In this document: positions 1 through 64,000 of the stretch, in pieces | Position numbering within the stretch: position 1 is the stretch's first letter | Layout of the letters: each line of letters opens with the position of its first letter | Origin: Terriglobales bacterium | GTDB taxonomy: Bacteria > Acidobacteriota > Terriglobia > Terriglobales > Acidobacteriaceae | DNA: 64,000 bases | Direction: 5' to 3' | Assembly: GCA_035651475.1 (NCBI GenBank) | Contig: DASRFP010000002.1 | Coordinates: forward strand, 46,597 to 110,596 | Program-made: the position numbers and the translations under genes | Notes under the pieces: model-generated | Told to the model about the DNA's origin: nothing | What the model saw: only the letters and a program-made list of their open reading frames with translations | Database searches by the model: none

Positions 1-421
1 CACTCATCATCAAGCAGCCGCTTGGTTTGAGAGCTGCATGCATCTGACGTGCTGCATTGTGCGGATTTGGAAAGTATTCGAATACCTGAGTGGCTACTAC
101 AACATCGAATGTATTTGCTGCAAATGGAAGTAATTCGCCGTGTCCGATCACATCAACTAATTCGGTTTGTAAAATGTCGCATGCGAGATAGCGGCGCGCC
201 TTACCCGAGAAAAGCGGCCGATAAGGCTGATAACGACCACCTACATCCAGAATCGCGAGGTTTTTGTCCAATTGATCAATCCACTTTTCGAAAGTGCGTC
301 TCCGAGAGCGGAGCATAAGGAAACTAGGATCGGTCAGTCGCGGAAATAGCCGTTTATTCGCAACCTTGAGCAATAACTTGCTTTGCGATTCCGGCACTGA
401 CAATGAAGCAGCGTGCGCCAT
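1..421 (-). CDS. class I SAM-dependent methyltransferase, N-terminal part (gene continues past the left window edge)
   Basis: Absent from the ORF track because it is open at the window edge. Reverse-strand ATG at 421-419. My translation reads MAHAASLSV...LAILDVGGRYQPY...FDVVVATQVFEYFPNP...LKPSGCLMMS, which shows a glycine-rich SAM motif I followed by the motif II/III layout of Methyltransf_11/25-type enzymes. The listed + ORF 49..318 is its antisense shadow. Confidence 0.65.
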   Translation of the reverse strand, partial: MAHAASLSVPESQSKLLLKVANKRLFPRLTDPSFLMLRSRRRTFEKWIDQLDKNLAILDVGGRYQPYRPLFSGKARRYLACDILQTELVDVIGHGELLPFAANTFDVVVATQVFEYFPNPHNAARQMHAALKPSGCLMMS

Positions 422-717
422 GCAATAAATTGTATGTGTATGGGCGTCGCACGTGGTTAACTGCTCAACGACCTCCAAACCTGATTTTATTCACACCACC
501 CTTCGAACAGCTGGCGGCCGGTACGGTTTTCCACAGGCGACGTGCATGTACTTCCGTGATCTGATTTCACACCGGTTTAAGGTGTTCGTCTGATTGCTGC
601 TTCTTAGCTTCGTTTGTAAGTTGGCCCTGGAGCTCCTTCTACTTCCCAGGACCTGAAAGACACAATTGCGACCACTTCGCATTGTTGTACACAGATAACG
701 AGAATTCAGGAGGAGAA

Positions 718-2361
718 ATGAAGTTATTAGCGTTGGGGCTGTTTGTAGTTAGCAGCGTGGCATGGGCACAGGTTCCGCAGTCGGAGCATGTTTGGATTAT
801 TAGCGAAGAGAACCATAGTTACGAAGCAGTTATGGGTAATTCGAACATGCCGTATTACAACTCACTGGCGGCAAAGCACGGCTTGGCCACTCAGTATTAT
901 GCCGAGCAACATAACTCGCTTTCGGCGCTGATGTGGTTAGTCGCCGGGCAACCAGTCACAGCGAACGACAGTACGACAACCTGCTACAACCTAAACAACA
1001 TAGTGAAGCAGTTAATCGCGAGCGGCTACCATTGGCGTTCCTATCAGGAAGATTTGCCTTATGCAGGCTTCCCCGGGGTCAGTCACCTCAATTACGTACG
1101 CCGGCACAATCCAATTATTGATTTTACCGATAGTTGCGAGGCAAACCAGGCGACAAACTCGGTCCCGTTCACGCAACTCGCAACGGATATCGCTAAGCAT
1201 ACAACGCCAAATTACGCGTATATAACTCCCAACCTGCAGCACGACGCACACAGCGCATCGTTGGCCGCAGCGGATACTTGGCTTTCCGAGCACGTACCAG
1301 CAATTCTTTCACTGCCCGAGTTCAAACCTGGAGGAGATGGAATTCTTTTCATCGTGTGGGATGAGGCTGATCTGTCAGGCGATGACGTCAGCGAAGACAA
1401 TCGTTGCGCTTCGAACATTCCGCATGGCTGCGGCGGCAGGCTGCCGACGTTGGTGATCGGGCCTCAGGTGAAGCCCGGTTACAAGTCATCGGTGCGATAT
1501 GATCACGCGAATTTATTGCGCACGGTTTGCGACGTCATGGGCCTAGCGTCCTGTCCTGGAGCGGGCGCTGTGGCGAATCCGATGGCCGACTTTTTTAACC
1601 AGGTGAACGTAGCAACGCCGTTTGCGAATGCTACGGTCGCTTCACCGGTAAGAATCCGAGCAACAACATCGAATAGTTCTGCGGTCCATACAATGCAGAT
1701 CTATGTCGATAATGCCTTGAAGTACCATGCAAAGGGAGATTCTGTAGATACTTCGCTCGCCATGAGCGCCGGTAAGCACAACATTGTCGTGCAATCGTGG
1801 GACGCAAAGGGCGGGATTCACAAACGTGCAGTACCAGTGACAGTGAAGTCAGAGGCGGTGGTCGTGACGAAGCCTAGCCCAGGATCTGTCGTCGCTAAAT
1901 CCGTTGAGATCGGAGCCAATGGCAAGGGGCAAGGCGGCGTAACCAAAATGCAGTTGTATGTGGATGGCGATGCATTATTCCAGAGTAGCGGAAACACGCT
2001 CAATACTTCTGTCGACCTCAGAGCCGGCAGTCATACAATTGCGGTAGAGGCTTCCGATGCGGCGGGGAATCTAACCAGAAATTCATTTTCCGTAACAGCC
2101 GCGAGTCCCGCACTGACAATCGTTTCCCCTAAGTCCAACACGAGCTTTTCCTCGCCAATGAACATATCCGCCACGACAATTGATCCAACGCCGGTGAGCG
2201 CGGTGCAAGTCTACGTCGACAACCGTCTGGTGTATCAGGTGAGCGGAACCGGAGTTCAGGCGTCGATCGGGCTTCCCGCCGGGAAACACTGGCTCGTTGT
2301 CCAGGGGTGGAACCGTTCGGGAGCGACTTACAAAAAGAGCGAGTGGGTGACGGTTAAGTAG
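718..2361 (+). CDS. secreted phosphoesterase-family protein (acid phosphatase / phospholipase C-like) with three C-terminal Ig-like repeats
   Basis: GGAGGAG lies upstream of ATG 718, which gives the signal peptide MKLLALGLFVVSSVAWAQ. The motifs NHSYE, RRHNPIIDF and YAYITPNLQHDAHS are typical of the phosphoesterase family. The C-terminus has three ~90-aa repeats (..MQIYVDNALKY.., ..MQLYVDGDALF.., ..VQVYVDNRLVY..). The track start at 682 is a non-ATG extension. Confidence 0.7.
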   Translation: MKLLALGLFVVSSVAWAQVPQSEHVWIISEENHSYEAVMGNSNMPYYNSLAAKHGLATQYYAEQHNSLSALMWLVAGQPVTANDSTTTCYNLNNIVKQLIASGYHWRSYQEDLPYAGFPGVSHLNYVRRHNPIIDFTDSCEANQATNSVPFTQLATDIAKHTTPNYAYITPNLQHDAHSASLAAADTWLSEHVPAILSLPEFKPGGDGILFIVWDEADLSGDDVSEDNRCASNIPHGCGGRLPTLVIGPQVKPGYKSSVRYDHANLLRTVCDVMGLASCPGAGAVANPMADFFNQVNVATPFANATVASPVRIRATTSNSSAVHTMQIYVDNALKYHAKGDSVDTSLAMSAGKHNIVVQSWDAKGGIHKRAVPVTVKSEAVVVTKPSPGSVVAKSVEIGANGKGQGGVTKMQLYVDGDALFQSSGNTLNTSVDLRAGSHTIAVEASDAAGNLTRNSFSVTAASPALTIVSPKSNTSFSSPMNISATTIDPTPVSAVQVYVDNRLVYQVSGTGVQASIGLPAGKHWLVVQGWNRSGATYKKSEWVTVK

Positions 2362-2419
2362 CCTGTCGCTCGGAACCGCAAACTGAAGTAACCTCCACAC
2401 GAATAGCTGAAAAGGTCAC

Positions 2420-2448
2420 TATGAGAGCACATGTCTCGTGCTCTCATA
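2420..2448 (+). promoter_or_regulatory. perfect 11-bp inverted repeat with the ABC-operon start codon in its 7-nt loop
   Basis: TATGAGAGCAC (2420-2430) / loop ATGTCTC (2431-2437) / GTGCTCTCATA (2438-2448). The ATG of the first ATPase gene is the first triplet of the loop. Confidence 0.3.
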
Positions 2449-3267
2449 AATATTTTTGACCTGACGGTGTGTTACCGGCCAAAATCCGGCGATCCCGTTG
2501 TTGCTCTGGACGGGGTTAGCCTCCGGTTATGGGCGGGCGAAATTGTCGGAATACTCGGCGAATCTGGTTCGGGAAAGAGTACGCTGGCATCTTCGATTAT
2601 TCAGCTACTTTCGGCAAAGAGCGAGCGTCACGGCTCAGTTCTTTTTCAAGAGCGCGAGCTTACACAAATGAACGAACACGAATTGCGAAGAATTCGTGGC
2701 CGCCACATCTCACTTGTCCCGCAAGACCCTGCCATTTCCTTGAATCCGATTATTCGTGCGGGAACACAGATCGCCGAGGTATTGCGCGCTCACCTCCCAC
2801 TGAATCGCAAGGAGCGAAAAGATCGGGTTCTGGAATTATTACGCCAGGTAGGATTCGACGACCCCGATCGGATCGCCGCTTCATATCCCCACCAGCTCAG
2901 CGGCGGACAGAGGCAGCGAGTGGTAATTGCACAGGCGATTGCCTGCCGCCCGGATTTGATCATTGCCGACGAACCGGTGAGCAAGTTGGATTCGCCGCTG
3001 CAAGGGCAGTTGATTGAACTCATACGGACACTTGTTCGCCAGAACAACACGGCTTTGCTCTGGGTTACCCACGATCCTGCGACACTTGTCGGGTTTGCCG
3101 ACCGAATTGCGGTGATGCAAAAGGGGCGCATTGTCGAGGAAGGCAAGCCGCAGGAGATTTTCAGGCGGCCTGCTGACGCTTATACGGCGACGTTCATGCA
3201 GTTATCGCGAGAACTGGCGCTTGGCTCAGTTGATGCTAGAACCCGGGCGGCAAATTATGTCGAGTGA
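2431..3267 (+). CDS. ABC transporter ATP-binding protein, peptide/nickel (DppD/OppD-like)
   Basis: Walker A GESGSGKST, signature LSGGQRQR, Walker B LIIADEP. It is the first gene of a five-gene importer operon. Confidence 0.9.
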   Translation: MSRALINIFDLTVCYRPKSGDPVVALDGVSLRLWAGEIVGILGESGSGKSTLASSIIQLLSAKSERHGSVLFQERELTQMNEHELRRIRGRHISLVPQDPAISLNPIIRAGTQIAEVLRAHLPLNRKERKDRVLELLRQVGFDDPDRIAASYPHQLSGGQRQRVVIAQAIACRPDLIIADEPVSKLDSPLQGQLIELIRTLVRQNNTALLWVTHDPATLVGFADRIAVMQKGRIVEEGKPQEIFRRPADAYTATFMQLSRELALGSVDARTRAANYVE

Positions 3268-4105
3268 TCTGAATTTTTTCGAAAGTAAGACGCCGTTGCT
3301 TCGAGTTCGCGGGCTGAGCAAGTGCTACTTCGTTCGGAAGACACTTTGGGGAAAGCGTGCTCTGATTCCGGCAGCGGTGGACATCAGTTTCGAGATTTCC
3401 GCTGGGGAAACACTAGCACTGGTTGGAAGCTCGGGCTCAGGAAAATCTACCGTAGCGCGTTGCGTCACCAGGCTAGAGAAACCTGACGCAGGCGAAATCT
3501 GGCTTGGAGACACTGACATCGTCGGGCGTAATACCCGCGAGTTGCGCCCATTCCGCAGCCACATTCAGATGGTATTTCAGGATCCTGCGACCGCGATGAA
3601 CACGAGAATGTCCGCTGCCCAAATCATTGAGGAGCCGCTGCTGATTCGCGACCGAGGCCGCAGGGCGGACCACAGACATCACGCGGCAGAACTCATGAAA
3701 GAAGTCGGGCTTTCTCCAGACTGGCTCGACCGGCGAATTTCGGAATTCAGTGGCGGGCAGAAGCAGAGGATTGCGATTGCGCGCGCATTGGTACTTCAGC
3801 CCAGACTGCTGGTGCTCGATGAAGCGCTAACAGGACTCGACATTCGTACGCTCGTGCAACTTATCGAGCTATTACTCGAAGTTCAGCGAAAGCACGCTTT
3901 GGGTTACTTACTAATTTCGCATGACTTGGCCGTGGTCAGGCGAAGCGCAGATAGGATCGCTGTTATTTCTCAGGGAAAGATCGTGGAAGCGGGTACAGCG
4001 TCTGAGATCCTGTCGAACCCCGCCCAACCGGAAACTCAGTCGTTGGTTGCTGCCGGAGAACACTTCCGAGCGGCACTCGCAAAAGCGCACGGAGCGTCAG
4101 CGTGA
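3257..4105 (+). CDS. ABC transporter ATP-binding protein, peptide/nickel (DppF/OppF-like)
   Basis: In-frame ATG at 3257 (MSSDLNFF..) overlaps the upstream stop. Walker A GSSGSGKST, signature FSGGQKQR, Walker B LLVLDEA. The track start at 3131 is an upstream extension that overlaps the previous gene. Confidence 0.9.
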   Translation: MSSDLNFFESKTPLLRVRGLSKCYFVRKTLWGKRALIPAAVDISFEISAGETLALVGSSGSGKSTVARCVTRLEKPDAGEIWLGDTDIVGRNTRELRPFRSHIQMVFQDPATAMNTRMSAAQIIEEPLLIRDRGRRADHRHHAAELMKEVGLSPDWLDRRISEFSGGQKQRIAIARALVLQPRLLVLDEALTGLDIRTLVQLIELLLEVQRKHALGYLLISHDLAVVRRSADRIAVISQGKIVEAGTASEILSNPAQPETQSLVAAGEHFRAALAKAHGASA

Positions 4106-5079
4106 AGTACCTGGCTCGGCGCTTATTGAGGGCGGTTCTGCTCCTATGGGGGGTTTCGATTTTGTGCTTCCTGTTCACCCAGCTAGCCCCGGGCAGTTTT
4201 TTTGACGAGATGCGCTTGAACCCGCAAATCTCGCCCGAAACCATTACTCACTTACAGGAGCGCTATGGGCTCGACAAGCCACTTTTAACTCGCTACGCGA
4301 GGTGGACTGCGTCGCTGGTGCGAGGAGATCTTGGTTACTCACTGGCGTATAACGCACCGGTTGAGCCTTTGCTTGTTCTGCGCGCGGAAAACACTCTTCT
4401 ACTGACGTCAGTGGCGATGTTCCTGACATGGCTGATCGGGGTGCCACTTGGTGTATGGACAGCTAACACGCGCGGCAAATTGTTCGACCGGTTCATCGGA
4501 ACCGGAAACTCCTTGCTCATTTCAATTCCTGAAATCGTGATCGCAGTCACACTGCTTGCAATTGCGGTTCGAACGCGAGCGGTTCCGGTCGGGGGGATGG
4601 CGTCGTTGGGTGCAGACGAGCTTTCGGGTTGGGCAAAGGCGCAAGACCTTTTCCTTCACATGCTACTGCCGGTTTCAATTCTCGTGCTCAGTGGCGTCGC
4701 AATCGTTGAGCGACATGTGCGAACAAGCGTGATTGAAGTACTCGAAACACCATGCATCCAAGCCGCCCGTGGACTTGGGATAAACAAAACACGACTTCTA
4801 TTTCGGCATGTTCTGCCGCTTGCGGCAAATCCTGCGATTTCATTGTTCGGCTTTTCATTGGCTGGGCTGCTGGGCGGCTCGTTGCTAGTCGAAGTCCTGT
4901 GTGGATGGCCAGGTCTCGGGCCACTGATTCTCGAGGCAACATTGTCTCGCGATTTGTATGTCGTGATCGGCGCCGTGATGTTTTCGGCCTTGTTCATGCT
5001 CGCGGGGAATATCGTGGCGGATCTGCTTTTAGTTGCTTGCGATCCGCGCATACGCGCAGGGGAAGCCGATGCGGCGTAA
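4102..5079 (+). CDS. ABC transporter permease (DppB/OppB-like)
   Basis: GTG start overlaps the upstream TGA (GTGA). The protein has multiple hydrophobic spans and begins MKYLARRLLRAVLLLWGVSIL, typical of BPD_transp_1 peptide permeases. Confidence 0.85.
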   Translation: MKYLARRLLRAVLLLWGVSILCFLFTQLAPGSFFDEMRLNPQISPETITHLQERYGLDKPLLTRYARWTASLVRGDLGYSLAYNAPVEPLLVLRAENTLLLTSVAMFLTWLIGVPLGVWTANTRGKLFDRFIGTGNSLLISIPEIVIAVTLLAIAVRTRAVPVGGMASLGADELSGWAKAQDLFLHMLLPVSILVLSGVAIVERHVRTSVIEVLETPCIQAARGLGINKTRLLFRHVLPLAANPAISLFGFSLAGLLGGSLLVEVLCGWPGLGPLILEATLSRDLYVVIGAVMFSALFMLAGNIVADLLLVACDPRIRAGEADAA

Positions 5080-6088
5080 GCTCGTTTTTGGCCTACTTAT
5101 CGCTGCGCTGATTGCGCTTCACGCGGCCATCGTCTTCGCCGGATTTATCGCGCCATATGACCCCGCAACTCAAAACCGCGATATCGCGTACGCTCCGCCG
5201 ACGCGTTTGCACTTCGTTGACTCCGGCGGATTTCACTTGCGTCCGTTCGTTCACGGGGCAGTCGTGGATGCTGATGGGTATGGCGAGGACCGGAGTCACG
5301 AATATCCGCTGCAGTTCTTTAATCGCGGGGCAACCTACAAAATTCTCGGCGTGATTCCGGCGAATCTTCATTTGTTTGGCGTGCGATCTCCGGGGCAGGT
5401 TTTTTTGTTCGGCACAGATTCTTACGGGCGCGATGAATTGTCGCGGCTTTTGTATGGCGGGCAGATTTCATTGGCCGCGGGTTTGCTGGCTACCTTTCTT
5501 ACGTTGGCCGCAGCGCTCGTAATCGGCACTGTTTCCGGCTACTACGGCAGATGGATTGATGAATCGCTGATGGGCTCGGCAGAGTTATTTTTAGCTCTTC
5601 CCTGGTTTTATTTTTTGGTTGGTCTCAGAGCATTTTTGCCACTTCATCTGAGCCCGACAAATACATTTCTGCTGATCATTGCAGTGATCGGAGTGATCGG
5701 ATGGGCACGACCGGCGCGGTTGATCCGCGGAATTGTACTTAGCGCGCGCAATCGCAATTACGTTCTTGCGGCTCGGGGTTTTGGCGCGTCAGACTTTTAC
5801 TTACTGCGCAGGCATGTCGTACCCGAGACGTTGGGCGTCATTCTTACCCAAGCTGCTGTGCTGGTACCGCAATATGTGGCGTCTGAAGCTGTGCTGTCAT
5901 TTTTCGGATTAGGGATTGCCGAACCGGTACCGAGCTGGGGCAATATGCTTAGCACCTTGCAGCAGTACAACGTGCTCGTCGCTTACCATTGGCTTCTGGC
6001 TCCGGCGTTCGCACTGGTAGTTACTTCGGTTACGTACTGGCTTATGGCCGACGCCATCCATCACTGGTTACAATCTCATTCAATCTAA
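5069..6088 (+). CDS. ABC transporter permease (DppC/OppC-like)
   Basis: ATG 5069 (MRRKLVFGLLIAAL..) overlaps the upstream stop. Polytopic membrane protein in operon context. Confidence 0.85.
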   Translation: MRRKLVFGLLIAALIALHAAIVFAGFIAPYDPATQNRDIAYAPPTRLHFVDSGGFHLRPFVHGAVVDADGYGEDRSHEYPLQFFNRGATYKILGVIPANLHLFGVRSPGQVFLFGTDSYGRDELSRLLYGGQISLAAGLLATFLTLAAALVIGTVSGYYGRWIDESLMGSAELFLALPWFYFLVGLRAFLPLHLSPTNTFLLIIAVIGVIGWARPARLIRGIVLSARNRNYVLAARGFGASDFYLLRRHVVPETLGVILTQAAVLVPQYVASEAVLSFFGLGIAEPVPSWGNMLSTLQQYNVLVAYHWLLAPAFALVVTSVTYWLMADAIHHWLQSHSI

Positions 6089-6112
6089 CCAAGTTCTGTG
6101 GGGAAGGGCGTT

Positions 6113-7891
6113 ATGAAGACCATAGCTCGCCTTGCCCTATTTGTGTGCCTGATCGCAACCTTTGCAGCGGCTTCCGGGCCTGCTGCTGCGCCGTTAAGCC
6201 CGTCGGAGCAAGTACTACGGGTAACAGATGAAGTTGGGCACTACGGGGGCCGACTTGTCATTGGGCAGCGCGCTGAGCCCAAGACGCTGAATCCAGTTAC
6301 CGCCGCTGATGCCGTTTCGCGCGAGGTGATTGGGCGATGCAATGCCGACTTGATCACGATTAATCGGCTTTCCCAAAAAACAGAGCCGGCGCTAGCGGAA
6401 TCATGGAAGACCTCGGCCGACGGCCGCAGCTTTACGATTCATCTCCGCAAAGGCATTCGCTTTTCCGACGGACAGGCCTTCGACGCTGACGACGTTGTTT
6501 TTTCTTTCCAGCTGTATCTCGACGAAAACATCGGCTCTCCGCAGCGTGATCTGCTGGTCATCGATGGCAAGCCGCTGACGGTTACGAAGCTTGATCAGTA
6601 CACGGTTCGCTTCACATTGCCGAAGCCGTACGCTGCCGCTGAAAGGCTTTTCGATGGACTCGCTATTCTGCCGAAGCATCTTCTCGCAGCGCCGTACAAA
6701 GGCGGCAGATTTGCGGCGATGTGGTCGTTAAACACGCCGCCATCGGAGATTGCAGGACTTGGCCCATTTCGGCTGAAGGAGTACGTGCCGGGGCAGAAAA
6801 TCGTGCTGGAACGGAATCCGTATTACTGGAAAGCTGATCGAGAAAACCACCGCCTGCCATACCTGGACGAGCTGGTGTTCGTATTCGTTGGCGGAGAAGA
6901 CCAACAGGTGATGCGCTTTGAAGCCGGCGAGACCGATCTGATCAGCCGGCTTAGCTCGGAAAATTACTCAATGCTTTCGAAAGAGCGGTCGCGCGAGGGC
7001 TGGCAACTCGCCGACCTTGGCCCAAGCCTTGAATACAACTTTCTCGTATTTAACTTGAACGATGTCGATTCGAAGAAGCTCGGAGAGGTCGCGATCAAAC
7101 AGGCTTGGTTCCGTAACTTGAAATTTCGCGAGGCTGTTTCAGCCGCCATCGATCGTGAATCGATTGTGAAGCTCGTGTACGGCACCCGGGGAACACCCTT
7201 ATGGGGCAATGTTGGACCCGGGAACAAGCTGTGGATGGATAGTTCAATTCCGCACCCGAAGCGGTCGATCGAGAACGCCCGCCAGTTGCTGCAATCTACC
7301 GGTTTCTCGTGGAACGGCTCTGGTCAATTGCTCGATGCTTCAGGCAGGCTCGTCGAGTTCTCGATCGTTACAAGTTCTTCGAACACACAGCGGATGAAAA
7401 TGGCCACGCTGGTGCAAGATGACCTCTCGCACCTCGGGATGCAGGTGCATGTTGTACCACTTGATTTTCGCGCCATGCTCGACCGCGTGTTCCAGAGCTT
7501 CGATTATGAAGCGGCAATAATGGGCTTGGGGGGAGGAGATCCTGATCCGAATCCTGAGATGAACGTATGGCTCTCAAATGGCGCCACCCACATTTGGCAT
7601 TTGAATGAAGCGAAACCCGCGACAGCATGGGAGAGCGAAGTGGATCAACTGATGCAGGAGCAGATGGTCACGCTCAACTACCGGAAGCGCAAACGGCTAT
7701 ACGACCGGGCGCAGGAGCTGATTTCACAAAATCTTCCGTTCATTTTTTTGGCGACTCCCGATGTTCTAGTCGGGGCGAAGGGGCAGGTGGGGAATTTTCA
7801 TCCGGCAGTGCTCGATCATTACACGCTCTGGAATGCTGACGAGCTCTACCTGCGCCAGAACGATGGCGTGGAGCGGGCCGGGCTCAGGTGA
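6113..7891 (+). CDS. ABC transporter substrate-binding protein, family 5 (peptide/nickel binding)
   Basis: ATG 6113 gives the signal peptide MKTIARLALFVCLIATFAAASG. Its length and motifs (RFSDGQAFDADDVVFSF, NPYYW) fit SBP_bac_5. Confidence 0.85.
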   Translation: MKTIARLALFVCLIATFAAASGPAAAPLSPSEQVLRVTDEVGHYGGRLVIGQRAEPKTLNPVTAADAVSREVIGRCNADLITINRLSQKTEPALAESWKTSADGRSFTIHLRKGIRFSDGQAFDADDVVFSFQLYLDENIGSPQRDLLVIDGKPLTVTKLDQYTVRFTLPKPYAAAERLFDGLAILPKHLLAAPYKGGRFAAMWSLNTPPSEIAGLGPFRLKEYVPGQKIVLERNPYYWKADRENHRLPYLDELVFVFVGGEDQQVMRFEAGETDLISRLSSENYSMLSKERSREGWQLADLGPSLEYNFLVFNLNDVDSKKLGEVAIKQAWFRNLKFREAVSAAIDRESIVKLVYGTRGTPLWGNVGPGNKLWMDSSIPHPKRSIENARQLLQSTGFSWNGSGQLLDASGRLVEFSIVTSSSNTQRMKMATLVQDDLSHLGMQVHVVPLDFRAMLDRVFQSFDYEAAIMGLGGGDPDPNPEMNVWLSNGATHIWHLNEAKPATAWESEVDQLMQEQMVTLNYRKRKRLYDRAQELISQNLPFIFLATPDVLVGAKGQVGNFHPAVLDHYTLWNADELYLRQNDGVERAGLR

Positions 7892-8478
7892 ACTCTGCCG
7901 TCAAACTGCAACGTGAGCGTGAAGCGCAATGGCCCGACGAGCGACTGGTTTCCGAATGCCTGAAAGGAAATCAGGAGGCGTGGTCAGCTCTGATCGATAA
8001 GTATAAGAACCTGATCTATTCAATTCCCATCAAGCTCCGCATGTACGAAGATGCGCCGGATATTTTTCAGGCGGTGTGCGTCGATCTGCTCGCAGGCCTT
8101 CCCAAGCTGCGTGATCCAAAGGCGCTCCCGAAATGGTTGATGCAGGCCTGCTACCACAGGTGCCTGCAATATCGCCGGCGGTCAGACAAGCACCCACAAC
8201 TGACGAATGAAAACGGCGAGGAACTTCAGCTGGCTTCGGAAGGTCCGCTTCCTGAGCGCATGCTGGCCGAGTTGGAGAAGGAACAGATGGTGCGAGACGC
8301 GATCGTGGAACTGAATCCGCGCTGTGAACAGATGGTCCGCATGTTGTTTTTTGAGAATCCGCCGCGTCCATACGAGGAAGTTGCGCGTGAACTGAAGCTC
8401 GCCACCGGCTCGATTGGATTTATTCGCGGACGCTGCCTGCAGAAATTAAGAAAACAGCTAGAAAAGCTGGGGTTCTGA
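7888..8478 (+). CDS. ECF-type RNA polymerase sigma-70 family factor
   Basis: Region 2 is present (LVSECLKGNQEAWSALIDKYKNLIYSI) and so is the region 4 HTH (PYEEVARELKLATGSIGFIRGRCLQKLR). The GTG start overlaps the TGA of the binding-protein gene. Confidence 0.85.
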   Translation: MNSAVKLQREREAQWPDERLVSECLKGNQEAWSALIDKYKNLIYSIPIKLRMYEDAPDIFQAVCVDLLAGLPKLRDPKALPKWLMQACYHRCLQYRRRSDKHPQLTNENGEELQLASEGPLPERMLAELEKEQMVRDAIVELNPRCEQMVRMLFFENPPRPYEEVARELKLATGSIGFIRGRCLQKLRKQLEKLGF

Positions 8479-8479
8479 A

Positions 8480-11341
8480 ATGAGCGTGAAAGCCGCGCAA
8501 CAGACGGAATCTGCCGCAATGGTCGAGCGGCTGATCGCCGCTGGCGACAATGCATCCCTGGGCAAGCTCATTGCCAATCATCCGCTTATTGAATGGGACC
8601 ACATTGTTTCTGCGCTCGCCGACCGGGTGCGCCAGGAAATCCACATCGACATAGCAGGCGCTGCGCGCGTGGCAGATATTGCCATGCTCGTGGCTGAGGC
8701 GATCGGAAGCAAGACCGCTCTCGCGCGAAGCCAACGGGCGAAGGCGAACGTGCTTTATGCGATGGACCAGCATGCCGCGGCGATCGACATGCACGGCAGC
8801 GCAGCAGGCCTATTTGAGGCGGCCGGAGAGAAGCACGAACTGGCGCGCACCCTAAGTGGTTCGATTCAACCTTATCTGCTGCTTGGCCGGTACGACGAAG
8901 CGCTCGTGGCGGCCGAACGTGCGCGTTCGATTTTTTCCGAACAGGCGAACGATTGGCGGCTGGCGAGGCTCGAGATCAACATTGGGAACATCTATCAGCG
9001 GCAGGACAGGTTCTCAGATGCTTTACAGCATTACCAGCGCGCGTACGACGACCTGGTCACGCGCGACGATGCCGAAGGGCTGGCCGCTGTTCTCAGCAAC
9101 CTTGCACTCTGCTGCATTTTCCTGAATGACTTTCCCAAGGCGCTGGACTTTCACCAGAAGGCGCGCCTGCACTGCGAACAAAAGGGAATGCCAATCCTGG
9201 TCGCCTACGCGGATTACAACATCGCGTATTTGTATTACCTGCGGGGAGAGTACGGCCGAGCGATCAAGATGCTGCGCGAGGCGGCGATTAGCGCCAAGAA
9301 AGCGAAGGACTCGTATCAGCTCGCTCTATGCGACCTGGACCTTTCCGAGATTTACATCGAGGTCAATCTAAGTGCTGAGGCGGTCGACCTGGCACACAAA
9401 GCGCACGAGGCATTTCAGCAACTCGGTTTTGGATATGAGAGTGCTAAGGCGCTGGCGTTTGCAGCCATCGCAGCGAGCCGCATTGGACAGGCGTTTGAGT
9501 CATTGGATCTATTCACTCGCGCAAAGGAGATGTTCGTCCGCGACAACAATCAGGTCTGGCCTTCGCTCATCGACCTGTACAAAGCTTTGGTGCTGCTGAA
9601 CGAAGGGCGACTGTTTGAAGCGCGCCAGCTCTGCGCGAGCGCGCAGGAGTTTTTCAGTTCTTCGACGCTGCGGCGAAAAGCAGCGCTTGCGGACCTGCTG
9701 CTCGCGCGCATTCTGTTTCGCATGAACGACCTTGCTTCAGCACGGCAGCGATGCCAGGACACGCTTCAGGCGTTGGCTGAACTGGACTCGCCGATGCTGC
9801 TCTACGATGCCGAGTTCCTGCTGGGACAAATCGAGCGCACTGCCGGCAAGTCGGATGCCGCGTACGAGGCATATTCCCGCGCGCGTGCGGCGCTCGAGAT
9901 GTTGCGTGGCAGCCTGCGCGGCGAAGAGCTCAAGATTTCCTTTTTCAATAACAAGCTGGAAGTTTATGAGCACCTGGTTGATCTATGTCTCCTGCGGCCG
10001 AACGCGCTCCAGGAAGCATTCGGCTATATGGAACAGGCCAAGTCACGCAGCTTGATGGATCTGCTGGCTCAGCCGGTCCACACCGTCACTGACGCCGATG
10101 CCGGGCAGAGCGAACTAGTCCGCTCAATTCGAAACTTACGCGAGGAGTTGAACTGGTACTACAACCTGATCGAGCGCGAACAACTGCGTCCGGAAGAGAA
10201 TTCCCCGGCGCGAATCGAAAGCCTGGAACAGCAGGCGAGGGCGCGCGAGGCGGAGTTACTGCGATCTTTACACGAGGCCACCGACCTGGAAATCAATCAG
10301 GCCGGGCTGCAACGTGCACCGGCAAGCATTTCGATAGAAGAAATTCGCCAGACACTCCCTGAGGAAACGGTCCTTATTGAATATTTTTGCGTTCAAGATC
10401 GGGTACTCGCATGTGTGCTCAGTCGCGATAGCATGCAAGTGTTCCCCATGACTGTGCAGTCGCGGGTGCAGAAAATACTGCAGCTATTACAGTTCCAGCT
10501 ATCCAAATTTCGCCTCGACCCAAAATATGTGAGCGCATTTCAAGATTCGCTACTTGAGTCGACGCAGGCACACCTGAAGAATTTGTATCAGGAACTAATT
10601 GCGCCGTTGCGGGGCTCCCTGAATGCTAAGCACCTTGTCATCATTCCGCACGGCATATTGCACTATGTTCCGATTCACGCATTGCACGATGGCGAGACCT
10701 ATTTAGTGGACAAGTTCACGGTCTCGTATGCGCCAAGCGCAAGCATCTTCGCGATGTGCCAAACGAAGGAAGTAAATGCCTCGGGGGAAGCACTCGTCAT
10801 GGGTATTGCGGATGCGCAGGCACCCTCGATTCTCGACGAAGTAGCAGCGCTCAAAGCAATTTTGCCCAATGCCCGATTATTCGCTGGCGAAGACGCCACA
10901 CAAGCGGTGTTACAAGAATATGGCCAGCAAAGCCGGATCGTACACATCGCAACACACGGGTACTTCAGGCAGGATAACCCTATGTTTTCTTCGATACGCC
11001 TGGGAGACTCTTACTTAAGTCTTTACGACTTATACCACCTCAAGTTACCGGTCGAGCTAGTTGTCTTAAGTGGATGCGCCACCGGCCTCAATGTCATCAA
11101 GCCCGGGGATGAGCAGATCGGATTAGTGCGAGGGTTGCTGCAAGCCGGTGCTCAATCGATGGTTTTGAGCTTGTGGGACGTGCACGACGCGAGTACGAAG
11201 GAATTCATGATCTCGTTCTACAGCGAGTTGCAGCGGGGTGCCACAAAATCGGCGGCATTGCAGCGGGCGATGATCGGCTTACGCCAAAAGTACCCACATC
11301 CATATTACTGGGCTCCTTTCTTATTGATAGGAAAGGGATAA
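8480..11341 (+). CDS. TPR-repeat CHAT-domain (caspase-like) protease
   Basis: The ATG lies one nt after the sigma stop. The N-terminal ~600 aa are helical TPR-like repeats. The C-terminus carries the CHAT dyad IVHIATHGYF (His codon 10955-10957) and VVLSGCATG (Cys codon 11075-11077). There is no signal peptide. Confidence 0.85.
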   Translation: MSVKAAQQTESAAMVERLIAAGDNASLGKLIANHPLIEWDHIVSALADRVRQEIHIDIAGAARVADIAMLVAEAIGSKTALARSQRAKANVLYAMDQHAAAIDMHGSAAGLFEAAGEKHELARTLSGSIQPYLLLGRYDEALVAAERARSIFSEQANDWRLARLEINIGNIYQRQDRFSDALQHYQRAYDDLVTRDDAEGLAAVLSNLALCCIFLNDFPKALDFHQKARLHCEQKGMPILVAYADYNIAYLYYLRGEYGRAIKMLREAAISAKKAKDSYQLALCDLDLSEIYIEVNLSAEAVDLAHKAHEAFQQLGFGYESAKALAFAAIAASRIGQAFESLDLFTRAKEMFVRDNNQVWPSLIDLYKALVLLNEGRLFEARQLCASAQEFFSSSTLRRKAALADLLLARILFRMNDLASARQRCQDTLQALAELDSPMLLYDAEFLLGQIERTAGKSDAAYEAYSRARAALEMLRGSLRGEELKISFFNNKLEVYEHLVDLCLLRPNALQEAFGYMEQAKSRSLMDLLAQPVHTVTDADAGQSELVRSIRNLREELNWYYNLIEREQLRPEENSPARIESLEQQARAREAELLRSLHEATDLEINQAGLQRAPASISIEEIRQTLPEETVLIEYFCVQDRVLACVLSRDSMQVFPMTVQSRVQKILQLLQFQLSKFRLDPKYVSAFQDSLLESTQAHLKNLYQELIAPLRGSLNAKHLVIIPHGILHYVPIHALHDGETYLVDKFTVSYAPSASIFAMCQTKEVNASGEALVMGIADAQAPSILDEVAALKAILPNARLFAGEDATQAVLQEYGQQSRIVHIATHGYFRQDNPMFSSIRLGDSYLSLYDLYHLKLPVELVVLSGCATGLNVIKPGDEQIGLVRGLLQAGAQSMVLSLWDVHDASTKEFMISFYSELQRGATKSAALQRAMIGLRQKYPHPYYWAPFLLIGKG

Positions 11342-11464
11342 GTAGGCGCTCGAAAAGTGTTACTCCCCTATATTTCTCCCCGTTGTGGGTTCCCCTTATG
11401 ACTAGAACCAAACAGAAGCGTTGGACGGCAACAATCAGTCGTTAAACAACACTTGTGAGGGTTA

Positions 11465-12121
11465 ATGATGGAGCATTTTTCGGAACACGCATGGGCTGAT
11501 TTCGTTCGCGGAATCAGCAACTCTGAACGTGAGGAGATGCACGCCCACCTCGCTAGCGGATGTAACGACTGCGCAGTTATTCGTGATACCTGGAAACAGG
11601 TACACACAGTCGCACTTCGCGAGGGGCACTATGCTCCCTCTGAAGATGCGGTTCGGATGGTAAAGCTGGAGTTCGCGGCGCAAGCATTTGACAAAGCACA
11701 ACAACCGGTGCTGGCCGAACTGGTCTTCGATACGTTCGGGAAGACCGCTTTTGCCGGGGTACGCTCGGCAGCGGCGGCGGCCAGGCAGATGGTCTACGAA
11801 GCTGACGGGCTCGCCGTTGACCTCAGGTTCGACAGCCCCGCGTCTTCACAGCGAATCTTTCTCACCGGGCAGGTACTAGATAGGCGAGTACCTCGCACAT
11901 CGATAGAAGATTCCGTGATCATTTTGTGGACTCATAAAGGGCTCGCCGTTGCAGAAACCAAGGCCAATGCTTTTGGGGAGTTTCACCTGGAATTGGAGCC
12001 TCAGGACAATCTGCGGCTTTCCATACAGGTGGTAGGTCGTGCGCTTATCAGGATACCGCTGGCAAACCTAAGGCCAGAAAGAGGTTCGGACTTTGCCGGC
12101 GGGTCCGACGTTAGTAACTAG
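11465..12121 (+). CDS. soluble zinc-finger protein, possible anti-sigma factor (ZAS-like N-terminus, beta-sandwich-like C-terminus)
   Basis: The N-terminus has HAHLASGCNDC (H-x4-C-x2-C, close to the H-x3-C-x2-C ZAS motif). No hydrophobic span was seen. It lies next to the ECF sigma gene. The function is inferred. Confidence 0.45.
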   Translation: MMEHFSEHAWADFVRGISNSEREEMHAHLASGCNDCAVIRDTWKQVHTVALREGHYAPSEDAVRMVKLEFAAQAFDKAQQPVLAELVFDTFGKTAFAGVRSAAAAARQMVYEADGLAVDLRFDSPASSQRIFLTGQVLDRRVPRTSIEDSVIILWTHKGLAVAETKANAFGEFHLELEPQDNLRLSIQVVGRALIRIPLANLRPERGSDFAGGSDVSN

Positions 12122-12203
12122 CGGCGTGTTACACGTGTAAGTAGCGAAGGGGAAGGTACCAACATAGACTTTTGGAACCGGCTCGATTGGGGAATAAGGG
12201 GAT

Positions 12204-13538
12204 ATGAACAAGAAATCTACAAAATCGCAAATTAGCTCCAGGTTCAGACGAGCTGTGATGTGCCTGGTTATTTTAGTCGTACCGATGTTTGCACAAGAAG
12301 CCAATGCTCAGGCGCGCTTAATTGTCCGTGATTCATTGGGTTTGAGGGGACTCAACTTGACGTGCCTTTTGCTGGGCTGCAAGGTCAATAACAGCTTGGG
12401 CGACCCGCAAGGGCAGCTGTTTGTGGTTACATTTCCGAGGTTACTGAACCCTCTGACCGCGCTGCTCAAGCTGAATATCAACGTCCTCGGCATTCTGGAT
12501 GTTGAGGTCGACCAGACGGTTTACTCAACCAGCCCGAACGCCAACGTGCCGGGATCGTATCTGACGGACAAGGCTCCGACCTCATACTACGGCTCGACGG
12601 TATGGCACGGGTATCTGGTGCAGCCAGGGAATCAGTTGATTGAGACCGCTTCTGCGCAGTCCGCATTTGGAGCAACAGGCTCCGGCGTTACGGTCGCGGT
12701 CATTGACACCGGTGTAGATCCGAATCACCCTGTTTTTCAGGGAGTGCTGGTCAACGGATATGACTTTACGCGCAACGTCGCCGGCGGATCCGAAGATTCC
12801 GACGTAAGCGCTTCGCCGAATTTGAGCAACGCGCAAGAAGCGGATGTCCAGCAGAGGACGGTCGCGGTGCTGGACCAGCGGACGGTGGCCGTGCTGGACG
12901 GCGGCAATTACTCGGCGTTTGGCCACGGCACCATGACTGCGGGAATTGTTCACTTAGTTGCTCCGCAGGCGAAGATCATGCCACTGAAGGCATTCAGCGC
13001 GAGCGGCGCCGGCTACGAATCTGACATTCTGCGCGCGATCTACTATGCGGTAGCCAATGGCGCACAGGTAATGAACATGAGCTGGGATTTCTCGAGTCCA
13101 TCGAACGAGTTGGCCTCAGCTATTAAGTATGCGCAAAGTAAGGGTGTGGTTGCTGTAGCTTCGGCGGGCAACGATGGTCAGTACGAGTACGTATATCCCG
13201 GCGCGTTGCCTGGGGTAATCAACGTAGCTTCTACTTCCGATCAGGATATTCAGTCTACGTTCACTAACTATGGTGCACCGCCGGTATTCATGGCAGCGCC
13301 TGGCGAAGGAATCATGACGGCTTATCCCTGGGGGACTTACGCCGCGGGGTGGGGAACATCATTCAGCACACCGTTCGTTGCGGGAACGGCAGCGTTGATG
13401 ATGGGCAAGAACGGCGGGTGCTCCTATGCGGGAGTTGGAAATGGACTGGCGCATGCGGACGTTATCTTCAACCCATCGCTGGGCTGGGGGCGTCTGGACA
13501 CTTACTCAGCGCTATCGGCCTGTCACGGCCTACTGTGA
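12204..13538 (+). CDS. secreted S8 family serine peptidase (subtilase)
   Basis: Signal peptide ..VILVVPMFAQEANAQ. The catalytic triad motifs are VAVIDTGVDPNHP (Asp), HGTMTAGIV (His) and GTSFSTPFVAGTAALM (Ser). Confidence 0.9.
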   Translation: MNKKSTKSQISSRFRRAVMCLVILVVPMFAQEANAQARLIVRDSLGLRGLNLTCLLLGCKVNNSLGDPQGQLFVVTFPRLLNPLTALLKLNINVLGILDVEVDQTVYSTSPNANVPGSYLTDKAPTSYYGSTVWHGYLVQPGNQLIETASAQSAFGATGSGVTVAVIDTGVDPNHPVFQGVLVNGYDFTRNVAGGSEDSDVSASPNLSNAQEADVQQRTVAVLDQRTVAVLDGGNYSAFGHGTMTAGIVHLVAPQAKIMPLKAFSASGAGYESDILRAIYYAVANGAQVMNMSWDFSSPSNELASAIKYAQSKGVVAVASAGNDGQYEYVYPGALPGVINVASTSDQDIQSTFTNYGAPPVFMAAPGEGIMTAYPWGTYAAGWGTSFSTPFVAGTAALMMGKNGGCSYAGVGNGLAHADVIFNPSLGWGRLDTYSALSACHGLL

Positions 13539-13541
13539 GCA

Positions 13542-14228
13542 ATGAGCGTAACTTTTAGCCCTCCGAGCGCAGATGCAGGATTGCTGCTCTTTCGAGTCAA
13601 AGAACTCGAGGAGCAGCAATCTGTTTTTCGCAACTCGCTTGTCTGCGCGTTCAATCAGTTACTTGATCTGAAAGACATCAACACAGGCGTGCACAGCACC
13701 AGACTGGCAGAGTGGGCGCTCCGCGTAGCGCGCAAGCTGAATATTCCAGAAGAGCATATGTACCAGGTGGAAGTTGCAGCGCTGCTGCACGACATTGGCA
13801 AGGTAGGCGTGCCGGATGCAATTCTGAAGAAGCAGGGGCCGCTTACGCAAGAAGAACGTGCTCTGATCAATCGCCATCCCGAATATAGCTGGTCAATTCT
13901 GCGGCTTTTGCCTGGGCTCGAGGATGCGAGCCTTTACACACTGCACCATCACGAGAGCGTGGATGGAAGCGGATATCCGGCAAAGCTGAAGGGAAGCGAT
14001 ATCCCTCTTGTGTCTCGTATCGTTTCCGTCATCGATGCGTATGACGCCATGGTTTCAAACCGCTGCTACCGCAAAGGGCTGCCGCACACGGAGGCGGTCC
14101 GCAGGTTGCTTGAGAGCTCGGGAACGCAATTCGATGTCGATGTGGTACAAACCTTCATTCCAATCGCTGAGCAGGAAGCCGCGGATGTATTCGCTGCTGC
14201 AGGAACCAGCACTACTGCCGCTCTCTAA
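13542..14228 (+). CDS. HD-GYP domain protein (putative c-di-GMP phosphodiesterase)
   Basis: LHDIGKVGVPD and HHESVDGSGYP motifs are present. Only a 3-nt gap separates it from the subtilase gene. Confidence 0.85.
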   Translation: MSVTFSPPSADAGLLLFRVKELEEQQSVFRNSLVCAFNQLLDLKDINTGVHSTRLAEWALRVARKLNIPEEHMYQVEVAALLHDIGKVGVPDAILKKQGPLTQEERALINRHPEYSWSILRLLPGLEDASLYTLHHHESVDGSGYPAKLKGSDIPLVSRIVSVIDAYDAMVSNRCYRKGLPHTEAVRRLLESSGTQFDVDVVQTFIPIAEQEAADVFAAAGTSTTAAL

Positions 14229-14370
14229 TTCCAGATTCCTGCGCTTAGATTCCCGCAAATTGAACTGTAGACTCACGACGCTAAGGGCATAGTAGAGCAT
14301 CCCATTCTGGCTTGCAGCCATCCGAACTATGCGGCCCGTAAGCATCGATTTTGTACCAGTGGAGGTTCGG

Positions 14371-15045
14371 ATGAGAACACTTGGAATTTTCGGCGCAGCT
14401 GCCTTGTTTCTGTTCATGATGGCGGCGCCAGCTGCACATTCGCAGGACAACAGGGACGAGAACAAGCCCGAGGCTCAGGAGTCGCCGAAGGCGAAGGATC
14501 AGAAAGCGCCAAAGACCGACAACAGAACGCAACAGGACAACAGACCCCAGCAAGACAATCGAGCCAGGCAGGACGAAAAGGCACAGCAGAAAGATCAACA
14601 GAGGCAGCAGCAAAATCAGACCAAAGAAAATCAAAAGGCCCAGCAACAGCAAGACCGCAATATGAGAGATCAGCAGCGCGAGCAGCAACACCCTGCCGAT
14701 AATCGGCAAATGGACAATCGCCAGATGCGCCCAGCTGATAACCGTCAGGATATGGGGCGCGATCAGAACCGGCACGACGCAGCTGACCGCGGACGCCACA
14801 TTCCCGACGATCAATTCCGGTCGCACTTTGGCCGGGAGCACAGATTCCATGTTCAGCGCGATCGCGTCTTCAATGTTTCACAGCCCGTGGTAGTGTACGG
14901 TGGTTATTCGTTCCAATTAGCCGAGCCATGGCCGTCAGATTGGTCTTACGATGACGACTGCTACATCGACAACGCGGATGGTGAGTACTACCTGTATGAC
15001 GTAATGCATCCTGGCATTCGCATTGCGGTTTTTGTGGTCGATTAG
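14371..15045 (+). CDS. secreted low-complexity Q/N/R/D-rich protein with a conserved-looking aromatic C-terminal domain
   Basis: ATG 14371 gives the signal peptide MRTLGIFGAAALFLFMMAAPAAHSQ. About 120 aa of DNRxQQ-type low complexity follow, then ..IPDDQFRSHFGREHRFHV..YGGYSFQLAEPWPSDWSYDDDCY..YYLYDVMHPGIRIAVFVV. Confidence 0.55.
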   Translation: MRTLGIFGAAALFLFMMAAPAAHSQDNRDENKPEAQESPKAKDQKAPKTDNRTQQDNRPQQDNRARQDEKAQQKDQQRQQQNQTKENQKAQQQQDRNMRDQQREQQHPADNRQMDNRQMRPADNRQDMGRDQNRHDAADRGRHIPDDQFRSHFGREHRFHVQRDRVFNVSQPVVVYGGYSFQLAEPWPSDWSYDDDCYIDNADGEYYLYDVMHPGIRIAVFVVD

Positions 15046-15069
15046 TATTTGTTCAACAGCAGTTTGGAA

Positions 15070-15096
15070 GGAAGGCGACGAGCCTTCCTTTTTTTT
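15070..15096 (+). terminator. rho-independent terminator
   Basis: Stem GGAAGGC, loop GACGA, stem GCCTTCC, followed by T8. It lies 25 nt after the stop at 15045. Confidence 0.6.
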
Positions 15097-15130
15097 GCGC
15101 ACTATCGAGCGCAGGCATCGAAAAGATGTC

Positions 15131-15523
15131 ATGCGGAATTCAAAAAAGGCCGCGAGAAGGAAATCCGGCAGGAGATGGGTGGCGCGAGTGACCACAGATT
15201 CAACTCATCCCCCGGAGGGTTTATTCACAAAGGACGCAGCCACAATCGCTCACACTCTTGCCTCGAAGAGGGTGTCCCCTAAAGGCCCAGGCTCTGGAAT
15301 GCGAATGCTCACGTATTTCATTAACCGGGCGGACGGAATCTTACGGCCAGACGGCGTCGGGAACTCGAAAAAGCGAAGAGGCTGCTTTCGCAGAAAATTC
15401 CCAAGAAGCATGGGAGTAGCGATGGCAAAGCTGCTTAGAGTCTTTTCGTCGAGAAGCCCGTTTTGCCAGCTCAGAAGCGTGCTTACGATTTCCTATCCAC
15501 AAGCACAACCGCCCGTCGGTTGA
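15131..15523 (+). pseudogene. DUF3175-family gene with an apparent 1-nt frameshift (or assembly error)
   Basis: From ATG 15131 the protein reads ..VTTDSTHPPEGLFTKDAATIAHTLA..GMRMLTYFINRA, as in DUF3175. After ~15331 the family-like continuation (G)RNLTARRRRELEKAKRLLSQKIPKK..* (stop 15436-15438) is in the -1 frame. The annotated frame continues with unrelated sequence to 15523. Confidence 0.55.
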
Positions 15524-15578
15524 TAACCATCCATAAAAAAGATCGACCCAACCAAAATTTAAAGATTAGGAGCAGGAG

Positions 15579-16088
15579 ATGAAAATCGAGAATTTCCGCG
15601 ATCTCTTCGACGTTGAACTGCGTTATGCATACGATTGTGAACAGAAGCTGGTGAAGAAAGGCTTGCCCACTATGATTGAAGCATCCAGCTCGCCAGAGCT
15701 CCGCAATGCCTTTGAACAACACCTTCAGGAAACCCGGACCCACGTCAGCCGGCTGGAACGTGTGTTCTCTATTGTTGGCGTCGATGCTAAGCCAGAGGAC
15801 AACGATGTTTTTGACGAAATGAGCAGCGCGGTTAAAGATGCCGTTGGCGAAGTCGAGGGGGGCAGCCTGCGGGACGCCGCGTTGATTGTCGGCGGAAACA
15901 TGGTCGAGCACTATGAGATGGCGATTTACGGATCTTTAATTTCCTTTGCACAACAACTTGGCTTCCAGGACGTGGCACAGCTACTGCAGCAAACACTGGA
16001 CGAGGAGAAGGCCGCAGACGCGAAGCTGACGCAACTCGGGGAAACGAGAATCAATTCGAGCGCAGTGCGTGAGCGCCGGGCAGCATAA
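15579..16088 (+). CDS. ferritin-like DUF892 protein (YciE/YciF family)
   Basis: MKIENFRDLFDVELRYAYDCEQKLVK..LQETRTHVSRLERVF..HYEMAIYGSL matches the four-helix-bundle stress protein family. An AGGAG RBS is present. Confidence 0.8.
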   Translation: MKIENFRDLFDVELRYAYDCEQKLVKKGLPTMIEASSSPELRNAFEQHLQETRTHVSRLERVFSIVGVDAKPEDNDVFDEMSSAVKDAVGEVEGGSLRDAALIVGGNMVEHYEMAIYGSLISFAQQLGFQDVAQLLQQTLDEEKAADAKLTQLGETRINSSAVRERRAA

Positions 16089-16110
16089 ATTAGAAATTTG
16101 AACGAGAGGA

Positions 16111-16141
16111 CCTGCTTGTGAACCAGCAAGCAGGTTTTTTC
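16111..16141 (+). terminator. rho-independent terminator
   Basis: CCTGCTTG (16111-16118) pairs with CAAGCAGG (16127-16134), followed by TTTTTT. Confidence 0.6.
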
Positions 16142-16290
16142 TTCAATCGGATGTTCAGGCCGGCCGCCAGGCCGGACAGGTGGCGGCCAAAATCGGTTTT
16201 TGTCTTCGGCGGCGCGGGTGGCCTCAGTGCGGCCTGAGCCGTCGGATCGACGACGAATGCTTCCTTGGGAAGAGCCGCCTTGTCCTGCCT

Positions 16291-16578
16291 CTACTTTGCA
16301 AGTTCGTCGCGATTCTGTTTCGCCCAGTCGCCATCTTTGGGCACGGGCTTAAGCGGCGGCCCGCCCTGGGTGCCGCAAGCGCATGGGCCTTCGGTCTTCG
16401 CTTCGGTCATGCACGCGCACGATTTATCTCTGAGGCAGGCACAGACGTACACGACCTTGCTGCTGTCCTGCTTCTCACCGCTCATTTGAGTTTGAGTTTG
16501 CGATCCGCTACTCGAGGGCAGGAAGGTGAGCAGCGACAATAATGCGAAAACGGCAGCCAGTCGTGTTCCTTTTTTCAT
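16291..16578 (-). CDS. small secreted Cys-rich protein (three C-A-C motifs), possible metal binder
   Basis: Signal peptide MKKGTRLAAVFALLSLLTFLPSSSG, then ..VYVCACLRDKSCACMTEAKTEGPCACGTQGG... The + ORFs over this region are antisense shadows. Confidence 0.5.
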   Translation of the reverse strand: MKKGTRLAAVFALLSLLTFLPSSSGSQTQTQMSGEKQDSSKVVYVCACLRDKSCACMTEAKTEGPCACGTQGGPPLKPVPKDGDWAKQNRDELAK

Positions 16579-16791
16579 TGGGTTTTCCTGGAACGTCTAT
16601 TCGCGGGAGAGTAGCACTCGCGGCCGCAGAACGCAACATCCACCGGGGCTCGGATTTTGTATAGCAACTGAGGGTTGAGCAAGCCTTACCACGTAAAGTA
16701 TTCCGAATTCGATAACCGCCTACTATCGAAAAAGCGCTTTTGTCGTATTCCAATCGTGCGTGCAGTATCCTTTGCTCGAACTTGAAATTCC

Positions 16792-17220
16792 ATGACTGAA
16801 ACGCTTGTACAGCCGGAATCGAGTATGATGCCAGTCGAGATTCACCGTGCAATCAGCATAGTATGGCTATCCGTTTCGCTGATTGTTATTGCGACAATCG
16901 GCAATTGGTGGCTCGTTCCGCCCAAACATCCAGCGTTTTCTGTGATCCTGCAGATTTTCAACGTTGCCTTTTTTGCGTTTCTAATCCGGAAGATTAGTCG
17001 AGGCCGCAATTGGGCGCGTATCATCTGGCTTGTTCTCTTCGTGGGTGGGTGCTGCGTAGTTATGCTCTTTGCTCTGGTTTCCAAGGTCTACCGTGCCGGA
17101 GTTTTCTACTCGCCTTTTTCAATGGTTGTCTTTGTTGTCCAGGCTGCAATTCAGTTCTATGCCACTGTTCTACTGTGTACCTCTAAGGGACGGGCTTGGT
17201 TCTTGCGAGCCGCTGGATGA
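16792..17220 (+). CDS. hypothetical integral membrane protein
   Basis: Four hydrophobic segments. I recognise no motif. Confidence 0.45.
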   Translation: MTETLVQPESSMMPVEIHRAISIVWLSVSLIVIATIGNWWLVPPKHPAFSVILQIFNVAFFAFLIRKISRGRNWARIIWLVLFVGGCCVVMLFALVSKVYRAGVFYSPFSMVVFVVQAAIQFYATVLLCTSKGRAWFLRAAG

Positions 17221-17373
17221 CGATAAATCGCGAAATCACTCATCGATTGGGAGGAGACCGGCCCGAAGAATCGGCCGTCAATGGTCAGCCGTCTTAGAAT
17301 CGATTTTGGACTATTCGAAGAGCGGAGAGCAAGAACACAAGGCTTAAAAGCTTGTGCAATTAACCGAGGAACT

Positions 17374-18609
17374 CTATTCAGACCATCTCTTAAACAGCAG
17401 AGCGCCGTTCGTTCCGCCGAAGCCGAAGGAGTTGGACATGGCGTACTCGACTGAAGCTTTGCGCGCGTGGTTGGGAATGAAATCCATTCCGGCGGTTTCG
17501 GGATCCTGATTTTCCAGATTGATCGTCGGCGGAAGGATTTGATCACGGAGTGCGAGTACTGTGACTCCCGCCTCGAGTCCCCCAGCTCCGCCTAGCAGGT
17601 GTCCGGTCATTGATTTCGTCGAGCTGACCGCGATTTGTTGATCGCCGAAGAAATTCCGAATCGCATGCGCTTCCAGCGTGTCACCGATTGGTGTCGAAGT
17701 CCCATGAGCGTTGACGTAACCGATGTCAGTCGGCTTGATCTTGGCATCGCGCACGGCATTTTTCATCACGCGGAAGCCGCCTTCGTGCTCGGGCGCCGGC
17801 TGCGTGATGTGATAGGCGTCGCCGCTCATGCCGTAACCGACGATCTCCGCAATTGGCCTGGCACCACGAGCGCGTGCGTGTTCCAGTTCTTCGAGGATCA
17901 GAATCCCCGCGCCTTCGCCGATCACGAATCCATCGCGGTCGCGGTCCCAAGGACGGCTCGACTTTTCGGGCTCGTGGTTGCGCGTTGACAAAGCCCGCAT
18001 CGCAGCAAAACCTCCCACCCCTAGCGGAGTAATTGCCGCTTCCGAGCCACCGGCGATCATCACGTCGGCATCACCGTGTTGAATGATCCGGAATGAATCG
18101 CCGACCGAGTGAGCGCTGGTGGTGCAGGCGGTTGCCGTTGCCTCGTTCGGACCTTTAGCGCCGAACCGCATGGAAACGTGCCCAGCTGCAAGGTTCACAA
18201 TCGCGGCCGGAATAAAAAAAGGAGAGACCTTGCGCGGGCCGCCTTCCATGAGCGCGGTGTGCTCACGCTCGATGATGTCAAATCCGCCGATCCCGGAGCC
18301 AATATGCACACCAACCATCTCTGCGTTTTGCGGCGTGATCTGCAGGCCGGACATGCACATCGCCTCCTCCGCCGCCCCAAGGGCGAGATGGATGAATCGA
18401 CCCATCTTCTTTACTTCTTTTTTTTCGATGAATTGGAAAGGATCGAAGTTCTTAACTTCGGCAGCGATCTGGCAGGCGTGCTTCGAGGCGTCGAATTGCG
18501 TAATCCGCCCAACGCCGCTCTTGCCGGCCAGCAGGTTCCGCCAGACTTCGTCTGTTTTATTGCCGAGCGCGCAGATCAAGCCGAGCCCGGTTACAACAAC
18601 TCGCCGCAC
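17374..18609 (-). CDS. fabF: beta-ketoacyl-ACP synthase II
   Basis: Active-site Cys context ATACTTSAHS, His motifs HGTSTPIGD and GHLLGGAG. It lies directly downstream of acpP. Confidence 0.95.
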   Translation of the reverse strand: MRRVVVTGLGLICALGNKTDEVWRNLLAGKSGVGRITQFDASKHACQIAAEVKNFDPFQFIEKKEVKKMGRFIHLALGAAEEAMCMSGLQITPQNAEMVGVHIGSGIGGFDIIEREHTALMEGGPRKVSPFFIPAAIVNLAAGHVSMRFGAKGPNEATATACTTSAHSVGDSFRIIQHGDADVMIAGGSEAAITPLGVGGFAAMRALSTRNHEPEKSSRPWDRDRDGFVIGEGAGILILEELEHARARGARPIAEIVGYGMSGDAYHITQPAPEHEGGFRVMKNAVRDAKIKPTDIGYVNAHGTSTPIGDTLEAHAIRNFFGDQQIAVSSTKSMTGHLLGGAGGLEAGVTVLALRDQILPPTINLENQDPETAGMDFIPNHARKASVEYAMSNSFGFGGTNGALLFKRWSE

Positions 18610-18612
18610 TCG

Positions 18613-18858
18613 TTACTTCCCCGCTTTCGCGTGCTTGCCGATGTAATCGATGGCGTCCTGCACGGTGCGGATCTTTTCCGCGTCCTCATCGGGGATTTCG
18701 ATCTCGAAAGCTTCTTCGAAGGCCATGACAAGTTCGACGGTGTCCAGCGAGTCGGCGCCCAGATCGTCCACGAACGAAGCGGTGGGGGTCACTTCGCCTT
18801 CGTCCACTCCCAGTTGTTCCACGATAATCTGCTTCACTTTTTCATCAACGGCTGCCAT
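18613..18858 (-). CDS. acpP: acyl carrier protein
   Basis: 81 aa with the phosphopantetheine site [18 protein letters not shown]. Confidence 0.95.
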
Positions 18859-18977
18859 GTGGCTCCTCGCTCAGAAATTTAGATGGACTGCGGGGACAAA
18901 TGGAAATCCTAATCGCTGGCGGGAGTTAAGGTCAAACGGGGGGACTCGCGAGGCGGCGATATAATTCACAGATATAA

Positions 18978-21620
18978 ATGCCCCTCACCTCTGGCGCGAA
19001 GGTCGGTCCCTACGAAATTCAATCCCAGCTCGGCGCGGGAGGCATGGGTGAAGTTTATCGCGCGCGTGACACGCGGCTTGGGCGCGACGTCGCGATAAAA
19101 GTTTTGCCCGAATCTTTCGTTCGCGATGCCGAACGCCTGCACCGGTTCGAGCAGGAAGCGCGAGCGATTGCCGCGCTGAACCATCCCAATATTCTTGGGA
19201 TCTTCGATACCGGCCAGAGTAATGGCTGTCCTTATCTAGTTTCAGAACTTCTGGAAGGCGAGACGCTGCGCACGATTCTCGATCGCGGCGAATTATCGTC
19301 ACGCAAAGCCACCGACTACGCAGTGCAGATTGCGCAGGGTCTTGCCGCCGCACACGAAAAAGGGATCGTTCATCGCGATCTCAAGCCGGAGAATATCTTC
19401 GTCACAAAAGACGGCAGGATCAAAATCCTGGATTTCGGACTCGCGAAGCTGGCACAAAAATCCAGCGCGGCAAGCGCCGATGGCCTGACGATGACGAGTT
19501 CCCATACGGCTGCGGGGGTAGTCATGGGGACGGCAAGTTACATGGCACCCGAACAAGTGCGCAGCGAGTCGGTTGATCCGCGGACCGACATTTTCGCCCT
19601 TGGCGCGGTGCTGTATGAAATGTTGTCGGGCAAGCGGGCGTTCCGCCGCGAGACTCCTGCGGAAACGATGACTGCGGTCCTGAAAGAGGACCCGCCGGAC
19701 ATTTCGATCAGCATGCCGTCTGTGGCGCCTGCGCTCGACCGGATTGTTCGGCGATGTCTGGAAAAATCGCCTGAGCAGCGCTTTCAATCTGCGAGAGATC
19801 TTTCGTTCGCGCTCAGCGCTCTCTCGGGCTCGGATTCGACCGGAGCGATTCGTATTGCGGCAGGAAACGGCCCGCGTTGGTGGATATGGGCAGCCGCCAG
19901 CACCATTGCCGTCGCTCTGCTTCTTACCACCTGGTTTACCGCACGGCGCACGCCGCCCGAACCTCCCATGCAGTTCGCCATTCCGGTCAATGGAGAAGTC
20001 GGCCACCTTGCGCTGTCGGCGGATGGCTCGATGCTGGCCTTTGTCTCGCCGGATGAGAATACCGGCATTCCAATGATCTCTGTCCAAAGAGTCGGGTCAG
20101 GCGACGCGCGCATCATCGAAGGAACCGAGGGCGCCAGCTATCCGTTCTGGTCTCCCGACCTCAAGTACCTTGGCTTTTTCGCCAATGGCAAGCTGCAGAA
20201 AGTGGCTCTCACGGGCGGCCCGCCTCAGGCATTAGCAAAAGTCTGGGCCGCGCGCGGCGGAAGCTGGGGGAGCAGAGATGTGATCATCTATGCGCCGGAT
20301 TCAGGCAGTTACATATGGCGGATTAACTCAGACGGATCTGGCGCAGAAGAAATTACCAAGAAAATTTTTGTCGGGTCCGATCAATCACACCGTTGGCCGT
20401 TTTTTCTCCCCGACGGAAATCATTTCTTGTTCTGGGCGGGGAACTTCAAAGGAGCCAAGAACGACTCTGACAGCGGTATTTTTGCCAGCTCACTGGATTC
20501 GATCGAACGCAAACCGCTGGTGAAGGCCCATTCAAGTTTTTCTGTCACCGCGAAACGTCTCTTCTATGCAGACGACGATGGCCACCTTGTGTCTGCTTCG
20601 TTCGATGAGAAACACCTTGTTCTTTCGCAAAACCCATCCGTAATCGCGAACGCCGTCTCGGTACTGCCTGCCACTTATTGGGCTGCGCTCACCGCCTCAC
20701 GAAACGGCACTCTCGTTTACAGCGCTACCGCCGGAGCGCCCCTCTCCGTGCTTACCTGGATGGACCGCAGCGGCAAAGTACTAGGACAAATCGGGGAGCC
20801 GGCGGTCCAGTGCAACCCATCCATTTCCTCGGACGGCAGCAGAGTCGCGGTAGACATAAGCGACAATAAAGCCAATAACGTCGATATCTGGCTTGAGGGA
20901 GCAAGCGGCGCAGGCGCTTCGCGCTTCACCTTCGATCCCGCCGAGGAAGTTGTCGGAATATGGTCGCGAGATGACAAGACGGTGGCTTTCCGCTCTGCGG
21001 GAAGTGGTACTCAAGGCGTGGGTTTGATGCTAAAGGCCGCCAGTGGCCTGGAACAAGAACGAAACATTCAAAACATACCGGGAGCCGACGACATTGTCCC
21101 AAACTCGTGGTCACGCGACGATAAACAGGTGCTCGTCACTCACTGGACGCCGTCCGGATATTTCCTGGAACTGGTGGACCGCTCCGGAAATGCGGTTCCG
21201 TTCTTGAAAGGGGCTGGGAATCAAGGCAACGGTATGTTTTCGCCTGATGGCAAATGGGTGGCTTATGCTTCGGACGAATCGGGCACCTGGGAAGTTTACG
21301 TGACTACGTTTCCGGGGGCGGCGGGTAAATGGCAAGTTTCGCGGGGAGGCGGCACCGAACCTCGATGGCGCGGTGACAGCAAAGAAATCTTCTATCTCGC
21401 TCCGGGCGGAATTATGACTGCTGTGCCTGTGAGCACCGAAGGCATGTTTTCAACCGGCACCCCGGCAGCGCTATTTCAATTTCACGGCCGGGCCTCCATC
21501 TCCTCGACTGACGTTTTCAGTTACGACGTCAGCAAGGACGGTAAGCGCTTCCTGGTGAATCGCTATGTAAAACCGGGCCACCTGAACCCCTTAACGATTG
21601 TGCTGCACGCGGCTGATTAG
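18978..21620 (+). CDS. Ser/Thr protein kinase fused to a TolB-like PD40 beta-propeller region
   Basis: Kinase motifs [27 protein letters not shown] and APE. One TM segment ([19 protein letters not shown]) follows. The C-terminal part has repeated PD40-type strands ([51 protein letters not shown]). Confidence 0.9.
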
Positions 21621-21622
21621 CG

Positions 21623-22072
21623 ATGCGAGCGGTCGTACAACGCGTGAGCCGCGCTCAGGTAAGCGTCGGCGAAGAAGTCATCGGCAAGATTGGGCAGGGG
21701 CTGCTTGTTCTGGTCGGCGTGGCGAAAACGGATACGAAAGAAGATGCCGACTACCTCGCGGCGAAGATTATGGGCCTGCGTATCTTCGACGACGAAAATG
21801 GCAAGATGAATTTGTCCGTCAATGAGACCCGCGGATCAGTGCTCGCGGTTTCGCAATTCACGCTCTACGGCGATGTTCGCAAAGGCAAGCGGCCGTCATT
21901 CGACGAAGCCGCCCCGCCAGCGTTAGCGCGCGAGCTCTACGAGTATTTTGTGGCGAGAATTCGCGAGACTGGGACTAAGTGCGAAACGGGCCGCTTCCAA
22001 GCGACGATGCAGGTCGAACTCGTAAACGACGGCCCGGTCACGATTCTGTTGGATTCGAAGCGCGTGTTCTGA
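21623..22072 (+). CDS. dtd: D-aminoacyl-tRNA deacylase
   Basis: 149 aa. [15 protein letters not shown]...[21 protein letters not shown] is characteristic of Dtd. Confidence 0.9.
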
Positions 22073-22116
22073 CCAAATTGGAGGACGTGGGCGCCCACCC
22101 CACACATTCATAAACT

Positions 22117-22231
22117 CTGTCATTCCGAGCGAGCATTCTGATCCGCAAAGCGGATCGGAAGCGGAGTCGAGGACCTGCTGTTGGCGGGAGAAAAGCAGGT
22201 TCCTCGGACCTGAAGGTCCTCGGAATGACAG
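22117..22231. repeat. MITE-like palindromic element, copy 1 (perfect 13-bp terminal inverted repeats)
   Basis: CTGTCATTCCGAG (22117-22129) and CTCGGAATGACAG (22219-22231) flank an internal hairpin GGACCTGCTG..AAAAGCAGGTTCC. Related copies are at 30085, 32035, 33768, 36988 and 59350. Confidence 0.75.
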
Positions 22232-22259
22232 CACATGAAAAGTAAGCCAGCTAGCGGAG

Positions 22260-23138
22260 CTAGACCGCCGCCAAATCAGCCAGCTTCAACGCCTCTGCGC
22301 ACGCTTTCACATCATGCGTGCGAATGATGTGCGCGCCTTTCAAAGCGAGCGCGACCTCGGCGCCTAATGTCCCGAAGGTGCGCTGGGCAATCCCGGCACC
22401 CTTGCCGTCCCGCGCCAATGCCCGGCCGATGAACGATTTGCGGGAAACACCTGCGAGCAGCGGGAATTGAAGGTCCTGAAATTCGGCGAAATGCCGAAGC
22501 AGCGGGAAATTTTCTTCAAGGCGTTTCCCGAAGCCGAATCCCGGGTCGAGCACGATGTGATCACGCTTGATTCCAGCCTGTATCGCAGCTTCGGCGCGCG
22601 CGCGCAGTTCTTTTTTTGTGAGCACAACCAGGTCGGGAACTTTGGGCAGAGACTTCCATTCGTCAGGCCGGCCGCGTGTGTGCATGAGAACAAGTCCGCA
22701 ATGGAGGTCGGCCACGGTTTTTGCCATAAAGGAATCCCACTGCAGGCCGGAGACGTCGTTCACGATTTCCACTCCTGCTTCGATGGCAGCACGCGCGACT
22801 TTTGACTTGTAGGTGTCAACGGACATGAGCGCCGCAGGTCTCTGCTCCTTTACTCCGCGAATGACTGGTAGCACGCGCTGTAGTTCTTCTTCCGCCGACA
22901 CCGAGGGATTTTCCCCGCCGACGCTCGATCCGGGGCGCGTCGACTCACCGCCGATATCGACAATATCCGCGCCCTGATCGAGCAGGTTGAGCGCGTGCGC
23001 GATGGCCGCGTTTTCGCCGAGGTGTTCCCCGCCATCGGAAAAAGAATCCGGCGTGACGTTCACAATGCCCATCACCAGCGTCCGCTTTCCTAATTCGAGC
23101 GAGCGCCTACCGAGGTTCCAGGTGAATACCGGACGCAT
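22260..23138 (-). CDS. folP: dihydropteroate synthase
   Basis: GIVNVTPDSFSDGG and DIGGESTRPG motifs. Confidence 0.9.
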   Translation of the reverse strand: MRPVFTWNLGRRSLELGKRTLVMGIVNVTPDSFSDGGEHLGENAAIAHALNLLDQGADIVDIGGESTRPGSSVGGENPSVSAEEELQRVLPVIRGVKEQRPAALMSVDTYKSKVARAAIEAGVEIVNDVSGLQWDSFMAKTVADLHCGLVLMHTRGRPDEWKSLPKVPDLVVLTKKELRARAEAAIQAGIKRDHIVLDPGFGFGKRLEENFPLLRHFAEFQDLQFPLLAGVSRKSFIGRALARDGKGAGIAQRTFGTLGAEVALALKGAHIIRTHDVKACAEALKLADLAAV

Positions 23139-23253
23139 GGAGAGATTGTAAGGGCGAATGGTTCGTGTCCCGTGGTTCTGGGTTCGTGTGTCGTGCCTAT
23201 TCGCCGTTCGGTCGCCGGAATAGAAGTTTGCGACAACTAATCACTGGCCAGAA

Positions 23254-23928
23254 TCACGTATTTAAGTGCTTCTTCAAAAACTCCAGTGAGCGTTCTCGTG
23301 CCAGCTTCGCCGCTTCTGGGTTGTAGGTTGCGCGGTCATCGCAGTTGAATCCGTGGTCGGCTTCGTACCAGAAGATCTGCACATTTGGGTGCAGGTTCTG
23401 CACATGGTCTATGTCAGATTTCGGAATGTGTTTATCGAGCGTGCCGAAATTCAGCATTACAGGGCAACGAGGATTCTCATGTGCGTAGCGAGCGATCTGA
23501 CCGCCGTAATAGCCGACGACCGCTTTGGCATCGAGGCGCGTGGCCGTAAGCCAGGCAATGGTGCCACCAAAGCAGTAACCGATGACTCCACAGTTGCGGA
23601 CGTTCTGTGAGCGTAAATACTCAAGCGCAGCGAATACGTCTTTCACCGCGTCTCCATGATCGATTTGTCTGGCGAGAGAGATGCCCTTCTGGCGGTCAGC
23701 GCCTTCGTAGCCGAATTCCACGCCGCGTTCAACCCGGTCGAACATCGCAGGCGCGATTGCAAGGAAACCGTCTCGCGCATAGCCGTCAGTCACACGTCTG
23801 ATGTGAGCGTTCACGCCGAATGCTTCCTGGATCACGACTAACCCGGCATGTGGAGTTTTCTGGGGCCGCGCCAGGTATGCTTCGAACTCATGGCCGTCGG
23901 CAGCGTTCAATTTGATCTTTTCGCCCAT
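23254..23928 (-). CDS. dienelactone hydrolase family protein
   Basis: Nucleophile elbow GVIGYCFGG and C-terminal ADHGF. The length fits DLH. Confidence 0.8.
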   Translation of the reverse strand: MGEKIKLNAADGHEFEAYLARPQKTPHAGLVVIQEAFGVNAHIRRVTDGYARDGFLAIAPAMFDRVERGVEFGYEGADRQKGISLARQIDHGDAVKDVFAALEYLRSQNVRNCGVIGYCFGGTIAWLTATRLDAKAVVGYYGGQIARYAHENPRCPVMLNFGTLDKHIPKSDIDHVQNLHPNVQIFWYEADHGFNCDDRATYNPEAAKLARERSLEFLKKHLNT

Positions 23929-23992
23929 AAAGCGCTTAAGCTAATACAGATATACACGAATCGGGCACTCGCTGCTAAAATTGGCCATGTAG

Positions 23993-25567
23993 ATGCGGAT
24001 TCAGCAACTCCCTCGATTCTTACTCTGTGTGACGTTGTTGTGCGTGTTCTCTATTCAGCCTTCGCTCGCGGCTTCGCACAGCAAGCGCACTTCTTTAAAG
24101 AAGCAGATCGAAACCTTACTCGCCCAACCCGACCTTGCTCGCGGATTTTGGGGAATCGAGATTGCTTCAGCCAAGACGGGCAAAATTCTTTATTCGCTCA
24201 ATGCGGACCGGCTGTTTACCCCTGCTTCGAATACTAAGTTGTTCACCACGGCAGCGGCGCTGGCGCTGATTGGCCCCGACTACAAGTTCCGCACCACGGT
24301 TGAAACGAACGGCTCGCTCGACAAATACGGCCGGCTCACGGGAGACGTGGTTCTGGTGGGGCGCGGCGATCCTATGCTTTCCGGGCGCGAACTTCCTTAC
24401 AACGTGCACACGCAGCGTGACGCGGATCCCGTGCGGGTGCTCGAGCAACTTGCTGATGAGCTGGCGCAAAAGGGAGTGAAGTACGTTGATGGGGATGTAG
24501 TCGCTGACGACTCTTATTTTGCATTCGAGCGTTACGGCGAGGGCTGGAGCCAGGACGATCTCGTTTGGGCCGACGGCGCTCCGGTTTCTGCTCTGACGAT
24601 TAATGACAACGTAGTTTTCGTCAACATCCTGCCCGGCGCACATCCGGGAGACAAAGCTTTTGTCAGCGTCACGCCATTCGCCGGTTACTACACGATCGAC
24701 AATCGGCTGATGACCACACCCTCCGGAAGTGGCCGCCGAATCTACATCAATCGGGAGCCCGGCTCGACACAGCTGACCTTGTGGGGAACGATCCCGGTTG
24801 ACGATACGGGCGCGAATGAAGGATTAGCAATTGAGGATCCTGCCGAATTTGCGGCCACGCTGTTTCGGCGTTTGTTGGAGGTCAGGGGGATCGCGATCTA
24901 CGGCAAGGACCGCACCCGTCACACAGAACTCGCAAACCTGACTACGTTCACCAGTACGGTGGTTGCTGGAGGCGGCGGCGGAGACCACGCGCTCACTTCA
25001 CCTGCCGGGCCGCTAGTTTTGGCGGAGCATCAGTCGGCTCCGCTTTCCGAAGACATTCAGGTGATCAATAAAGTCAGCCAGAACCTGCACGCGGAGATTC
25101 TTTTGCGATTGCTCGGGCGTGAAAAAGGCACGGCGGGGACGGTCGAAGCCGGACTCGAAGTGCTGCGCGGCTTCTTAAACAACGCCGGAATTTCGAGCGA
25201 CGAATATGATTTTCACGATGGATCGGGCTTGTCGCGGCAAAATCTTGTCACGCCGCATGCGGTTGTGCAGTTGCTGCAGTATGCGGCGAATCAGCCGTGG
25301 GGAGCGGAGTTTCGCCAGTCGCTGCCCGTGGCGGGAGTCGATGGCTCGCTTGCCGATCGCCTGAAAGATCTGCGACCGGGAGTGCAGGTATTCGGCAAGA
25401 CGGGATCGCTTGGCGGCGTGAAGAGCCTCTCCGGGTACGCGGTCACGGCAAAAGGTGAGCAGCTCATTTTTTCGATCATGTCGAATAATGAGAGCGTGCA
25501 GAGCAAGCGCGTGACGGATGCGATCGATAGCGTTGTGGAGGCCGTGGTTCAGCCAACTGCAAAATGA
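23993..25567 (+). CDS. dacB: D-alanyl-D-alanine carboxypeptidase/endopeptidase (PBP4, peptidase S13)
   Basis: Signal peptide present. Motifs SxxK (PASNTKL), SxN (KVSQNLH) and KTG (GKTGSL). Confidence 0.85.
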   Translation: MRIQQLPRFLLCVTLLCVFSIQPSLAASHSKRTSLKKQIETLLAQPDLARGFWGIEIASAKTGKILYSLNADRLFTPASNTKLFTTAAALALIGPDYKFRTTVETNGSLDKYGRLTGDVVLVGRGDPMLSGRELPYNVHTQRDADPVRVLEQLADELAQKGVKYVDGDVVADDSYFAFERYGEGWSQDDLVWADGAPVSALTINDNVVFVNILPGAHPGDKAFVSVTPFAGYYTIDNRLMTTPSGSGRRIYINREPGSTQLTLWGTIPVDDTGANEGLAIEDPAEFAATLFRRLLEVRGIAIYGKDRTRHTELANLTTFTSTVVAGGGGGDHALTSPAGPLVLAEHQSAPLSEDIQVINKVSQNLHAEILLRLLGREKGTAGTVEAGLEVLRGFLNNAGISSDEYDFHDGSGLSRQNLVTPHAVVQLLQYAANQPWGAEFRQSLPVAGVDGSLADRLKDLRPGVQVFGKTGSLGGVKSLSGYAVTAKGEQLIFSIMSNNESVQSKRVTDAIDSVVEAVVQPTAK

Positions 25568-25582
25568 CGGTATAACCGTTCT

Positions 25583-25624
25583 CCGGCTTAGCTCATCCGG
25601 CTTTGCTCATCCGGCTTTGCCCAT
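25583..25624. repeat. three tandem copies of a 14-bp unit (CCGGCTTTGCTCAT)
   Basis: ccggcttagctcat / ccggctttgctcat / ccggctttgcccat, starting 16 nt after the dacB stop. Confidence 0.85.
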
Positions 25625-25704
25625 CAAGCCAGCGCCCGTTTCGCCGGCTGCATCTATAATTGCTCCGCAATTGCTCGGCGCAAAGTTCTGCTAAGGAGGA
25701 ACTC

Positions 25705-26103
25705 ATGTCGCAATCGATACCTGAAAAGTACCGCGATCTTTTTACCAAACGTGCATTCGCCAGCTTGGGAACATTAATGAGCGATGGCTCGCCGCAAGTG
25801 ACGCCGGTTTGGGTGGATCTGGATGGCGACCTGGTCGTGGTGAATACGGCCAGAGGTCGTCAGAAGGACAAGAATATGCGCCGCGATCCACGGGTGGCAC
25901 TGGCGATTATCGATCCTGAAAATCCGTATCGATATCTCGAAATTCGCGGCCGTGTGGCGGAGATAACCGAAGAGGGCGCCGACGCCCACATCGACAAGAT
26001 GGCGAAAAAATATTTGGGCGCGGATAAGTACCCCTATCGGCAGGGAGGCGAGGTACGCGTGATGTTCAAGATCAGGCCGGAGAGAACGAGCACGATGGGG
26101 TAA
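25705..26103 (+). CDS. PPOX-class (pyridoxamine 5'-phosphate oxidase family) probable F420/FMN-dependent protein
   Basis: AAGGAGGA RBS before ATG 25705. ..GSPQVTPVWVDLDGDLVVVNTARGRQKDKNMRRDPRVALAIIDPENPYRYLEIRGR.. is typical of the split-barrel family. Confidence 0.75.
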   Translation: MSQSIPEKYRDLFTKRAFASLGTLMSDGSPQVTPVWVDLDGDLVVVNTARGRQKDKNMRRDPRVALAIIDPENPYRYLEIRGRVAEITEEGADAHIDKMAKKYLGADKYPYRQGGEVRVMFKIRPERTSTMG

Positions 26104-26126
26104 GTGTTCGGGCTGGATGGAGCGCC

Positions 26127-26432
26127 TTACTTCCACCACTTATCATGCAGCGCAATGAGCACGCTGATCGCGGTAGTCAGCGCGGCATTTACCAGACGGT
26201 CGTAGACTCCGCGGCGAACGTCATTGCGCTCGAGAATGCCGAGGCGGTTCTCGATGAGGCTGATTCGTCCCGGCTGGCCTCCTCCGACGAGCATCTCCAT
26301 CCTGGTTTCCAATCGCGCCAGTTTTTCCAGCACTTCGCATTGAAAATCGTTATCAGTCACGCGGACCACGAGCGGATGCTTCGTCGCGTCGTGAACAGTT
26401 GCGGCGGGTTCGCAATTATCTTGGGTTCGCAT
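26127..26432 (-). CDS. hypothetical C-terminally membrane-anchored small protein (last gene of the phage-like block)
   Basis: 101 aa. The central part is coiled-coil-like (LEKLARLETRMEML) and the C-terminus is hydrophobic (LVNAALTTAISVLIAL). A holin-like role is only a guess. Confidence 0.4.
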   Translation of the reverse strand: MRTQDNCEPAATVHDATKHPLVVRVTDNDFQCEVLEKLARLETRMEMLVGGGQPGRISLIENRLGILERNDVRRGVYDRLVNAALTTAISVLIALHDKWWK

Positions 26433-26569
26433 AAAAGGCAGCTCTCAGCCATCAGCCATCAGCCCTCAGCTTCGGTCGTTAGTTCGTGGATTTCTATAAG
26501 ACACCGCAAATGCAGATGAAAACAGCAGCCTAGTTGTCAGCTAAGAGCTACAGGCTAATAGCTAGTAGC

Positions 26570-28933
26570 TCAATAGGGCTGGTCCACGTGAAGCGCGGCA
26601 GACACGCGCGAATATTTCGGCGGAGACGACGCGTCGTATTGGCGCAAAAAGTAATCTTCTACTTTTCCCAGACGCGGCAGAGTGAATGCCTGCGTGGTGA
26701 ATCGGCCGGCCAGGTTTTCGTCGCTGGATTGTCCCCAACCTGAGTCGCTCCACCGCACCTCTATGCCACCGCCGGTCAGAGGTGTAATACCCGCGTCAAT
26801 GCTTACCGTCGTCGATGCTACCGCTGTAACCTGCGCCGCTGTTAAGTCCGGCAACACCGTAGTGCCCACCTGCGCATTGGTGATTTGCGGGATGTCGATC
26901 GGTATAGCGATCTTTGCTGTATCGAACTCAAACGAGGGTGTTCTTGCCGCATCATCGGCGAACTGAATCTCGTACTGACTGTGCTCGCCTGCGAGATCGC
27001 TGAATGTGATTTCTACTGCTCGCACAATGGCCTGGAAATTTGCCGAGCATGAAGGCACGTTTACATTCAGCCCATCGCCGGCAAAGATATCTTGAGCACC
27101 ACCAGGAAGGAAGTCGCTCCAGACTTTGTATTTACCTGTCCAGCCCGCAGTTGAGCCATTTGAAAGAATTGCAAGTGCCGCATTTTCGCAATCCACGCTG
27201 GTTCGCGCGGGCGGGGATTTCAGGTGGCGCACCGAGCTTCGCACACCGTTATCAATCCCATGCTGGATTGAGGCGATGCTCGCCGGATTCGTCACTCGCG
27301 CAAATGCCCGGCCTGCGGTCATAAGCAGAGCACTGCCGCGTTGTCCACGGTAGTGGGCTTCAATCTGCTGATTCAGCGCGGGGACGTACTCGCTGAAGAA
27401 ATCAAGCGTCGTTCCAGAACCGACATTGCACTCGCATCCGGCCGAAAGCGGACCTACAAGCCGCGTGACAAATGGCTGATCCTTCAGCGCTGTGCGCACT
27501 TCGACGTCAATCGCCTGCATCAGCCGCGTGAAGGAAATATTGCAATACAAATTCTGTGAGTTCACCACCGCATAGGTGCAGAATGCCGCGGCCTGAGCGA
27601 CTCCATCGTACAAAATCGTTCCGGGCGCAAGCGTTGTAGCAGGATTGCTGGGGTCGATCTCCTGCACTTCGAGCACGATGCGCACAGCCGCACCAATTTG
27701 AGCGCCGCCAATTCCGCTGCCCGCTGGGTTCGCCGCGCAGTGAAATGTTTGTTGCCGGCGATAAATATCCTGGGAGAAAATTCGCGTGCTCAGCACGTAA
27801 TGATGAGTGCTAACAATGTTCACCGTCGCGCCAGTGGAGGTTCCATTGATGAGCGCCTGAATCTGCGACCCGGAACCGGCCGGCGAGATCTGAAATCCAG
27901 CAATGCAGTTTGCACTCGAGATGCTGCCAAGATACAAGGCGCCAAGAACTCCGGTCGATACATTTGAAGTGAAGACCACGTCGCCGTGCTCAATGACCCA
28001 ACTTCCGCCGAGTTCGACGTTCTCCACAAAGATGACCGTGGTTGCTCCGTCAGTTCCGCTGCCACCGGCGACTTGCAAGCGACCGTTTGCCACAACGATT
28101 GCATTCGCCGGATCGGCCTTCGCCCAGCGAGTAGGGTCGAGCGTGGAACCGGCATATTCTTCGTTGAAAATGGTCGTGCCGCTTTTCGTGAACGGCGTCT
28201 GCGAAAGGTAGAACCGAGTCGTGAGTCCGTCGCCAATGAAGTAGTCGCGAACGTACGCCTCGGGTTCGATCTCGCCCAGCACGCTGACATCGTTGACGAT
28301 CGCGTTTGTGGGTTGAAGAGTGAGCCCTTGCGGCGAAAAATTCGGGTCCGATTCGTTCAAGGCGTAAGTAGCAGCGCCAATCGGAGTGAATATAACCGTG
28401 CCATTCAGCGTGCGATAACTGGCGCGCGCTTCGGTCGCGATATGCGCCGCGTGTTGCGACCATGTTTCGTTCGGGTCGGGGATGTAGCGCGCAATGGTAT
28501 CGAGATCCTGCACCGCACTCGTGTCGAACCCTCCGGGAATTGCATCTTCGGTGAGTTGCCGGAGCGCATCCCCTGCGCGCCGCGCGACAAAAGGACTGCG
28601 CGCCGAAAGCCGTTTGCGATCAAGCAGAATTTCATCGCTTTCCGCGACGAAGTTGTAGCGATACATTGCCCCGCGCTCGCCCCATCCGAGGTATTCGTAC
28701 TCGGGCTCGCTGACGATGTAGCCGGTGAACAGGTATTGGCCGTTTGTGCGAGCGAACGTGATTCGTCCTCCGCGAACCGGCACGGTAAAATTCGCCCCCG
28801 CCGATAGCAAGCTGAAGTGCAAGAGCGAAGGCTGATTCAGTTGGCGCATGAGCTTGGGCAAACGTGATGCATCGATATCAGAGGTGTAATCGCGCAGGCC
28901 AACGCCATCGAGATTGTCGATTTGAAGTTTCAT
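26570..28933 (-). CDS. large virion-associated protein, putative tail hub / host-recognition protein
   Basis: 787 aa with no signal peptide. It sits at the distal end of the structural operon. The N-terminus (MKLQIDNLDGVGLRDYTSDID..) resembles tail hub/baseplate-type proteins only loosely. Confidence 0.4.
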   Translation of the reverse strand: MKLQIDNLDGVGLRDYTSDIDASRLPKLMRQLNQPSLLHFSLLSAGANFTVPVRGGRITFARTNGQYLFTGYIVSEPEYEYLGWGERGAMYRYNFVAESDEILLDRKRLSARSPFVARRAGDALRQLTEDAIPGGFDTSAVQDLDTIARYIPDPNETWSQHAAHIATEARASYRTLNGTVIFTPIGAATYALNESDPNFSPQGLTLQPTNAIVNDVSVLGEIEPEAYVRDYFIGDGLTTRFYLSQTPFTKSGTTIFNEEYAGSTLDPTRWAKADPANAIVVANGRLQVAGGSGTDGATTVIFVENVELGGSWVIEHGDVVFTSNVSTGVLGALYLGSISSANCIAGFQISPAGSGSQIQALINGTSTGATVNIVSTHHYVLSTRIFSQDIYRRQQTFHCAANPAGSGIGGAQIGAAVRIVLEVQEIDPSNPATTLAPGTILYDGVAQAAAFCTYAVVNSQNLYCNISFTRLMQAIDVEVRTALKDQPFVTRLVGPLSAGCECNVGSGTTLDFFSEYVPALNQQIEAHYRGQRGSALLMTAGRAFARVTNPASIASIQHGIDNGVRSSVRHLKSPPARTSVDCENAALAILSNGSTAGWTGKYKVWSDFLPGGAQDIFAGDGLNVNVPSCSANFQAIVRAVEITFSDLAGEHSQYEIQFADDAARTPSFEFDTAKIAIPIDIPQITNAQVGTTVLPDLTAAQVTAVASTTVSIDAGITPLTGGGIEVRWSDSGWGQSSDENLAGRFTTQAFTLPRLGKVEDYFLRQYDASSPPKYSRVSAALHVDQPY

Positions 28934-28995
28934 TTTTATAAATTGCGTGTCGGGATCTGTTGAGATCGATTACAGCAACGACGAAATGCCGGCAG

Positions 28996-30009
28996 CTAAT
29001 ACACTCCCGCCATGGCCGCCGGAAAATAACTTCGGTAGCAAATGGCAATCTGGCCATCGTTTTCGTCGGTGTGCGGAAGTGCGATGAATGCGGCATGCAG
29101 CGCCGTGGAGGAAATCGGCTTTGAGATTTCGATTTGCTTTTCTCTTTGCACCGTAGGAGGCAAGCTCGTCGTAGTCGGATGCACGGTCGAGGTCGGGCTC
29201 AAGCGGGGATAATGGAAGCAAATTCTTCCACCTGATTGTTCCTCGAGTACGAACAACGCCGACCACTCCTGAAAGAAAGCTCCGCCTTCACGATCCACGA
29301 ATGCAATAACTTTCTGTACACTCATGCCGGGCGCGGGAGTTCCTCCCAATAATGGCTGCGCGAGCACTAATGCAGTTGTGGTGAGTTGCGCAACGCGGCC
29401 GATATTAAAGGTGACGCGGCGAATGTAATTCGCGTCCTGGTTCACATCGCTAGGGCTGTTTACGTACGCAGCAGAAATTCCGGCGCCAACATATCCGGTT
29501 TGCTGTTGATAGTCGGCATCGACGGCAACCAGGTCGCCGAGGGAAAATCCATTCACCACCCCAACGCCCAGGTTGATCTGCGTCGCTGAGGATCCCGAGA
29601 GAACGGCCGCGGCGGCCAAAGGCGTTCCACCCGAGGGCTGCGCCGTTGCGTTTGGATCAGATGCAAGCACGTTCATGTGCTCCGAGCCGCCGCCGAGCGC
29701 CATCTGCAACTTTCCCCATTCGCGAAAGTCAAACTCGATGCGCGCGTCGAGAATGCCGCGAAATTGCGCAGCCGCCGTGCCGCGAACTCCGGCCCGCAAG
29801 GGTTCGTTCGGAGTAAGGCTGATGCGCTGAAAGTTATCAATCCAACCGAGGTCGATCCAGGGCGCGGGCGGCGAATCAAGGGAGAACATGCCGTACTTGC
29901 CAGGGTCGAAAAGCGCCGGAGCTTCGGTCGTGCGGTTCACCGGCGCAAAGTAAGCGCGCACACGCTGGGTCACCGGAACCATTCCGGCGCGAATTGCAAA
30001 GCTGCTCAT
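28996..30009 (-). CDS. virion structural protein (possible tail tube/tubular protein)
   Basis: The ATG at 30009 (MSSFAIRAG..) is preferred, because the track's upstream extension runs into the intergenic palindrome. The call rests on position after the head-tail genes. No diagnostic motif. Confidence 0.35.
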   Translation of the reverse strand: MSSFAIRAGMVPVTQRVRAYFAPVNRTTEAPALFDPGKYGMFSLDSPPAPWIDLGWIDNFQRISLTPNEPLRAGVRGTAAAQFRGILDARIEFDFREWGKLQMALGGGSEHMNVLASDPNATAQPSGGTPLAAAAVLSGSSATQINLGVGVVNGFSLGDLVAVDADYQQQTGYVGAGISAAYVNSPSDVNQDANYIRRVTFNIGRVAQLTTTALVLAQPLLGGTPAPGMSVQKVIAFVDREGGAFFQEWSALFVLEEQSGGRICFHYPRLSPTSTVHPTTTSLPPTVQREKQIEISKPISSTALHAAFIALPHTDENDGQIAICYRSYFPAAMAGVY

Positions 30010-30084
30010 GATGGATTGTCCGTTTCGTGATTGACAGTTCGGGCAGTTAGCATTCAGCACTCAGCATTCAGCCACCCGAAAGCC

Positions 30085-30177
30085 TCTATATTCCGAGTCG
30101 CTTGCGCGGTAATGAACCTGTTGTTCTCATGCGAAAAGCAGGTCACTCGGAACTGAAAAGGTCCTCGCAATGACAGC
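30085..30177. repeat. MITE-like element, copy 2 (degenerate left end)
   Basis: TCTATATTCCGAG...GAACCTGTTGTTCTCATGCGAAAAGCAGGTCAC...GTCCTCGCAATGACAG. It is nested inside a longer palindrome whose arms are at 30049-30074 and 30187-30205. Confidence 0.6.
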
Positions 30178-30208
30178 AAGTTGGTTTGGCTGAATGCTGA
30201 TTGCTTTC

Positions 30209-30736
30209 TCAGAAATTCGTTTCCGAAAAGAAAAACACCTTCAAACTCGCGGTGCGTTCAAGTCGCACGCCGGTCGTGCCTCGGGGCAGAGCTTCGGTTC
30301 GCGGAGCCTCGCTGCCAACGACTTTCCCCAACACCGGAGTGGTCCATACAATACTTGTTCCCAATGGCGCCGGCGTCATTTGGGTGTAGTCGAGCTTCAG
30401 CGTAGTCGCAGGCAAGCAAATGCTGATGAGTTCTGTATCCAGCGCTGCCAGCGTACGTCCGCGGTCCACGCCTGATTCCACCGTTCCGAAGGTGTGATAC
30501 GAAATCAGGCACTCGAGCGAAAACATCGCGCGGTCTCCGGTCGGCTGAACAGCTTGGGCGGCTCCCCACTCGATGTAGAACGCATCCGGCAGTGGCTTTA
30601 CCGGAATGACTGCCTCGTTTTCGGCGGCGACAACTGCCGGTCGAGTGACTCCGTTCAGAGTAATCATGCGCTGAGGGCTCAGCGCCGCCAGACGGTTGCG
30701 CAACGTGATGTAGAAAGTGTCTTTGGTGTATTGCAT
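30209..30736 (-). CDS. hypothetical phage-like protein (head-tail joining/tail completion position)
   Basis: 175 aa. The call rests on position only. Confidence 0.35.
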   Translation of the reverse strand: MQYTKDTFYITLRNRLAALSPQRMITLNGVTRPAVVAAENEAVIPVKPLPDAFYIEWGAAQAVQPTGDRAMFSLECLISYHTFGTVESGVDRGRTLAALDTELISICLPATTLKLDYTQMTPAPLGTSIVWTTPVLGKVVGSEAPRTEALPRGTTGVRLERTASLKVFFFSETNF

Positions 30737-30855
30737 AGCGGCTTTCAGCCGTCAGCTATTCAGCCTTCAGCTAGCGGCGCAAATGTATGAAGTTTTTGTT
30801 GAGAGCTGAGATTTTGAGGCATTGCCGAGCAAGCTGAGCTGATGAGAGGTGAGTG

Positions 30856-31254
30856 CTATTCCACTCCCATTACCCGATACAAATAAGCGGTGCCCGCGAA
30901 ATAATCAGTGCTTACGCTCTCGATGTGGAACAAATCGGCTTGAAACTGAATGCCGAGGGCTTGATCGAATAAAGCTTCGGTCGATAGCGCACCTTCAGCT
31001 TCGACCACAATCGCAATTGCAGAAGCGGAAATAAGAAATTCCAGCCGCACGCGTGGCCCGGTTGTGGGCGCCGGAAGGCTGCGAACTACTACCGGGGAAA
31101 TGATCACCTGTTGCACACCGGGATCGCTTAATCCCAATTGCGTGCCGTCGGTTGCGCTCTCCGGCAGAGGCAATACAAGCGCGATCTGGTCTCCGCCAAG
31201 TGCGCGCAACAGTGCGTCGGTGGCGCGCAACACCGCAGTTCCTGCTATGGCCAT
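30856..31254 (-). CDS. hypothetical phage-like protein (head-tail joining position)
   Basis: 132 aa. The call rests on position only. Confidence 0.35.
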   Translation of the reverse strand: MAIAGTAVLRATDALLRALGGDQIALVLPLPESATDGTQLGLSDPGVQQVIISPVVVRSLPAPTTGPRVRLEFLISASAIAIVVEAEGALSTEALFDQALGIQFQADLFHIESVSTDYFAGTAYLYRVMGVE

Positions 31255-31284
31255 GGTTAATCTCGTTTTTGGTGTCTGGTTTCG

Positions 31285-31911
31285 TTATCTGGTTTTCTGG
31301 GCCACAAACGGCGCCAGCAGCGCGCGAACAGTAGCGTCGAGCAGATCGGGGGTAAAGTAATCCATTCGAAGCTGGTTCATGTGCCCGGTCTTCACGTTCA
31401 CTGCAGGCGTGGCCTGCAGGTTCCGAACGATCTGCGCGCAGGCATATTTCACTGCATCAGGGATGGTCGCCCAGCCTGCCGTGTAAGTCAGATCAACTTC
31501 GCTATACCAGAGTCCCATCAGGTTGAGCGGCAACGTAAGTTCACCGGTCGCCGGATCGACATCAATCGACGAGGGATCGATGTTGCTCCACGTTCCCGGT
31601 AGTCCGAACATAAGGGCGACGTCGAGCCGCAAATCACTGAATGGCCACTCCCCACGACGCGGCATCGTGTAGCGTCCCCGACCTGAAACAATCGACGATG
31701 TAGCGGGCGCCAGCGGCGCAAGCGGCAAGTACGTGAGGTGGACCGTATTGCGGTCCGGCACCATGCGGATCCTCTCTTCGTACTGCGCAATTGCCAGCGT
31801 CGCGCGACGGCAATGTGCATCGATCAGCGACGACGCCGCGCCAACGAGCGCCGGATCTGCCGTCGTATCGATTCCGTAAAGTTGATATTCGGTTGGATCG
31901 AGATAGTTCAC
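31285..31911 (-). CDS. putative head-tail connector/adaptor protein
   Basis: 208 aa, immediately after the capsid gene. The N-terminus MNYLDPTEYQLYGIDTTADPALVGAASSLIDAHCRR resembles gp6-type connector N-termini. Confidence 0.4.
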   Translation of the reverse strand: MNYLDPTEYQLYGIDTTADPALVGAASSLIDAHCRRATLAIAQYEERIRMVPDRNTVHLTYLPLAPLAPATSSIVSGRGRYTMPRRGEWPFSDLRLDVALMFGLPGTWSNIDPSSIDVDPATGELTLPLNLMGLWYSEVDLTYTAGWATIPDAVKYACAQIVRNLQATPAVNVKTGHMNQLRMDYFTPDLLDATVRALLAPFVAQKTR

Positions 31912-32034
31912 AGATTAGCTCCTAACTCTTAGGCTTTAGCTACCAACTCCATCGCGTCCGAGTGTTGCGCCGAATCGGCACTGTCACTGCTAGCATCTGT
32001 GGTCGACCGAACTCCCTGAGTACCCTTAAAAATG

Positions 32035-32121
32035 CTGTCATTCCGAAGGGATTTATTCCCGAGGAACCTGCTGTTGACATCAACTGCAGATTGCTCGTCG
32101 CTAAAGCGATTCGGAATGACA
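32035..32121. repeat. MITE-like element, copy 3
   Basis: CTGTCATTCCGAA...CGCTAAAGCGATTCGGAATGACA. The internal part closely resembles copy 5 (36988-37077). Confidence 0.65.
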
Positions 32122-32166
32122 TTGAGAGAGGAGGTCAACCGCCAAAGACGTACAACCGAAGATGCT

Positions 32167-33138
32167 TTATCTATCCACTTTCACTTCGTAGTGCGCGTAG
32201 GAAGCGCCTTTCACCACCACGCCTCCAAACTTGACGACAACATTTTGCGAAGCGAGAGTGCCAGGCAATCCGAGCTGGAAAACGCGCGGGTTGGGGTCGG
32301 TCAGCCAGTGATACTCGATCATGTCTTCACTGACGATGTAGGCTGGCAGCACTGCCGTGCCGCTGCCCGGAGTGCCCGTGTAACCGATCGCCCATTCAGG
32401 GATGAGCGGCAGATCGCCGGCTTGTGTGCTCAGCGCCTTTACTCGGAAGCCGCCCGTGATCTCGACCGTGTTAAGGACAACGTTGTAATCCGTCTTCATC
32501 TCGCGGTCGATCAGATCGAGCAGCACCGGGTTGGCGTAAATTGCCGTGGGCTTGACCGCGAAGCTGGAGTTCGAGACCATCTGCGCGACGGTTGACTTCA
32601 GGCCATCGACGATGCTCGCCGAAGTGCCAATCGTGGTGGTGTTTCCGCCGGCTTCGATTTGGCCAATCGCTCCGAAATACTGCAATGTAGTCGGCGTGGA
32701 GAGCGAAGTGTCATTGCCGTTCCACAGCGCTACATCATGCGTGTGCATGATTCCGTCGAGGGCATCAGCCAGGTCTTTCGCCTGCAGATAGGCAAACTGG
32801 CTCTGCTGGCTTCCGACCTCCAGATCAAAAAGGTTGTAGTTGATCTGCGAAACCAGCGCTTTCAACGGCACGCTGCGCTCAGCGCGGTTTGGCGATTGGG
32901 AGGTCGGCGCGATGTTGCGTGGATCGACAAACGCCTGTGCAGCGGTCGGTTGCGGAATCGCCAGCTCCTCGAAAAAGCGCGAGGGATGCCCGGTTGCAGG
33001 CACCTGCTTGATCCGCTGGCCGAAAGCACCACGCCGGCGAACGATGTCGGTGATCTCAGTCTGATATCGGTTAACTTCCACAGCACCCGGCCCAAGGAAA
33101 TCTGCAGCCGCGTGCAGGTCAATAAATTGTCCGTTCAT
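32167..33138 (-). CDS. major capsid protein (HK97-fold type)
   Basis: 323 aa, directly after a coiled-coil scaffold gene and a protease gene. AGGAGA RBS present. The sequence (..DVALWNGNDTSL.., ..VVVKFGGVVVKGASYAHYEV) is consistent with phage coat proteins. Confidence 0.7.
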   Translation of the reverse strand: MNGQFIDLHAAADFLGPGAVEVNRYQTEITDIVRRRGAFGQRIKQVPATGHPSRFFEELAIPQPTAAQAFVDPRNIAPTSQSPNRAERSVPLKALVSQINYNLFDLEVGSQQSQFAYLQAKDLADALDGIMHTHDVALWNGNDTSLSTPTTLQYFGAIGQIEAGGNTTTIGTSASIVDGLKSTVAQMVSNSSFAVKPTAIYANPVLLDLIDREMKTDYNVVLNTVEITGGFRVKALSTQAGDLPLIPEWAIGYTGTPGSGTAVLPAYIVSEDMIEYHWLTDPNPRVFQLGLPGTLASQNVVVKFGGVVVKGASYAHYEVKVDR

Positions 33139-33193
33139 GTTTTGTGTTTTCTCCTGGAAAAAGATGTTTTCGCTTCAAAAGATTTATGTCCTT

Positions 33194-33273
33194 GAAAAAA
33201 AGCCATCAGCTATCAGCCACAGACCTTTCAGGCAGGAAGTTAGGGCTTTCCTGACGGCTGATGACTGATGGCT
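33194..33273 (-). terminator. long hairpin plus U7 (intrinsic terminator-like) between the scaffold and capsid genes
   Basis: On the minus strand, AGCCAUCAGUCAUCAGCC (33273-33256) pairs with GGCUGAUAGCUGAUGGCU (33218-33201) at 17 of 18 positions, counting one G-U pair. A run of 7 U follows (33200-33194). Confidence 0.6.
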
Positions 33274-33283
33274 GACTGCTGTA

Positions 33284-33706
33284 TTACTCGATCATTCCTG
33301 CGCGCGCCATCTCGGCTTTCACCGCGATGCGCTGTTCCACGCTGAGTGATTGCAGCGTTTTATCGAGGACGCCGAATTCAAATTTCTCGCCGGCTTCGGC
33401 ACCATTCTTGGCGAGTAGAGCGGAGAGAAAGGGCGAGAGAGTCTTGCGAGTGGCACGCGCCGCCTGGGCTTTGAGGTCCGAGTTGGCCTTTTCCAGTTCG
33501 GCTAGACGGCGCTCGAGTTCACGCGAACTCGCCGCGTTAACGTCGACCCCGCGCTCCTCGACGGCGGCGACGATGCGGTCGACTTTCGCGCCTAGTGCTT
33601 CGTGTTGGGCGTCCAGCTTTCCCAGGACGCGGTCCAGAGTTTCAGCCGCGGTCGCCAAACGATCGGCAGCAGCGGCCAGTTGATCCAATGTTTCGTTCTG
33701 TTCCAT
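33284..33706 (-). CDS. putative capsid scaffolding protein
   Basis: 140 aa, almost entirely A/E/L/R-rich coiled coil (..LERRLAELEKANSDLKAQAARA..). It lies between the protease and capsid genes. Confidence 0.6.
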   Translation of the reverse strand: MEQNETLDQLAAAADRLATAAETLDRVLGKLDAQHEALGAKVDRIVAAVEERGVDVNAASSRELERRLAELEKANSDLKAQAARATRKTLSPFLSALLAKNGAEAGEKFEFGVLDKTLQSLSVEQRIAVKAEMARAGMIE

Positions 33707-33767
33707 GAGTTCTCCTTATTTAGCTGTCAGTCATCAGCCATGCAGCCATCAGCAAACCAGTTGTGCG

Positions 33768-33860
33768 CTGTTATTCCGACCTGCTTTAGCAGCGAGGAAT
33801 CTGCTGTTCGTATTCGAGAAAAGCAGGTTCCCTCAGACTTAAAAGTCCTCGGAATGACAA
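33768..33860. repeat. MITE-like element, copy 4
   Basis: CTGTTATTCCGAC...GAGAAAAGCAGGTTCCCTCAGACTTAAAAGTCCTCGGAATGACAA. The right half is near-identical to copy 1. Confidence 0.65.
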
Positions 33861-33907
33861 CGGGTTTAGTTTTTTTGAATGCTGATAGCTGAAGGCTGGC
33901 AGCTGTG

Positions 33908-34444
33908 TTATTCCAACTCGATCCACGTATTCCGATAGGCGGCCTTGTCGCGGCGCAGAATGGCAGCACCGGTGAAGGTGACGCGTGTTAGGGTCCAGAT
34001 CTTTGCGCGAGTATCCGCTACGCTTGCATCGGCGATTTCGTACGACATACCCAACGGATTCTGGGGCCGCTTGCGACCAGAGCCGCTTGCGTGAATGAAT
34101 CCTGCTTCGATTTGTTGCACGATTTCGGGGAAGTCCTTGCCATAGAGATAGCCGCTAAGTTCCAGCTCCTTGCCGACGATTTCAGCGCGAGTAATTACGC
34201 CAACCTTGCGCCGTGCGTCATGGCGGTCGAAGCTTGGCGAATAATCAAGCGCCATGCCAAGTAGTGATGGCAAAGCAAGCTGTGCGGCCGCGCGCGTGAG
34301 AACAACGCGATGCCCGCGCGAACCGGCCGGCGGTTTGTCAGAAGGCGTGTCCACTAATGTCAGCACGCCGCGAAATGGTTCCCGGTTCGGATGCCCATGC
34401 ACCGCCGGCATCGCAATCGCCATAGATGAAAGTTGAAGGGTCAT
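33908..34444 (-). CDS. putative prohead (capsid maturation) protease
   Basis: The ATG at 34444 (MTLQLSSMAI..) is preferred, because the track's N-terminal extension crosses an intergenic palindrome. It lies between the portal and scaffold genes. His (..RHDARRKVG..) and Ser (..GMSYE..) candidates are present. Family membership was not verified. Confidence 0.5.
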   Translation of the reverse strand: MTLQLSSMAIAMPAVHGHPNREPFRGVLTLVDTPSDKPPAGSRGHRVVLTRAAAQLALPSLLGMALDYSPSFDRHDARRKVGVITRAEIVGKELELSGYLYGKDFPEIVQQIEAGFIHASGSGRKRPQNPLGMSYEIADASVADTRAKIWTLTRVTFTGAAILRRDKAAYRNTWIELE

Positions 34445-34574
34445 AACGTTGGCTCTAGCTCCTGGCTTTTTAGCTGTTAGCGGCGAGCAACGAGCGGTGA
34501 ATAAGCACAACTCCTCGCTCGCGGCTAACTGCTCGCCGCTTGTTTTCTGAGTGCTGATTCTCAATGCTGAGTGT

Positions 34575-35825
34575 TTACACCGGCGGCAGCCCGCGCATTC
34601 TTCTGACTTCGTTCACCGTCAGCACGCCGGACTGAATCAGGATTTGCTGGATTTGCGCCTCTTCCATTGCATCCCCCGGGCCGTCTACATCGGTGAAGAC
34701 GAATTCAAGATCGTCCCATCCCAGCTTTTTCGAAATTGCGCCGCGCGTGAGATATTCCGCCAGCAGTCGCGCGGTCGGCACGATCGCCTGCCGGAAGGCC
34801 TGGTCATTCATTTCGGCTGCTGTCGAGCGGTTCACATCGCGCTCAAGCCCGAGCGCCTGGGGAGGCAAGTCGAACGCATCGGCGATGATGCGCAGCAAAA
34901 ATTCCTGCCATTGCAATCGTAGGTCGGCATCCGTGCCGCCACCGAAGCGCAGGACTTCTGGTTTGTTCTCGACGGAAAGAATTGGCACGCGCCCGGTGCC
35001 TTCAATTTCGTCTTGCCACCAGCGAATCAGGCGTTCGTGGTGATCGGGAGTTAAATTCTGCAACCATAACGCATACTCAACCACCGAGTTGGACGCGAGC
35101 TTGCTGGCGTACCGGTGAGCGCCAAGGAATGCGTTGATCGCCTCGAATGCAACCTCAAGCCGCCCGAGTCCGAACGGCGTGAAGGTGCGCGGGTTCAGGC
35201 GAATGTATATCAGTTCATCATCCGTGAGCTGGATGCCGGCACTCGGCCCGCTTTTTGCTGCCTCCTGCTCGTAACGAATCGACGTCGGCGAGCCATCCCA
35301 ATCGGCGCGGATCTTGATAGTCGCCCCGTCAACTGGCCACAACGCCAGAGGCTGATCGGAATCGCCGGTCGCGTCAACCTCAATGGCTCCGAATCCGCCG
35401 ACGATCAGGTCTTCGAGAACCTGCTCGGACAAAGAGCGGAAGGAGTCATCGGGATTTGGCGAATCAAAGTTGCGCGTGAGAATCCGGACGCGAGCTTCGG
35501 CATCCGGCAATTGCGGCACGCCAGGTTTTGACTGCACCCGCCATCGCATTCCGGCGATGTGGTCTTTAATTGTGTTGATCGCCCGCCGCGCCACCGGAAT
35601 TTCCGAGAAGCGCCGCAGGTTCATCGCCGTGGGCTTGGGCATGGTCTGCGCCCGCGGGCCATAACTGTTGAGTATCGACGGGAGCGGTACCGTTCGGCGC
35701 TTGCTTTCGATCTGTCCGCAAGATGCGCCTCCGGCAAACAGATTTCCAGCTTGTGCCATTCGGTTGACGAAAGACACTCCCGCAATCCGGCGCATTGCGC
35801 CGCGAAACGAGTTTGTAATGTTCAT
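34575..35825 (-). CDS. phage portal protein
   Basis: 416 aa. The call rests on its size, its position ahead of the protease/scaffold/capsid genes and portal-like segments (..LSEQVLEDLIVGGFGAIEV.., ..NSVVEYALWLQNLTP..). Confidence 0.7.
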   Translation of the reverse strand: MNITNSFRGAMRRIAGVSFVNRMAQAGNLFAGGASCGQIESKRRTVPLPSILNSYGPRAQTMPKPTAMNLRRFSEIPVARRAINTIKDHIAGMRWRVQSKPGVPQLPDAEARVRILTRNFDSPNPDDSFRSLSEQVLEDLIVGGFGAIEVDATGDSDQPLALWPVDGATIKIRADWDGSPTSIRYEQEAAKSGPSAGIQLTDDELIYIRLNPRTFTPFGLGRLEVAFEAINAFLGAHRYASKLASNSVVEYALWLQNLTPDHHERLIRWWQDEIEGTGRVPILSVENKPEVLRFGGGTDADLRLQWQEFLLRIIADAFDLPPQALGLERDVNRSTAAEMNDQAFRQAIVPTARLLAEYLTRGAISKKLGWDDLEFVFTDVDGPGDAMEEAQIQQILIQSGVLTVNEVRRMRGLPPV

Positions 35826-35893
35826 GGGATTAAGAAAAACTTTCAGCTATCAAGTATCAGCCAACAAACCTTGGCTTAATGCGGAGTCAATCT

Positions 35894-36109
35894 TTAGTAT
35901 CTTTCTGTGCCTATTGCGCGATGAAGTCTTGATAGCGCTCGTAATAGGGCTGACCGGTCTAGTTTGTACCTCGTCGTAAATGCGGAGCCTTCTCCGCGCT
36001 TGTCTTGTGCCACACGTCTTATCGGAGAATTGGTGATACCGGTGTACAGAGTCTTAAAGCGATTGCTCATGATGTACACAAAATAGCTTTCCCGCGGAAC
36101 CAAGTACAT
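35894..36109 (-). pseudogene. decayed GIY-YIG nuclease-family gene
   Basis: The N-terminus YFVYIMSNRFKTLYTGITNSPIRRVAQDKRGEGSAFTTRYKLDR fits the small GIY-YIG family. After ~35953 the family-like continuation (..YYERYQDFIAQ*AQKDTKD*) is in another frame and contains stops, so the region with the catalytic Glu is lost. Confidence 0.6.
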
Positions 36110-36138
36110 GGTCCTTCGCTTCGCTCCGGATGACTCAA

Positions 36139-36957
36139 TTAATGGGACGCTCTGAGCTCGACCCTGATCGCCTCCGCGATTTCCGGCATCTTCGCCGCGG
36201 GCGCAACCACGATTCCGCTCTCCTGCATCATTTCCAGCGCAAAATTCATTTCATCGCTGCGCGGAAGATCGTCATCTACGAGAGCCGTCATCCAGGCGGT
36301 CACACCTTTTTTTTCTTTCAAGCCTGCCGCTATCTGCGGGAAGCGTGACGCTAAAAGCATTCCCGGTTCAGTACGCTGGGCGAAAGATACTGCTTGCAAG
36401 AACTTGAATGACTGTCCGCTCGCATAACCGAAATCGAGCTTCAGCGGATCGCCCGGTCGCGTGTATTCGGCCATGGATATATTCCGCAGGAGAAGTGGCA
36501 AAACTCCCGCTGTCTCTAGTTCATCCGTCATATACGCAAGAATTCGTTGCCTTCCGCTGCGCTCACGTCTTTCGCCGATCGTCGGCGTTTCCAAATACAT
36601 GGAGCTGAGTCTCTCCAGTTCTTTCGCAGGTGACTCACCCAAAGACCCCTGCAATGGTTGGAACTGAACCAGGTTCGACCACGCGTCGTTCATCCGTTTC
36701 AGCAACTCGGCTCTCTTTTGTGGGTCCTGTAAATCCCGCTGAATCTCGCGCTCGAGCGCTGCTAGCTCATCCGTATCCACCAACGGGTCAAAGCAGTGCA
36801 GCCGCCTTAGATTCCGCGTGAAGCGTACGTCGGCGAATCCGCCGGCTTGCCCGTGCTCAGGCCCAATTACCGCCACGCCGAGATTGATGCTCTCGCCTTT
36901 GGTGATGTCCCCTGCATAACGCAGCAGGAAGAATTCGAGTTGTTGTAAGGCAGCCAT
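36139..36957 (-). CDS. DUF3037-domain protein with an extra C-terminal domain
   Basis: The N-terminus LEFFLLRYAGDITKGESINLGVAVIGPE...DVRFTRNLRRLHCFDP matches my recollection of the DUF3037 signature (..lRyvPd..rgEfiNvGvvl..). At 272 aa it is longer than the minimal family. Confidence 0.6.
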   Translation of the reverse strand: MAALQQLEFFLLRYAGDITKGESINLGVAVIGPEHGQAGGFADVRFTRNLRRLHCFDPLVDTDELAALEREIQRDLQDPQKRAELLKRMNDAWSNLVQFQPLQGSLGESPAKELERLSSMYLETPTIGERRERSGRQRILAYMTDELETAGVLPLLLRNISMAEYTRPGDPLKLDFGYASGQSFKFLQAVSFAQRTEPGMLLASRFPQIAAGLKEKKGVTAWMTALVDDDLPRSDEMNFALEMMQESGIVVAPAAKMPEIAEAIRVELRASH

Positions 36958-36987
36958 CAGTCGCTCAGCCTTCAGCCTCCGCCACCG

Positions 36988-37077
36988 TTGTCATTCCGAG
37001 AACCTTTAAATCCGAGGAATCTGCATTCCTGTGGGCAACTACAGATTCCTCATCGCTAAAGCGATTCGGAACGACAT
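36988..37077. repeat. MITE-like element, copy 5 (between the DUF3037 and kinase genes)
   Basis: TTGTCATTCCGAG...TCCGAGGAATCTGCATTCCTGTGGGCAACTACAGATTCCTCATCGCTAAAGCGATTCGGAACGACAT. Confidence 0.65.
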
Positions 37078-37102
37078 TCACAAAGGGAACCGCTCCACAA
37101 CG

Positions 37103-37948
37103 CTAATTCTCTATCCACCCCGGAAACGGGTTCCTGACCGAGACTCGAAAACAATTGATTAGCTCCCGGACTCTGGCCCTACGCCGTAATAGCTCTGACC
37201 CAAGTTTTTCGAGCGCTCCCAAGTCACTTCCGTACCACTCCGGCGGAATCTGTTCTGTCTGACTCCAGACATCCTTCTCGCAAAAATTCTCGATTCGCGA
37301 GAGCCAGGGCTCAAACGACTTCCAACCTTTCACCCGCGCGTAAGCTTCGTTTCGCGCGAACACCCCGCGCAATGGATAATCCGGAAACGACCATTCTCCC
37401 GCGTTGAAGCAGTAACCCTGATCGATAAACGTCGCTGTGTATTTGCGTTCGCGACCCTTGCGCCAGAACGCGGCCTGGCGCCCGTTGGCATTTCCTGTCC
37501 ACTTGTCGAGTGCTAACATGCCGGCGAATGCGTCAATGTTTCGCAACCGATCAAATAGCTCAATTGGCAACCAGTCGAGCACCCGGCCTTCTTTCGGATC
37601 GACAACATACCGCGATCCAAACTGCAGGCCCGGCTCGCAAGCGATCACATTACCCGACAATTGAATATTCAACTCCGGCGAATGCTTAATCAGCCACTCG
37701 CCGACGTCTACGACGTCCGTCACCGGGACTGGCAAACCGACGCGCTCTGCGAACCGTGTCGCCAATAACTCGTTCGCCAGAACACGCAGGTGCTGCGGGT
37801 TGTTGCGGAATTTGACCACATAATAATGATGGTCAGAGCAGAGCATTAAATGGCTCTGCGCGCCACCTCGCATCCTGCGAACGTGTTGGACGGCCGTAAG
37901 GGGCAAAACTTGGTTCGACCAATGCCTGTCATCCGGGATCAAGTACAT
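37103..37948 (-). CDS. HipA-like (HipA_2-type) putative Ser/Thr kinase
   Basis: ATG at 37948 (MYLIPDD..). Segments RGGAQSHLMLCSDHHYYVVKFRNNPQHLRVLANELLATRFAERVGLPVP, LDKWTGNANGRQ and TFIDQGYCFN match the nucleotide-binding, catalytic-loop and DxG-like regions of HipA-family kinases as I recall them. It pairs with a DUF3037 gene. Confidence 0.6.
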   Translation of the reverse strand: MYLIPDDRHWSNQVLPLTAVQHVRRMRGGAQSHLMLCSDHHYYVVKFRNNPQHLRVLANELLATRFAERVGLPVPVTDVVDVGEWLIKHSPELNIQLSGNVIACEPGLQFGSRYVVDPKEGRVLDWLPIELFDRLRNIDAFAGMLALDKWTGNANGRQAAFWRKGRERKYTATFIDQGYCFNAGEWSFPDYPLRGVFARNEAYARVKGWKSFEPWLSRIENFCEKDVWSQTEQIPPEWYGSDLGALEKLGSELLRRRARVRELINCFRVSVRNPFPGWIEN

Positions 37949-38086
37949 AGGTCCTTCGACCAGGCATACGGACTCGCACGCGGGTCCGCGTCCTCGGCTC
38001 ACGATGACAGGAAAGGAATATTACTGAATTCCATTTCGGAACTCTGTGACGGATGAACATCTTCAGGCTGTGGATTTTGCGCCCCG

Positions 38087-39124
38087 CTATTTGCCTACTT
38101 TGGTTGAAGATCTATCCGTGATTACCACCTCGCGAATTGCGATTACGACAGCTTCTGGTGCGTACAACTGAATTTCGTGCCCGGAATTGGGGACTGTTAC
38201 CTGCTTGCCACGACTTGATAGTTCAGCCATACGCGCCTGCTGACTTTTATGTTCTTGAACAAGCATCGCGCCATTCGGCCCTGGATAGTCAAATTCGCCT
38301 CGTGAGAGAACGATTAGAGGCACATTGCCAAGTGGGTTCTTTTTTGCTTTGCTCTCCGCGTACATTCTCGCTGAAATTTCTGGCATGTAATTGTCATCGT
38401 CGGCGTAGTATTTCGGTTGCCGAACCGCCTACAAACGAACGTGTTGGGCAAATTCCGGCAGTTTGTCGTAAGGCGTTTCAATCTTTGGAGGAGGCATTTG
38501 TTTAAGCAAATCTTTTATCTTCGTCAACTCCTCAGAAGAAAGTTCGTCGGTACTGCTCACGGACGTTCGAGGCGAGGGAATCGGTCGATTTTTCGAAAGC
38601 AGACGCATCCGCTTCATCTCGCCATTGACTGAGAGTTGGGCATCTTCGCTATAGGCATCCACCAGTACAACTCCCACAACTTCCTCCGAATATCGTTCTG
38701 CGAAAATGCGAGCAATCATTCCTCCGAGCGATTGGCCAACGACTACGTAGGGCCCATGCTCGCCAGCAGCCGCTAGTAGACGATGTAGATCAAATGCTTC
38801 CTGATCCATGCTCCTCGGTTTGGGTCCAAGATCGCTCCAAGCAGCTCCACTCCGGTCGTAGGAGCAAACGCGCGTATACGCCGCCACCTTGGGTTGCACC
38901 AGGGCCCAGTCCGTTGAGAACGCGCCGCCGCCAGCCGATAACACAACCGTCGGTTTGCCTTTTCCCGTGCAGTCGATGTGCAGACTATACCCGCCCAGGT
39001 CAACCATGCGGCCAGTCAGAGGCGGGGCTAGTTCGTCATGTCCTCGAACAGAAGCCGCACTCGCGAGCCAGCCTGAACCCAGCACTATCCAAGCCCAAAA
39101 GGCTGCAATCAAGACAGAGTTCAT
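38087..39124 (-). pseudogene. secreted alpha/beta hydrolase interrupted by an in-frame TAG
   Basis: ORFs 38429..39160 and 38087..38386 are in the same frame: ..EFAQHVRL-TAG(38431-38429)-AVRQPKYYADDDNYMPEISARMY... The nucleophile elbow GQSLGG is in the upstream part and the catalytic-His context NSGHEIQ is in the downstream part. The signal peptide starts at ATG 39124. The gene is visibly more AT-rich than its neighbours. Confidence 0.7.
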
Positions 39125-39162
39125 GCGTTGAATCTTAACAATGAACTGTTGAAGACACATCC

Positions 39163-40668
39163 TTACTTATATGCACTCCGCGCGACTGCCTCCCGCCCAG
39201 CCAGCGCAACCGCCATGGCCATCACGCAATCGTCATGGCTGCCCGAGGTGCTTCCCGAACTGCCATTCACGCGGCGAATGAACGTCCGGCATTCGGCCAA
39301 AAGCCTGGAACTTTGAAACAGCTCGGGCTTGACGGACAAGATCGCCGCCAGGTTCTCGATCATCGCAGGTTTCGTCACCGCCGAAGTCAGCCAGCCATCC
39401 TGATCCCCATCCCGAAATACGTTTTGATATCCAGCTGCGCGGAGGTTTGCCAGCACGCCATGCCCGTGGTTGTTTCGCTCAATCACCAGCAGCGCATCGT
39501 TATACATGCGCGCCAGCTCGATCAACTTGGCCGCTAGCTCGCGCGGAGAATAGTGCCCATGCAACTCCGCGCATTGCATAGTAGTTTGGCGGTCAATAAC
39601 CTGCGCGCAGGCATAGTCGCCGTCGGTCCCACCGCCGGCCGGATCGACTCCGATAATGTATTGCCGTGTGCGACGTGCTTCGAGCCATATCGTCAGGCGG
39701 CCGTTATCGCGAACGATCGTTGCCGGAGACAAATATTGGAGCGCCCGATCGATCACCTCGAGTTCGAACACGCATTCTCCAGAAGCGCGAAAGCACGAGA
39801 CTGGATCTTCCGCATATTCCTGCGCGGCAAGTCCTCGCAACTGCGCGCGATTCGTTCTGCGCCAGGCGATCTGCGCGTCGCTCAATCCAACTCGGCGGAC
39901 GAGCTCTTCTTCTTCCGGCGTGAGCGGATGAACCTGAAGTAATCGCGTCTTGTCGCGATACTCATCGTCATACCACCAGGGAAAAAAGTGTCGTGTATAT
40001 CCCGTTTCATTCGCGTGTTGCCACTCTTCATAGAAAATTCCAGCCGCGCCATTTGGCGTTGACTCCAGAACAATGTCACCGTCATTAGGTACCGCAGCTC
40101 GCAGCGATGCCAACGCCTCCTCCGGTTCGTGCAGCCAGCGGGCGACCTCCGAGCAATGCAAATTGTGGATGGTCAGCCCGCGGCCTGCATTTACGTCCGC
40201 TGCGGTGGCCACTCGATATTCGCTATCGAGGCGGGGGAACACCATTTGGCGGACGTTGGCGCGTGAGCGGATGAGCGCGCCGCGTCTCATCGCTTGGGGC
40301 AGGTTCTCCCAGAAGCGATGCACAATCTTGAAAATCTCTTCCGCTGATTCCTGGTCATGCGCGACCTGCACGGTCATCGTTCCCGGCCGCGTAATCGTTT
40401 GGATAAAGAATCGCGCGGCAATATAGGTGGTGATCCCCATTTGCCGCGCCTTTACCACGATGTTGCGATTCGAGCAGCTTTGCGAAAACTCCCGCTGCGC
40501 GCGATTCAGTTGCAAACTGACTAAGCCACGCGCCTTGCTGCGTACCCGCAACAAACTACCGATAAGAAAATCGCGGACAGTGATGCGAGAGAAGCCTACG
40601 CGATGCGCGGAACTTTCTGCATCAAGCCGCTTGCCGAACTCCTGCAGCACCACCAGGTCATGGGTCAA
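39163..40668 (-). CDS. phage terminase large subunit
   Basis: ATPase motifs VVKARQMGITTY (Walker A-like) and IHNLHCSEVARW (Walker B-like). The RNase-H-like nuclease half has IIGVDPAGGGTDGDY, LVIERNNHGHG and SHDDCVMAMAVAL. Confidence 0.8.
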   Translation of the reverse strand: MTHDLVVLQEFGKRLDAESSAHRVGFSRITVRDFLIGSLLRVRSKARGLVSLQLNRAQREFSQSCSNRNIVVKARQMGITTYIAARFFIQTITRPGTMTVQVAHDQESAEEIFKIVHRFWENLPQAMRRGALIRSRANVRQMVFPRLDSEYRVATAADVNAGRGLTIHNLHCSEVARWLHEPEEALASLRAAVPNDGDIVLESTPNGAAGIFYEEWQHANETGYTRHFFPWWYDDEYRDKTRLLQVHPLTPEEEELVRRVGLSDAQIAWRRTNRAQLRGLAAQEYAEDPVSCFRASGECVFELEVIDRALQYLSPATIVRDNGRLTIWLEARRTRQYIIGVDPAGGGTDGDYACAQVIDRQTTMQCAELHGHYSPRELAAKLIELARMYNDALLVIERNNHGHGVLANLRAAGYQNVFRDGDQDGWLTSAVTKPAMIENLAAILSVKPELFQSSRLLAECRTFIRRVNGSSGSTSGSHDDCVMAMAVALAGREAVARSAYK

Positions 40669-40688
40669 CGTATGCCGTCAGTCTTTCG

Positions 40689-42929
40689 CTATTTCGCCCT
40701 GCCCGTGCTTTCGGGGACCAGAGCGTACGCACCGATTTCCCAGTTGCTACCGAATAGTGTCTGGTCGATACCCAGTAAGTCATACTTAAATTCGGTGCTA
40801 AGTGTCCCACCCGAATCAGTCAGCGGCGACTGTACCGTCGGACGCAGATCTAGCGGCGGTCCCGCAACTGAATCTGCATAGTAGGTCGTGCCGGAGTTCT
40901 GCTGCGTGCTCAGCAGGTAGTTGACAAGCTGGGTATTTGTCATCAAGGCTGCGCCGGATTGCTTCAACGTGTCGAGCATTACTTCAACCTGGTGCGCCGG
41001 CAACTCGTTCACGTGCCAAAAAATTCCGATTGGAAGACCCCAAACTGCGGACTTGAAAACGAGAGCGCGCAACTTGTTCGCTAGTTGCGCATCAGTCAGG
41101 TTCTGAAAGTTCGGCGCAATTCCCTGGCTTAGAATGTTCTGCACATTAACGCCGCTGCTCATGACCGTGTCTGCATCGGGCGACGGACGCATTACGCCTG
41201 ATCCGCGTGCGCCTGCATAGCCCGCGGCGACCGCAATCGCTTCTGTCGAAGTATCTTCATAGCTTCCGGGATAAACATAAACTCGATTTGCAGGCAGGCC
41301 GGTCAAATTCGCGCTCATCCACGCCATCGCCCAGTTGAGTTCGTCCGTCATCAGCCGCGTCTTGTCCATCTGTAGCGTGTAAGGCGTGCTTGTGATGTCG
41401 GTCGGCGCAACGTCAGCCAGGTCTTCGCTTTTGACTGCGCTTTTCATGTTCGGATCGAGATCCACAGAAAACACGCCGCGTTGCTGCAAGGTGAAGACGA
41501 TGCCGCCCAGGGTGTCGAGTCCGCTTGGGACAATGTCCGTCCCTGAAGACGTCAGGTCCCAGTTCACCTGAGCTGATGGATCCCCCGGCGCCGTTATTAC
41601 GAGATGTTTACTCGATATCGACAACGTAACGCTGCTCGCCGCCGTTCCCGTGTACTGAAGCGTGAACGCATTCGGAAATACGAAGTATTGGTGTGATACG
41701 GAGTGCGTGTTTACGTCCCAGCCTGCATTGATCCACGATTGGAAAGTCGGCACCAGTTGCTGTGAAAGCGGATATCCCGTTACTACTGCAATACTGAGCG
41801 GGAAACTCTTCTGCTGAAACATGGGCAGCAGCGCCTCAATGTATTGGTGCGATCCATCTATTAGCCCAGGATCGTCATATGTCACCGTAATTCGCGCAGG
41901 ATATTGCATGAAGCCGCGCACATTTGGAGGAGTATCGGCGGGGATATTGTTGCCGCCGTCGATCGGCCCCGGCGTTCCGGAAATGTCAGTCGAAACTCCA
42001 GTTGCGATGTTGTTTGCATAAAAATGACAGTATGAGTACGTCACCGCGCCAGTGTTGTCCACTAACGCATAGGTTCGGTTCGCGTAAGCACGGCAATTCT
42101 TTAGCTCGATCTGAGACGCTGGGTTGTCGAAGTGATATCCAACGTAGTTCCGGTGCGCGTCGGTGTTGTAGAGATGAATGTTTCCCGGGTTGCTGCTCGA
42201 GTGAACGTAGAACCCGATCGGCACAGTTGCGTTCGGCACCTGGCTATCGGCAAGCATGTTTGCCAACCATATGTAATCGCTGTTTCCCTGGATCTGAACG
42301 CCGTAGCTGTCGTACCAATCGAGCTTGATGTGCTGAATTTCGATATAACTGACGCTATTAATGTTGATCAGCGATTGCCCGCTCAAAATAATCGGCGTGA
42401 CTGCCCCGTAAGCAGTGACAGGATTGCCGCCGGATGAATACACGTAGAGGTCTTGCGTGCCGCTGTCGTAATACCAATCGCGATTGTGCGCCAGTGCGGC
42501 CTGCGAGATCTGCAAGTTTCCCCAGATGCTTCCAAATTGCACGAACTTGAGTTGCGAAATGGCCTGCGCCGCGCTGAGAGTAATCTGCCAGACGCTTCCA
42601 AGTGTGTTCGTCCATTGCGCACTGGTTGTCACGTACCGGCCCGTAAACTCGGGCGGTTGTCCGTTGCCGTAAGCATCGAATTTGATCAAATTCCCTGCTG
42701 TTCCACTGGAGGGTGGAGTAAGCCACTCATTCCATATTGCATCGCGTTTGAACAGAATCACGTCACCCGGCGAGAACGTCGATATTCCCACTTTGAGCAA
42801 CGTGCGCCACGGCGTCTGTGGAGACAGCCCGTCGTTTCCATTCGAGCCTGCCGGATCCACGTAATACGTCGTGGCGCTCGCGCCTGCGCAGAGAAACACG
42901 ATCGCCAGCAGCCAACGGCTTGCGTTCAC
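40689..42929 (-). CDS. secreted right-handed beta-helix protein fused to a polysaccharide deacetylase (NodB-like) domain
   Basis: Signal peptide MNASRWLLAIVFLCAGASA, then TTYYVDPAGSNGNDGLSPQTPWRTL..PGDVILF, typical of pectate-lyase-fold proteins. A central ITVTYDDPG...NTHSVSHQ segment resembles the NodB motifs. It lies 20 nt upstream of the terminase gene. Confidence 0.6.
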   Translation of the reverse strand: MNASRWLLAIVFLCAGASATTYYVDPAGSNGNDGLSPQTPWRTLLKVGISTFSPGDVILFKRDAIWNEWLTPPSSGTAGNLIKFDAYGNGQPPEFTGRYVTTSAQWTNTLGSVWQITLSAAQAISQLKFVQFGSIWGNLQISQAALAHNRDWYYDSGTQDLYVYSSGGNPVTAYGAVTPIILSGQSLININSVSYIEIQHIKLDWYDSYGVQIQGNSDYIWLANMLADSQVPNATVPIGFYVHSSSNPGNIHLYNTDAHRNYVGYHFDNPASQIELKNCRAYANRTYALVDNTGAVTYSYCHFYANNIATGVSTDISGTPGPIDGGNNIPADTPPNVRGFMQYPARITVTYDDPGLIDGSHQYIEALLPMFQQKSFPLSIAVVTGYPLSQQLVPTFQSWINAGWDVNTHSVSHQYFVFPNAFTLQYTGTAASSVTLSISSKHLVITAPGDPSAQVNWDLTSSGTDIVPSGLDTLGGIVFTLQQRGVFSVDLDPNMKSAVKSEDLADVAPTDITSTPYTLQMDKTRLMTDELNWAMAWMSANLTGLPANRVYVYPGSYEDTSTEAIAVAAGYAGARGSGVMRPSPDADTVMSSGVNVQNILSQGIAPNFQNLTDAQLANKLRALVFKSAVWGLPIGIFWHVNELPAHQVEVMLDTLKQSGAALMTNTQLVNYLLSTQQNSGTTYYADSVAGPPLDLRPTVQSPLTDSGGTLSTEFKYDLLGIDQTLFGSNWEIGAYALVPESTGRAK

Positions 42930-42965
42930 AAGAGCTCCTGATTTGACTTGAATTAATCGAATCGA

Positions 42966-45900
42966 CTACTGCACGCGTCTGTAGGTGATGTATAGCGCGT
43001 ATGTCCCCGTTCCGGTCGTACACGCGGTGTAACTAGTCGAATACGTGAGATTGTTGCTTTGCGAATTGTTCCAGATCGTCATCGCCGCTTCTCCAAAATT
43101 GGCGGTGCTTCCTAGTGCAACCGAGCCGCTGGTTACTCCTGAACCTTGCAGCGGAACTGTCATGGTCCGCGCGCCGGTGCGGTCGCCCCAGCCAATGGTC
43201 ACCGAAACCGCCGCCGATCCCGGTGACGAACACGCCGCATCCGACTCGAGATAAACATTGATTGCATACTCGCCGACGGTGGCTCCGCCGAGCAGGTTCG
43301 TGGTCGTGATCGCAGCGGTTTGTTCGGTCAAATTTACTGGCCCACCGGAGGTATTCGCGCTTCCCTGCAAGAGCAGCGCCGGCGTGTACAACGCGGTGCC
43401 AAAATACCCCGTCGCAGGACGGAAATTAACATCCCCGAGTGAGTAGGCATTATCAAGGAAGGGTTTTAGCTCCGAAGCCGAGTTGATTCCCCAGCGAATA
43501 CCCGAGCCGATCCAAAATCCGATGCCGGGCTGCTGCGTGTAATCCGGCCCGGCGATTTCATTCTTTATAACGAAATATCCGTCGCTCTGGTCCCAGGTAA
43601 GTGCGGTACGTTCCCAATCTGTGGCGCTGTTCCAGGCTCGATATACGCGAAACGTTTGCGGATTTGTGCTATTTACTTCCTCCAGAGTGTTCTGTGAGTT
43701 CGTGCCGCCGGTGTCCTGGTTGAAAACATTCGTCAGCCCAAGCTGCACGGCTTGACCGGCATTATCGATCGCTTTGGCGCAATGACATGTTGAATCGAAC
43801 CAGAAGATGCCGTAGTTCGGAATTCCGGTTGGCGCAGTTGTCTCAGCAAGCTGAATTTGATCGGCCGTGCTGCAGTTCGCATTGCCGTTCGCCTGAATTC
43901 CGGTCGCGAAACTTCCGCTGCATTGAGTGGGAATTTGTGCCAGCGCCTCGGCCGTGGGCACATTGCCAGTGGTGTCGAGTTTCGCAACCTCGAGCAGCGG
44001 CCCTCCGTTTTCAGAAACTTGCAATTTTCCGCTGGTTCCGAATCCGATCAGTGACTGCCCCGAACTCGCGGGACTCAAAGATCCGAATCCGGTTTGCGTC
44101 ATCCAGGGGCCTGTTCCTGAAGCGACGAACGCGCTCGCCTGGGTTGCTCCTGTCACCGTCAGCGCCGAATCCATCTGCACATTAGTTTTAAATTCTTTCA
44201 GGCTGCTGCTAAGACGCTCCAGCCAGCTTGTTCCGTCCCCGACGTTTCCGATGTAGTTTGAAAGTGAAAGCGGAGCGCCAAAGCTAATGCCGATATCCGC
44301 CGGGTTGCCATCGCCGCGGTCGTATCCGATGAATGCGTCGTTGGCATCGTTCGTCGGACGATTATTCTGCGACGCGATCGTCTTCTGAAAGTTTGAGTCC
44401 GAAAGAGTAATGATGTGACTTGGTCCCGATCCAAGCGTCGGGAAGTTCAACCGTCCTTTTAAGTTCAATGCCAGCCCACCATCTGCATTCGGCTTGGCAG
44501 CGAGCAACAACGCTCCTTGTTGATAGAAACTGCCTGGGGCCATGGCGGTATAGCAGCTTAGCCATATCGGCGTCCATCCTGACATGGAATCGCAATTGTT
44601 GGCGATAACTGAAGGTTGCGCCATCCCAGCAACCCCGACAATATCGCTCGGCGTATTCTGCAACCAGGCACGTGCGGGACTCAATGGCGAGTTGGCATCC
44701 GCAGAGGCGGCCAATACTAGAGAACCTGGCCAGAACGTCAGCAATGGGAAATAACTTGGAACCGCGACTGTGTAGCTTTGCAGCGCGGCTTGAGTATCCA
44801 TAAAGGTGCACACGCCACTCGAGCAGGCCGAGGAACGCAAGACGCCGGCCAGCACTGCGAAGTTTCCGGTGCCAAACGGCGCTTGCTCTAAGCCGGTATT
44901 CGTCACTCGTAGAAGGTCAAACGAAGTGGCGCCCGCAATGTCGGGAGCCGTGACGGTAATGCTTCCCGTCCCATTCGTCAGCGCGCGTCCCGCATATAGC
45001 GCATTGCTTGCGCCATAGCTGGTATTGTGTGCGACCACGTAATAGCGGTAATCAGTCGTTCCCGTATTCACAAACAGCGGCACCACTCCGCTTGGAGCTT
45101 CGCCGCCGGAAATTCTGACCGAGTTCCCCTGCATAATCACGCCCGCTTCACCGAGGTTGCCCAGCGGATTCGTGCAGCTTCCTACTTCTTCATAAATGTT
45201 ATCGAGATCGAGTCCGCCGTAGCCGCCGCGCCTGGTGCCACCGCGCACGCCATATTGTGCATAGCCTTGAATCACGCTGTCTGAGATCCTCAGCGTGTTC
45301 CCGCTTTCCCAGTCCACGCCGTTGCCATTGCACTGCAATGAGATGTTCAGGTTCTTCAGCCATCCCACAGCGGAAAAAACGTTGAATGGACCGGGCGCAT
45401 AGACCGCTGCCCCGCAATAGGTACTGTCGCATCGCAGGCCACCCCCGATCGTGGTATCCAGTCCATCGAGCAGGAATGCCTGATCGTCATCCACCTGCAC
45501 GTACGTGCCGAATGTGCCCCCTGAATATGGCACTCGAGTTTCGACATTCATCAACCGGCTCTTCTGCGCATTAACTTCTATGAAGGGCGCCGTTGCACCA
45601 GCAACCGCCGCGCGTCCGCGAGGGTTCACCAGAGTGATGTCTTCAAAGAGATTGGAATTGGAACTATCTCCAACGAAGATGCAGGTGTCGTTCATCCAAC
45701 ATTCGACGATCGATCCAGTGAAATCTACCGTGATGTTCGAGGCACGAATTGCAATTCGTGCATAAGCTTTGAACTCGCCCGGAGGCACGATTACTTTTCC
45801 TGACTGTGAGGTCCCAGTTGGATTCGACGGCGTGAAGCGTGCCGCAATCAGCGCCTCTTGCAATCCGCCGGACGCGCTTGCGACCGTGTAACCTGCCGAG

Positions 45901-47009
45901 TGGGTATTTGCGGTCGTGAACTGCAGCGTGCCCGGCCTGCTGTCCCCGGCGCAGGTGCCGCCGGTTACTAACGCTGCTTCCGCGGTTCCGGTTCCAGAAA
46001 TGTAGACGTAGTAGTACGGCTCATTGCCCGTTACTCCCGGTGGACATTGCGTCAGAGTTACGGTATTTATGCCCGCGGCGCTCAGGTTGCTGGCCGGTGT
46101 CTGGCTCCATGCGTAATCGGTGGCGTACTTAATCGCCTGCATTCCCGGAGTTAAACCAGGACCGCTGCCTGTTCCACATCCACCCCACGTGGAATCGCCG
46201 CGCAGGCAGACGCCGTTGTTCGCTATCCCCGTTCCCAGTTCAGCAACCGGAACTACTCCGCCGATGAGATCGGCTTTGCCGCCGGAAGCGAGGTCAACAT
46301 AATGCTTATCCGCCGCTTGCTCTGGCGCCGCGGGGTCCCCAGGCAGGGTCAGCGGCCCTGTCATTGTGTCGCCAACCTTTGAAACGTAACTCCCGCTTCC
46401 GACGTTGCCGATCGCGGAATCAACGTAGGACTTGGTCGCCGCGTCCCCGGCTTGGGACGGCGTGGGCAAGCTTGGGGAAACCGCAAAGGTCTTTACTCCG
46501 GTTACTGTTTCGTTTCCGCTCAGGTGCACCACCGTTGCCAATTGTGCGTTTACATACTGCTGTGTCGCAGCCTGTGCTGCCGGAGTCGCGGTTCCCACGA
46601 CTGTCCGGACGGCGGAAATCGTCTCCGGAGAGGACGTTCCGATTGACCAGGTTTCCGTTTTCACAGTTCCATCTGTCAGCTGATACGTGACTGTGTAAAC
46701 CGTTCCAACAGGTGTGGCTCCGGCGTTAGGCGCAAGCTGTGCAGTAAAATTTCCGTTTGCCCCGAGTGTTACGCTGAGATTGCCGGCTGCGACCGTGGCA
46801 CCCCCCGTTGTCGTGAACGCGGGCCAGGAAATCAACAGCGTTCCAGAAGCTGGATTTCCGTCTGCTCGATACACGGTGTCGCTGATGGTACTCAGCGTTG
46901 GGCCTTGTGCCGACGCACGCAGCACCAGCAGCGCCAACAAACACGCAGGCCACATAACAGAAATCGGGCAATAAAAAAGCCGCCACTTCAGGCGGCTTGC
47001 GTCCAGCAT
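42966..47009 (-). CDS. 1347-aa secreted protein with phage tail-fibre-like N-terminal repeats and a beta-helix region
   Basis: GGAGGA lies 5 nt before ATG 47009. The signal peptide ends ..LLALLVLRASAQG. The tail-fibre-type motifs QQYVNAQLA, TKSYVDSAIG, GDTMTGPLTLPGDP and DKHYVDLA follow, then a long Gly/Asn/Thr-rich beta-rich region. Confidence 0.6.
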   Translation of the reverse strand: MLDASRLKWRLFYCPISVMWPACLLALLVLRASAQGPTLSTISDTVYRADGNPASGTLLISWPAFTTTGGATVAAGNLSVTLGANGNFTAQLAPNAGATPVGTVYTVTYQLTDGTVKTETWSIGTSSPETISAVRTVVGTATPAAQAATQQYVNAQLATVVHLSGNETVTGVKTFAVSPSLPTPSQAGDAATKSYVDSAIGNVGSGSYVSKVGDTMTGPLTLPGDPAAPEQAADKHYVDLASGGKADLIGGVVPVAELGTGIANNGVCLRGDSTWGGCGTGSGPGLTPGMQAIKYATDYAWSQTPASNLSAAGINTVTLTQCPPGVTGNEPYYYVYISGTGTAEAALVTGGTCAGDSRPGTLQFTTANTHSAGYTVASASGGLQEALIAARFTPSNPTGTSQSGKVIVPPGEFKAYARIAIRASNITVDFTGSIVECWMNDTCIFVGDSSNSNLFEDITLVNPRGRAAVAGATAPFIEVNAQKSRLMNVETRVPYSGGTFGTYVQVDDDQAFLLDGLDTTIGGGLRCDSTYCGAAVYAPGPFNVFSAVGWLKNLNISLQCNGNGVDWESGNTLRISDSVIQGYAQYGVRGGTRRGGYGGLDLDNIYEEVGSCTNPLGNLGEAGVIMQGNSVRISGGEAPSGVVPLFVNTGTTDYRYYVVAHNTSYGASNALYAGRALTNGTGSITVTAPDIAGATSFDLLRVTNTGLEQAPFGTGNFAVLAGVLRSSACSSGVCTFMDTQAALQSYTVAVPSYFPLLTFWPGSLVLAASADANSPLSPARAWLQNTPSDIVGVAGMAQPSVIANNCDSMSGWTPIWLSCYTAMAPGSFYQQGALLLAAKPNADGGLALNLKGRLNFPTLGSGPSHIITLSDSNFQKTIASQNNRPTNDANDAFIGYDRGDGNPADIGISFGAPLSLSNYIGNVGDGTSWLERLSSSLKEFKTNVQMDSALTVTGATQASAFVASGTGPWMTQTGFGSLSPASSGQSLIGFGTSGKLQVSENGGPLLEVAKLDTTGNVPTAEALAQIPTQCSGSFATGIQANGNANCSTADQIQLAETTAPTGIPNYGIFWFDSTCHCAKAIDNAGQAVQLGLTNVFNQDTGGTNSQNTLEEVNSTNPQTFRVYRAWNSATDWERTALTWDQSDGYFVIKNEIAGPDYTQQPGIGFWIGSGIRWGINSASELKPFLDNAYSLGDVNFRPATGYFGTALYTPALLLQGSANTSGGPVNLTEQTAAITTTNLLGGATVGEYAINVYLESDAACSSPGSAAVSVTIGWGDRTGARTMTVPLQGSGVTSGSVALGSTANFGEAAMTIWNNSQSNNLTYSTSYTACTTGTGTYALYITYRRVQ
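46971..46998 (-). terminator. terminator-like hairpin plus U-run inside codons 4-13 of the 1347-aa gene
   Basis: On the minus strand: AAGCCGCC / UGAAGU / GGCGGCUU followed by UUUUAU. Confidence 0.5.
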
Positions 47010-47046
47010 AATTCCTCCGAATCTTGAGGTTCGACTTAAAGCAGTC

Positions 47047-47628
47047 TCAATCCCCGCTCCTCACCTGCTGCTGCAAAAAATTCTCGACGCTGTTGACATA
47101 TACGTCGGCAAAGTCAACCACCGGTCGCCGCGATGAAATTGTTTCCATTGCGCTGCCCATCTCCCAGCCCATTGAGGACAACACAGCAAGCGTCATCATG
47201 GCAGCTCGGTGCACGCCCGCGGCACAGTGGATGAACAACTTGCTTCCCGGTTGATCGAGAGCATCCATGGCAAAGTCCACTCCGCGCTCCAGAAGTTCCG
47301 GCGGCTTGGGCTGAAAGTCGTCATCCGTCGCATTCCACAACACCTGAATCCCATGCGGTCCTGCCAGTGGCGTGTCGTCGAACTCGATTTGCATGTCAAT
47401 GACATGGGTAACGCCCATCCGCGCCAGCTCAGCCATGTTTTCCGGATTCCAAATGCCGCCACCAAGCGCAACCCGATCGGTAATCCAAGTTATGTCGATC
47501 CCCAAGTTTCGCACTCTCCCGCGCTCAGAATGAACTCCGCCGCACCGTTTTGACGCCAGAATTCCTGTTTGGCGTTGCAGGGCTTTTGCGAAACGAAGCT
47601 CTGCTTGCAGGCGATCAGCCAATCCCAT
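47047..47628 (-). CDS. dual-specificity / tyrosine protein phosphatase (Cys-based)
   Basis: The P-loop HCAAGVHRA is the C-x5-R signature. The ATG at 47628 (MGLADRL..) lies one nt after the upstream stop. The longer track ORF overlaps the upstream gene. Confidence 0.75.
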   Translation of the reverse strand: MGLADRLQAELRFAKALQRQTGILASKRCGGVHSERGRVRNLGIDITWITDRVALGGGIWNPENMAELARMGVTHVIDMQIEFDDTPLAGPHGIQVLWNATDDDFQPKPPELLERGVDFAMDALDQPGSKLFIHCAAGVHRAAMMTLAVLSSMGWEMGSAMETISSRRPVVDFADVYVNSVENFLQQQVRSGD

Positions 47629-47629
47629 T

Positions 47630-47929
47630 TTACGGGTTTCTCGTTTTGCTCGTAACGTCATCCGATTTCGCACTCTCAGGCAACCCAAGCTGGGCAAGCA
47701 GTACCCGCGCCAGGGAGTCCTCTCCGCCCGCCTCACTCTCGGCAGCTGCCGGATAGAGCCCAATCATCTCGAAGAGGTACTTCATCGCCTGATATTGACC
47801 CTCCTCGCGTACGGCATCGATCGCCTGTTGCACCATGGGAACGGCATTCTGGGCAACCAATTCGGTTATTTTTCGGCGCAGGTCGCCCAATTCCAGGGGA
47901 GGGCTGGCGTTTCGGGTGCGCGTTCCCAT
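47630..47929 (-). CDS. hypothetical small helical protein
   Basis: The ATG at 47929 (MGTRTRNASPP..) is preceded by GAGG and lies just downstream of a terminator. The track's upstream extension crosses that terminator. Confidence 0.4.
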   Translation of the reverse strand: MGTRTRNASPPLELGDLRRKITELVAQNAVPMVQQAIDAVREEGQYQAMKYLFEMIGLYPAAAESEAGGEDSLARVLLAQLGLPESAKSDDVTSKTRNP

Positions 47930-47943
47930 GGTGAACCTCGAGG

Positions 47944-47975
47944 CAAAAAAAAGAGCGCACCGTAGGGCGCGCTCT
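47944..47975 (-). terminator. rho-independent terminator
   Basis: On the minus strand: AGAGCGC / GCCCUACGGU / GCGCUCU followed by U8. Confidence 0.65.
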
Positions 47976-48041
47976 GTTTTCTTACTCTCTAATTTCAGAA
48001 TAGCAAATTGAAAAGGAAATTGTGCCACACTTTGCACATTT

Positions 48042-48653
48042 TTATTCGGCTTGTTTGCAATCACTTGCGGCAAATCGGGCCCTTTCCCCCTCTTGACAAG
48101 AATTTTCCACAGGTCGCGATAATGGGAGCTGGTTGAGCAAGCCCCCTTCCAGGAATGACTCGCTGATAGCGTCGATGGTTTCGGGAAACTGGCGGCAAAG
48201 AGTCCTGCGCCCGCATCCTAAAACCGCCGCTGCTGCCTCCTGCGAGTAATCCTGAAAGATAATCACCGCGATCATGTCTTTGCTGAAGGTATCGAGTTGA
48301 TCGAGTATCCGCTCTACATCGTGAACGAAGATAACCGCGTCTTCGAATGTCGCCATACGGTAAGACGTCACTTTAGAACGAAATAACTCTCTTCCCAATA
48401 GCGATGGCAACCTTCCTACTTCAATGGATAGCCGTAAATATCTCTTCAGCAGGCCGATCGTACGCTCACGATAGAGCCACAAATCGGGATTGCGACCCGA
48501 TGCTGACGAGGTGAAGTAACTTTCCTCCGTTGATTCCGGCACATCGCCGTCTTCAGGCTCATTAGACGAACCGGCAGGCAAGTGCTCGTGATTGAGCTTC
48601 GCGCAACTCCGACTTGCTGGCGCAAATATTCCAAGCGGGAGATTGGTACTCAT
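48042..48653 (-). CDS. sigma-70 region-4-like HTH regulator (possible phage-type sigma/activator)
   Basis: The C-terminal part ..DMIAVIIFQDYSQEAAAAVLGCGRRTLCRQFPETI.. looks like a sigma region 4 HTH. I see no clear region 2. Its start overlaps the upstream stop (ATGA). Confidence 0.45.
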   Translation of the reverse strand: MSTNLPLGIFAPASRSCAKLNHEHLPAGSSNEPEDGDVPESTEESYFTSSASGRNPDLWLYRERTIGLLKRYLRLSIEVGRLPSLLGRELFRSKVTSYRMATFEDAVIFVHDVERILDQLDTFSKDMIAVIIFQDYSQEAAAAVLGCGRRTLCRQFPETIDAISESFLEGGLLNQLPLSRPVENSCQEGERARFAASDCKQAE

Positions 48654-48883
48654 GCCTGACCTCCTTCGCCCCAGAATGTGTTGTCTGTGTCTGATTCGTC
48701 CGAGACAGGGACGCCGCTTCGGCTATGCTCCAAACAGCGCGAATCACGGGCAATTCCGGCCATAATCATCGAGCACGATGGGCAATACACAATCTCCGAG
48801 CCCCTGATCCGAAGCCAGAGCCCACCGCAGCGCTCGCAATATTTGAGTTCCATCTGAATCGCATTGCTGTCGATGCTTTCCAC
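48650..48883 (-). CDS. small zinc-ribbon protein
   Basis: CERCGG...CPSC forms two CxxC pairs. GTG start preceded by TAGGAGG. Confidence 0.5.
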   Translation of the reverse strand: MESIDSNAIQMELKYCERCGGLWLRIRGSEIVYCPSCSMIMAGIARDSRCLEHSRSGVPVSDESDTDNTFWGEGGQA

Positions 48884-48905
48884 CTTGCCTCCTAACGGGT
48901 AACGA

Positions 48906-48945
48906 CAAAAAGGCCCTGCACCGGAGTCAACCGGTTACAGGGCCC
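48906..48945 (-). terminator. terminator/attenuator-like hairpin between the first and second genes of the leftward operon
   Basis: On the minus strand: GGCCCUG...(inner hairpin ACCGG/CCGGU)...CAGGGCC followed by UUUUUG. Confidence 0.5.
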
Positions 48946-49004
48946 GTTTCTGTTACGACGACCTGTAAGTTTTATTTAGTTAAAGGGTTTAGGCCTACCG
49001 CAGC

Positions 49005-49214
49005 TCAGCTCCCAGGGTGATGGTGCCGGAAATATCCCTCCTCATATCCTGATTTGAGCACTTGCCCGTTCTGGATAATGACACTCAATTTGCCGTTGAA
49101 GCGAATTTCAGAAAGTAAGCGCAGCATCGCGGCCGAGAGAACCTCGGCGGCGCGAATCTTTCGACGAAATTCGACAAAACCGGCTTCTTCCATCCCATGG
49201 GATACTTCCGGCAT
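49005..49214 (-). CDS. small hypothetical protein (DUF2292/YezD-like C-terminus?)
   Basis: 69 aa. ..RFNGKLSVIIQNGQVLKSGYEEGY.. is reminiscent of YezD-type small proteins. It is the first gene of the leftward operon. The start is uncertain. Confidence 0.3.
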   Translation of the reverse strand: MPEVSHGMEEAGFVEFRRKIRAAEVLSAAMLRLLSEIRFNGKLSVIIQNGQVLKSGYEEGYFRHHHPGS

Positions 49215-49455
49215 GGACGACCTTCATTTCTCCCCTCGATCAATTCTGTTATAGGATTCCGTCATGGTATAGCTCACAGTTTTGTAGCGTCAAGGGGAAA
49301 TGGCACACCCGCGCATTCCCTTGCTTTGCTAGGTTTTGCGAGACGCAATGGCCCACTCGTGCCATATCGAGGTCCGCACTTTCGTTGTGGATAATCGTGG
49401 AAAAAGATCACTGCGGAATCGCGGTTAGTTAATAGCTGTGTGTAGCAAGATACTA

Positions 49456-49473
49456 ATAGCCAACCGCTATAAT
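49456..49473 (+). promoter_or_regulatory. candidate operator palindrome overlapping a TATAAT box upstream of the repressor gene
   Basis: ATAGC-CAACC-GCTAT (49456-49470) overlaps TATAAT (49468-49473). A second box, TATATT (49481-49486), lies 6 nt before ATG 49493. TAATAGC recurs at about 49427 and 49454. Confidence 0.3.
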
Positions 49474-49492
49474 CCGCTGCTATATTGCGTCT

Positions 49493-50209
49493 ATGAAGTT
49501 CAAGGCCTTACAGGAAAATCTTCGCAAAGCACTTTGGGAACGGATTGACGAGGGCGATCTGACCGGCCTGAAACTGGCGTCACAAACTGGTTTCCGGCAG
49601 GCTCATATCTCGAACTTTCTAAACCGAAAACGAAGCTTGAGCCTGGATGGCATGGACCGGGTGTTGAGCGTACAGCACCTCTCAGTGCTGGACTTGCTTG
49701 ATCCGGCCGAGGTCAACAAGCGCGCCACCGTTCGCCCGCCCAGTGACGATGAATTCGAGAACATTTTTGTCGTAGACGGCTGGGTCGCCGCTACCCAGCC
49801 CCTCGTCATGAGCATGAACGTCCGTGAAATTTACAAAATCAAGCGCAGTTTTCTCCGCAAGCTGCGCTCAGATATGCATGGCAGGCGCAGTGACTGGGAA
49901 CGGTTTGTGGCCATAAAGATCGAGGCCACTGATGGAATGAGCATGTATCCGCGTCTGCTGCCCGGGGCTACGGTGCTCATAGACCGCCATTACAACAGTT
50001 TGCACCCTTATCGAAAGGGCGAATTGAACATGTACGCTGTGCGCACGAAAGACTCATGCGTCATCCGTTATGTTGAGCTGGCCGGGAAAAACATCATGCT
50101 CAGGCCGCACAGCCAGACTTATCCCATAGAAGTTCTCCCCCTGGCTGAAGGCGAACCCTCTTCTGACTATTTAGTTGGCCGAGTTTGCTATATAGGAATA
50201 GAGACTTAA
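49493..50209 (+). CDS. LexA/CI-like repressor (N-terminal HTH plus C-terminal S24 peptidase domain)
   Basis: The N-terminus LKLASQTGFRQAHISNFLNRKRSLS is HTH-like. The C-terminus DGMSMYPRLLPGATVLIDR...VIRYVEL...LRPHS fits the S24 self-cleaving repressor fold. It is divergent from the phage-like operon. Confidence 0.8.
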   Translation: MKFKALQENLRKALWERIDEGDLTGLKLASQTGFRQAHISNFLNRKRSLSLDGMDRVLSVQHLSVLDLLDPAEVNKRATVRPPSDDEFENIFVVDGWVAATQPLVMSMNVREIYKIKRSFLRKLRSDMHGRRSDWERFVAIKIEATDGMSMYPRLLPGATVLIDRHYNSLHPYRKGELNMYAVRTKDSCVIRYVELAGKNIMLRPHSQTYPIEVLPLAEGEPSSDYLVGRVCYIGIET

Positions 50210-50279
50210 TGTCAGCCACGCCTGTCTAGCTCTCACTACCACAGGTTGGTCCATCCGTTTTACACGCTCAGAAGCGGTG

Positions 50280-52397
50280 TCAGTGTTGCAGTAGAGCGTC
50301 TGAGGTTTGCGTCGTATTGTTGACTCGTTCGGCACTGACGGCAAACCGTGAAGTGACCACGATCGGTCGTTTCTGTCCAGGAGGAATGAACTCCAATTCT
50401 GCCAGGTACCTCCCTTCGGGAATCTTTAGTTTGGAGAGATTGAACGTGTGCAGCACCGGGATGCCTGGAATAGCGGGAGTGGGGCTGAGAACCTCCGCGG
50501 GTGCCTCGGTGATCACTCGCCTACCCGATTCGTCCCGCAGGGATGCGGTTACTTTCCAACCCTTCGGAAAGTTTCTCGACTTGGGATAAAAACGCAAGAA
50601 CATCGTGATCTCACTGTGATTCGGAAAGTTACGGTCGACACTGGGGATGAGTCGGCGGTCGCCAACCTCTAACGGATCGGGTGCGTTTTCGTTCTCGGTC
50701 CGGTTTACTTTCTGAGCGGGATTTTGATTTTCGTGGTCGCTTTTCTCTTTGTTTAGCAGCTCCGTGGCCCATTGTCGAGATAGCGTCATAGAACTGGCTA
50801 CAACATCGGTCGGCATTTGCCGAGGAACCTCAAAGAAGACCCTGCAACTCCCTGCGACAGCATTGTAGAGGTCAGCAACCGCGACCTTCAGTTGGTACCT
50901 CCCAGGTTTAAGCTGGGTAAGGACGTTGTATGTTGCTTTCTGAAGGGCATACCCGTTTTCTTCTTCCGATTCTCGTTGCGCATTCCAGGAATTCGTGGCT
51001 TGGACGCGACCGACTACCGTACCCTGTTCGTTCTGCACTATGCCCACAAGCATGGTCCAGCGTCGATCGCTCGATGTCTCTTTCGGCACCCACCATTGCG
51101 CATGGATCGCGGCATTAATTGTGATGTCTGGTTGAGACGGATTCAAGAACACGCTGCTGCGTGAAGTCAGCTCGATCTCACCGAGCGGTTGATCTTCCAA
51201 GAGAGCCCTATACAGCCACTGTTGTTTCTCGCCTCGCGAAAGGCTGGAAAATGGAATTGGTGCGTAGTAGCCTGCCTTTGCAAGAAGTTGCAGCTTTGGT
51301 TTGTTTACTTCCACCCGTATGCGATGGTACGTTCCGTCAGCTTGCAGATCGGGTAGGTAATAAGCGATGTCGTAGTAGCTGGAGTCTTCCTTCGTCAGGC
51401 GAAAAGCATGGCTGAGATCGTTGCCTAAGGAGACGCGCCCTCCGGTTACTGCGGCCACATGGCTTAGGAGCTGCGCCTGCGATGCTAGAGCTGATGTGGT
51501 GGAGAACATGCCACTGATCTGACTAAGCGAACTTGGAGCTGATTCTTCAGGACCGAAATAATTCGGCGTACTCGCGTCGCCACCAAGAATGACGGGTTCA
51601 ACTCCCCGGGCGTACACGGGATAGATGGCAACATCGGAGCTAAGTGCTAGTCGCAGCAGTTGCCAAGGCGAATTCCCTGTGCCAAACTCGCGGATCCCAA
51701 GGCACTGGCTATCCACCCCCAGATCGCTGAAGATAACCAAGAATTTTCTGCCCGGCATCGAACGCATCTGTGATACGCGCTCACTCGCAGCGGCAATCCA
51801 GGGGCCTCCCATACACGGACTCTCTTTTACGCGCTGCAACTTGCCAATGGCATTGATGATAGAGTCGCGGTCGAGAGTAAACGGTAGTACGATTGACGAA
51901 TTATCGACGATGGCCACCGCTGCGCCATTCAGTAGCCCTTCTTTGGCTGCCTTTCGGACGGCTTGAAGTGCAAAGGAACGTGAGGCGAATTGCAATTGAG
52001 GAATAACAATAAGTATGTGAGGACGATCGGGTTTCTCACTCAGAGTACGATTTTGGGGCTTACTCGTCGAAGGTCTACTTGAGTCAACAGCCTCCGGCGC
52101 GGCGTTTTCTTCCTGCATATTTACGCCAGTCCCAGCTTGGACATAAAGAAACCGGGTCACTGCTTCTGGGTTGCCGTTGTCGTAGAGATGGAAGTCGGTT
52201 GCCTTCAAGTCTGTTACGGCATGGCCTTTGCGATCCCGAACAATTACGGGGACTTGGATCAGGTTAACAGACTTTTTCAGCGTATCTGAACCTGGAAGTT
52301 GTTGGGCACTAAGTGAACTCCCGAGAAGCAGGAGGGCACAGAGAAGCCCTTTAGCCCTAGCTACAAGCCGCTCTTCGCGTCTAAGCACCCACTCCAT
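50280..52397 (-). CDS. VWFA-related (Acidobacteria-type) secreted protein
   Basis: Signal peptide, then VNLIQVPVIVRDRKGHAVTDLKATDFHLYDNGNPEAVTRF, the hallmark N-terminal region of VWFA-related acidobacterial proteins. A vWA-like region follows (..ILIVIPQLQF.., ..FLVIFSDLG..). Confidence 0.7.
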   Translation of the reverse strand: MEWVLRREERLVARAKGLLCALLLLGSSLSAQQLPGSDTLKKSVNLIQVPVIVRDRKGHAVTDLKATDFHLYDNGNPEAVTRFLYVQAGTGVNMQEENAAPEAVDSSRPSTSKPQNRTLSEKPDRPHILIVIPQLQFASRSFALQAVRKAAKEGLLNGAAVAIVDNSSIVLPFTLDRDSIINAIGKLQRVKESPCMGGPWIAAASERVSQMRSMPGRKFLVIFSDLGVDSQCLGIREFGTGNSPWQLLRLALSSDVAIYPVYARGVEPVILGGDASTPNYFGPEESAPSSLSQISGMFSTTSALASQAQLLSHVAAVTGGRVSLGNDLSHAFRLTKEDSSYYDIAYYLPDLQADGTYHRIRVEVNKPKLQLLAKAGYYAPIPFSSLSRGEKQQWLYRALLEDQPLGEIELTSRSSVFLNPSQPDITINAAIHAQWWVPKETSSDRRWTMLVGIVQNEQGTVVGRVQATNSWNAQRESEEENGYALQKATYNVLTQLKPGRYQLKVAVADLYNAVAGSCRVFFEVPRQMPTDVVASSMTLSRQWATELLNKEKSDHENQNPAQKVNRTENENAPDPLEVGDRRLIPSVDRNFPNHSEITMFLRFYPKSRNFPKGWKVTASLRDESGRRVITEAPAEVLSPTPAIPGIPVLHTFNLSKLKIPEGRYLAELEFIPPGQKRPIVVTSRFAVSAERVNNTTQTSDALLQH

Positions 52398-52508
52398 TTC
52401 ACATCAACTTCTGCAGGTTATTCTTTTATCATCGCATTGTCCACAATACACTCGACGGCAAAGAACACGAGAACCTCAAACTAACTCGTAAATATGTTCT
52501 CCTTCTCA

Positions 52509-53558
52509 TTACTGGTGCAGTGCGACGTTATTGTCTAGGTACACATCCCAAGCCCACCTGCCGTCATGACGATCGGCGAAATCCCAAATACGCGACCGGA
52601 GCCGGAAGTAATTACCGTACGGATCCGTGAACGGGCTGATCTCATAGTGTAGTTCGATTCGCTTAATTCCCACTTGGGGCAATGTGTAAAGTTCCTCCGG
52701 CTGGGACACCCCGTCATGGTTCTTATCAATCCAGACGCGCAGGTGTGTATAGATTGCATCATGTGCGTCGATAAAACCGTCACCATTTCCGCCATGGTCG
52801 GTGCGATCAAACACCGCGAGCGCCAAGAAACCATTCTGGTTGTCAGACTTGGGCTGCGATGTCATATTGCCAAATAGCTCTTGGCCATTATCGATTTTTC
52901 CATTTCCATTGCGATCGAGAGCAAGCCACCCATTCTGAGCTTCCGGAGCAGTCCAGCCCAGGCGGACACTTCGACGATTTCCTAGAAGATCGAAATAAAC
53001 ACCGTCTCGTGCGTCTGTCATTTTGAACCCCTCCCCGGCAACATCGATCAGGATTGGGGAGTCACACTGCCATTGCTGTCCTGCACAAACTGGAGATGGG
53101 CAATCAGGTTTTGGAAGTTGGCAACCACAAGTATATGCGCATCCGGCAATGCCATCGACGTAAGCGCAGCAAATTGCCCCGGTTGTATTCTCACAATAGA
53201 GCGGACAATATGTACCGGAGCAGTCCGCGGAGCGTTCGCTTTTGCAGGTGGACTGCTGGCTTGAGCAGGTAGACATATTGCTCTTGTATGTCGTGGTACA
53301 GCTAGCTCTGCATGAGGTATCCTGTGACGTACCTTTTCCATATTCTTCATCGCAGGTCGTATTGCAGCTATTTTCGGTCTCTAGCGCCGAAGCTGCGCAA
53401 GCGCTGTATGCTGTGGCGCAACTTTCTGGCCAAGCACCTCCATCATTTAATTGGCAACCTTGAGCTTGCACGGATGTTGTTTTCGGGAGCCATAGCCATA
53501 CTAGTCCTAACACTACCAGAGCGGCGATGCGTGTTATGCTTTTCATTCGATACCTCAC
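52509..53558 (-). CDS. secreted protein with a Cys-rich N-terminal domain and EF-hand-like calcium-binding loops
   Basis: Signal peptide ..LPKTTSVQAQG, then a very Cys-rich ~130-aa stretch, then three D-x-N/D-x-D/N-G loops (DRNGNGKIDNGQE, GGNGDGFIDAHD, DKNHDGVSQPEE). Confidence 0.5.
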   Translation of the reverse strand: MRYRMKSITRIAALVVLGLVWLWLPKTTSVQAQGCQLNDGGAWPESCATAYSACAASALETENSCNTTCDEEYGKGTSQDTSCRASCTTTYKSNMSTCSSQQSTCKSERSADCSGTYCPLYCENTTGAICCAYVDGIAGCAYTCGCQLPKPDCPSPVCAGQQWQCDSPILIDVAGEGFKMTDARDGVYFDLLGNRRSVRLGWTAPEAQNGWLALDRNGNGKIDNGQELFGNMTSQPKSDNQNGFLALAVFDRTDHGGNGDGFIDAHDAIYTHLRVWIDKNHDGVSQPEELYTLPQVGIKRIELHYEISPFTDPYGNYFRLRSRIWDFADRHDGRWAWDVYLDNNVALHQ

Positions 53559-53587
53559 CTTCAGGCTAAAACATTAGTAAGTAGTTG

Positions 53588-54109
53588 TTAGACCTTCGCC
53601 AAAGCAGCTAGTAGGTCGTTCTGCTGAGCTGGGGAAAGTACGCCAACCCACATCTTCTCGACCTTGCCAGTCCGATCAACTAAAAAAAGAGTCGGGGTTG
53701 CCGACGCACCCAAATCTTGCAGGGGCGTGGAGAGTACCGTTGTTGCTAAAATCTCGTTGGCTTTCATATAGGTTTCGGCTTCTTTTTGTTCCTGTGGAAA
53801 CACCGCGATCACGGCTAAGCGCTTGGCCTGTACCACCTTGGACCTGGTCAGTTGTCTATAAAAAGGCGTGCTCGCTTCACAGAAGTGACATGCTGTGGAT
53901 AGTGCCATTACAAGGGTCTTGTCTGCGATATCCCACTTAACTCCCCTTAGTTCTAACTTGTTGTTTGGAGGGGTACTCGTCTGCGCCGCGGCATGACTTA
54001 ATGATGAAATGGTTGTTTGAAACCAGTGCTCCCGTATAACGGTCGTAGATATCAGTAGTGCGGTAATGATGACCGCTAAATTTGCGAGCAGTTCGATTTT
54101 CACGCGCAT
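53588..54109 (-). CDS. membrane-anchored TlpA-like thioredoxin-fold protein
   Basis: N-terminal TM segment. CxxC motif in STACHFCEAS. The TlpA/redoxin-like layout ends ..PTLFLVDRTGKV... Confidence 0.7.
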   Translation of the reverse strand: MRVKIELLANLAVIITALLISTTVIREHWFQTTISSLSHAAAQTSTPPNNKLELRGVKWDIADKTLVMALSTACHFCEASTPFYRQLTRSKVVQAKRLAVIAVFPQEQKEAETYMKANEILATTVLSTPLQDLGASATPTLFLVDRTGKVEKMWVGVLSPAQQNDLLAALAKV

Positions 54110-54721
54110 GTGCTCCTCCTATAAAGCAGGTTATTGATGAATCTGACCAATTTTCGTACAGTCGAAGGGAACCCTAGGAAGACCCAAGCAGGCCAAGGAG
54201 AACTCTGTCGCTGCCTGCCTCAGCGGATTTTGCGAATGTACGCGCACTTCAGAGTATTTCGAACGAAATTCTTTAGAATTTTCGAAATCGGAACAGGCCT
54301 CGGACATTTTAGGGTTGGTCTATCAGCTAAAATCTTTCGAATCTGAATTGAACATGCAGCGCAGTGGCTGCTGATGAGAAGGTGCGCCTAGCTGCTGCCG
54401 CATGACGTACCTGTTCCGAATCCCGTAACAAACTATGTCCATTACTTGGTGGGAGCGGTCAGTAGGGATCATAGAGACTTAAGTGCTCCCAGTGTCCAGG
54501 GATTAATTTAACGAAGTTCGCGTCATACCCACTCTGAAAGTCTTCCGAACCCACTCGTACACTCACCCTGGGTAATCCTTAGTAACCATACAGATTGCAG
54601 TGGCCAGCCGTACAATGACCATGTCCGAAAGGCCGTCCCAGCCTTGGTCCGGCGAACACTGCGCGAATGCGCTAGATTCCAGCCGCAGGGAAGCCGCACG
54701 GAACCGGAGTCGGTAAAACTT

Positions 54722-57700
54722 ATGGCGTTTGGTTTCGGGTTCAACAAGCAGAAAGTTCTGAGCGCTGCGGAAAAATTCGTTCAGCAGGGAAAGCTCCAGA
54801 ACGCCATTGCCGAATACGAAAAGGTCATCAAGGCCGATTCGAAGGATCTCACCGTAATGAACACGATCGGCGATCTCTACTCCCGCTTGGGGGAGAGCGA
54901 GAAAGCTGCCGATTGCTTCAAAAATGTAGGCGACGCTTATGCCGCGCAAGGCTTCACGGTTAAAGCGATCGCGATGTACAAAAAACTTGGCAAGCTGAAG
55001 TCGTCTACCGAATCAGTTTTGCGCCTGGCGGAACTGTATACCCAGCAGGGCCTGTTTAATGATGCGCGAGCGCAATATCTGCAAGTTGCCGAAGACTTCC
55101 TGAAATCTGGCAAGCCCGACCAGGCCATACGAATTTTCCAGAAAACGCTGGAGATGGACCCCGACAACGTTCCTATGCGGATGAAGCTCGCCGAAGCTTA
55201 TGTACGCATGGGTAAGAAAGACGACGCATGGCAGCTTCTGAGCGCGGCAGCAGAAACCCTGCGCGGCAAGGGCCAGCTGGCCGCCGCGAACGAAATTCTG
55301 CAGAAGATGCTAAAGCTCGACCCGGAAAACAGCTACGCGCTTGTGATGCGTGGCCGGGCGTCGGTCGAGGCTGGAGATTTTCCCGCGGCAATTGAATGCC
55401 TCACCAAAGTTCCCGATCTTGATAGCAATGCCGAAGGCTTGCGCGCCCTCTTCCAATCCTATTTACAGACTAAGCGCTTCGATGATGCCTCCGCGCTGGT
55501 TCAGAAGCTTGCCAACGTTCACAACGACATTTCTGCGGTCTTCGAGTACGCGAATGCACTCGCTGAGTCACAGCGCCATCGCGACGCCCTGAAGGTGTAT
55601 ACCGACTTTTCTGACCTCCTGCTGCGCGCCGACTCTGCCCGGTTATTCGAAGCTGTGCGTTCACTCCTCGGCTGCGTTAAAGATGACACGCAGTTGCTGG
55701 AGATGGCGCTCGCAATTTTCCAAAAAGGCGGCGAGACCACGCAGTTCACTGATCTGTATGAACTGTTGGCACACGGCTACGTGCAGTCCGGCGATCTGCA
55801 AAAGGCTGGCGAGTATTACAAAAAGCTGATGCAACTGGAACCCGCCAACCAGATGCACGCCATGAATTATCAGCAGGTGACGCAGAAGGTGGGGGTTTCC
55901 GGCAACTCTCCTCATCTGATTACCGCGGAAGAAGGCGCATCCATTGCCGACGAATTGGAGGCGCATGCTCCAGTGATCGAGCAGCGCTACGACGACGACG
56001 TGGCTCTGGCGGTAAAGGCTGCCTTGACCGATGCGGAACTGTTCATGTCCTACAACATGCCGGCCAAGGCGCTCGATCCGCTGATTGCAGCTCTGCCAAA
56101 GGCGCCGCGCGACCTGAGATTGAATCAGAAATTGGCGGCATTGCACACACGCGCTGGGCGGTTCGCCGAAGCCGCAGTTTCTTGTCGCACCCTGGAAAGC
56201 ATTTATCACGATGCCGGGTTCGCCGATGAGGCATCGCGATACAGTGATCTGGCCGCGAAGTATGAGCATCGCAGCGGGACCACACCAATAGTCGCCGCTC
56301 CGGTTCCGGGTTCAGTTGCCAGCATCCCGGTCACGGCAGCAGCTCCTACCACGGCTGCGAGCTCGGCAGGCTCCGCGGTGGTTCAGGAATTCAACATTTC
56401 AGCCCCTGCAATTGAGCATATCGGGGAAGACACTCAGCGACCGACTGCCGAAGAACCCGGCCTTTACGCGCACGTGGCCCCTGCTGCCCCGTCTGGATTG
56501 TTTTTCGAAGCGCCTGCGTCAGCTCCGGCGCCGGCGGCTGAAGAGTTCTCCGTCGCGCCGGTTGCCGAACATGCTACTGAGGGCGAAACCGCAAACGATT
56601 GGGAGCAGGATTTCTCGATCGAGGCACCAACTTCGGTTGCCGGCGACTCGGAACCCCAGCACGTTGCCACGGAACCCTCAGAGCCTGTCTCAACCCCGGT
56701 CCCCGCCGGGTCCGCGACCTCTCCCGCTCCAACAATCAATCTTGATGAATTTGTCGAAGAGGTTCGTTTCTATCTCGGCCAGGGCATGATTGAGCAGGCC
56801 GAACAAGTTTTGTCAAAGGTGGAGGCGCTCGCGCCCGGCGCGCCTGAGCTTGCGGTGCTGCGGCTGGGTATCGATTCAGCGAAACACCTGGTCGTTTCAA
56901 CCGAGTCGGTCATTTCGGCCGAGGTGTCCGATGAACCCGAAGTACCCGAAATAGCTATCGAGGAGCCCGCGCCAGCTAACTATGTGGAGCATGCAGCGCC
57001 GGTCGGACACGGGGCGACGGCGCAGCCTTGGCCGGCCGAATCGGCACCAGAACCAGTTCCAGCGCCGGTTCCAGAACTTGAGATTCCGCACACGCCCGTT
57101 GCACCACAAACCCCGTCGCCTGTACCGGCACGTCACGCACCCACAGGGGCGGCAGATGCGGAAGTGAAATATGCTGCTGGCACTCTCGATGCTTTTGTCG
57201 CTGATCTCGAAGAATCACTAGGCAACGATTTCTTAGCCGATGAAACGCCCGCTCCGGAGCCGATTGCGCCCGCCCGGCCAGCTCACGTTCCAGTTAAGCC
57301 GCCGGTTGCTGCCGCACCGTCTGCGCGGCCGGTACCGCCGCGCACTGCGCCAGTAACTCCGCCGCCAGTACCGGCTCAGCACGAGGTCCCAATTGCCCGG
57401 GCAGCTGCCGCTTCAGCTTCGAACATTGGGATTGCACCAGTTGCCCCAATAATGCCTCCGGTAATGCCGCCGGCGGCAGCACCGGTGTCACAGCCCGTGC
57501 TTGATCCAGGCGTCAGCGTCGATCTTTCCAGCATGTTTGGCGAGCTCAAGCAGGAGCTTGAGCACGAGGTCGCGACCACAGAAGAAGATCCCGAGACGCA
57601 TTACAACCTTGGCGTCGCGTTCCGCGAGATGGGGCTACTCGACGAAGCTATTGGTGAGCTTCAAAAGGTCTGCCAATCGATTGAGCGCGGGCACCAGTTC

Positions 57701-57964
57701 CCCCACGTGATCCAGGCCTATACCTGGCTAGCGCAATGCTTCCTTGATAAGGGTGTGCCCGAAGTTGCTGCCCGCTGGTATGACAAAGCTCTCAGAATTC
57801 CCAACCTCGACCAGGAAAGCCGGACCGCGCTGCATTATGAACTTGCGTCCGCCCTGGAGCTGGCAGGCAACAAGCAAGCTGCCTTAAATAATTTCCTGGA
57901 AGTCTATAGCGCGAACATCGATTATCGAGATGTCTCCGAGCGGATCAAGGCCCTTCGGTCGTAA
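54722..57964 (+). CDS. TPR-repeat protein with a long Pro/Ala-rich low-complexity linker
   Basis: ATG 54722 (MAFGFGFNKQKVLSAAEKFVQQGKLQNAIAEYEKV..). TPR-like repeats lie at both ends. About 450 aa of P/A/E-rich sequence lie in between. Confidence 0.7.
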   Translation: MAFGFGFNKQKVLSAAEKFVQQGKLQNAIAEYEKVIKADSKDLTVMNTIGDLYSRLGESEKAADCFKNVGDAYAAQGFTVKAIAMYKKLGKLKSSTESVLRLAELYTQQGLFNDARAQYLQVAEDFLKSGKPDQAIRIFQKTLEMDPDNVPMRMKLAEAYVRMGKKDDAWQLLSAAAETLRGKGQLAAANEILQKMLKLDPENSYALVMRGRASVEAGDFPAAIECLTKVPDLDSNAEGLRALFQSYLQTKRFDDASALVQKLANVHNDISAVFEYANALAESQRHRDALKVYTDFSDLLLRADSARLFEAVRSLLGCVKDDTQLLEMALAIFQKGGETTQFTDLYELLAHGYVQSGDLQKAGEYYKKLMQLEPANQMHAMNYQQVTQKVGVSGNSPHLITAEEGASIADELEAHAPVIEQRYDDDVALAVKAALTDAELFMSYNMPAKALDPLIAALPKAPRDLRLNQKLAALHTRAGRFAEAAVSCRTLESIYHDAGFADEASRYSDLAAKYEHRSGTTPIVAAPVPGSVASIPVTAAAPTTAASSAGSAVVQEFNISAPAIEHIGEDTQRPTAEEPGLYAHVAPAAPSGLFFEAPASAPAPAAEEFSVAPVAEHATEGETANDWEQDFSIEAPTSVAGDSEPQHVATEPSEPVSTPVPAGSATSPAPTINLDEFVEEVRFYLGQGMIEQAEQVLSKVEALAPGAPELAVLRLGIDSAKHLVVSTESVISAEVSDEPEVPEIAIEEPAPANYVEHAAPVGHGATAQPWPAESAPEPVPAPVPELEIPHTPVAPQTPSPVPARHAPTGAADAEVKYAAGTLDAFVADLEESLGNDFLADETPAPEPIAPARPAHVPVKPPVAAAPSARPVPPRTAPVTPPPVPAQHEVPIARAAAASASNIGIAPVAPIMPPVMPPAAAPVSQPVLDPGVSVDLSSMFGELKQELEHEVATTEEDPETHYNLGVAFREMGLLDEAIGELQKVCQSIERGHQFPHVIQAYTWLAQCFLDKGVPEVAARWYDKALRIPNLDQESRTALHYELASALELAGNKQAALNNFLEVYSANIDYRDVSERIKALRS

Positions 57965-57995
57965 AATACCGGGATGGGCGTGACTCGTAAGGTTT

Positions 57996-58364
57996 GTGGA
58001 AGCACGAAGGCAGGAGCCCGGAGTGAACGCTGAGCCCAGGCTTGTACCACCACCTTCTGAACCACCCCCGATCCGGCACGATTCGCCTCAACCATCTCTC
58101 AATGTGGGACGAAGGCCGGGTTGGCAAATATGGCTGGTGCGAATTCGCGCTCTGCTGTTTGTAACTGTCTGTGCCACCTTCGGTGTGCTACTGATTATTC
58201 TGCCGTGGACCCCGAAGTGGACCGACAACCCTCTTTTGCTGATGCACCCCAACCTGCGGGATTTTATTTCCAGCGGTTTCGCGCGTGGCCTGGCCAGCGG
58301 CCTCGGCATTCTCGACCTCTGGCTGGGTTTCTGGGAAGCCATTCATTATCATGAGAATCAATAA
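57996..58364 (+). CDS. hypothetical small membrane protein
   Basis: Pro-rich N-terminus and two hydrophobic segments. It lies 31 nt after the TPR gene. Confidence 0.4.
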   Translation: MEARRQEPGVNAEPRLVPPPSEPPPIRHDSPQPSLNVGRRPGWQIWLVRIRALLFVTVCATFGVLLIILPWTPKWTDNPLLLMHPNLRDFISSGFARGLASGLGILDLWLGFWEAIHYHENQ

Positions 58365-58476
58365 AGACGGTGGTTCGTGACTCGTGCCTCGCGGCGCGTG
58401 CCTCGAAAAAACCCACTAGGACATTCCTGACTATCTAACTACGAGCGACGAATCAGGTTCACGAGCCACGGACTTC

Positions 58477-59334
58477 ATGACCAAGCCTCCACAAATCGCG
58501 CCACTCGCCTACGAAAACCCAGAGTTCCTCAATAGCCCGGACGGCAGGGTACTCCGCATTGTCTCGGAATACTCCGAACCCCTCGCCCGCTTCCGCCGCG
58601 AACAGATTCAGGACACAGTTGTATTTTTTGGGTCCGCCCGCTTTCACAGCCTGGAAGACGCAAACAAAGCGCTGCACGCAAGTTCATCGAGCGACGACGG
58701 CAAGCGCAAACTCGCCCAAGCCGGAGTCGATATGGCCCGCTACTACGAAGACGCTCGCCGCATGGCGTTTCTGCTGAGCCAGTGGTCTTCGCAGATTCCT
58801 GCCCGCAGGCGCCGCTTCGTCGTAACCACCGGCGGTGGCCCGGGGATTATGGAGGCCGCAAATCGTGGCGCCCGAGAGGCAGGTGCGAAAACGGTTGGGC
58901 TAAATATTCGCTTGCCGTTCGAGCAGTATCCGAACCCGTATATCACGCCTTCGCTCAATTTCGATTTCCACTATTTCTTCATGCGCAAGTTCTGGTTTGC
59001 TTATCTTGCCAAAGCTCTGGTTATCTTCCCCGGCGGCTTCGGCACTATGGATGAGCTTTTTGAAATTCTGACCCTTGCACAAACCCGTAAGCTCGCAAAG
59101 AAAATCCTGGTCGTGATTTACGGCCGGGAGTACTGGGATCGCCTCATCAACTTCCAGACGATGGTCGACGCGGCTGCGATCTCCGCGAAAGATCTCGAGC
59201 TGTTCAAGATGGCCGATACTCCGGAAGAGGGTTTCGAGTTTCTCCGCGATGGGCTGACCAAATATCATCTTGGTCCAGACCGCCCGAAGCGCGTTGGGGA
59301 AGTCGCGCCGGAGATTGCAAAGACAAACCCGTAA
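58477..59334 (+). CDS. LOG-family (TIGR00730-type) Rossmann-fold nucleotide-binding protein
   Basis: GGGPGIMEAANRGA and PGGFGTMDELFE motifs. Confidence 0.85.
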   Translation: MTKPPQIAPLAYENPEFLNSPDGRVLRIVSEYSEPLARFRREQIQDTVVFFGSARFHSLEDANKALHASSSSDDGKRKLAQAGVDMARYYEDARRMAFLLSQWSSQIPARRRRFVVTTGGGPGIMEAANRGAREAGAKTVGLNIRLPFEQYPNPYITPSLNFDFHYFFMRKFWFAYLAKALVIFPGGFGTMDELFEILTLAQTRKLAKKILVVIYGREYWDRLINFQTMVDAAAISAKDLELFKMADTPEEGFEFLRDGLTKYHLGPDRPKRVGEVAPEIAKTNP

Positions 59335-59349
59335 GGGCGATCGTTAGTC

Positions 59350-59416
59350 CTGTCATCCTGAGCGAAGTAGGACCGTTCGGGCGCGAATGGTTCTACGCAG
59401 TCGAGGACCTCTGCAC
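59350..59416. repeat. half MITE-like element (GTCATCCTGAGCGAAG variant)
   Basis: CTGTCATCCTGAGCGAAGTAGGACC...GTCGAGGACCTCTGCAC. I see no matching right terminal repeat. Confidence 0.5.
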
Positions 59417-60067
59417 TTCGTGCTCCTTTACTACATAACGGACCGAGCTCAACTCGCGCGCGATGAGACTCAACGTCGCGTTCGCTTGCTCGACAAAATA
59501 TCCGAAGCCGCACAGGCCGGAGTCGATTACATTCAGCTCCGTGAAAAGGACCTTCCAGCGCGCGAATTCGAGTTACTCGCGCGCCAGGCAGCGCAACTGG
59601 TGCGGGCATCGGGTAGCAAAACGCGCCTGTTGATAAATTCACGCACCGATATCGCTCTCGCAGTGCAAGCTGATGGCGTGCACCTGCGATCAAATGACAT
59701 TTCACCGGCTGACGTCCGAATGATTTTGAAAAGGGCCAGCCCCGCATCGCAGCCCCTCATTGCCGTTTCATCCCACAACCTTGCTGAAGTCGTCGGTGCT
59801 AAAAACGCCGGGGCAGACTTCGTTGTGTTCGGCCCCGTCTTCGGCAAAAGAGATTTAAAGGGAAATCCAACCGGAACTGATCAACTTCGAAACGCTTGCG
59901 GAAAGGGAATTCCAGTCTTTTCTCTGGGGGGCCTCACAACCAACAACGTTTCGTTATGCGTTGAAGCCGGCGCAAGCGGAATTGCGGCAATCCGGCTGTT
60001 CCAGGAAAACGAAATTGCCAAGGTGGTTGAGATGCTGGGAGGCGATAGCTTGGTCGATGGATTTTAG
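59387..60067 (+). CDS. thiE: thiamine-phosphate synthase
   Basis: ..YYITDR..VDYIQLREKDL..ADGVHL..ADFVVFGPVF..GGL.. layout. The ATG at 59387 lies inside the repeat, so an in-frame GTG at 59420 (VLLYYITDR) is an equally plausible start. Confidence 0.8.
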   Translation: MVLRSRGPLHFVLLYYITDRAQLARDETQRRVRLLDKISEAAQAGVDYIQLREKDLPAREFELLARQAAQLVRASGSKTRLLINSRTDIALAVQADGVHLRSNDISPADVRMILKRASPASQPLIAVSSHNLAEVVGAKNAGADFVVFGPVFGKRDLKGNPTGTDQLRNACGKGIPVFSLGGLTTNNVSLCVEAGASGIAAIRLFQENEIAKVVEMLGGDSLVDGF

Positions 60068-62059
60068 CTACGCGAATAAAAACTCTTTCGTCCGCAGTTC
60101 TTTGATCTTGTCCCGCAGCTTGGCGGCTTTTTCGAATTCGAACTTCTTCGCGGTTTCGCGCATTTCAGTTTCCATCTTCGCGATGAAGGCGTCGAGTTCT
60201 TCCTGATTCTTGAAGTCGGGAATTCCGTCGGCTTCGGTGCTGGCCAGTTCTGCGTAATCGGCCTCCACAATGCTCGCCAGCGACATCTCGAGCGGGCGCA
60301 CGATCGACTGCGGCGTGATCCCATTTTCGACGTTGTAGGCTTCCTGAATGGCGCGGCGGCGGCTGGTTTCATCCATCGCTTTCTGCATGGAATCAGTCAT
60401 CCTGTCCGCATAAAGCACCGCACGCCCATTGAGATTCCGCGCACAACGGCCGATGGTTTGAATCAGCGACCCACTGGATCGGAGAAATCCTTCCTTGTCC
60501 GCATCAAGCACAGCGACCAATGAAACTTCGGGGAGGTCCAGCCCCTCACGCAGAAGATTGATCCCGATCAGCACATCGAATTCACCGCGCCGCAAATCGC
60601 GCAGGATTTTCACCCGTTCCAGAGTTTCGATTTCCGAGTGCATGTACCGGCACTTCACCCCGACTTCACTGTAGTACTCCGATAAATCCTCGGCCATTCG
60701 CTTGGTGAGAGTGGTTACAAGCACTCGTTCTCCGCGCTCCACCCGCTGGCGAATTTCGTGCAGCAGGTCGTCAATCTGACCTTTCACCGGGCGCACTTCG
60801 ACGGGGGGATCGACCAGGCCGGTTGGCCGGATAATTTGCTCCACTACCACTCCAGCCGACTTCGTCAATTCATATGGGCCGGGAGTCGCAGAAACATAAA
60901 TCAGCTGGTTTGTCCGATGTTCAAATTCCTCGAACGTCAGCGGACGATTGTCCATTGCCGAGGGCAGGCGAAAGCCATATTCAACCAGAGTTGATTTTCG
61001 CGACCGGTCGCCATGGTACATGCCGTGCAACTGCGGGACGGTCTGATGCGACTCGTCGATGAACATCACATAATCGCGCGGAAAATAATCGAGCAGTGTC
61101 GGCGGAGGCTCGCCCGGCATGCGCCCGGTGAAGTGCCGCGAATAATTCTCAATCCCGTGGCAATACCCCATGGCCTTGATCATCTCCAGGTCATACATCG
61201 TGCGCTGATGCACGCGTTGGGCCTCGACCATGCGACCTTGCTTCTCCAGTTCCTTTTCCCACCAGGCCAACTCTTCTTTGATGGAATCGACTGCGCGCGA
61301 ACGCGTTTCGGGCTTCATCACGTAGTGCGTCTTCGGATAAATCGGCAGCCGCACGTACTTTTGCTTGACTGTGCCGAACAGCGGATCGATTTGCGAGAGC
61401 GACTCGACTTCGTCTCCCCAGAGCTCAATTCGATACGCAAAGTCGTCGTAGGTGGGATAAATCTCGATCACATCGCCGCGCACGCGGAATGTCCCGCGAC
61501 GGAAGTCGCCGTCCGTGCGCTCGTAGAGAATTTCAACCAGCTTGCGCGTGATGTCCTCGCGCTTGATCTTCTGGCCTTTTTCGAGGAACAGAAGCATCCC
61601 GTAATACGCTTCAGGAGATCCCAAACCGTAAATGCAGCTCACCGAAGCAACGATCAAACAATCGCGCCGCTCGAACAAAGAACGTGTCGCCGAAAGCCGC
61701 AGCTTATCGAGTTCGTCATTAATCGTGGCTTCTTTCTCGATGTAGAGATCGGCCGCTGGAACGTACGCTTCCGGCTGGTAATAATCGTAGTAAGAAACGA
61801 AATATTCGATAGCATTGTGAGGAAAGAAATTCTTGAACTCGTGGTAAAGCTGCGCCGCGAGCGTCTTATTGTGCGCCATAACCAGCGCCGGACGGTTCAC
61901 CTGCTCGATGACCTTCGCCATCGTAAAGGTCTTGCCTGAACCAGTTACGCCCAGCAAAACCTGGTGCTGCTCGCGATCATAGACACCACGGAGCAAGGCT
62001 TCAATCGCATTGCCCTGGTCGCCTTTCGGCTTGTAATCGGATACTAAGCGGAAATCCAT
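60068..62059 (-). CDS. uvrB: excinuclease ABC subunit B
   Basis: [12 protein letters not shown] Walker A, DESH box, helicase motifs and the C-terminal UVR domain (..[14 protein letters not shown]..). Confidence 0.97.
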
Positions 62060-62184
62060 AACAGCGCTTCACAGACGCAAATATCTGCGGAAGTGTATCT
62101 CTCAATTATATCGAGGGTGGACGAGGAGTTTAGGCTTCCGCAGAAAACAAAAGCGCGGACAAGGCATACTTCCGTCTACGAAGC

Positions 62185-63894
62185 CTAGTGTGGCAGTCTG
62201 AAGATCATGCTGATCTGGGTTTCAATTTCCACCGGCTCACCATTCAGAAGATAAGGTCGATACTTCCATTGTTTGACTGCGTCTACCGCAGCCTTCGCCA
62301 ATGTGGCATCGCCAGAAATCACTTTAACGTTTGAGATCGCACCTGACTTGCCGATCTTTGCCAGAAGCTCAACCGTTCCTTCGCGCCTCAACTGGAGCGC
62401 CGCTGGCGGATATGCGGGCGGTACGCGCTTAATCAGCAATCCCTGCGTGATACCTTGCGAAATGCGGAGTGTCGCAGGGGCCGGCCGAGGCAGGGGTGTG
62501 TTCGTTGTCACCAAGCGAGCGATGGTATTGTCCGCCGGATTGGTCCCTGTGATAACCAGCGCTGGCGGCGCGGGAGCTGCGGCAGGTTGGTCTAGAACTT
62601 TCGGAGCTGCAGCCTGCCTCTTGTTTACTTGCAGCGGCTCCGATTTCGGGGTGACCGTGACCGGCTGCTCTGCACCATCAGCTTCCGGGCTGATTTCAAT
62701 ATGCTCCTTGGTCGGGAAGCCCTCGGCGCCGACGCTCGAAGAGGCAGGTGACACGGTCAGGTTTGTCGATCGGTCGCCTGCGGGAATCGCAACATTCAAT
62801 GGCGCTGCGCCTGAGTTCTGCGGCTCGGTCAGGTTGACTGATGGAGAAGGCTTGTTGTCCGGCTGCTCGGTCTGAGCTGTTCCCGCCGTCACGTTTGTCG
62901 CGGCAGTGCGAGCATGCAAGTAGTGCATCGGCTGATATTTTTTCCATCCGAAGTATCCCGCCGCCCCAACGATGAGCAGCACCGGGATAATCCAAATTGC
63001 CTTACTTCCACCACTGCTCTTTGCGGGGCGATAGGCGTAAGACGCGAAGCTCGGAACCGGCGGTTGTGGCCTTTCCGGAATCGCAGCCACTGCAACGATG
63101 GGATCTTGGGTCACCAACGGTGATGCGGCTGACATCTCGCGGAAGGCCTTTCTCTCAATCGTCTGCGCGCGATCGGCGTGCTCTGGTGCGAGTGCGGGTG
63201 CGGCTGCAAATCCTCCGCCCGAATGCGTGCTTTGGAACGACGGGGCCGAAGGCGCGGTATGTGCCCCGGAGGCAAAACTGGACAATGAGGCTCCAGTATT
63301 CGGCCCGGCTTGAGATCTCTTCTGCTCCGCATCGAGCAGCGAGGTCGGCATGCTGGGCGAAGGGGTTGGGGCGGCCATCGGCGGAACTGAGGGCCCGGCT
63401 GGTGTGCTGGGCGCTAGTGGCGCATTCGCCGATGCTGGCAGAAATACCGGTGATGTCGAACCAGGAACTGCCGAGTGTGTGGGCTGCGACTCAGGCGTGG
63501 TGCTTGTAGCATGCGACTGAGGTACGTTTTTCCTCAGCAAACCTCGAGCTACCCGCAGCGTATTTTTCGATTGTTCAATATTGATCGGCTTTGTGAGCAC
63601 CAGGTTTGCGCCGATACGGAATGCATTGGCCAGTCCTGTTTGTCCTTCGGCTACTGCGACGCACAACGTACTGTGATTCAGAGTCGAACTGCGAGCTCCC
63701 TTGAATAACACCGATGCGTTCTGCTCGTTGGCGCAGTCAACCACCAGAGCGTCGTAAGTTTCTCCCCCCAACTTTTTGACGGTAATAAACGGCTCGAATG
63801 ACAATTCAACCGTAAAGTCGAGTTCGCTTAACACTTGCGTCACAAGGCGAGCTGAGGCCTCATCTGGGCAGAAAAGGAGCGCTTTGTAGCTCAT
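62185..63894 (-). CDS. response-regulator receiver domain fused via TM and Pro-rich linker to a TonB C-terminal domain
   Basis: The N-terminal REC features are PDE, ALVVDC (acceptor Asp) and LTKP (conserved Lys-Pro). A TM segment AIWIIPVLLIVGAAGYFGW follows. The C-terminus PPAYPPAALQLRREGTVELLAKIGKSGAISNVKVISG..AVKQWKYRPYLLNGEPVE is TonB_C. Confidence 0.75.
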   Translation of the reverse strand: MSYKALLFCPDEASARLVTQVLSELDFTVELSFEPFITVKKLGGETYDALVVDCANEQNASVLFKGARSSTLNHSTLCVAVAEGQTGLANAFRIGANLVLTKPINIEQSKNTLRVARGLLRKNVPQSHATSTTPESQPTHSAVPGSTSPVFLPASANAPLAPSTPAGPSVPPMAAPTPSPSMPTSLLDAEQKRSQAGPNTGASLSSFASGAHTAPSAPSFQSTHSGGGFAAAPALAPEHADRAQTIERKAFREMSAASPLVTQDPIVAVAAIPERPQPPVPSFASYAYRPAKSSGGSKAIWIIPVLLIVGAAGYFGWKKYQPMHYLHARTAATNVTAGTAQTEQPDNKPSPSVNLTEPQNSGAAPLNVAIPAGDRSTNLTVSPASSSVGAEGFPTKEHIEISPEADGAEQPVTVTPKSEPLQVNKRQAAAPKVLDQPAAAPAPPALVITGTNPADNTIARLVTTNTPLPRPAPATLRISQGITQGLLIKRVPPAYPPAALQLRREGTVELLAKIGKSGAISNVKVISGDATLAKAAVDAVKQWKYRPYLLNGEPVEIETQISMIFRLPH

Positions 63895-64000
63895 ACTGCG
63901 ATGGTAGGTACACTGGTGTCGAGCGGCAAGTTACTCACGTAATTGACCTAATGCGACTTCACACTGCTCAAAAACCGAGGATTCCCCTGTGGCTCAAGCT

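Follow-up and report, generated by a model that had tools for sequence, protein, structure and literature searches.

What kind of system is formed by an ECF sigma factor whose gene is followed, 1 nt after its stop codon, by the gene for a caspase-like protease? The stretch of DNA analysed here (64 kb in length, referred to below as the window) carries such a pair, with the genes of an ABC importer on one side and those of a 218-aa protein, here named P218, a secreted protease and an HD-GYP enzyme on the other. A preliminary description of the window read this as a CRISPR-independent cluster in which a protease gates the activity of a sigma factor. We find that a conserved block pairing an ECF sigma, a caspase-like protease and the ZAS-like P218 is present in many uncultured soil Acidobacteria, an arrangement that is not described in the literature searched. 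It is best explained as a self-contained signalling module built on the ECF sigma. All features described below are on the + strand.

Conservation of the gene block

The core of the block consists of the ECF sigma, TPR-CHAT, P218, S8 and HD-GYP genes. Their order is identical in all 56 loci surveyed, and is kept down to a P218 identity of about 33%. All ten genes of the block are found in the same order in 37 of the 51 related loci; twelve others are broken by contig ends, and two are real exceptions. Context look-ups show that distant relatives, in which P218 is 33–36% identical, also retain the block. Because the order recurs both in the 51 related loci and in these distant relatives, it is far beyond what chance would produce, and the block is not an accidental neighbourhood. 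The linkage of the sigma, P218 and S8 genes around homologues of the CHAT protein, for which the preliminary description had suggested a survey, thus held throughout. The open reading frames, overlaps, catalytic residues and motifs are all where that description had placed them. The carriers found are all uncultured, and have MAG or metagenome names only.

The flanking genes vary from locus to locus. In the annotated loci they are mainly metabolic or housekeeping genes, including melibiase, sirohaem synthesis, a TonB-type receptor and glucokinase/G6PD/aconitase. No CRISPR-like array was detected in the 64-kb window, and no cas domain in its ORFs of at least 200 aa, so that the cluster is indeed CRISPR-independent. 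Nor did ten context look-ups reveal any cas gene just outside the cluster among the called flank genes.

The sigma factor and the TPR-CHAT protease

The sigma factor (7888..8478, 196 aa) is an ECF (group IV) protein containing Sigma70_r2 and r4, which scores 75.2 bits against TIGR02937 (cutoff 42.9) and has RpoE and SigW as its nearest PDB relatives. Its GTG start codon (7888) overlaps the TGA that ends the preceding gene, for a solute-binding protein (SBP), at 7889–7891 (sequence GGTGA), and this 4-nt overlap is seen again in L001, L003, L004, L005 and L052. The junction of the sigma and CHAT genes, with its gap of 1 nt from stop codon to ATG, is likewise tight or overlapping in further loci. 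A Kyte-Doolittle scan found no TM-like segment in the sigma factor, the CHAT protein, P218 or the HD-GYP protein.

The CHAT protein (8480..11341, 953 aa; Pfam CHAT 5.6e-67, TPR_12) is a predicted cytoplasmic protease of the caspase-like type. It comprises an N-terminal region (residues 1–95), TPR repeats (approximately 97–480) and a CHAT domain (697–952), and no Pfam family was matched ahead of the TPR repeats. The catalytic dyad is intact, consisting of His826 in IATHG (codon CAC, 10955–10957) and Cys866 in LSGCATG (codon TGC, 11075–11077). Both residues are invariant across 121 CHAT orthologues, and we therefore conclude from the sequences that catalysis is under selection.

The likeness to Csx29 is weak and confined to the CHAT domain, both against NCBIfam (63.6 bits, 1.6e-17) and against Csx29 structures in the PDB (1.7e-6 for 7zoq_A; 7zoq, 7x8a and 8d9f together span 1e-6 to 1e-4). 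The CHAT protein was considered as a Csx29 orthologue and rejected, its 63.6 bits being set against a cutoff of 300. No DdvA chain is among its PDB sequence matches at E<=0.01.

P218 is plausibly a ZAS-type anti-sigma

The P218 gene occupies 11465..12121. The ORF is present as the preliminary description gave it, with a length of 218 aa, but homologues begin with MEHF, and the likely start is therefore the second ATG at 11468, which gives a protein of 217 aa. The zinc-finger-like motif (H28-x4-C33-x2-C36) and the lack of a TM segment are as described. H4, H28, C33 and C36 are invariant in 16 diverse homologues; in a larger set of 77 sequences both His and the second Cys never vary, and at least 90% of the sequences retain the first Cys.

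In the AF2 model the N-terminus consists of four predicted helices that bear H4, H28, C33 and C36, with a pLDDT of 91. When this domain was compared with the PDB using Foldseek, ranks 1–14 were all anti-sigma/ECF-sigma complexes (E 0.27–4), thirteen of them chains of the ZAS proteins ChrR and RslA, with RskA-SigK at rank 10. RslA is also the sole anti-sigma sequence match in the PDB (HMM E 1.3), and the alignment spans its HxxxCxxC zinc motif with a 1-residue gap. Pfam zf-HC2 is reached by only one of the 77 homologues, which has the canonical H-x3-C spacing (1.4e-5). These structural and HMM matches are individually non-significant; taken with the invariant His/Cys set, the run of Foldseek ranks suggests that P218 is plausibly a soluble ZAS-type anti-sigma, as the preliminary description had it. 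P218 was also considered as a relative of Csx30; this was rejected, the two being unrelated.

The C-terminal part of P218 (approximately 85–198) is predicted to form a CarboxypepD_reg/Ig-like β-sandwich. Foldseek matches to this part, obtained with the whole protein, include the metal-binding β-sandwiches CrdA, Zcp, CueP and SOD1, at E 3e-3 or weaker. Among the 77 homologues, it has no conserved His, Cys or Met able to bind a soft metal. The sandwich holds a conserved low-confidence loop, AGVRSAAAAARQ (A97–Q108, 218-aa numbering), which ranks among the most conserved segments of P218, its G, R and R being invariant in the 77 sequences. The segment with pLDDT below 50 (93–103, 217-aa numbering) covers the first half of AGVRSAAAAARQ and the residues just before it; the two ranges use different numbering and overlap only partly.

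Of the proteins in the block, P218 evolves fastest (31–79% identity across loci), which we read as the behaviour expected of a regulator-type protein. At E<=1e-30 its family comprises 376 representatives. Mirror-tree analysis gave residual rate correlations of 0.13 for sigma-P218, 0.39 for CHAT-P218 and 0.52 for P218-HD-GYP; these values are crude and the pairs non-independent, and they are therefore weak evidence either way.

The S8 subtilase and the HD-GYP protein

The S8 subtilase (12204..13538, 444 aa; Pfam Peptidase_S8 4.8e-37) has a signal-peptide-like N-terminus, and thus appears to be secreted, and a full triad of D168, H241 and S386. In NCBIfam it comes closest to mycosin (147 bits, below the cutoff of 278.75). 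The roughly 100 aa that precede the catalytic domain form a conserved region, in which two Cys are invariant. The protein also has an internal duplication, in which QRTVAVLD occurs twice as the product of a tandem 24-nt repeat at 12852–12899, and which is conserved across orthologues.

After a gap of 3 nt follows a stand-alone HD-GYP phosphodiesterase (13542..14228, 228 aa; Pfam HD_5 7.7e-41) without a sensor domain. It has the HD motif at residue 83 and HHExxDGxGYP at 135–146, and shows the highest conservation in the block, with 69–95% identity across loci.

The importer

Upstream of the sigma factor lie the genes of an Opp/Dpp-type ABC importer. They encode ATPase 1 (D-type; 2431..3267; Pfam ABC_tran 1.3e-31; syntenic in 37 complete loci), ATPase 2 (3131..4105; ABC_tran 1.5e-33), the OppB/DppB-like permease 1 (4102..5079; BPD_transp_1 1e-32, and synteny), the OppC/DppC-like permease 2 (5033..6088; BPD_transp_1 1.1e-21 with OppC_N, and synteny) and the SBP (6098..7891). 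ATPase 1 is the first gene of the conserved block, and a hairpin at 2420–2448 spans its start codon. The start listed for ATPase 2 is the earliest possible one; orthologues have 279–283 aa, and the true start is probably near 3260.

The SBP belongs to family 5 (peptide/nickel/opine; Pfam SBP_bac_5 1.2e-85) and has a signal-peptide-like N-terminus. Its NCBIfam scores, 129.6 bits for Opp4A and 112–116 bits for NikA-type models, are all far under the cutoffs, and its best PDB match is B. subtilis AppA (2e-34). The nearest relatives bind peptides; other relatives bind α-galactosides, haem/glutathione or nickel, and together they single out no substrate for the SBP. The preliminary description had coupled the importer to the cluster and suggested an imported peptide as ligand. 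The coupling applies to most loci, where an Opp-type importer lies upstream of the core, but not to two lineages, L044 and L054, which keep the core and have no importer. The preliminary description had seen no obvious propeptide gene, and we found no conserved one; a 15-codon ORF in the gap between CHAT and P218 is not conserved. These results give the idea of an imported peptide no direct support.

Promoter-like and palindromic motifs

The gap between the CHAT and P218 genes contains a promoter-like motif, M1 (11367..11399), with the consensus CCTATATTTTT-N13-(T)CCCTTAT followed by a conserved A..AGA. It occurs once in the 64-kb window, and does not have the usual AAC/CGT signature of ECF promoters. 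Its spacing is essentially fixed across 46 loci, the copy in the window having one extra C, and it is also present in the distant loci L052–L054. A metagenome scan found 81 exact M1 sites, of which 70 are associated with the module and seven are at other GC-rich loci. At three of the non-module loci the ATG of a 66-aa ORF begins 7–11 nt past the second box, which fits a transcription start immediately after that box; a further four sites lie ahead of genes for a NusG paralogue, an asparagine synthase and a GT4 glycosyltransferase. In some lineages M1 precedes an EPS-type operon headed by a NusG paralogue, and in one rearranged lineage it lies ahead of an insert with a PilZ gene.

A further motif, M2 (12128..12170), lies between P218 and S8. 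It consists of a palindrome, TTAC-N4-GTAA, followed by GTAGCG-N18-TAGACT, with extra GTTAC/GTAAC half-sites upstream. It is found once per locus in 46 of the 50 loci scanned (49 related loci, L002 having been dropped, plus the window). It is not recognisable in L052–L054, and is clade-specific.

Proposed mechanism and alternatives

By analogy with known systems, we tentatively propose, at somewhat less than an even chance, that the sigma factor is released when the CHAT protease cleaves its anti-sigma, a soluble protein of the ZAS type. Since the genes overlap or abut, the sigma factor and the cytoplasmic TPR-CHAT protein would be made together with the importer from one transcription unit. 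P218 would act as the anti-sigma and keep sigma inactive, a role suggested by its fold, by the pattern of its metal ligands and by the strict linkage of its gene to that of sigma. Through its TPR region, the CHAT protein would detect a signal that activates the His/Cys dyad, and the protease would cut P218, most plausibly in the Arg-bearing loop (predicted to be disordered in its first half only), after which the sigma-bound fragment would be degraded. These activation, cleavage and degradation steps are modelled on Csx29/Csx30/CASP-sigma and on the mechanism proposed for DdvA. The free sigma would transcribe from M1 the genes for P218 (providing negative feedback), the S8 protease and the HD-GYP enzyme, as well as the EPS-type operon of some lineages and the PilZ-bearing insert of the rearranged one. 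The placement of M1 is observed; its dependence on this sigma is what we infer. The likely output, if the proposal is true, would be altered extracellular proteolysis, c-di-GMP level and surface or matrix production. Against it, the P218 gene is not beside that of sigma and has a promoter-like element of its own, an uncommon arrangement for a sigma/anti-sigma pair.

Some ZAS proteins, RsrA and ChrR among them, can answer stress without a dedicated protease, and P218 may itself be the sensor, as a soluble anti-sigma of the RsrA/ChrR type. Sigma would then be freed by thiol, oxidative or metal stress, or by a ligand on the C-terminal β-sandwich; CHAT would not be the gate, and would turn over sigma, process another substrate or act later. 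The combination of a ZAS-like N-terminus and a β-rich C-terminus without a TM segment mirrors ChrR, the top structural match, and the invariance of the ligands in the 16 homologues and the metal-binding proteins among the C-terminal matches point the same way. However, many ZAS proteins are not redox sensors, the sandwich lacks the conserved residues for a soft metal, and such a sensor role leaves unexplained why CHAT strictly accompanies sigma and P218 and why its dyad is invariant. We consider this reading rather unlikely. A more improbable alternative is that TPR-CHAT acts on sigma directly, either by sequestering it through the TPR or N-terminal region or by cleaving it, with P218 as a sigma-controlled accessory or a securin-like pseudosubstrate inhibitor of CHAT. 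Sequestration is suggested by the CHAT gene, 1 nt after sigma, holding the classical anti-sigma position, with the junction similarly close in other loci. P218 also shows higher residual rate coupling with CHAT than with sigma, and separase, a relative of CHAT proteases, is restrained by a pseudosubstrate (PMC11506125). However, residues 1–130 of CHAT have no profile similarity to the anti-sigma-like domain of P218 (hhalign probability 0.2), no Pfam family precedes the TPR repeats, and the ZAS-like ligands are found in P218, not in CHAT.

HD-GYP enzymes can degrade cyclic dinucleotides, and the block might be imagined as an anti-phage or abortive-infection system, in which infection triggers the caspase-like protease, and the protease and a cyclic-nucleotide phosphodiesterase are the effectors. 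Both characterised pairings of CHAT with an ECF sigma sit in defence loci (PMC10028731, PMC11506125), and the window contains a prophage-like region at a distance of 12 kb. We regard this as very improbable: PADLOC gave weak generic domain hits and no system-level match, the flanks are mainly metabolic or housekeeping and variable between annotated loci, the block goes together with a nutrient-type ABC importer and a secreted protease, and the neighbouring prophage is not conserved in related loci.

Comparison with known systems

The N-terminal domain of P218 has its best structural matches in ChrR-SigE of Rhodobacter sphaeroides and RslA-SigL of M. tuberculosis. The zinc ligands of ChrR are H6, H31, C35 and C38. 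P218 has a similar set, an N-terminal His followed by His-x4-Cys-x2-Cys, which is one residue longer than the H-x3-C of ZAS proteins. Like P218, ChrR is soluble with a β-rich C-terminal domain, but that of P218 is an Ig/CarboxypepD_reg-like sandwich and not a cupin. P218 further differs from ChrR and RslA in that its gene is separated from that of sigma by the CHAT gene, and in that zf-HC2 misses 76 of the 77 members.

The RRNPP systems (Rap/NprR/PlcR/PrgX, with import by Opp) share with the block a cytoplasmic TPR protein encoded beside an Opp-type importer, plus a secreted protease. Here, however, the TPR protein is a protease rather than a transcription factor or phosphatase, there is no propeptide gene that we could find, L044 and L054 do without the importer, and the phylum is different. 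In the DegS/RseP-RseA-sigmaE system, an ECF sigma is likewise freed by signal-triggered proteolysis of an anti-sigma, the remnant being degraded further. That anti-sigma spans the membrane and is cut there by serine and metalloproteases, whereas all the candidates here are cytoplasmic, with a protease of caspase fold.

Two further systems contain CHAT proteases. In the craspase arm of type III-E loci (Csx29/Csx30/CASP-sigma), a TPR-CHAT His/Cys protease is likewise found beside an ECF sigma and a sigma inhibitor, and Csx29 cleaves Csx30, the inhibitor (PMC10028731). The logic by which a protease removes an inhibitor and so frees sigma would be shared, and is proposed here by analogy. The parallel drawn in the preliminary description stands as far as a CRISPR-independent, conserved unit with a plausibly ZAS-type P218 is concerned, but not as kinship with Csx30 or orthology with Csx29. 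With no Cas7-11, array or other cas gene, the activator cannot be a Cas7-11-bound target RNA; the candidate inhibitor is the ZAS-like P218 and not the Csx30 of PMC10028731, Csx31 is absent, and the block further contains the ABC importer, S8 and HD-GYP genes. DdvA/DdvS of Myxococcus xanthus similarly brings together an ECF sigma, a zinc-binding ZAS domain and a TPR-CHAT with the canonical dyad in one unit (PMC11506125). DdvA is an anti-sigma that joins the ZAS domain to TPR-CHAT, and the release step is proposed to be CHAT-mediated proteolysis (PMC11506125). It governs a CBASS/CRISPR island, and in the authors' survey DdvA-like proteins are limited to Myxococcota and one Comamonas species (PMC11506125). 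DdvA, however, unites a cytoplasmic ZAS and a periplasmic TPR-CHAT in one membrane-spanning chain, whereas in the block described here the two parts are separate, soluble proteins that are both predicted to be cytoplasmic.

Organisation and conservation of the gene block

The block consists of ten genes, all on the forward strand. The first five (2431-7891) lie upstream of sigma and are identified by Pfam and NCBIfam as an ABC importer, with two ATPases, two permeases and a family-5 solute-binding protein (SBP). They are followed by an ECF sigma factor (7888-8478), a TPR-CHAT protein (8480-11341), a 218-residue protein, here called P218 (11465-12121), an S8 subtilase (12204-13538) and an HD-GYP protein (13542-14228). 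The ORFs between 7800 and 16200 agree exactly with the gene calls of the preliminary description, and its identification of each gene is upheld by both domain libraries. The tight packing that it reported is also present: the GTG of sigma (7888) overlaps the TGA of the SBP gene (GGTGA, 7885-7891), the CHAT ATG (8480) follows the sigma stop (8478) after a single base, and there is a 3-base gap between the end of S8 (13538) and the start of HD-GYP (13542).

The sigma, CHAT, P218 and S8 genes remain linked among relatives, in the same order in the loci surveyed. Word-index searches found approximately 230 relatives of P218, the few with organism names being Terriglobales. Context look-ups for four relatives at 50–61% identity gave the ten genes in identical order between unrelated flanks, with the two ATPase genes missing from one locus, L003. 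Scanning a single genome from each species gave 46 loci, all of them from Acidobacteriota and all from metagenome-assembled genomes; all the carriers found are uncultured. In a tblastn table of 51 loci, the ten genes are in order in 37, and a further 12 loci end at contig edges. There are only two real exceptions, L003 (minus two ATPase genes) and L044, which lacks all five ABC genes and retains sigma, CHAT, P218, S8 and HD-GYP.

Searched with an HMM against 1.84 billion representative proteins, the P218 family proved far larger than the word-index search had indicated: 3181 proteins match at E ≤ 1e-3, of which 376 reach E ≤ 1e-30. The best 150 matches are mostly full-length, to proteins of around 200–240 residues. 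Distant members (33–36% identity to P218) are still found in the same block: the set of ten is complete at two of their loci (L052 and L055), two (L053 and L056) are truncated at contig ends, and one (L054) has the core with no importer upstream. The coupling to an importer that was originally described thus holds for most loci, but not for L044 and L054, which keep the core. Because the same five genes are retained where the importer is missing, the conserved core is sigma, CHAT, P218, S8 and HD-GYP, and the importer is a frequent but dispensable companion.

P218 evolves fastest of the block (31–79% identity) and HD-GYP slowest (69–95%). A mirror-tree analysis of rate covariation, which is not statistically sound, left two residual groups, one joining the permeases to sigma and the other made up of CHAT, P218 and HD-GYP. 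Full-text searching found no description of this block in the literature covered. The block is strongly conserved whether or not the mechanism proposed below is right, and is widespread in soil metagenomes.

The sigma factor and the enzymes

The sigma factor is of the ECF type (group IV), with Sigma70_r2 and r4 domains and a match to TIGR02937 of 75.2 bits (cutoff 42.9) that covers residues 30-191 of its 196. CHAT, TPR, HD-GYP and subtilase do not figure in the main text of the paper on ECF classification (PMC7826278).

The 953-residue protein contains TPR repeats and a CHAT domain (PF12770, 5.6e-67). A residue check places the codons of the caspase-like dyad, His826 and Cys866, where they had been reported, and both residues are unchanged across 121 sequences. 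On the basis of the domain and this dyad, it is predicted to be a cysteine protease of the CHAT/caspase fold. Searching with the CHAT protein gave only orthologues of at least 67% identity, a result that is silent on more distant CHAT-sigma pairings. The idea that its N-terminus (residues 1-130) is the true anti-sigma domain gained no support, the hhalign probability against the P218 N-terminal profile being 0.2.

The subtilase (Peptidase_S8, PF00082, 4.8e-37) has an intact Asp/His/Ser triad, as originally noted, with D168, H241 and S386 in DTG, HGT and GTSF contexts, and is a putative S8 protease on these grounds. Signal-peptide-like N-termini are found only in this protein and the SBP. The HD-GYP protein has an HD_5 domain (PF13487, 7.7e-41), and its motifs are likewise intact (HD at residue 83 and HHESVDGSGYP at 135-146), so that it is a candidate phosphodiesterase. 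The S8 gene carries a 24-nt tandem duplication (12852-12899), which places two copies of QRTVAVLD between the catalytic residues Asp and His. The duplication is kept in 28 of 30 aligned orthologues, in several with one conservative substitution, and the S8 of locus L047 has three diverged copies. It would thus appear to be an old, retained insertion.

P218, a candidate anti-sigma factor

P218 (217 residues from its likely start, the second ATG) carries the sequence H28-x4-C33-x2-C36 and has no TM-like segment, both as previously described. The proposal that it resembles zinc-binding anti-sigma (ZAS) factors finds some support in its ligand set and in a possible resemblance of predicted fold, but not in the spacing, which in ZAS anti-sigmas is H-x3-C-x2-C (zf-HC2, PF13490); P218 has H-x4-C-x2-C, and 76 of the 77 family members are missed by PF13490. 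One homologue that does not have the extra residue, and therefore has canonical spacing, matches zf-HC2 at 1.4e-5. The candidate metal ligands H4, H28, C33 and C36 are conserved, H4 being invariant. The zinc ligands of ChrR are H6, H31, C35 and C38, which would equal the P218 pattern.

The AlphaFold2 model of P218 (pLDDT 80.6) has helices at residues 6-14, 21-29, 33-54 and 59-77, followed by a β-sandwich at 84-197, which gives weak matches to Pfam CarboxypepD_reg in 34 of 77 members. Foldseek with the whole protein returned only generic Ig-like or macroglobulin-like sandwiches. The N-terminal domain was therefore modelled on its own for Foldseek, and is predicted to form four helices with a pLDDT of 91. 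Against the whole PDB, ranks 1-14 are all complexes of an anti-sigma with an ECF sigma (ChrR, RslA and RskA). With E values of 0.27–4 and a TM score of approximately 0.5, no individual match is significant. A profile of full-length P218 found no match among PDB sequences, and that of the N-terminal domain found only RslA and AhpD, at E ~1. RslA is the sole anti-sigma among these sequence matches (E 1.3), and its zinc motif is aligned with a one-residue gap. P218 has a ZAS-like set of candidate ligands and a predicted fold that may be ZAS-like.

A further highly conserved stretch, FDTF..P.LAGVRSAAAAARQMVYEA, contains a Gly and two Arg that are invariant in 77 sequences. AlphaFold2 confidence is below 50 at residues 93-103 (217-residue numbering), a segment that takes in the beginning of this stretch as far as the first invariant Arg. 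A conserved, apparently disordered loop bearing Arg is what would be expected of a site of protease recognition or cleavage.

Intergenic motifs

The gap between the CHAT and P218 genes contains a promoter-like motif, M1 (11367-11399), of the form TTTTT-N8-CCTATATTTTT-N13-(T)CCCTTAT and then A..AGA. Its geometry is essentially fixed in 46 loci, the spacer in the window being longer by one C, and it persists where the proteins have diverged to 33–50% identity. The 64-kb window has a single copy. If M1 is read as TATATTT and CCCTTAT with a 16-nt spacer between them, its geometry is that of an ECF promoter, but the usual AAC/CGT sequence is absent.

Metagenome contigs were scanned for exact matches to 20 specified bases of M1, giving 108 stretches, from which 81 sites were fetched. 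In most cases (57) the site is flanked by homologues of CHAT and P218, and another 13 are associated with the module at contig ends or in rearranged form. Three are AT-rich and chance-like, and one has flanking sequence too short to judge. The other seven are at different GC-rich loci. Three of the seven (L061, L092 and L112) have the ATG of a 66-residue helical protein, MNxEERIRALSMKVAAAPDDSEEF..., located 7–11 nt past the second box. This protein matches no family, and its gene is apparently leaderless; the position of the ATG fits a transcription start immediately downstream of the second box, and hence M1 being a promoter. The remaining four sites are upstream of genes for a NusG paralogue, an asparagine synthase and a GT4 glycosyltransferase, in what looks like an exopolysaccharide (EPS)-type locus.

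The rearranged locus L106 has two copies of M1 (554-586 and 6136-6168), and the same rearrangement is seen in L067 and L089, all of a single lineage. A 5.6-kb insertion past approximately codon 28 of the P218 gene has duplicated M1 together with the 5' end of the gene. It carries four genes. In the product of one, the P218 N-terminus is fused to a LuxR/GerE HTH; the others encode a PilZ protein and two putative secreted proteins (one of 447 residues, the other with FG-GAP repeats). The placement of M1 indicates that it marks a small set of genes, consisting of P218, S8 and HD-GYP plus matrix- and c-di-GMP-related genes. We infer that it is read by the ECF sigma of the block.

A second motif, M2 (12128-12170), is found upstream of S8 in 46 of 50 close loci scanned, including the window, and was not found in the distant loci examined. 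It comprises a palindrome, TTAC-N4-GTAA, then GTAGCG-N18-TAGACT, with extra GTTAC/GTAAC half-sites. M2 might be read as an ECF promoter, but its palindromic form is better suited to a dimeric regulator. If TAGACT is taken to be the -10 box, with transcription assumed to start about 7 nt after it, the palindrome is centred approximately 41 nt upstream of the start, a position that suggests a dimeric regulator encoded outside the block.

The importer and its possible substrate

The nearest solved relative of the SBP is the oligopeptide-binding AppA (2e-34), followed by proteins binding α-galactosides, haem/glutathione and nickel. Its NCBIfam scores are nearly equal for NikA-type models and Opp4A. 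The preliminary description had suggested an imported peptide as the ligand of the TPR region, while noting that no propeptide gene was obvious. This last observation stands, in that neither the gaps between the genes nor the flanks contain a conserved small ORF; the CHAT-P218 gap of the window does hold an ORF of 15 codons, which was rejected because it is not conserved at other loci. A peptide ligand is conceivable, but no result supports it; no propeptide gene is conserved, and two lineages are without the importer.

Import of nickel or another metal was also considered, on account of the NikA scores and of a NicO-type permease gene (with an HX4DH motif and a His-rich loop) in L044, the locus without ABC genes. 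The region upstream of sigma (4703-6300 of L044) holds fragments that by eye resemble remnants of an IS200/IS605 transposase, with the permease gene beyond them, and an intact IS200/IS605-type transposase gene is found downstream (16370-17470). The idea was set aside for want of support, since the debris separating permease from sigma makes their adjacency look like a deletion or insertion scar.

At the start of the importer genes, the ATG of the first ATPase gene (2431) falls within a perfect 11-bp hairpin with a T-rich tail (2420-2448). The hairpin could terminate transcription of the upstream phosphoesterase gene, mask the start codon of the ATPase gene, or do both. In the closest relatives, L006-L009, this start region is found again (ATG plus the stem-forming TATGAGAGCAC). 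An Rfam search for RNA elements over 2000-16000 (E ≤ 1) gave only one spurious miRNA match.

Other features of the window

Downstream of the block is a gene (14329-15045) for a 238-residue protein with a hydrophobic, signal-peptide-like N-terminus, long low-complexity repeats rich in Q/N/R/D and a short C-terminal domain. It was detected by tblastn in the two closest relatives only (L006 and L007), and is therefore outside the conserved block. Further away are genes for two large proteins of signalling type, a Ser/Thr kinase fused to a PD40 β-propeller (880 residues, 18978-21620) and an all-TPR protein of 1106 residues (54644-57964). No tRNA genes were found in the window.

A prophage-like region, mostly on the minus strand, occupies 26500-53600. 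It includes genes for a head-tail adaptor (31285-31911), a portal (34575-35825), a terminase large subunit (39163-40668), a β-helix protein (40689-42929), a 1347-residue protein (42966-47009) and an S24 repressor-like protein (49493-50209); most of its other large ORFs match no family. Between the portal and terminase genes, a DUF3037 gene adjoins a HipA-like kinase gene (HipA_2) on the minus strand (36139-38002), and the two may form a toxin-antitoxin or defence pair.

Proposed mechanism and alternatives

We hypothesise that CHAT cleaves P218, an anti-sigma, and so frees the ECF sigma, which drives M1. This is a tentative proposal, to which we give slightly less than an even chance. Sigma and CHAT would be produced together with the importer, and P218 would keep sigma bound. 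A signal arriving via the TPR region would switch on CHAT, which would then cleave P218. The freed sigma would transcribe from M1, producing more P218 (a feedback) as well as the secreted protease and the phosphodiesterase.

Several observations argue against this mechanism. The anti-sigma matches of P218 are statistically weak, the spacing of its zinc motif is non-canonical, its gene is apart from that of sigma, and the crude mirror-tree gives low rate coupling between sigma and P218. It could be that P218 itself senses the signal, as RsrA and ChrR do, with CHAT having some other role. This is the principal alternative, which we rate as unlikely, while taking it seriously. That CHAT acts directly on sigma is, in our judgement, decidedly improbable. 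The whole block could alternatively be a defence system, which seems barely credible, because PADLOC yields only weak, generic domain matches and the annotated flanks are chiefly metabolic or housekeeping.

A bolder version of the cleavage mechanism can be imagined, in which a free-standing, ligand-gated caspase-like protease cuts the soluble zinc-finger anti-sigma of an ECF sigma, and the trigger is the imported product of the block's own secreted protease. This would make a product-sensing loop from extracellular proteolysis to c-di-GMP and matrix, and the sigma-control arm of type III-E might have been recruited from modules of this kind. We regard this combination as quite improbable.

Acidobacteria are an abundant and poorly studied phylum of soil. 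If the cleavage mechanism is true, protease-gated control of sigma would be a commonplace and widespread means of signalling in soil Acidobacteria; the P218 family numbers 376 representative clusters at E ≤ 1e-30. The block would also offer a tractable system for finding what activates bacterial TPR-CHAT proteases, and would add a point of control over extracellular proteolysis and matrix production. It brings with it a candidate promoter, along with a candidate regulon that comprises a secreted protease, c-di-GMP hydrolysis and genes for EPS. The candidate protease and the candidate inhibitor of sigma are small and soluble, which makes them suited to reconstitution.

Comparison with known systems

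CHAT proteases paired with an ECF sigma are characterised from only two systems, Csx29/Csx30/CASP-sigma (PMC10028731) and DdvA/DdvS (PMC11506125). Both are in defence islands, and the only trigger described for either is Cas7-11-bound RNA (PMC10028731, PMC11506125). The type III-E craspase arm is encoded alongside Cas7-11/gRAMP and a CRISPR array, whereas the block described here has neither. Its independence from CRISPR, claimed at the outset, is confirmed for the window, which contains no CRISPR-like repeat array and no cas domain in ORFs of at least 200 residues; the flanking genes called at related loci likewise include no cas genes. The CHAT protein scores 63.6 bits against the Csx29 model NF041237 (cutoff 300), with the CHAT domain alone aligning, and is thus not an orthologue. 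P218 is unrelated to Csx30, and none of the 29 fold matches of its N-terminal domain is a Csx30 chain.

In RRNPP systems, a TPR receptor is paired with a small secreted propeptide that is re-imported by Opp; here there is no conserved propeptide gene, and the candidate receptor is a protease. The best fold matches of P218 are ChrR and RslA. The block is similar to DdvA/DdvS (PMC11506125). However, DdvA is a single polypeptide with a cytoplasmic ZAS, a TM helix and a periplasmic TPR-CHAT, while here the ZAS-like and TPR-CHAT proteins are encoded by separate genes and neither has a TM-like segment. Judged by analogy, the block would work like the Csx29/Csx30/CASP-sigma arm (PMC10028731), while being a member of neither that system nor DdvA/DdvS (PMC11506125).

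Follow-up and report, generated by a model that had tools for sequence, protein, structure and literature searches.

The window, that is the whole 64,000-nt stretch of DNA analysed here, originates from a Terriglobales MAG and carries, inside the late structural gene block of a prophage, a HipA_2-family kinase gene followed by a DUF3037 gene (Table 1). Both ORFs are present on the minus strand, oriented as the terminase and portal genes, with the kinase upstream and a 145-bp spacer in between; the first-pass annotation, which had described a 281-aa kinase directly upstream of a 272-aa DUF3037 protein in the same orientation, was confirmed on this point. The strings LDKWTGNANGRQ and FIDQGYCF are both found in the kinase.

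Table 1. Features of the kinase-DUF3037 locus and of the surrounding prophage (positions in the window).
Feature	Position	Strand	Remarks
Portal protein	34575..35825	minus	Pfam Phage_portal 163.6 bits and synteny; downstream boundary of the slot of the pair
DUF3037 protein	36139..36957	minus	272 aa; homologue of HipD/DS-6B
88-nt palindromic repeat (MITE/REP-like)	36989..37076		Within the kinase-DUF3037 spacer
HipA_2-family kinase	37103..37948	minus	281 aa from ATG at 37948; homologue of HipAD/DS-6A; Asn155 at the catalytic-Asp position
Large terminase subunit	39163..40668	minus	Pfam Terminase_6C and synteny; upstream boundary of the slot of the pair
Cys-based dual-specificity phosphatase (DSPc)	47047..47763	minus	Same prophage; candidate third component; conserved core ~47047-47520

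The kinase matched the Pfam family HipA_2 (PF20613) with 36.2 bits (cut-off 27), over residues 24-120 only. An NCBIfam search returned zero matches, and sequence and profile searches of the PDB with both proteins yielded nothing useful; a marginal match to Shewanella HipA was confined to the N-lobe. The AF2 model of the kinase (pLDDT 95.3) retrieved Fam20C, CtkA, CotH, PI4KII, HipA and HipT as top Foldseek matches. CtkA of H. pylori and Fam20C/CotH represent the closest solved folds (Foldseek E ~1e-6, TM up to 0.6), although they show no detectable sequence similarity to the window kinase and belong to a different biology. The 281-aa start is uncertain, since many homologues are 267 aa long, a length that fits a TTG start at codon 15 (37906), and since the first codons have a 19-nt motif in common with a neighbouring GIY-YIG ORF. 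If this TTG is the true start the protein comprises 267 aa; in either case the kinase core is untouched.

The partner protein was assigned to DUF3037 (PF11236) with 47.2 bits (cut-off 22.6) over residues 11-121. Its AF2 model reached a pLDDT of 80, with values that mostly exceed 90 in the C-terminal domain (~135 aa), for which Foldseek reported Cdn1, Card1, NucS, R.BspD6I and Can2; viral DUF1828-type and endonuclease-like proteins were further matches. On the basis of this model the C-terminal domain is tentatively regarded as a PD-(D/E)xK-nuclease-like fold. Within the DUF3037 family D170 and D175 are invariant and K185 is near-invariant, although in the (D/E)xK motif the family shows no conserved acidic residue, the window protein having S183. 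No match to Pfam DUF1829 was found in 54 family members. Across the loci of relatives, DUF3037 identity ranges from 29 to 80% where kinase identity is 61-90%, and such faster evolution is the pattern expected for an antitoxin or sensor.

The repeat in the spacer is an inverted repeat/hairpin with a folding energy of -60.9 kcal/mol (z = -4.6), and three related copies occur elsewhere in the window (32036-32121, 33774-33859 and 22189-22230), in agreement with the earlier description of a MITE copy at this place. An orthologous copy with 85% identity occupies the same spacer in L001, and zero copies were found in the other relatives' loci examined (~2.25 Mb in total). In many related loci the distance from kinase to DUF3037, taken between tblastn matches, is below 100 bp (45 bp in L002, 49 bp in L006 and 37 bp in L010).

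An alpha/beta-hydrolase pseudogene separates the kinase gene from the terminase gene upstream of it. Among 21 portal-seeded relatives, 18 carry the pair between large terminase and portal, while in the remaining three, which lack it, the terminase directly adjoins the portal. Because of these three relatives the pair is regarded as accessory. It also occurs outside phages, beside ArdC/ParB genes (L199) or in a plain chromosomal context (L083); judged from gene order, it is therefore an accessory and mobile unit, and a structural or morphogenetic role, which the position between terminase and portal could suggest, was rejected. Kinase relatives were located at no fewer than 592 places in species-representative genomes. 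Kinase and DUF3037 genes are tightly linked: 90 of the 97 assessable kinase loci have a DUF3037 gene within 3 kb on the same strand, and in a further three it lies on the opposite one.

The phosphatase encoded ~9 kb from the kinase matched Pfam DSPc (PF00782) with 38.8 bits. Its CX5R motif HCAAGVHR is intact and, like DDDF, invariant in 11 homologues. In seven genomes (L057, L083, L088, L093, L096, L098 and L100), which represent one subclade, a homologue lies directly upstream of the kinase, so that DSPc, kinase and DUF3037 form a three-gene chromosomal cluster; all seven kinases are of the Asn type (see below), and three of the genomes share one chromosomal flank. On the phosphatase-seeded viral and metagenome contigs the 10-kb flanks stop short of the kinase, with the exception of L138. 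With the adjacency seen in the seven genomes, the suggestion that the phosphatase could counteract the kinase has gained comparative support.

Genes for a HipA-like kinase and a DUF3037 protein together constitute the PADLOC candidate system PDC-M66, and in the Retron-Sda1 operon deletion of the kinase abolished defence against Bas51, while deletion of DUF3037 was toxic (PMC12548924). In E. coli, DS-6/HipAD provides anti-phage defence, which is absent in the kinase mutant D139A (PMC13092281). The statement of the first-pass annotation that the function of such pairs had not been determined is therefore out of date, and the growth-arrest or phage-exclusion activity that it proposed, with DUF3037 as antitoxin or sensor, has since been demonstrated for these homologues and by analogy may apply to the window pair. 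Kaur et al. 2020 and Payne et al. 2024 make no mention of a kinase/DUF3037 pair.

Alignment of the window kinase with DS-6A by hhalign gave a probability of 99.2% (E = 7e-20, 209 columns). For the partner and DS-6B, BLASTP found 26% identity over 136 aa (E = 1e-7) and hhalign a probability of 95.9% over residues 6-170, the alignment ending at about residue 170. Both proteins also matched PADLOC PDC-M66A/B weakly and in their N-terminal parts only (E = 2.6e-6 and 9.6e-5, PADLOC's own thresholds not being applied). DS-6A itself is 100% identical to the ”HipA toxin” gene of Escherichia phage PhiR5_1, which adjoins a ”HipD antitoxin”. By sequence homology to this validated system, the pair is a diverged, prophage-borne copy of the HipAD class.

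Both systems are carried by prophages and consist of a short HipA_2 kinase (~250-280 aa) followed on the same strand by a DUF3037 protein of ~270 aa (272 aa in the window, 275 aa for DS-6B), with profile homology over the full length of the kinase and over the N-domain of the partner. The C-terminal domain of the partner is nuclease-like in DS-6B (DUF1829) and tentatively so in the window protein (predicted PD-(D/E)xK-like fold). Identity is, however, just ~24-26%, and the catalytic loop reads NxNGRQ in the window and NADR plus an insert in DS-6A. The window pair lies between terminase and portal and has a MITE-bearing spacer, whereas the E. coli HipAD genes overlap and, in the E. coli phage, are located next to cI. 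Finally, for the DSP phosphatase linked to the window pair no described E. coli counterpart was seen.

Canonical HipBA and HipBST resemble the pair in kinase fold class, with the Gly-rich GAQ loop, the ATP-binding Lys and the Mg-binding Asp, and possibly in toxin-antitoxin logic. HipA targets GltX, and HipT targets TrpS. Unlike HipA, the window kinase has neither the HipA N-terminal domains nor the Mg-binding Asn of DxHxKN (Ala at position 160, where the family mostly has Val), and its HipA_C score stays below the Pfam cut-off (19.5 versus 30.5 bits). No HipB or HipS is encoded: the place of the upstream HTH antitoxin HipB is taken by the hydrolase pseudogene and the terminase, and the antitoxin candidate lies downstream and is unrelated. 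KKP, the kinase/phosphatase module of Pf prophages (PfkA/PfkB/PfpC), is described as controlling lysogeny as well as defence and offers the best precedent for a phosphatase that serves as antidote or trigger point; it has two kinases, and its abstract names no DUF3037 partner (PMC11341870). This likeness is one of description, and the window phosphatase is distant from the kinase, although their homologues are adjacent in the seven genomes mentioned above.

The catalytic Asp needed for defence in DS-6A (D139) is missing from the window kinase. The profile alignment places Asn155 opposite D139, and a weaker one (25.7% probability) places it opposite D309 of E. coli HipA, which upholds the remark of the earlier annotation that Asn stands where the Asp is expected. 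An alignment of 62 family members showed K46, D148, W150 and D176 to be invariant, as is G28 of the Gly-rich loop, while the remainder of the GGAQ loop is mostly conserved and R157-Q158 are near-invariant. At position 155 this family has D in 52 sequences, N in seven and other residues in three. Among the close homologues, Asn occupies the position in 115 of 119, and D/N switches occurred at least ten times on a rough tree. Relative to L001, the kinase has a dN/dS of 0.045 and DUF3037 one of 0.062. The clade-wide Asn, the low dN/dS and the repeated switches indicate that Asn is a lineage trait rather than a sign of decay, and on the first two grounds a private inactivating mutation or pseudogene was rejected. 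It was also considered that the invariant D148 is the true base (D148-KWTG-N153, a DxxxxN pattern) and that the concern about Asn reflects misalignment; this is less likely, since D148 is located inside helix 140-151 of the pLDDT-95 model and since position 155 is the one facing D139 and D309.

As Asn155 replaces the residue whose mutation to Ala leaves DS-6A without defence, and as an Asp-to-Gln change at the same position reportedly inactivates E. coli HipA, the kinase could be inactive. It would then be a pseudokinase or sensor that binds ATP without phosphorylating, for instance a nucleotide-dependent regulator of an effector residing in the nuclease-like domain of the DUF3037 protein. The prevalence of Asn among close homologues fits this idea, as do the retained Gly-rich loop, ATP-binding Lys and DFG-like Asp of the kinase and the conserved D170, D175 and K185 of the predicted PD-(D/E)xK-like domain. 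We nevertheless consider it quite improbable. D- and N-type kinases share slot and partner and have interconverted repeatedly, which suggests that the two forms are functionally equivalent, and the putative nuclease lacks conservation at the (D/E)xK acidic residue. Moreover, Asn-type kinases have kept beside them a phosphatase whose active-site motif is intact, which argues that phosphorylation still takes place, and toxicity in homologues resides in the kinase (PMC12548924). We infer a kinase that is attenuated rather than dead.

The pair is thus probably, though by no means surely, a diverged two-gene anti-phage system of the HipAD (DS-6/PDC-M66) class, an accessory module of a Terriglobales prophage that acts by abortive infection or exclusion, possibly together with the phosphatase. 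From the observed homology, conservation, synteny and phosphatase linkage we infer how such a system would work, from toxicity and target through neutralisation and trigger to the role of the phosphatase. By analogy with the tested homologues, the HipA_2 kinase would be the growth-arresting effector, which the DUF3037 protein would bind and neutralise. When another phage infects, the kinase would be freed or activated and the infection aborted, protecting the lysogen and its resident prophage. The DSP-type Cys phosphatase of the same element would probably reverse the phosphorylation, as a reset or a second antidote. Several points weigh against this reading, besides Asn155 and the weak PADLOC matches. 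Expression of the pair in the lysogen is not evident, because it lies in a late gene block (E. coli HipAD lies next to cI), and a promoter/terminator scan found no signal for the pair. Near-constant presence at one slot combined with core-gene-like conservation is unusual for a defence moron, and the phosphatase is encoded ~9 kb away, its link coming from a single subclade.

An extension of this anti-phage reading, which appears unlikely, is that, across a widespread lineage of Terriglobia prophages, the Asn-type kinase, the DUF3037/nuclease-like protein and the DSP phosphatase constitute a three-component phospho-switch, a near-core phage module that became a domesticated chromosomal operon in one lineage. 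Lacking the canonical Asp, the kinase would function through slow or substrate-assisted transfer, or else serve as an ATP-dependent pseudokinase; the phosphatase would act as antidote or mark the step at which an invading phage sets off the system.

The same three proteins could instead regulate the life cycle of the phage, setting how far proteins of host or phage are phosphorylated and thereby controlling lysogeny, induction or host takeover in the manner of KKP or the T7 kinase; exclusion would be no more than a side effect. Nearly every member of one phage lineage has the pair, which is as conserved as terminase and portal and lies within the late gene block, a phosphatase is present in the same element, and KKP shows that a prophage kinase/phosphatase module can govern lysogeny in addition to defence (PMC11341870). 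Such a role is doubtful all the same, and we rate it no higher than a pseudokinase: three close relatives do without the pair, pair or trio persists outside phages, both at a conserved chromosomal site across species and beside ArdC/ParB genes, and the tested homologues are stand-alone defence systems (PMC12548924, PMC13092281). A purely selfish addiction module, stabilising the prophage by killing cells that lose the pair and without a role against other phages, would account for the toxin-antitoxin-like architecture, the long retention within one element and the persistence as chromosomal remnant, but is very unlikely given the measurable phage defence conferred by homologues (PMC12548924, PMC13092281), and addiction is in any case compatible with defence rather than exclusive of it.

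HipAD has just recently been validated in E. coli, and the present locus shows the family to be very abundant in soil Acidobacteria. Should the three-component architecture be true, it would be undescribed for HipAD; the phosphatase, nominated here as third player, would connect HipAD to KKP-type phosphorylation switches. The interchange of Asp and Asn forms under strong purifying selection represents a natural experiment at the catalytic residue, which can tell if the rate of phosphotransfer matters. The locus would also aid annotation of a prophage family that is common in a phylum of which few phages have been characterised.

The HipA_2-family kinase and DUF3037 genes lie in the same orientation, separated by 145 bp and surrounded by phage genes; both open reading frames and their Pfam domains were confirmed, as proposed in the first-pass annotation. 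The kinase scored 36.2 bits against Pfam HipA_2 (cut-off 27), with a match restricted to residues 24-120, and its partner 47.2 bits against DUF3037 (cut-off 22.6; residues 11-121). An NCBIfam search of the two proteins gave zero matches, and the PADLOC PDC-M66 models matched both weakly (A, E = 2.6e-6; B, E = 9.6e-5). A GenBank protein of a Terriglobales MAG is 100% identical to the DUF3037 protein of the window. By analogy with related systems, the pair most likely represents, with moderate confidence, a toxin-antitoxin or abortive-infection module of the HipAD type carried by a prophage.

Coordinates of the kinase-DUF3037 pair and associated features in the window
Feature	Position	Strand	Remark
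S24 repressor-like gene	49493-50209		
DSP phosphatase	47047-47763		
Two very large proteins	40689-47009	minus	1347 aa and 746 aa
Large terminase	39163-40668		
Split alpha/beta-hydrolase gene	38087-39160	minus	243-aa and 99-aa ORFs
HipA_2 kinase ORF	37103-37948	minus	281 aa counted from ATG
Spacer palindrome	36989-37076		88 nt
DUF3037 ORF	36139-36957	minus	272 aa
Repeated motif, two sites	37940-37958 and 36101-36118	minus	
GIY-YIG ORF	35894-36109		71 aa
Portal	34575-35825		
Further palindrome copies	33774-33859, 32036-32121, 22189-22230		
Head-tail adaptor	31285-31911		

DUF3037 has been strongly associated with HipA-like kinases, and the pair equated with PDC-M66, in a 2025 paper in which deletion of the kinase from the Retron-Sda1 operon abolished defence against phage Bas51 and deletion of DUF3037 was toxic (PMC12548924). 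The E. coli system DS-6 was validated by the DefensePredictor study and renamed HipAD; a complex of its kinase (DS-6A) and DUF3037 protein (DS-6B) with DNA was predicted there, and defence was lost in a catalytic mutant, D139A, given with the sequences in the supplement (PMC13092281). The earlier view that the function of the gene pair is undetermined has thus been overtaken, since homologues have been tested (PMC12548924, PMC13092281), and the proposed reading as a kinase-based growth-arrest or phage-exclusion system gains support from homology to them. A profile built from 62 relatives of the window kinase matched DS-6A with 99.2% probability (E = 7e-20, 209 columns), and the DUF3037 protein matched DS-6B both directly (26% identity over 136 aa, E = 1e-7) and by profile (95.9% probability, residues 6-170); judged by sequence, the two proteins are homologues of those of HipAD. 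DS-6A is also 100% identical to a gene product annotated as “HipA toxin” in Escherichia phage PhiR5_1. There the gene adjoins a “HipD antitoxin” directly after cI, whereas the window pair sits between terminase and portal. This fixed slot, an asparagine catalytic loop and a probable phosphatase partner are the features that distinguish the pair from known HipAD. Rival readings are that the pair is a variant built on a pseudokinase, that it regulates the life cycle, or that it serves solely as a selfish addiction module.

The kinase family is large, with more than 8000 90%-identity clusters scored among the matches listed and 2713 50%-identity clusters at E ≤ 1e-3. In the 62-sequence alignment G28, K46, D148, W150, D176 and F181 are invariant, and N153, R157 and Q158 nearly so. 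Confidence in the AF2 model is high (pLDDT 95.3), and its best structural matches are the atypical kinases Fam20C, CtkA, CotH, PI4KIIα, HipA and HipT, with TM-scores of 0.6 at most. The position aligned by eye with the catalytic aspartate had been read as asparagine, and this call proved right because two alignments agree on column 155: the profile alignment places F-D-K-W-I-L-N-A-D139-R of DS-6A opposite L-D-K-W-T-G-N-A-N155-G-R, so that HipAD has D139 where the window kinase has N155, and in a weak alignment with HipA of E. coli N155 falls opposite D309 and R157 opposite H311. The invariant D148, which forms a DxxxxN pattern with N153, is less likely as an alternative catalytic base, since the model places it within helix 140-151.

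Asparagine is a lineage trait. The position tolerates D or N almost exclusively, with 115 N and 4 D in the 119 closest homologues whose motif could be read, and 122 D and 20 N among 145 more distant representatives. A rough neighbour-joining tree of 148 sequences has D as its root state, requires at least ten D/N changes and nests one D-type subclade within the N-type phage clade. Between the window and the related locus L001, both N-type, dN/dS was 0.045 for the kinase, compared with 0.035 (portal) and 0.098 (terminase), values that are rough with dS near saturation. Together, the counts, the tree and the low dN/dS argue that the asparagine form is maintained by selection. A slow kinase and a pseudokinase are both compatible with these data.

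Linkage to the phosphatase is the main new lead. The window phosphatase retains HCAAGVHR and DDDF. In seven related loci (L057, L083, L088, L093, L096, L098, L100) a homologue, 50-65% identical, directly precedes the kinase on its strand; in phages the phosphatase is followed by large tail-like genes and stands about 9 kb away from the kinase. The kinases of these trios form one subclade nested among phage-borne kinases, and all are Asn-type. As the phosphatase adjoins Asn-type kinases, this single lineage suggests that it works with the pair and that such kinases still phosphorylate something. In L083 the trio (6384-8661) stands among ordinary metabolic genes, and no phage genes were found within 7 kb. 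L083, L098 and L096 have a common downstream flank (Nal1-like peptidase and 2-oxoacid dehydrogenase E2, 50-85% identity), which argues that the trio has been passed down through several species at a single chromosomal location. The phosphatase-kinase-DUF3037 cluster of the seven loci, set in non-phage chromosomal surroundings, looks like a domesticated prophage derivative.

Comparison covered 15 kinase-seeded viral contigs, two look-up loci and 80 species-representative genomes, the last being the best of at least 592 places with kinase matches and mostly Terriglobia/Acidobacteriota MAGs. The element family is very common, with at least 541 phosphatase relatives in metagenome contigs besides those kinase relatives. 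The two families are indeed recurrent neighbours, as stated in the first-pass annotation: of 97 assessable loci, 90 have DUF3037 within 3 kb on the same strand and three others have it on the opposite one. The gene order in most loci is terminase, kinase, DUF3037, portal, p218 and a conserved 323-aa protein, probably the capsid, for which a domain-family search gave no match. In a portal-seeded scan, unbiased as to presence of the pair, 18 of 21 related phage contigs carried it; in the other three (L101, L103, L104) the terminase abuts the portal, so the pair is accessory, if unusually persistent. In locus L199 (10001-16184) a kinase 69% identical and a DUF3037 gene adjoin ArdC-N and ParB genes and no terminase or portal was found nearby, from which the pair appears to travel also on a plasmid- or ICE-like element.

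Within the clade, DUF3037 proteins can be aligned from end to end and have diverged at roughly twice the rate of the kinases (29-80% versus 61-90% identity among the related loci compared). The AF2 model has a pLDDT of 80, with residues 135-270 mostly above 90. This C-terminal domain tentatively has a nuclease-like fold, given modest structural matches to PD-(D/E)xK nucleases, led by Cdn1 (E = 5e-4) and followed by Card1, NucS, R.BspD6I, Can2 and XisH; matches among viral models were two full-length uncharacterised proteins, a DUF1828 protein and endonuclease-like proteins. D170 and D175 show no variation and K185 hardly any; conservation does not extend to the acidic residue two places ahead of this lysine, where the window protein has Ser.

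The MITE copy reported in the spacer corresponds to a palindrome with a folding energy of -60.9 kcal/mol (z = -4.6), one of four MITE/REP-like intergenic repeats of about 88 nt, 74-83% alike, scattered through the prophage in the window. An orthologous copy (85% identity) occupies the L001 spacer; no copy turned up in the further, more distantly related loci examined for it (about 2.25 Mb in all). Many related loci have kinase-to-DUF3037 gaps below 100 bp. No T-run follows the hairpin, which is therefore not a classical terminator; an effect on the ratio of kinase to DUF3037 protein is speculation.

The terminase-portal slot also holds GIY-YIG ORFs, kb-sized inserts elsewhere and, in the window, an alpha/beta-hydrolase gene lying after the stop codon of the terminase and ahead of the kinase, apparently broken by a frameshift or stop and without counterpart among the related loci compared. 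After the phosphatase and ahead of the terminase, on the same strand, lie two very large proteins, the first without clear domain and the second with beta-helix and polysaccharide deacetylase domains; tail-fibre/depolymerase-like genes upstream of the terminase are an unusual order, yet one kept in many relatives. The window has only two copies of the motif CGAAGGACC(T)ATGTACTTG, one at the annotated kinase start and the other at the start of the GIY-YIG ORF, and the kinase of L001 has a GIY-YIG gene immediately upstream. For these reasons the first 14 kinase codons may be left over from a GIY-YIG gene, and the true start may be the TTG at 37906, which gives the 267 aa of many homologues.
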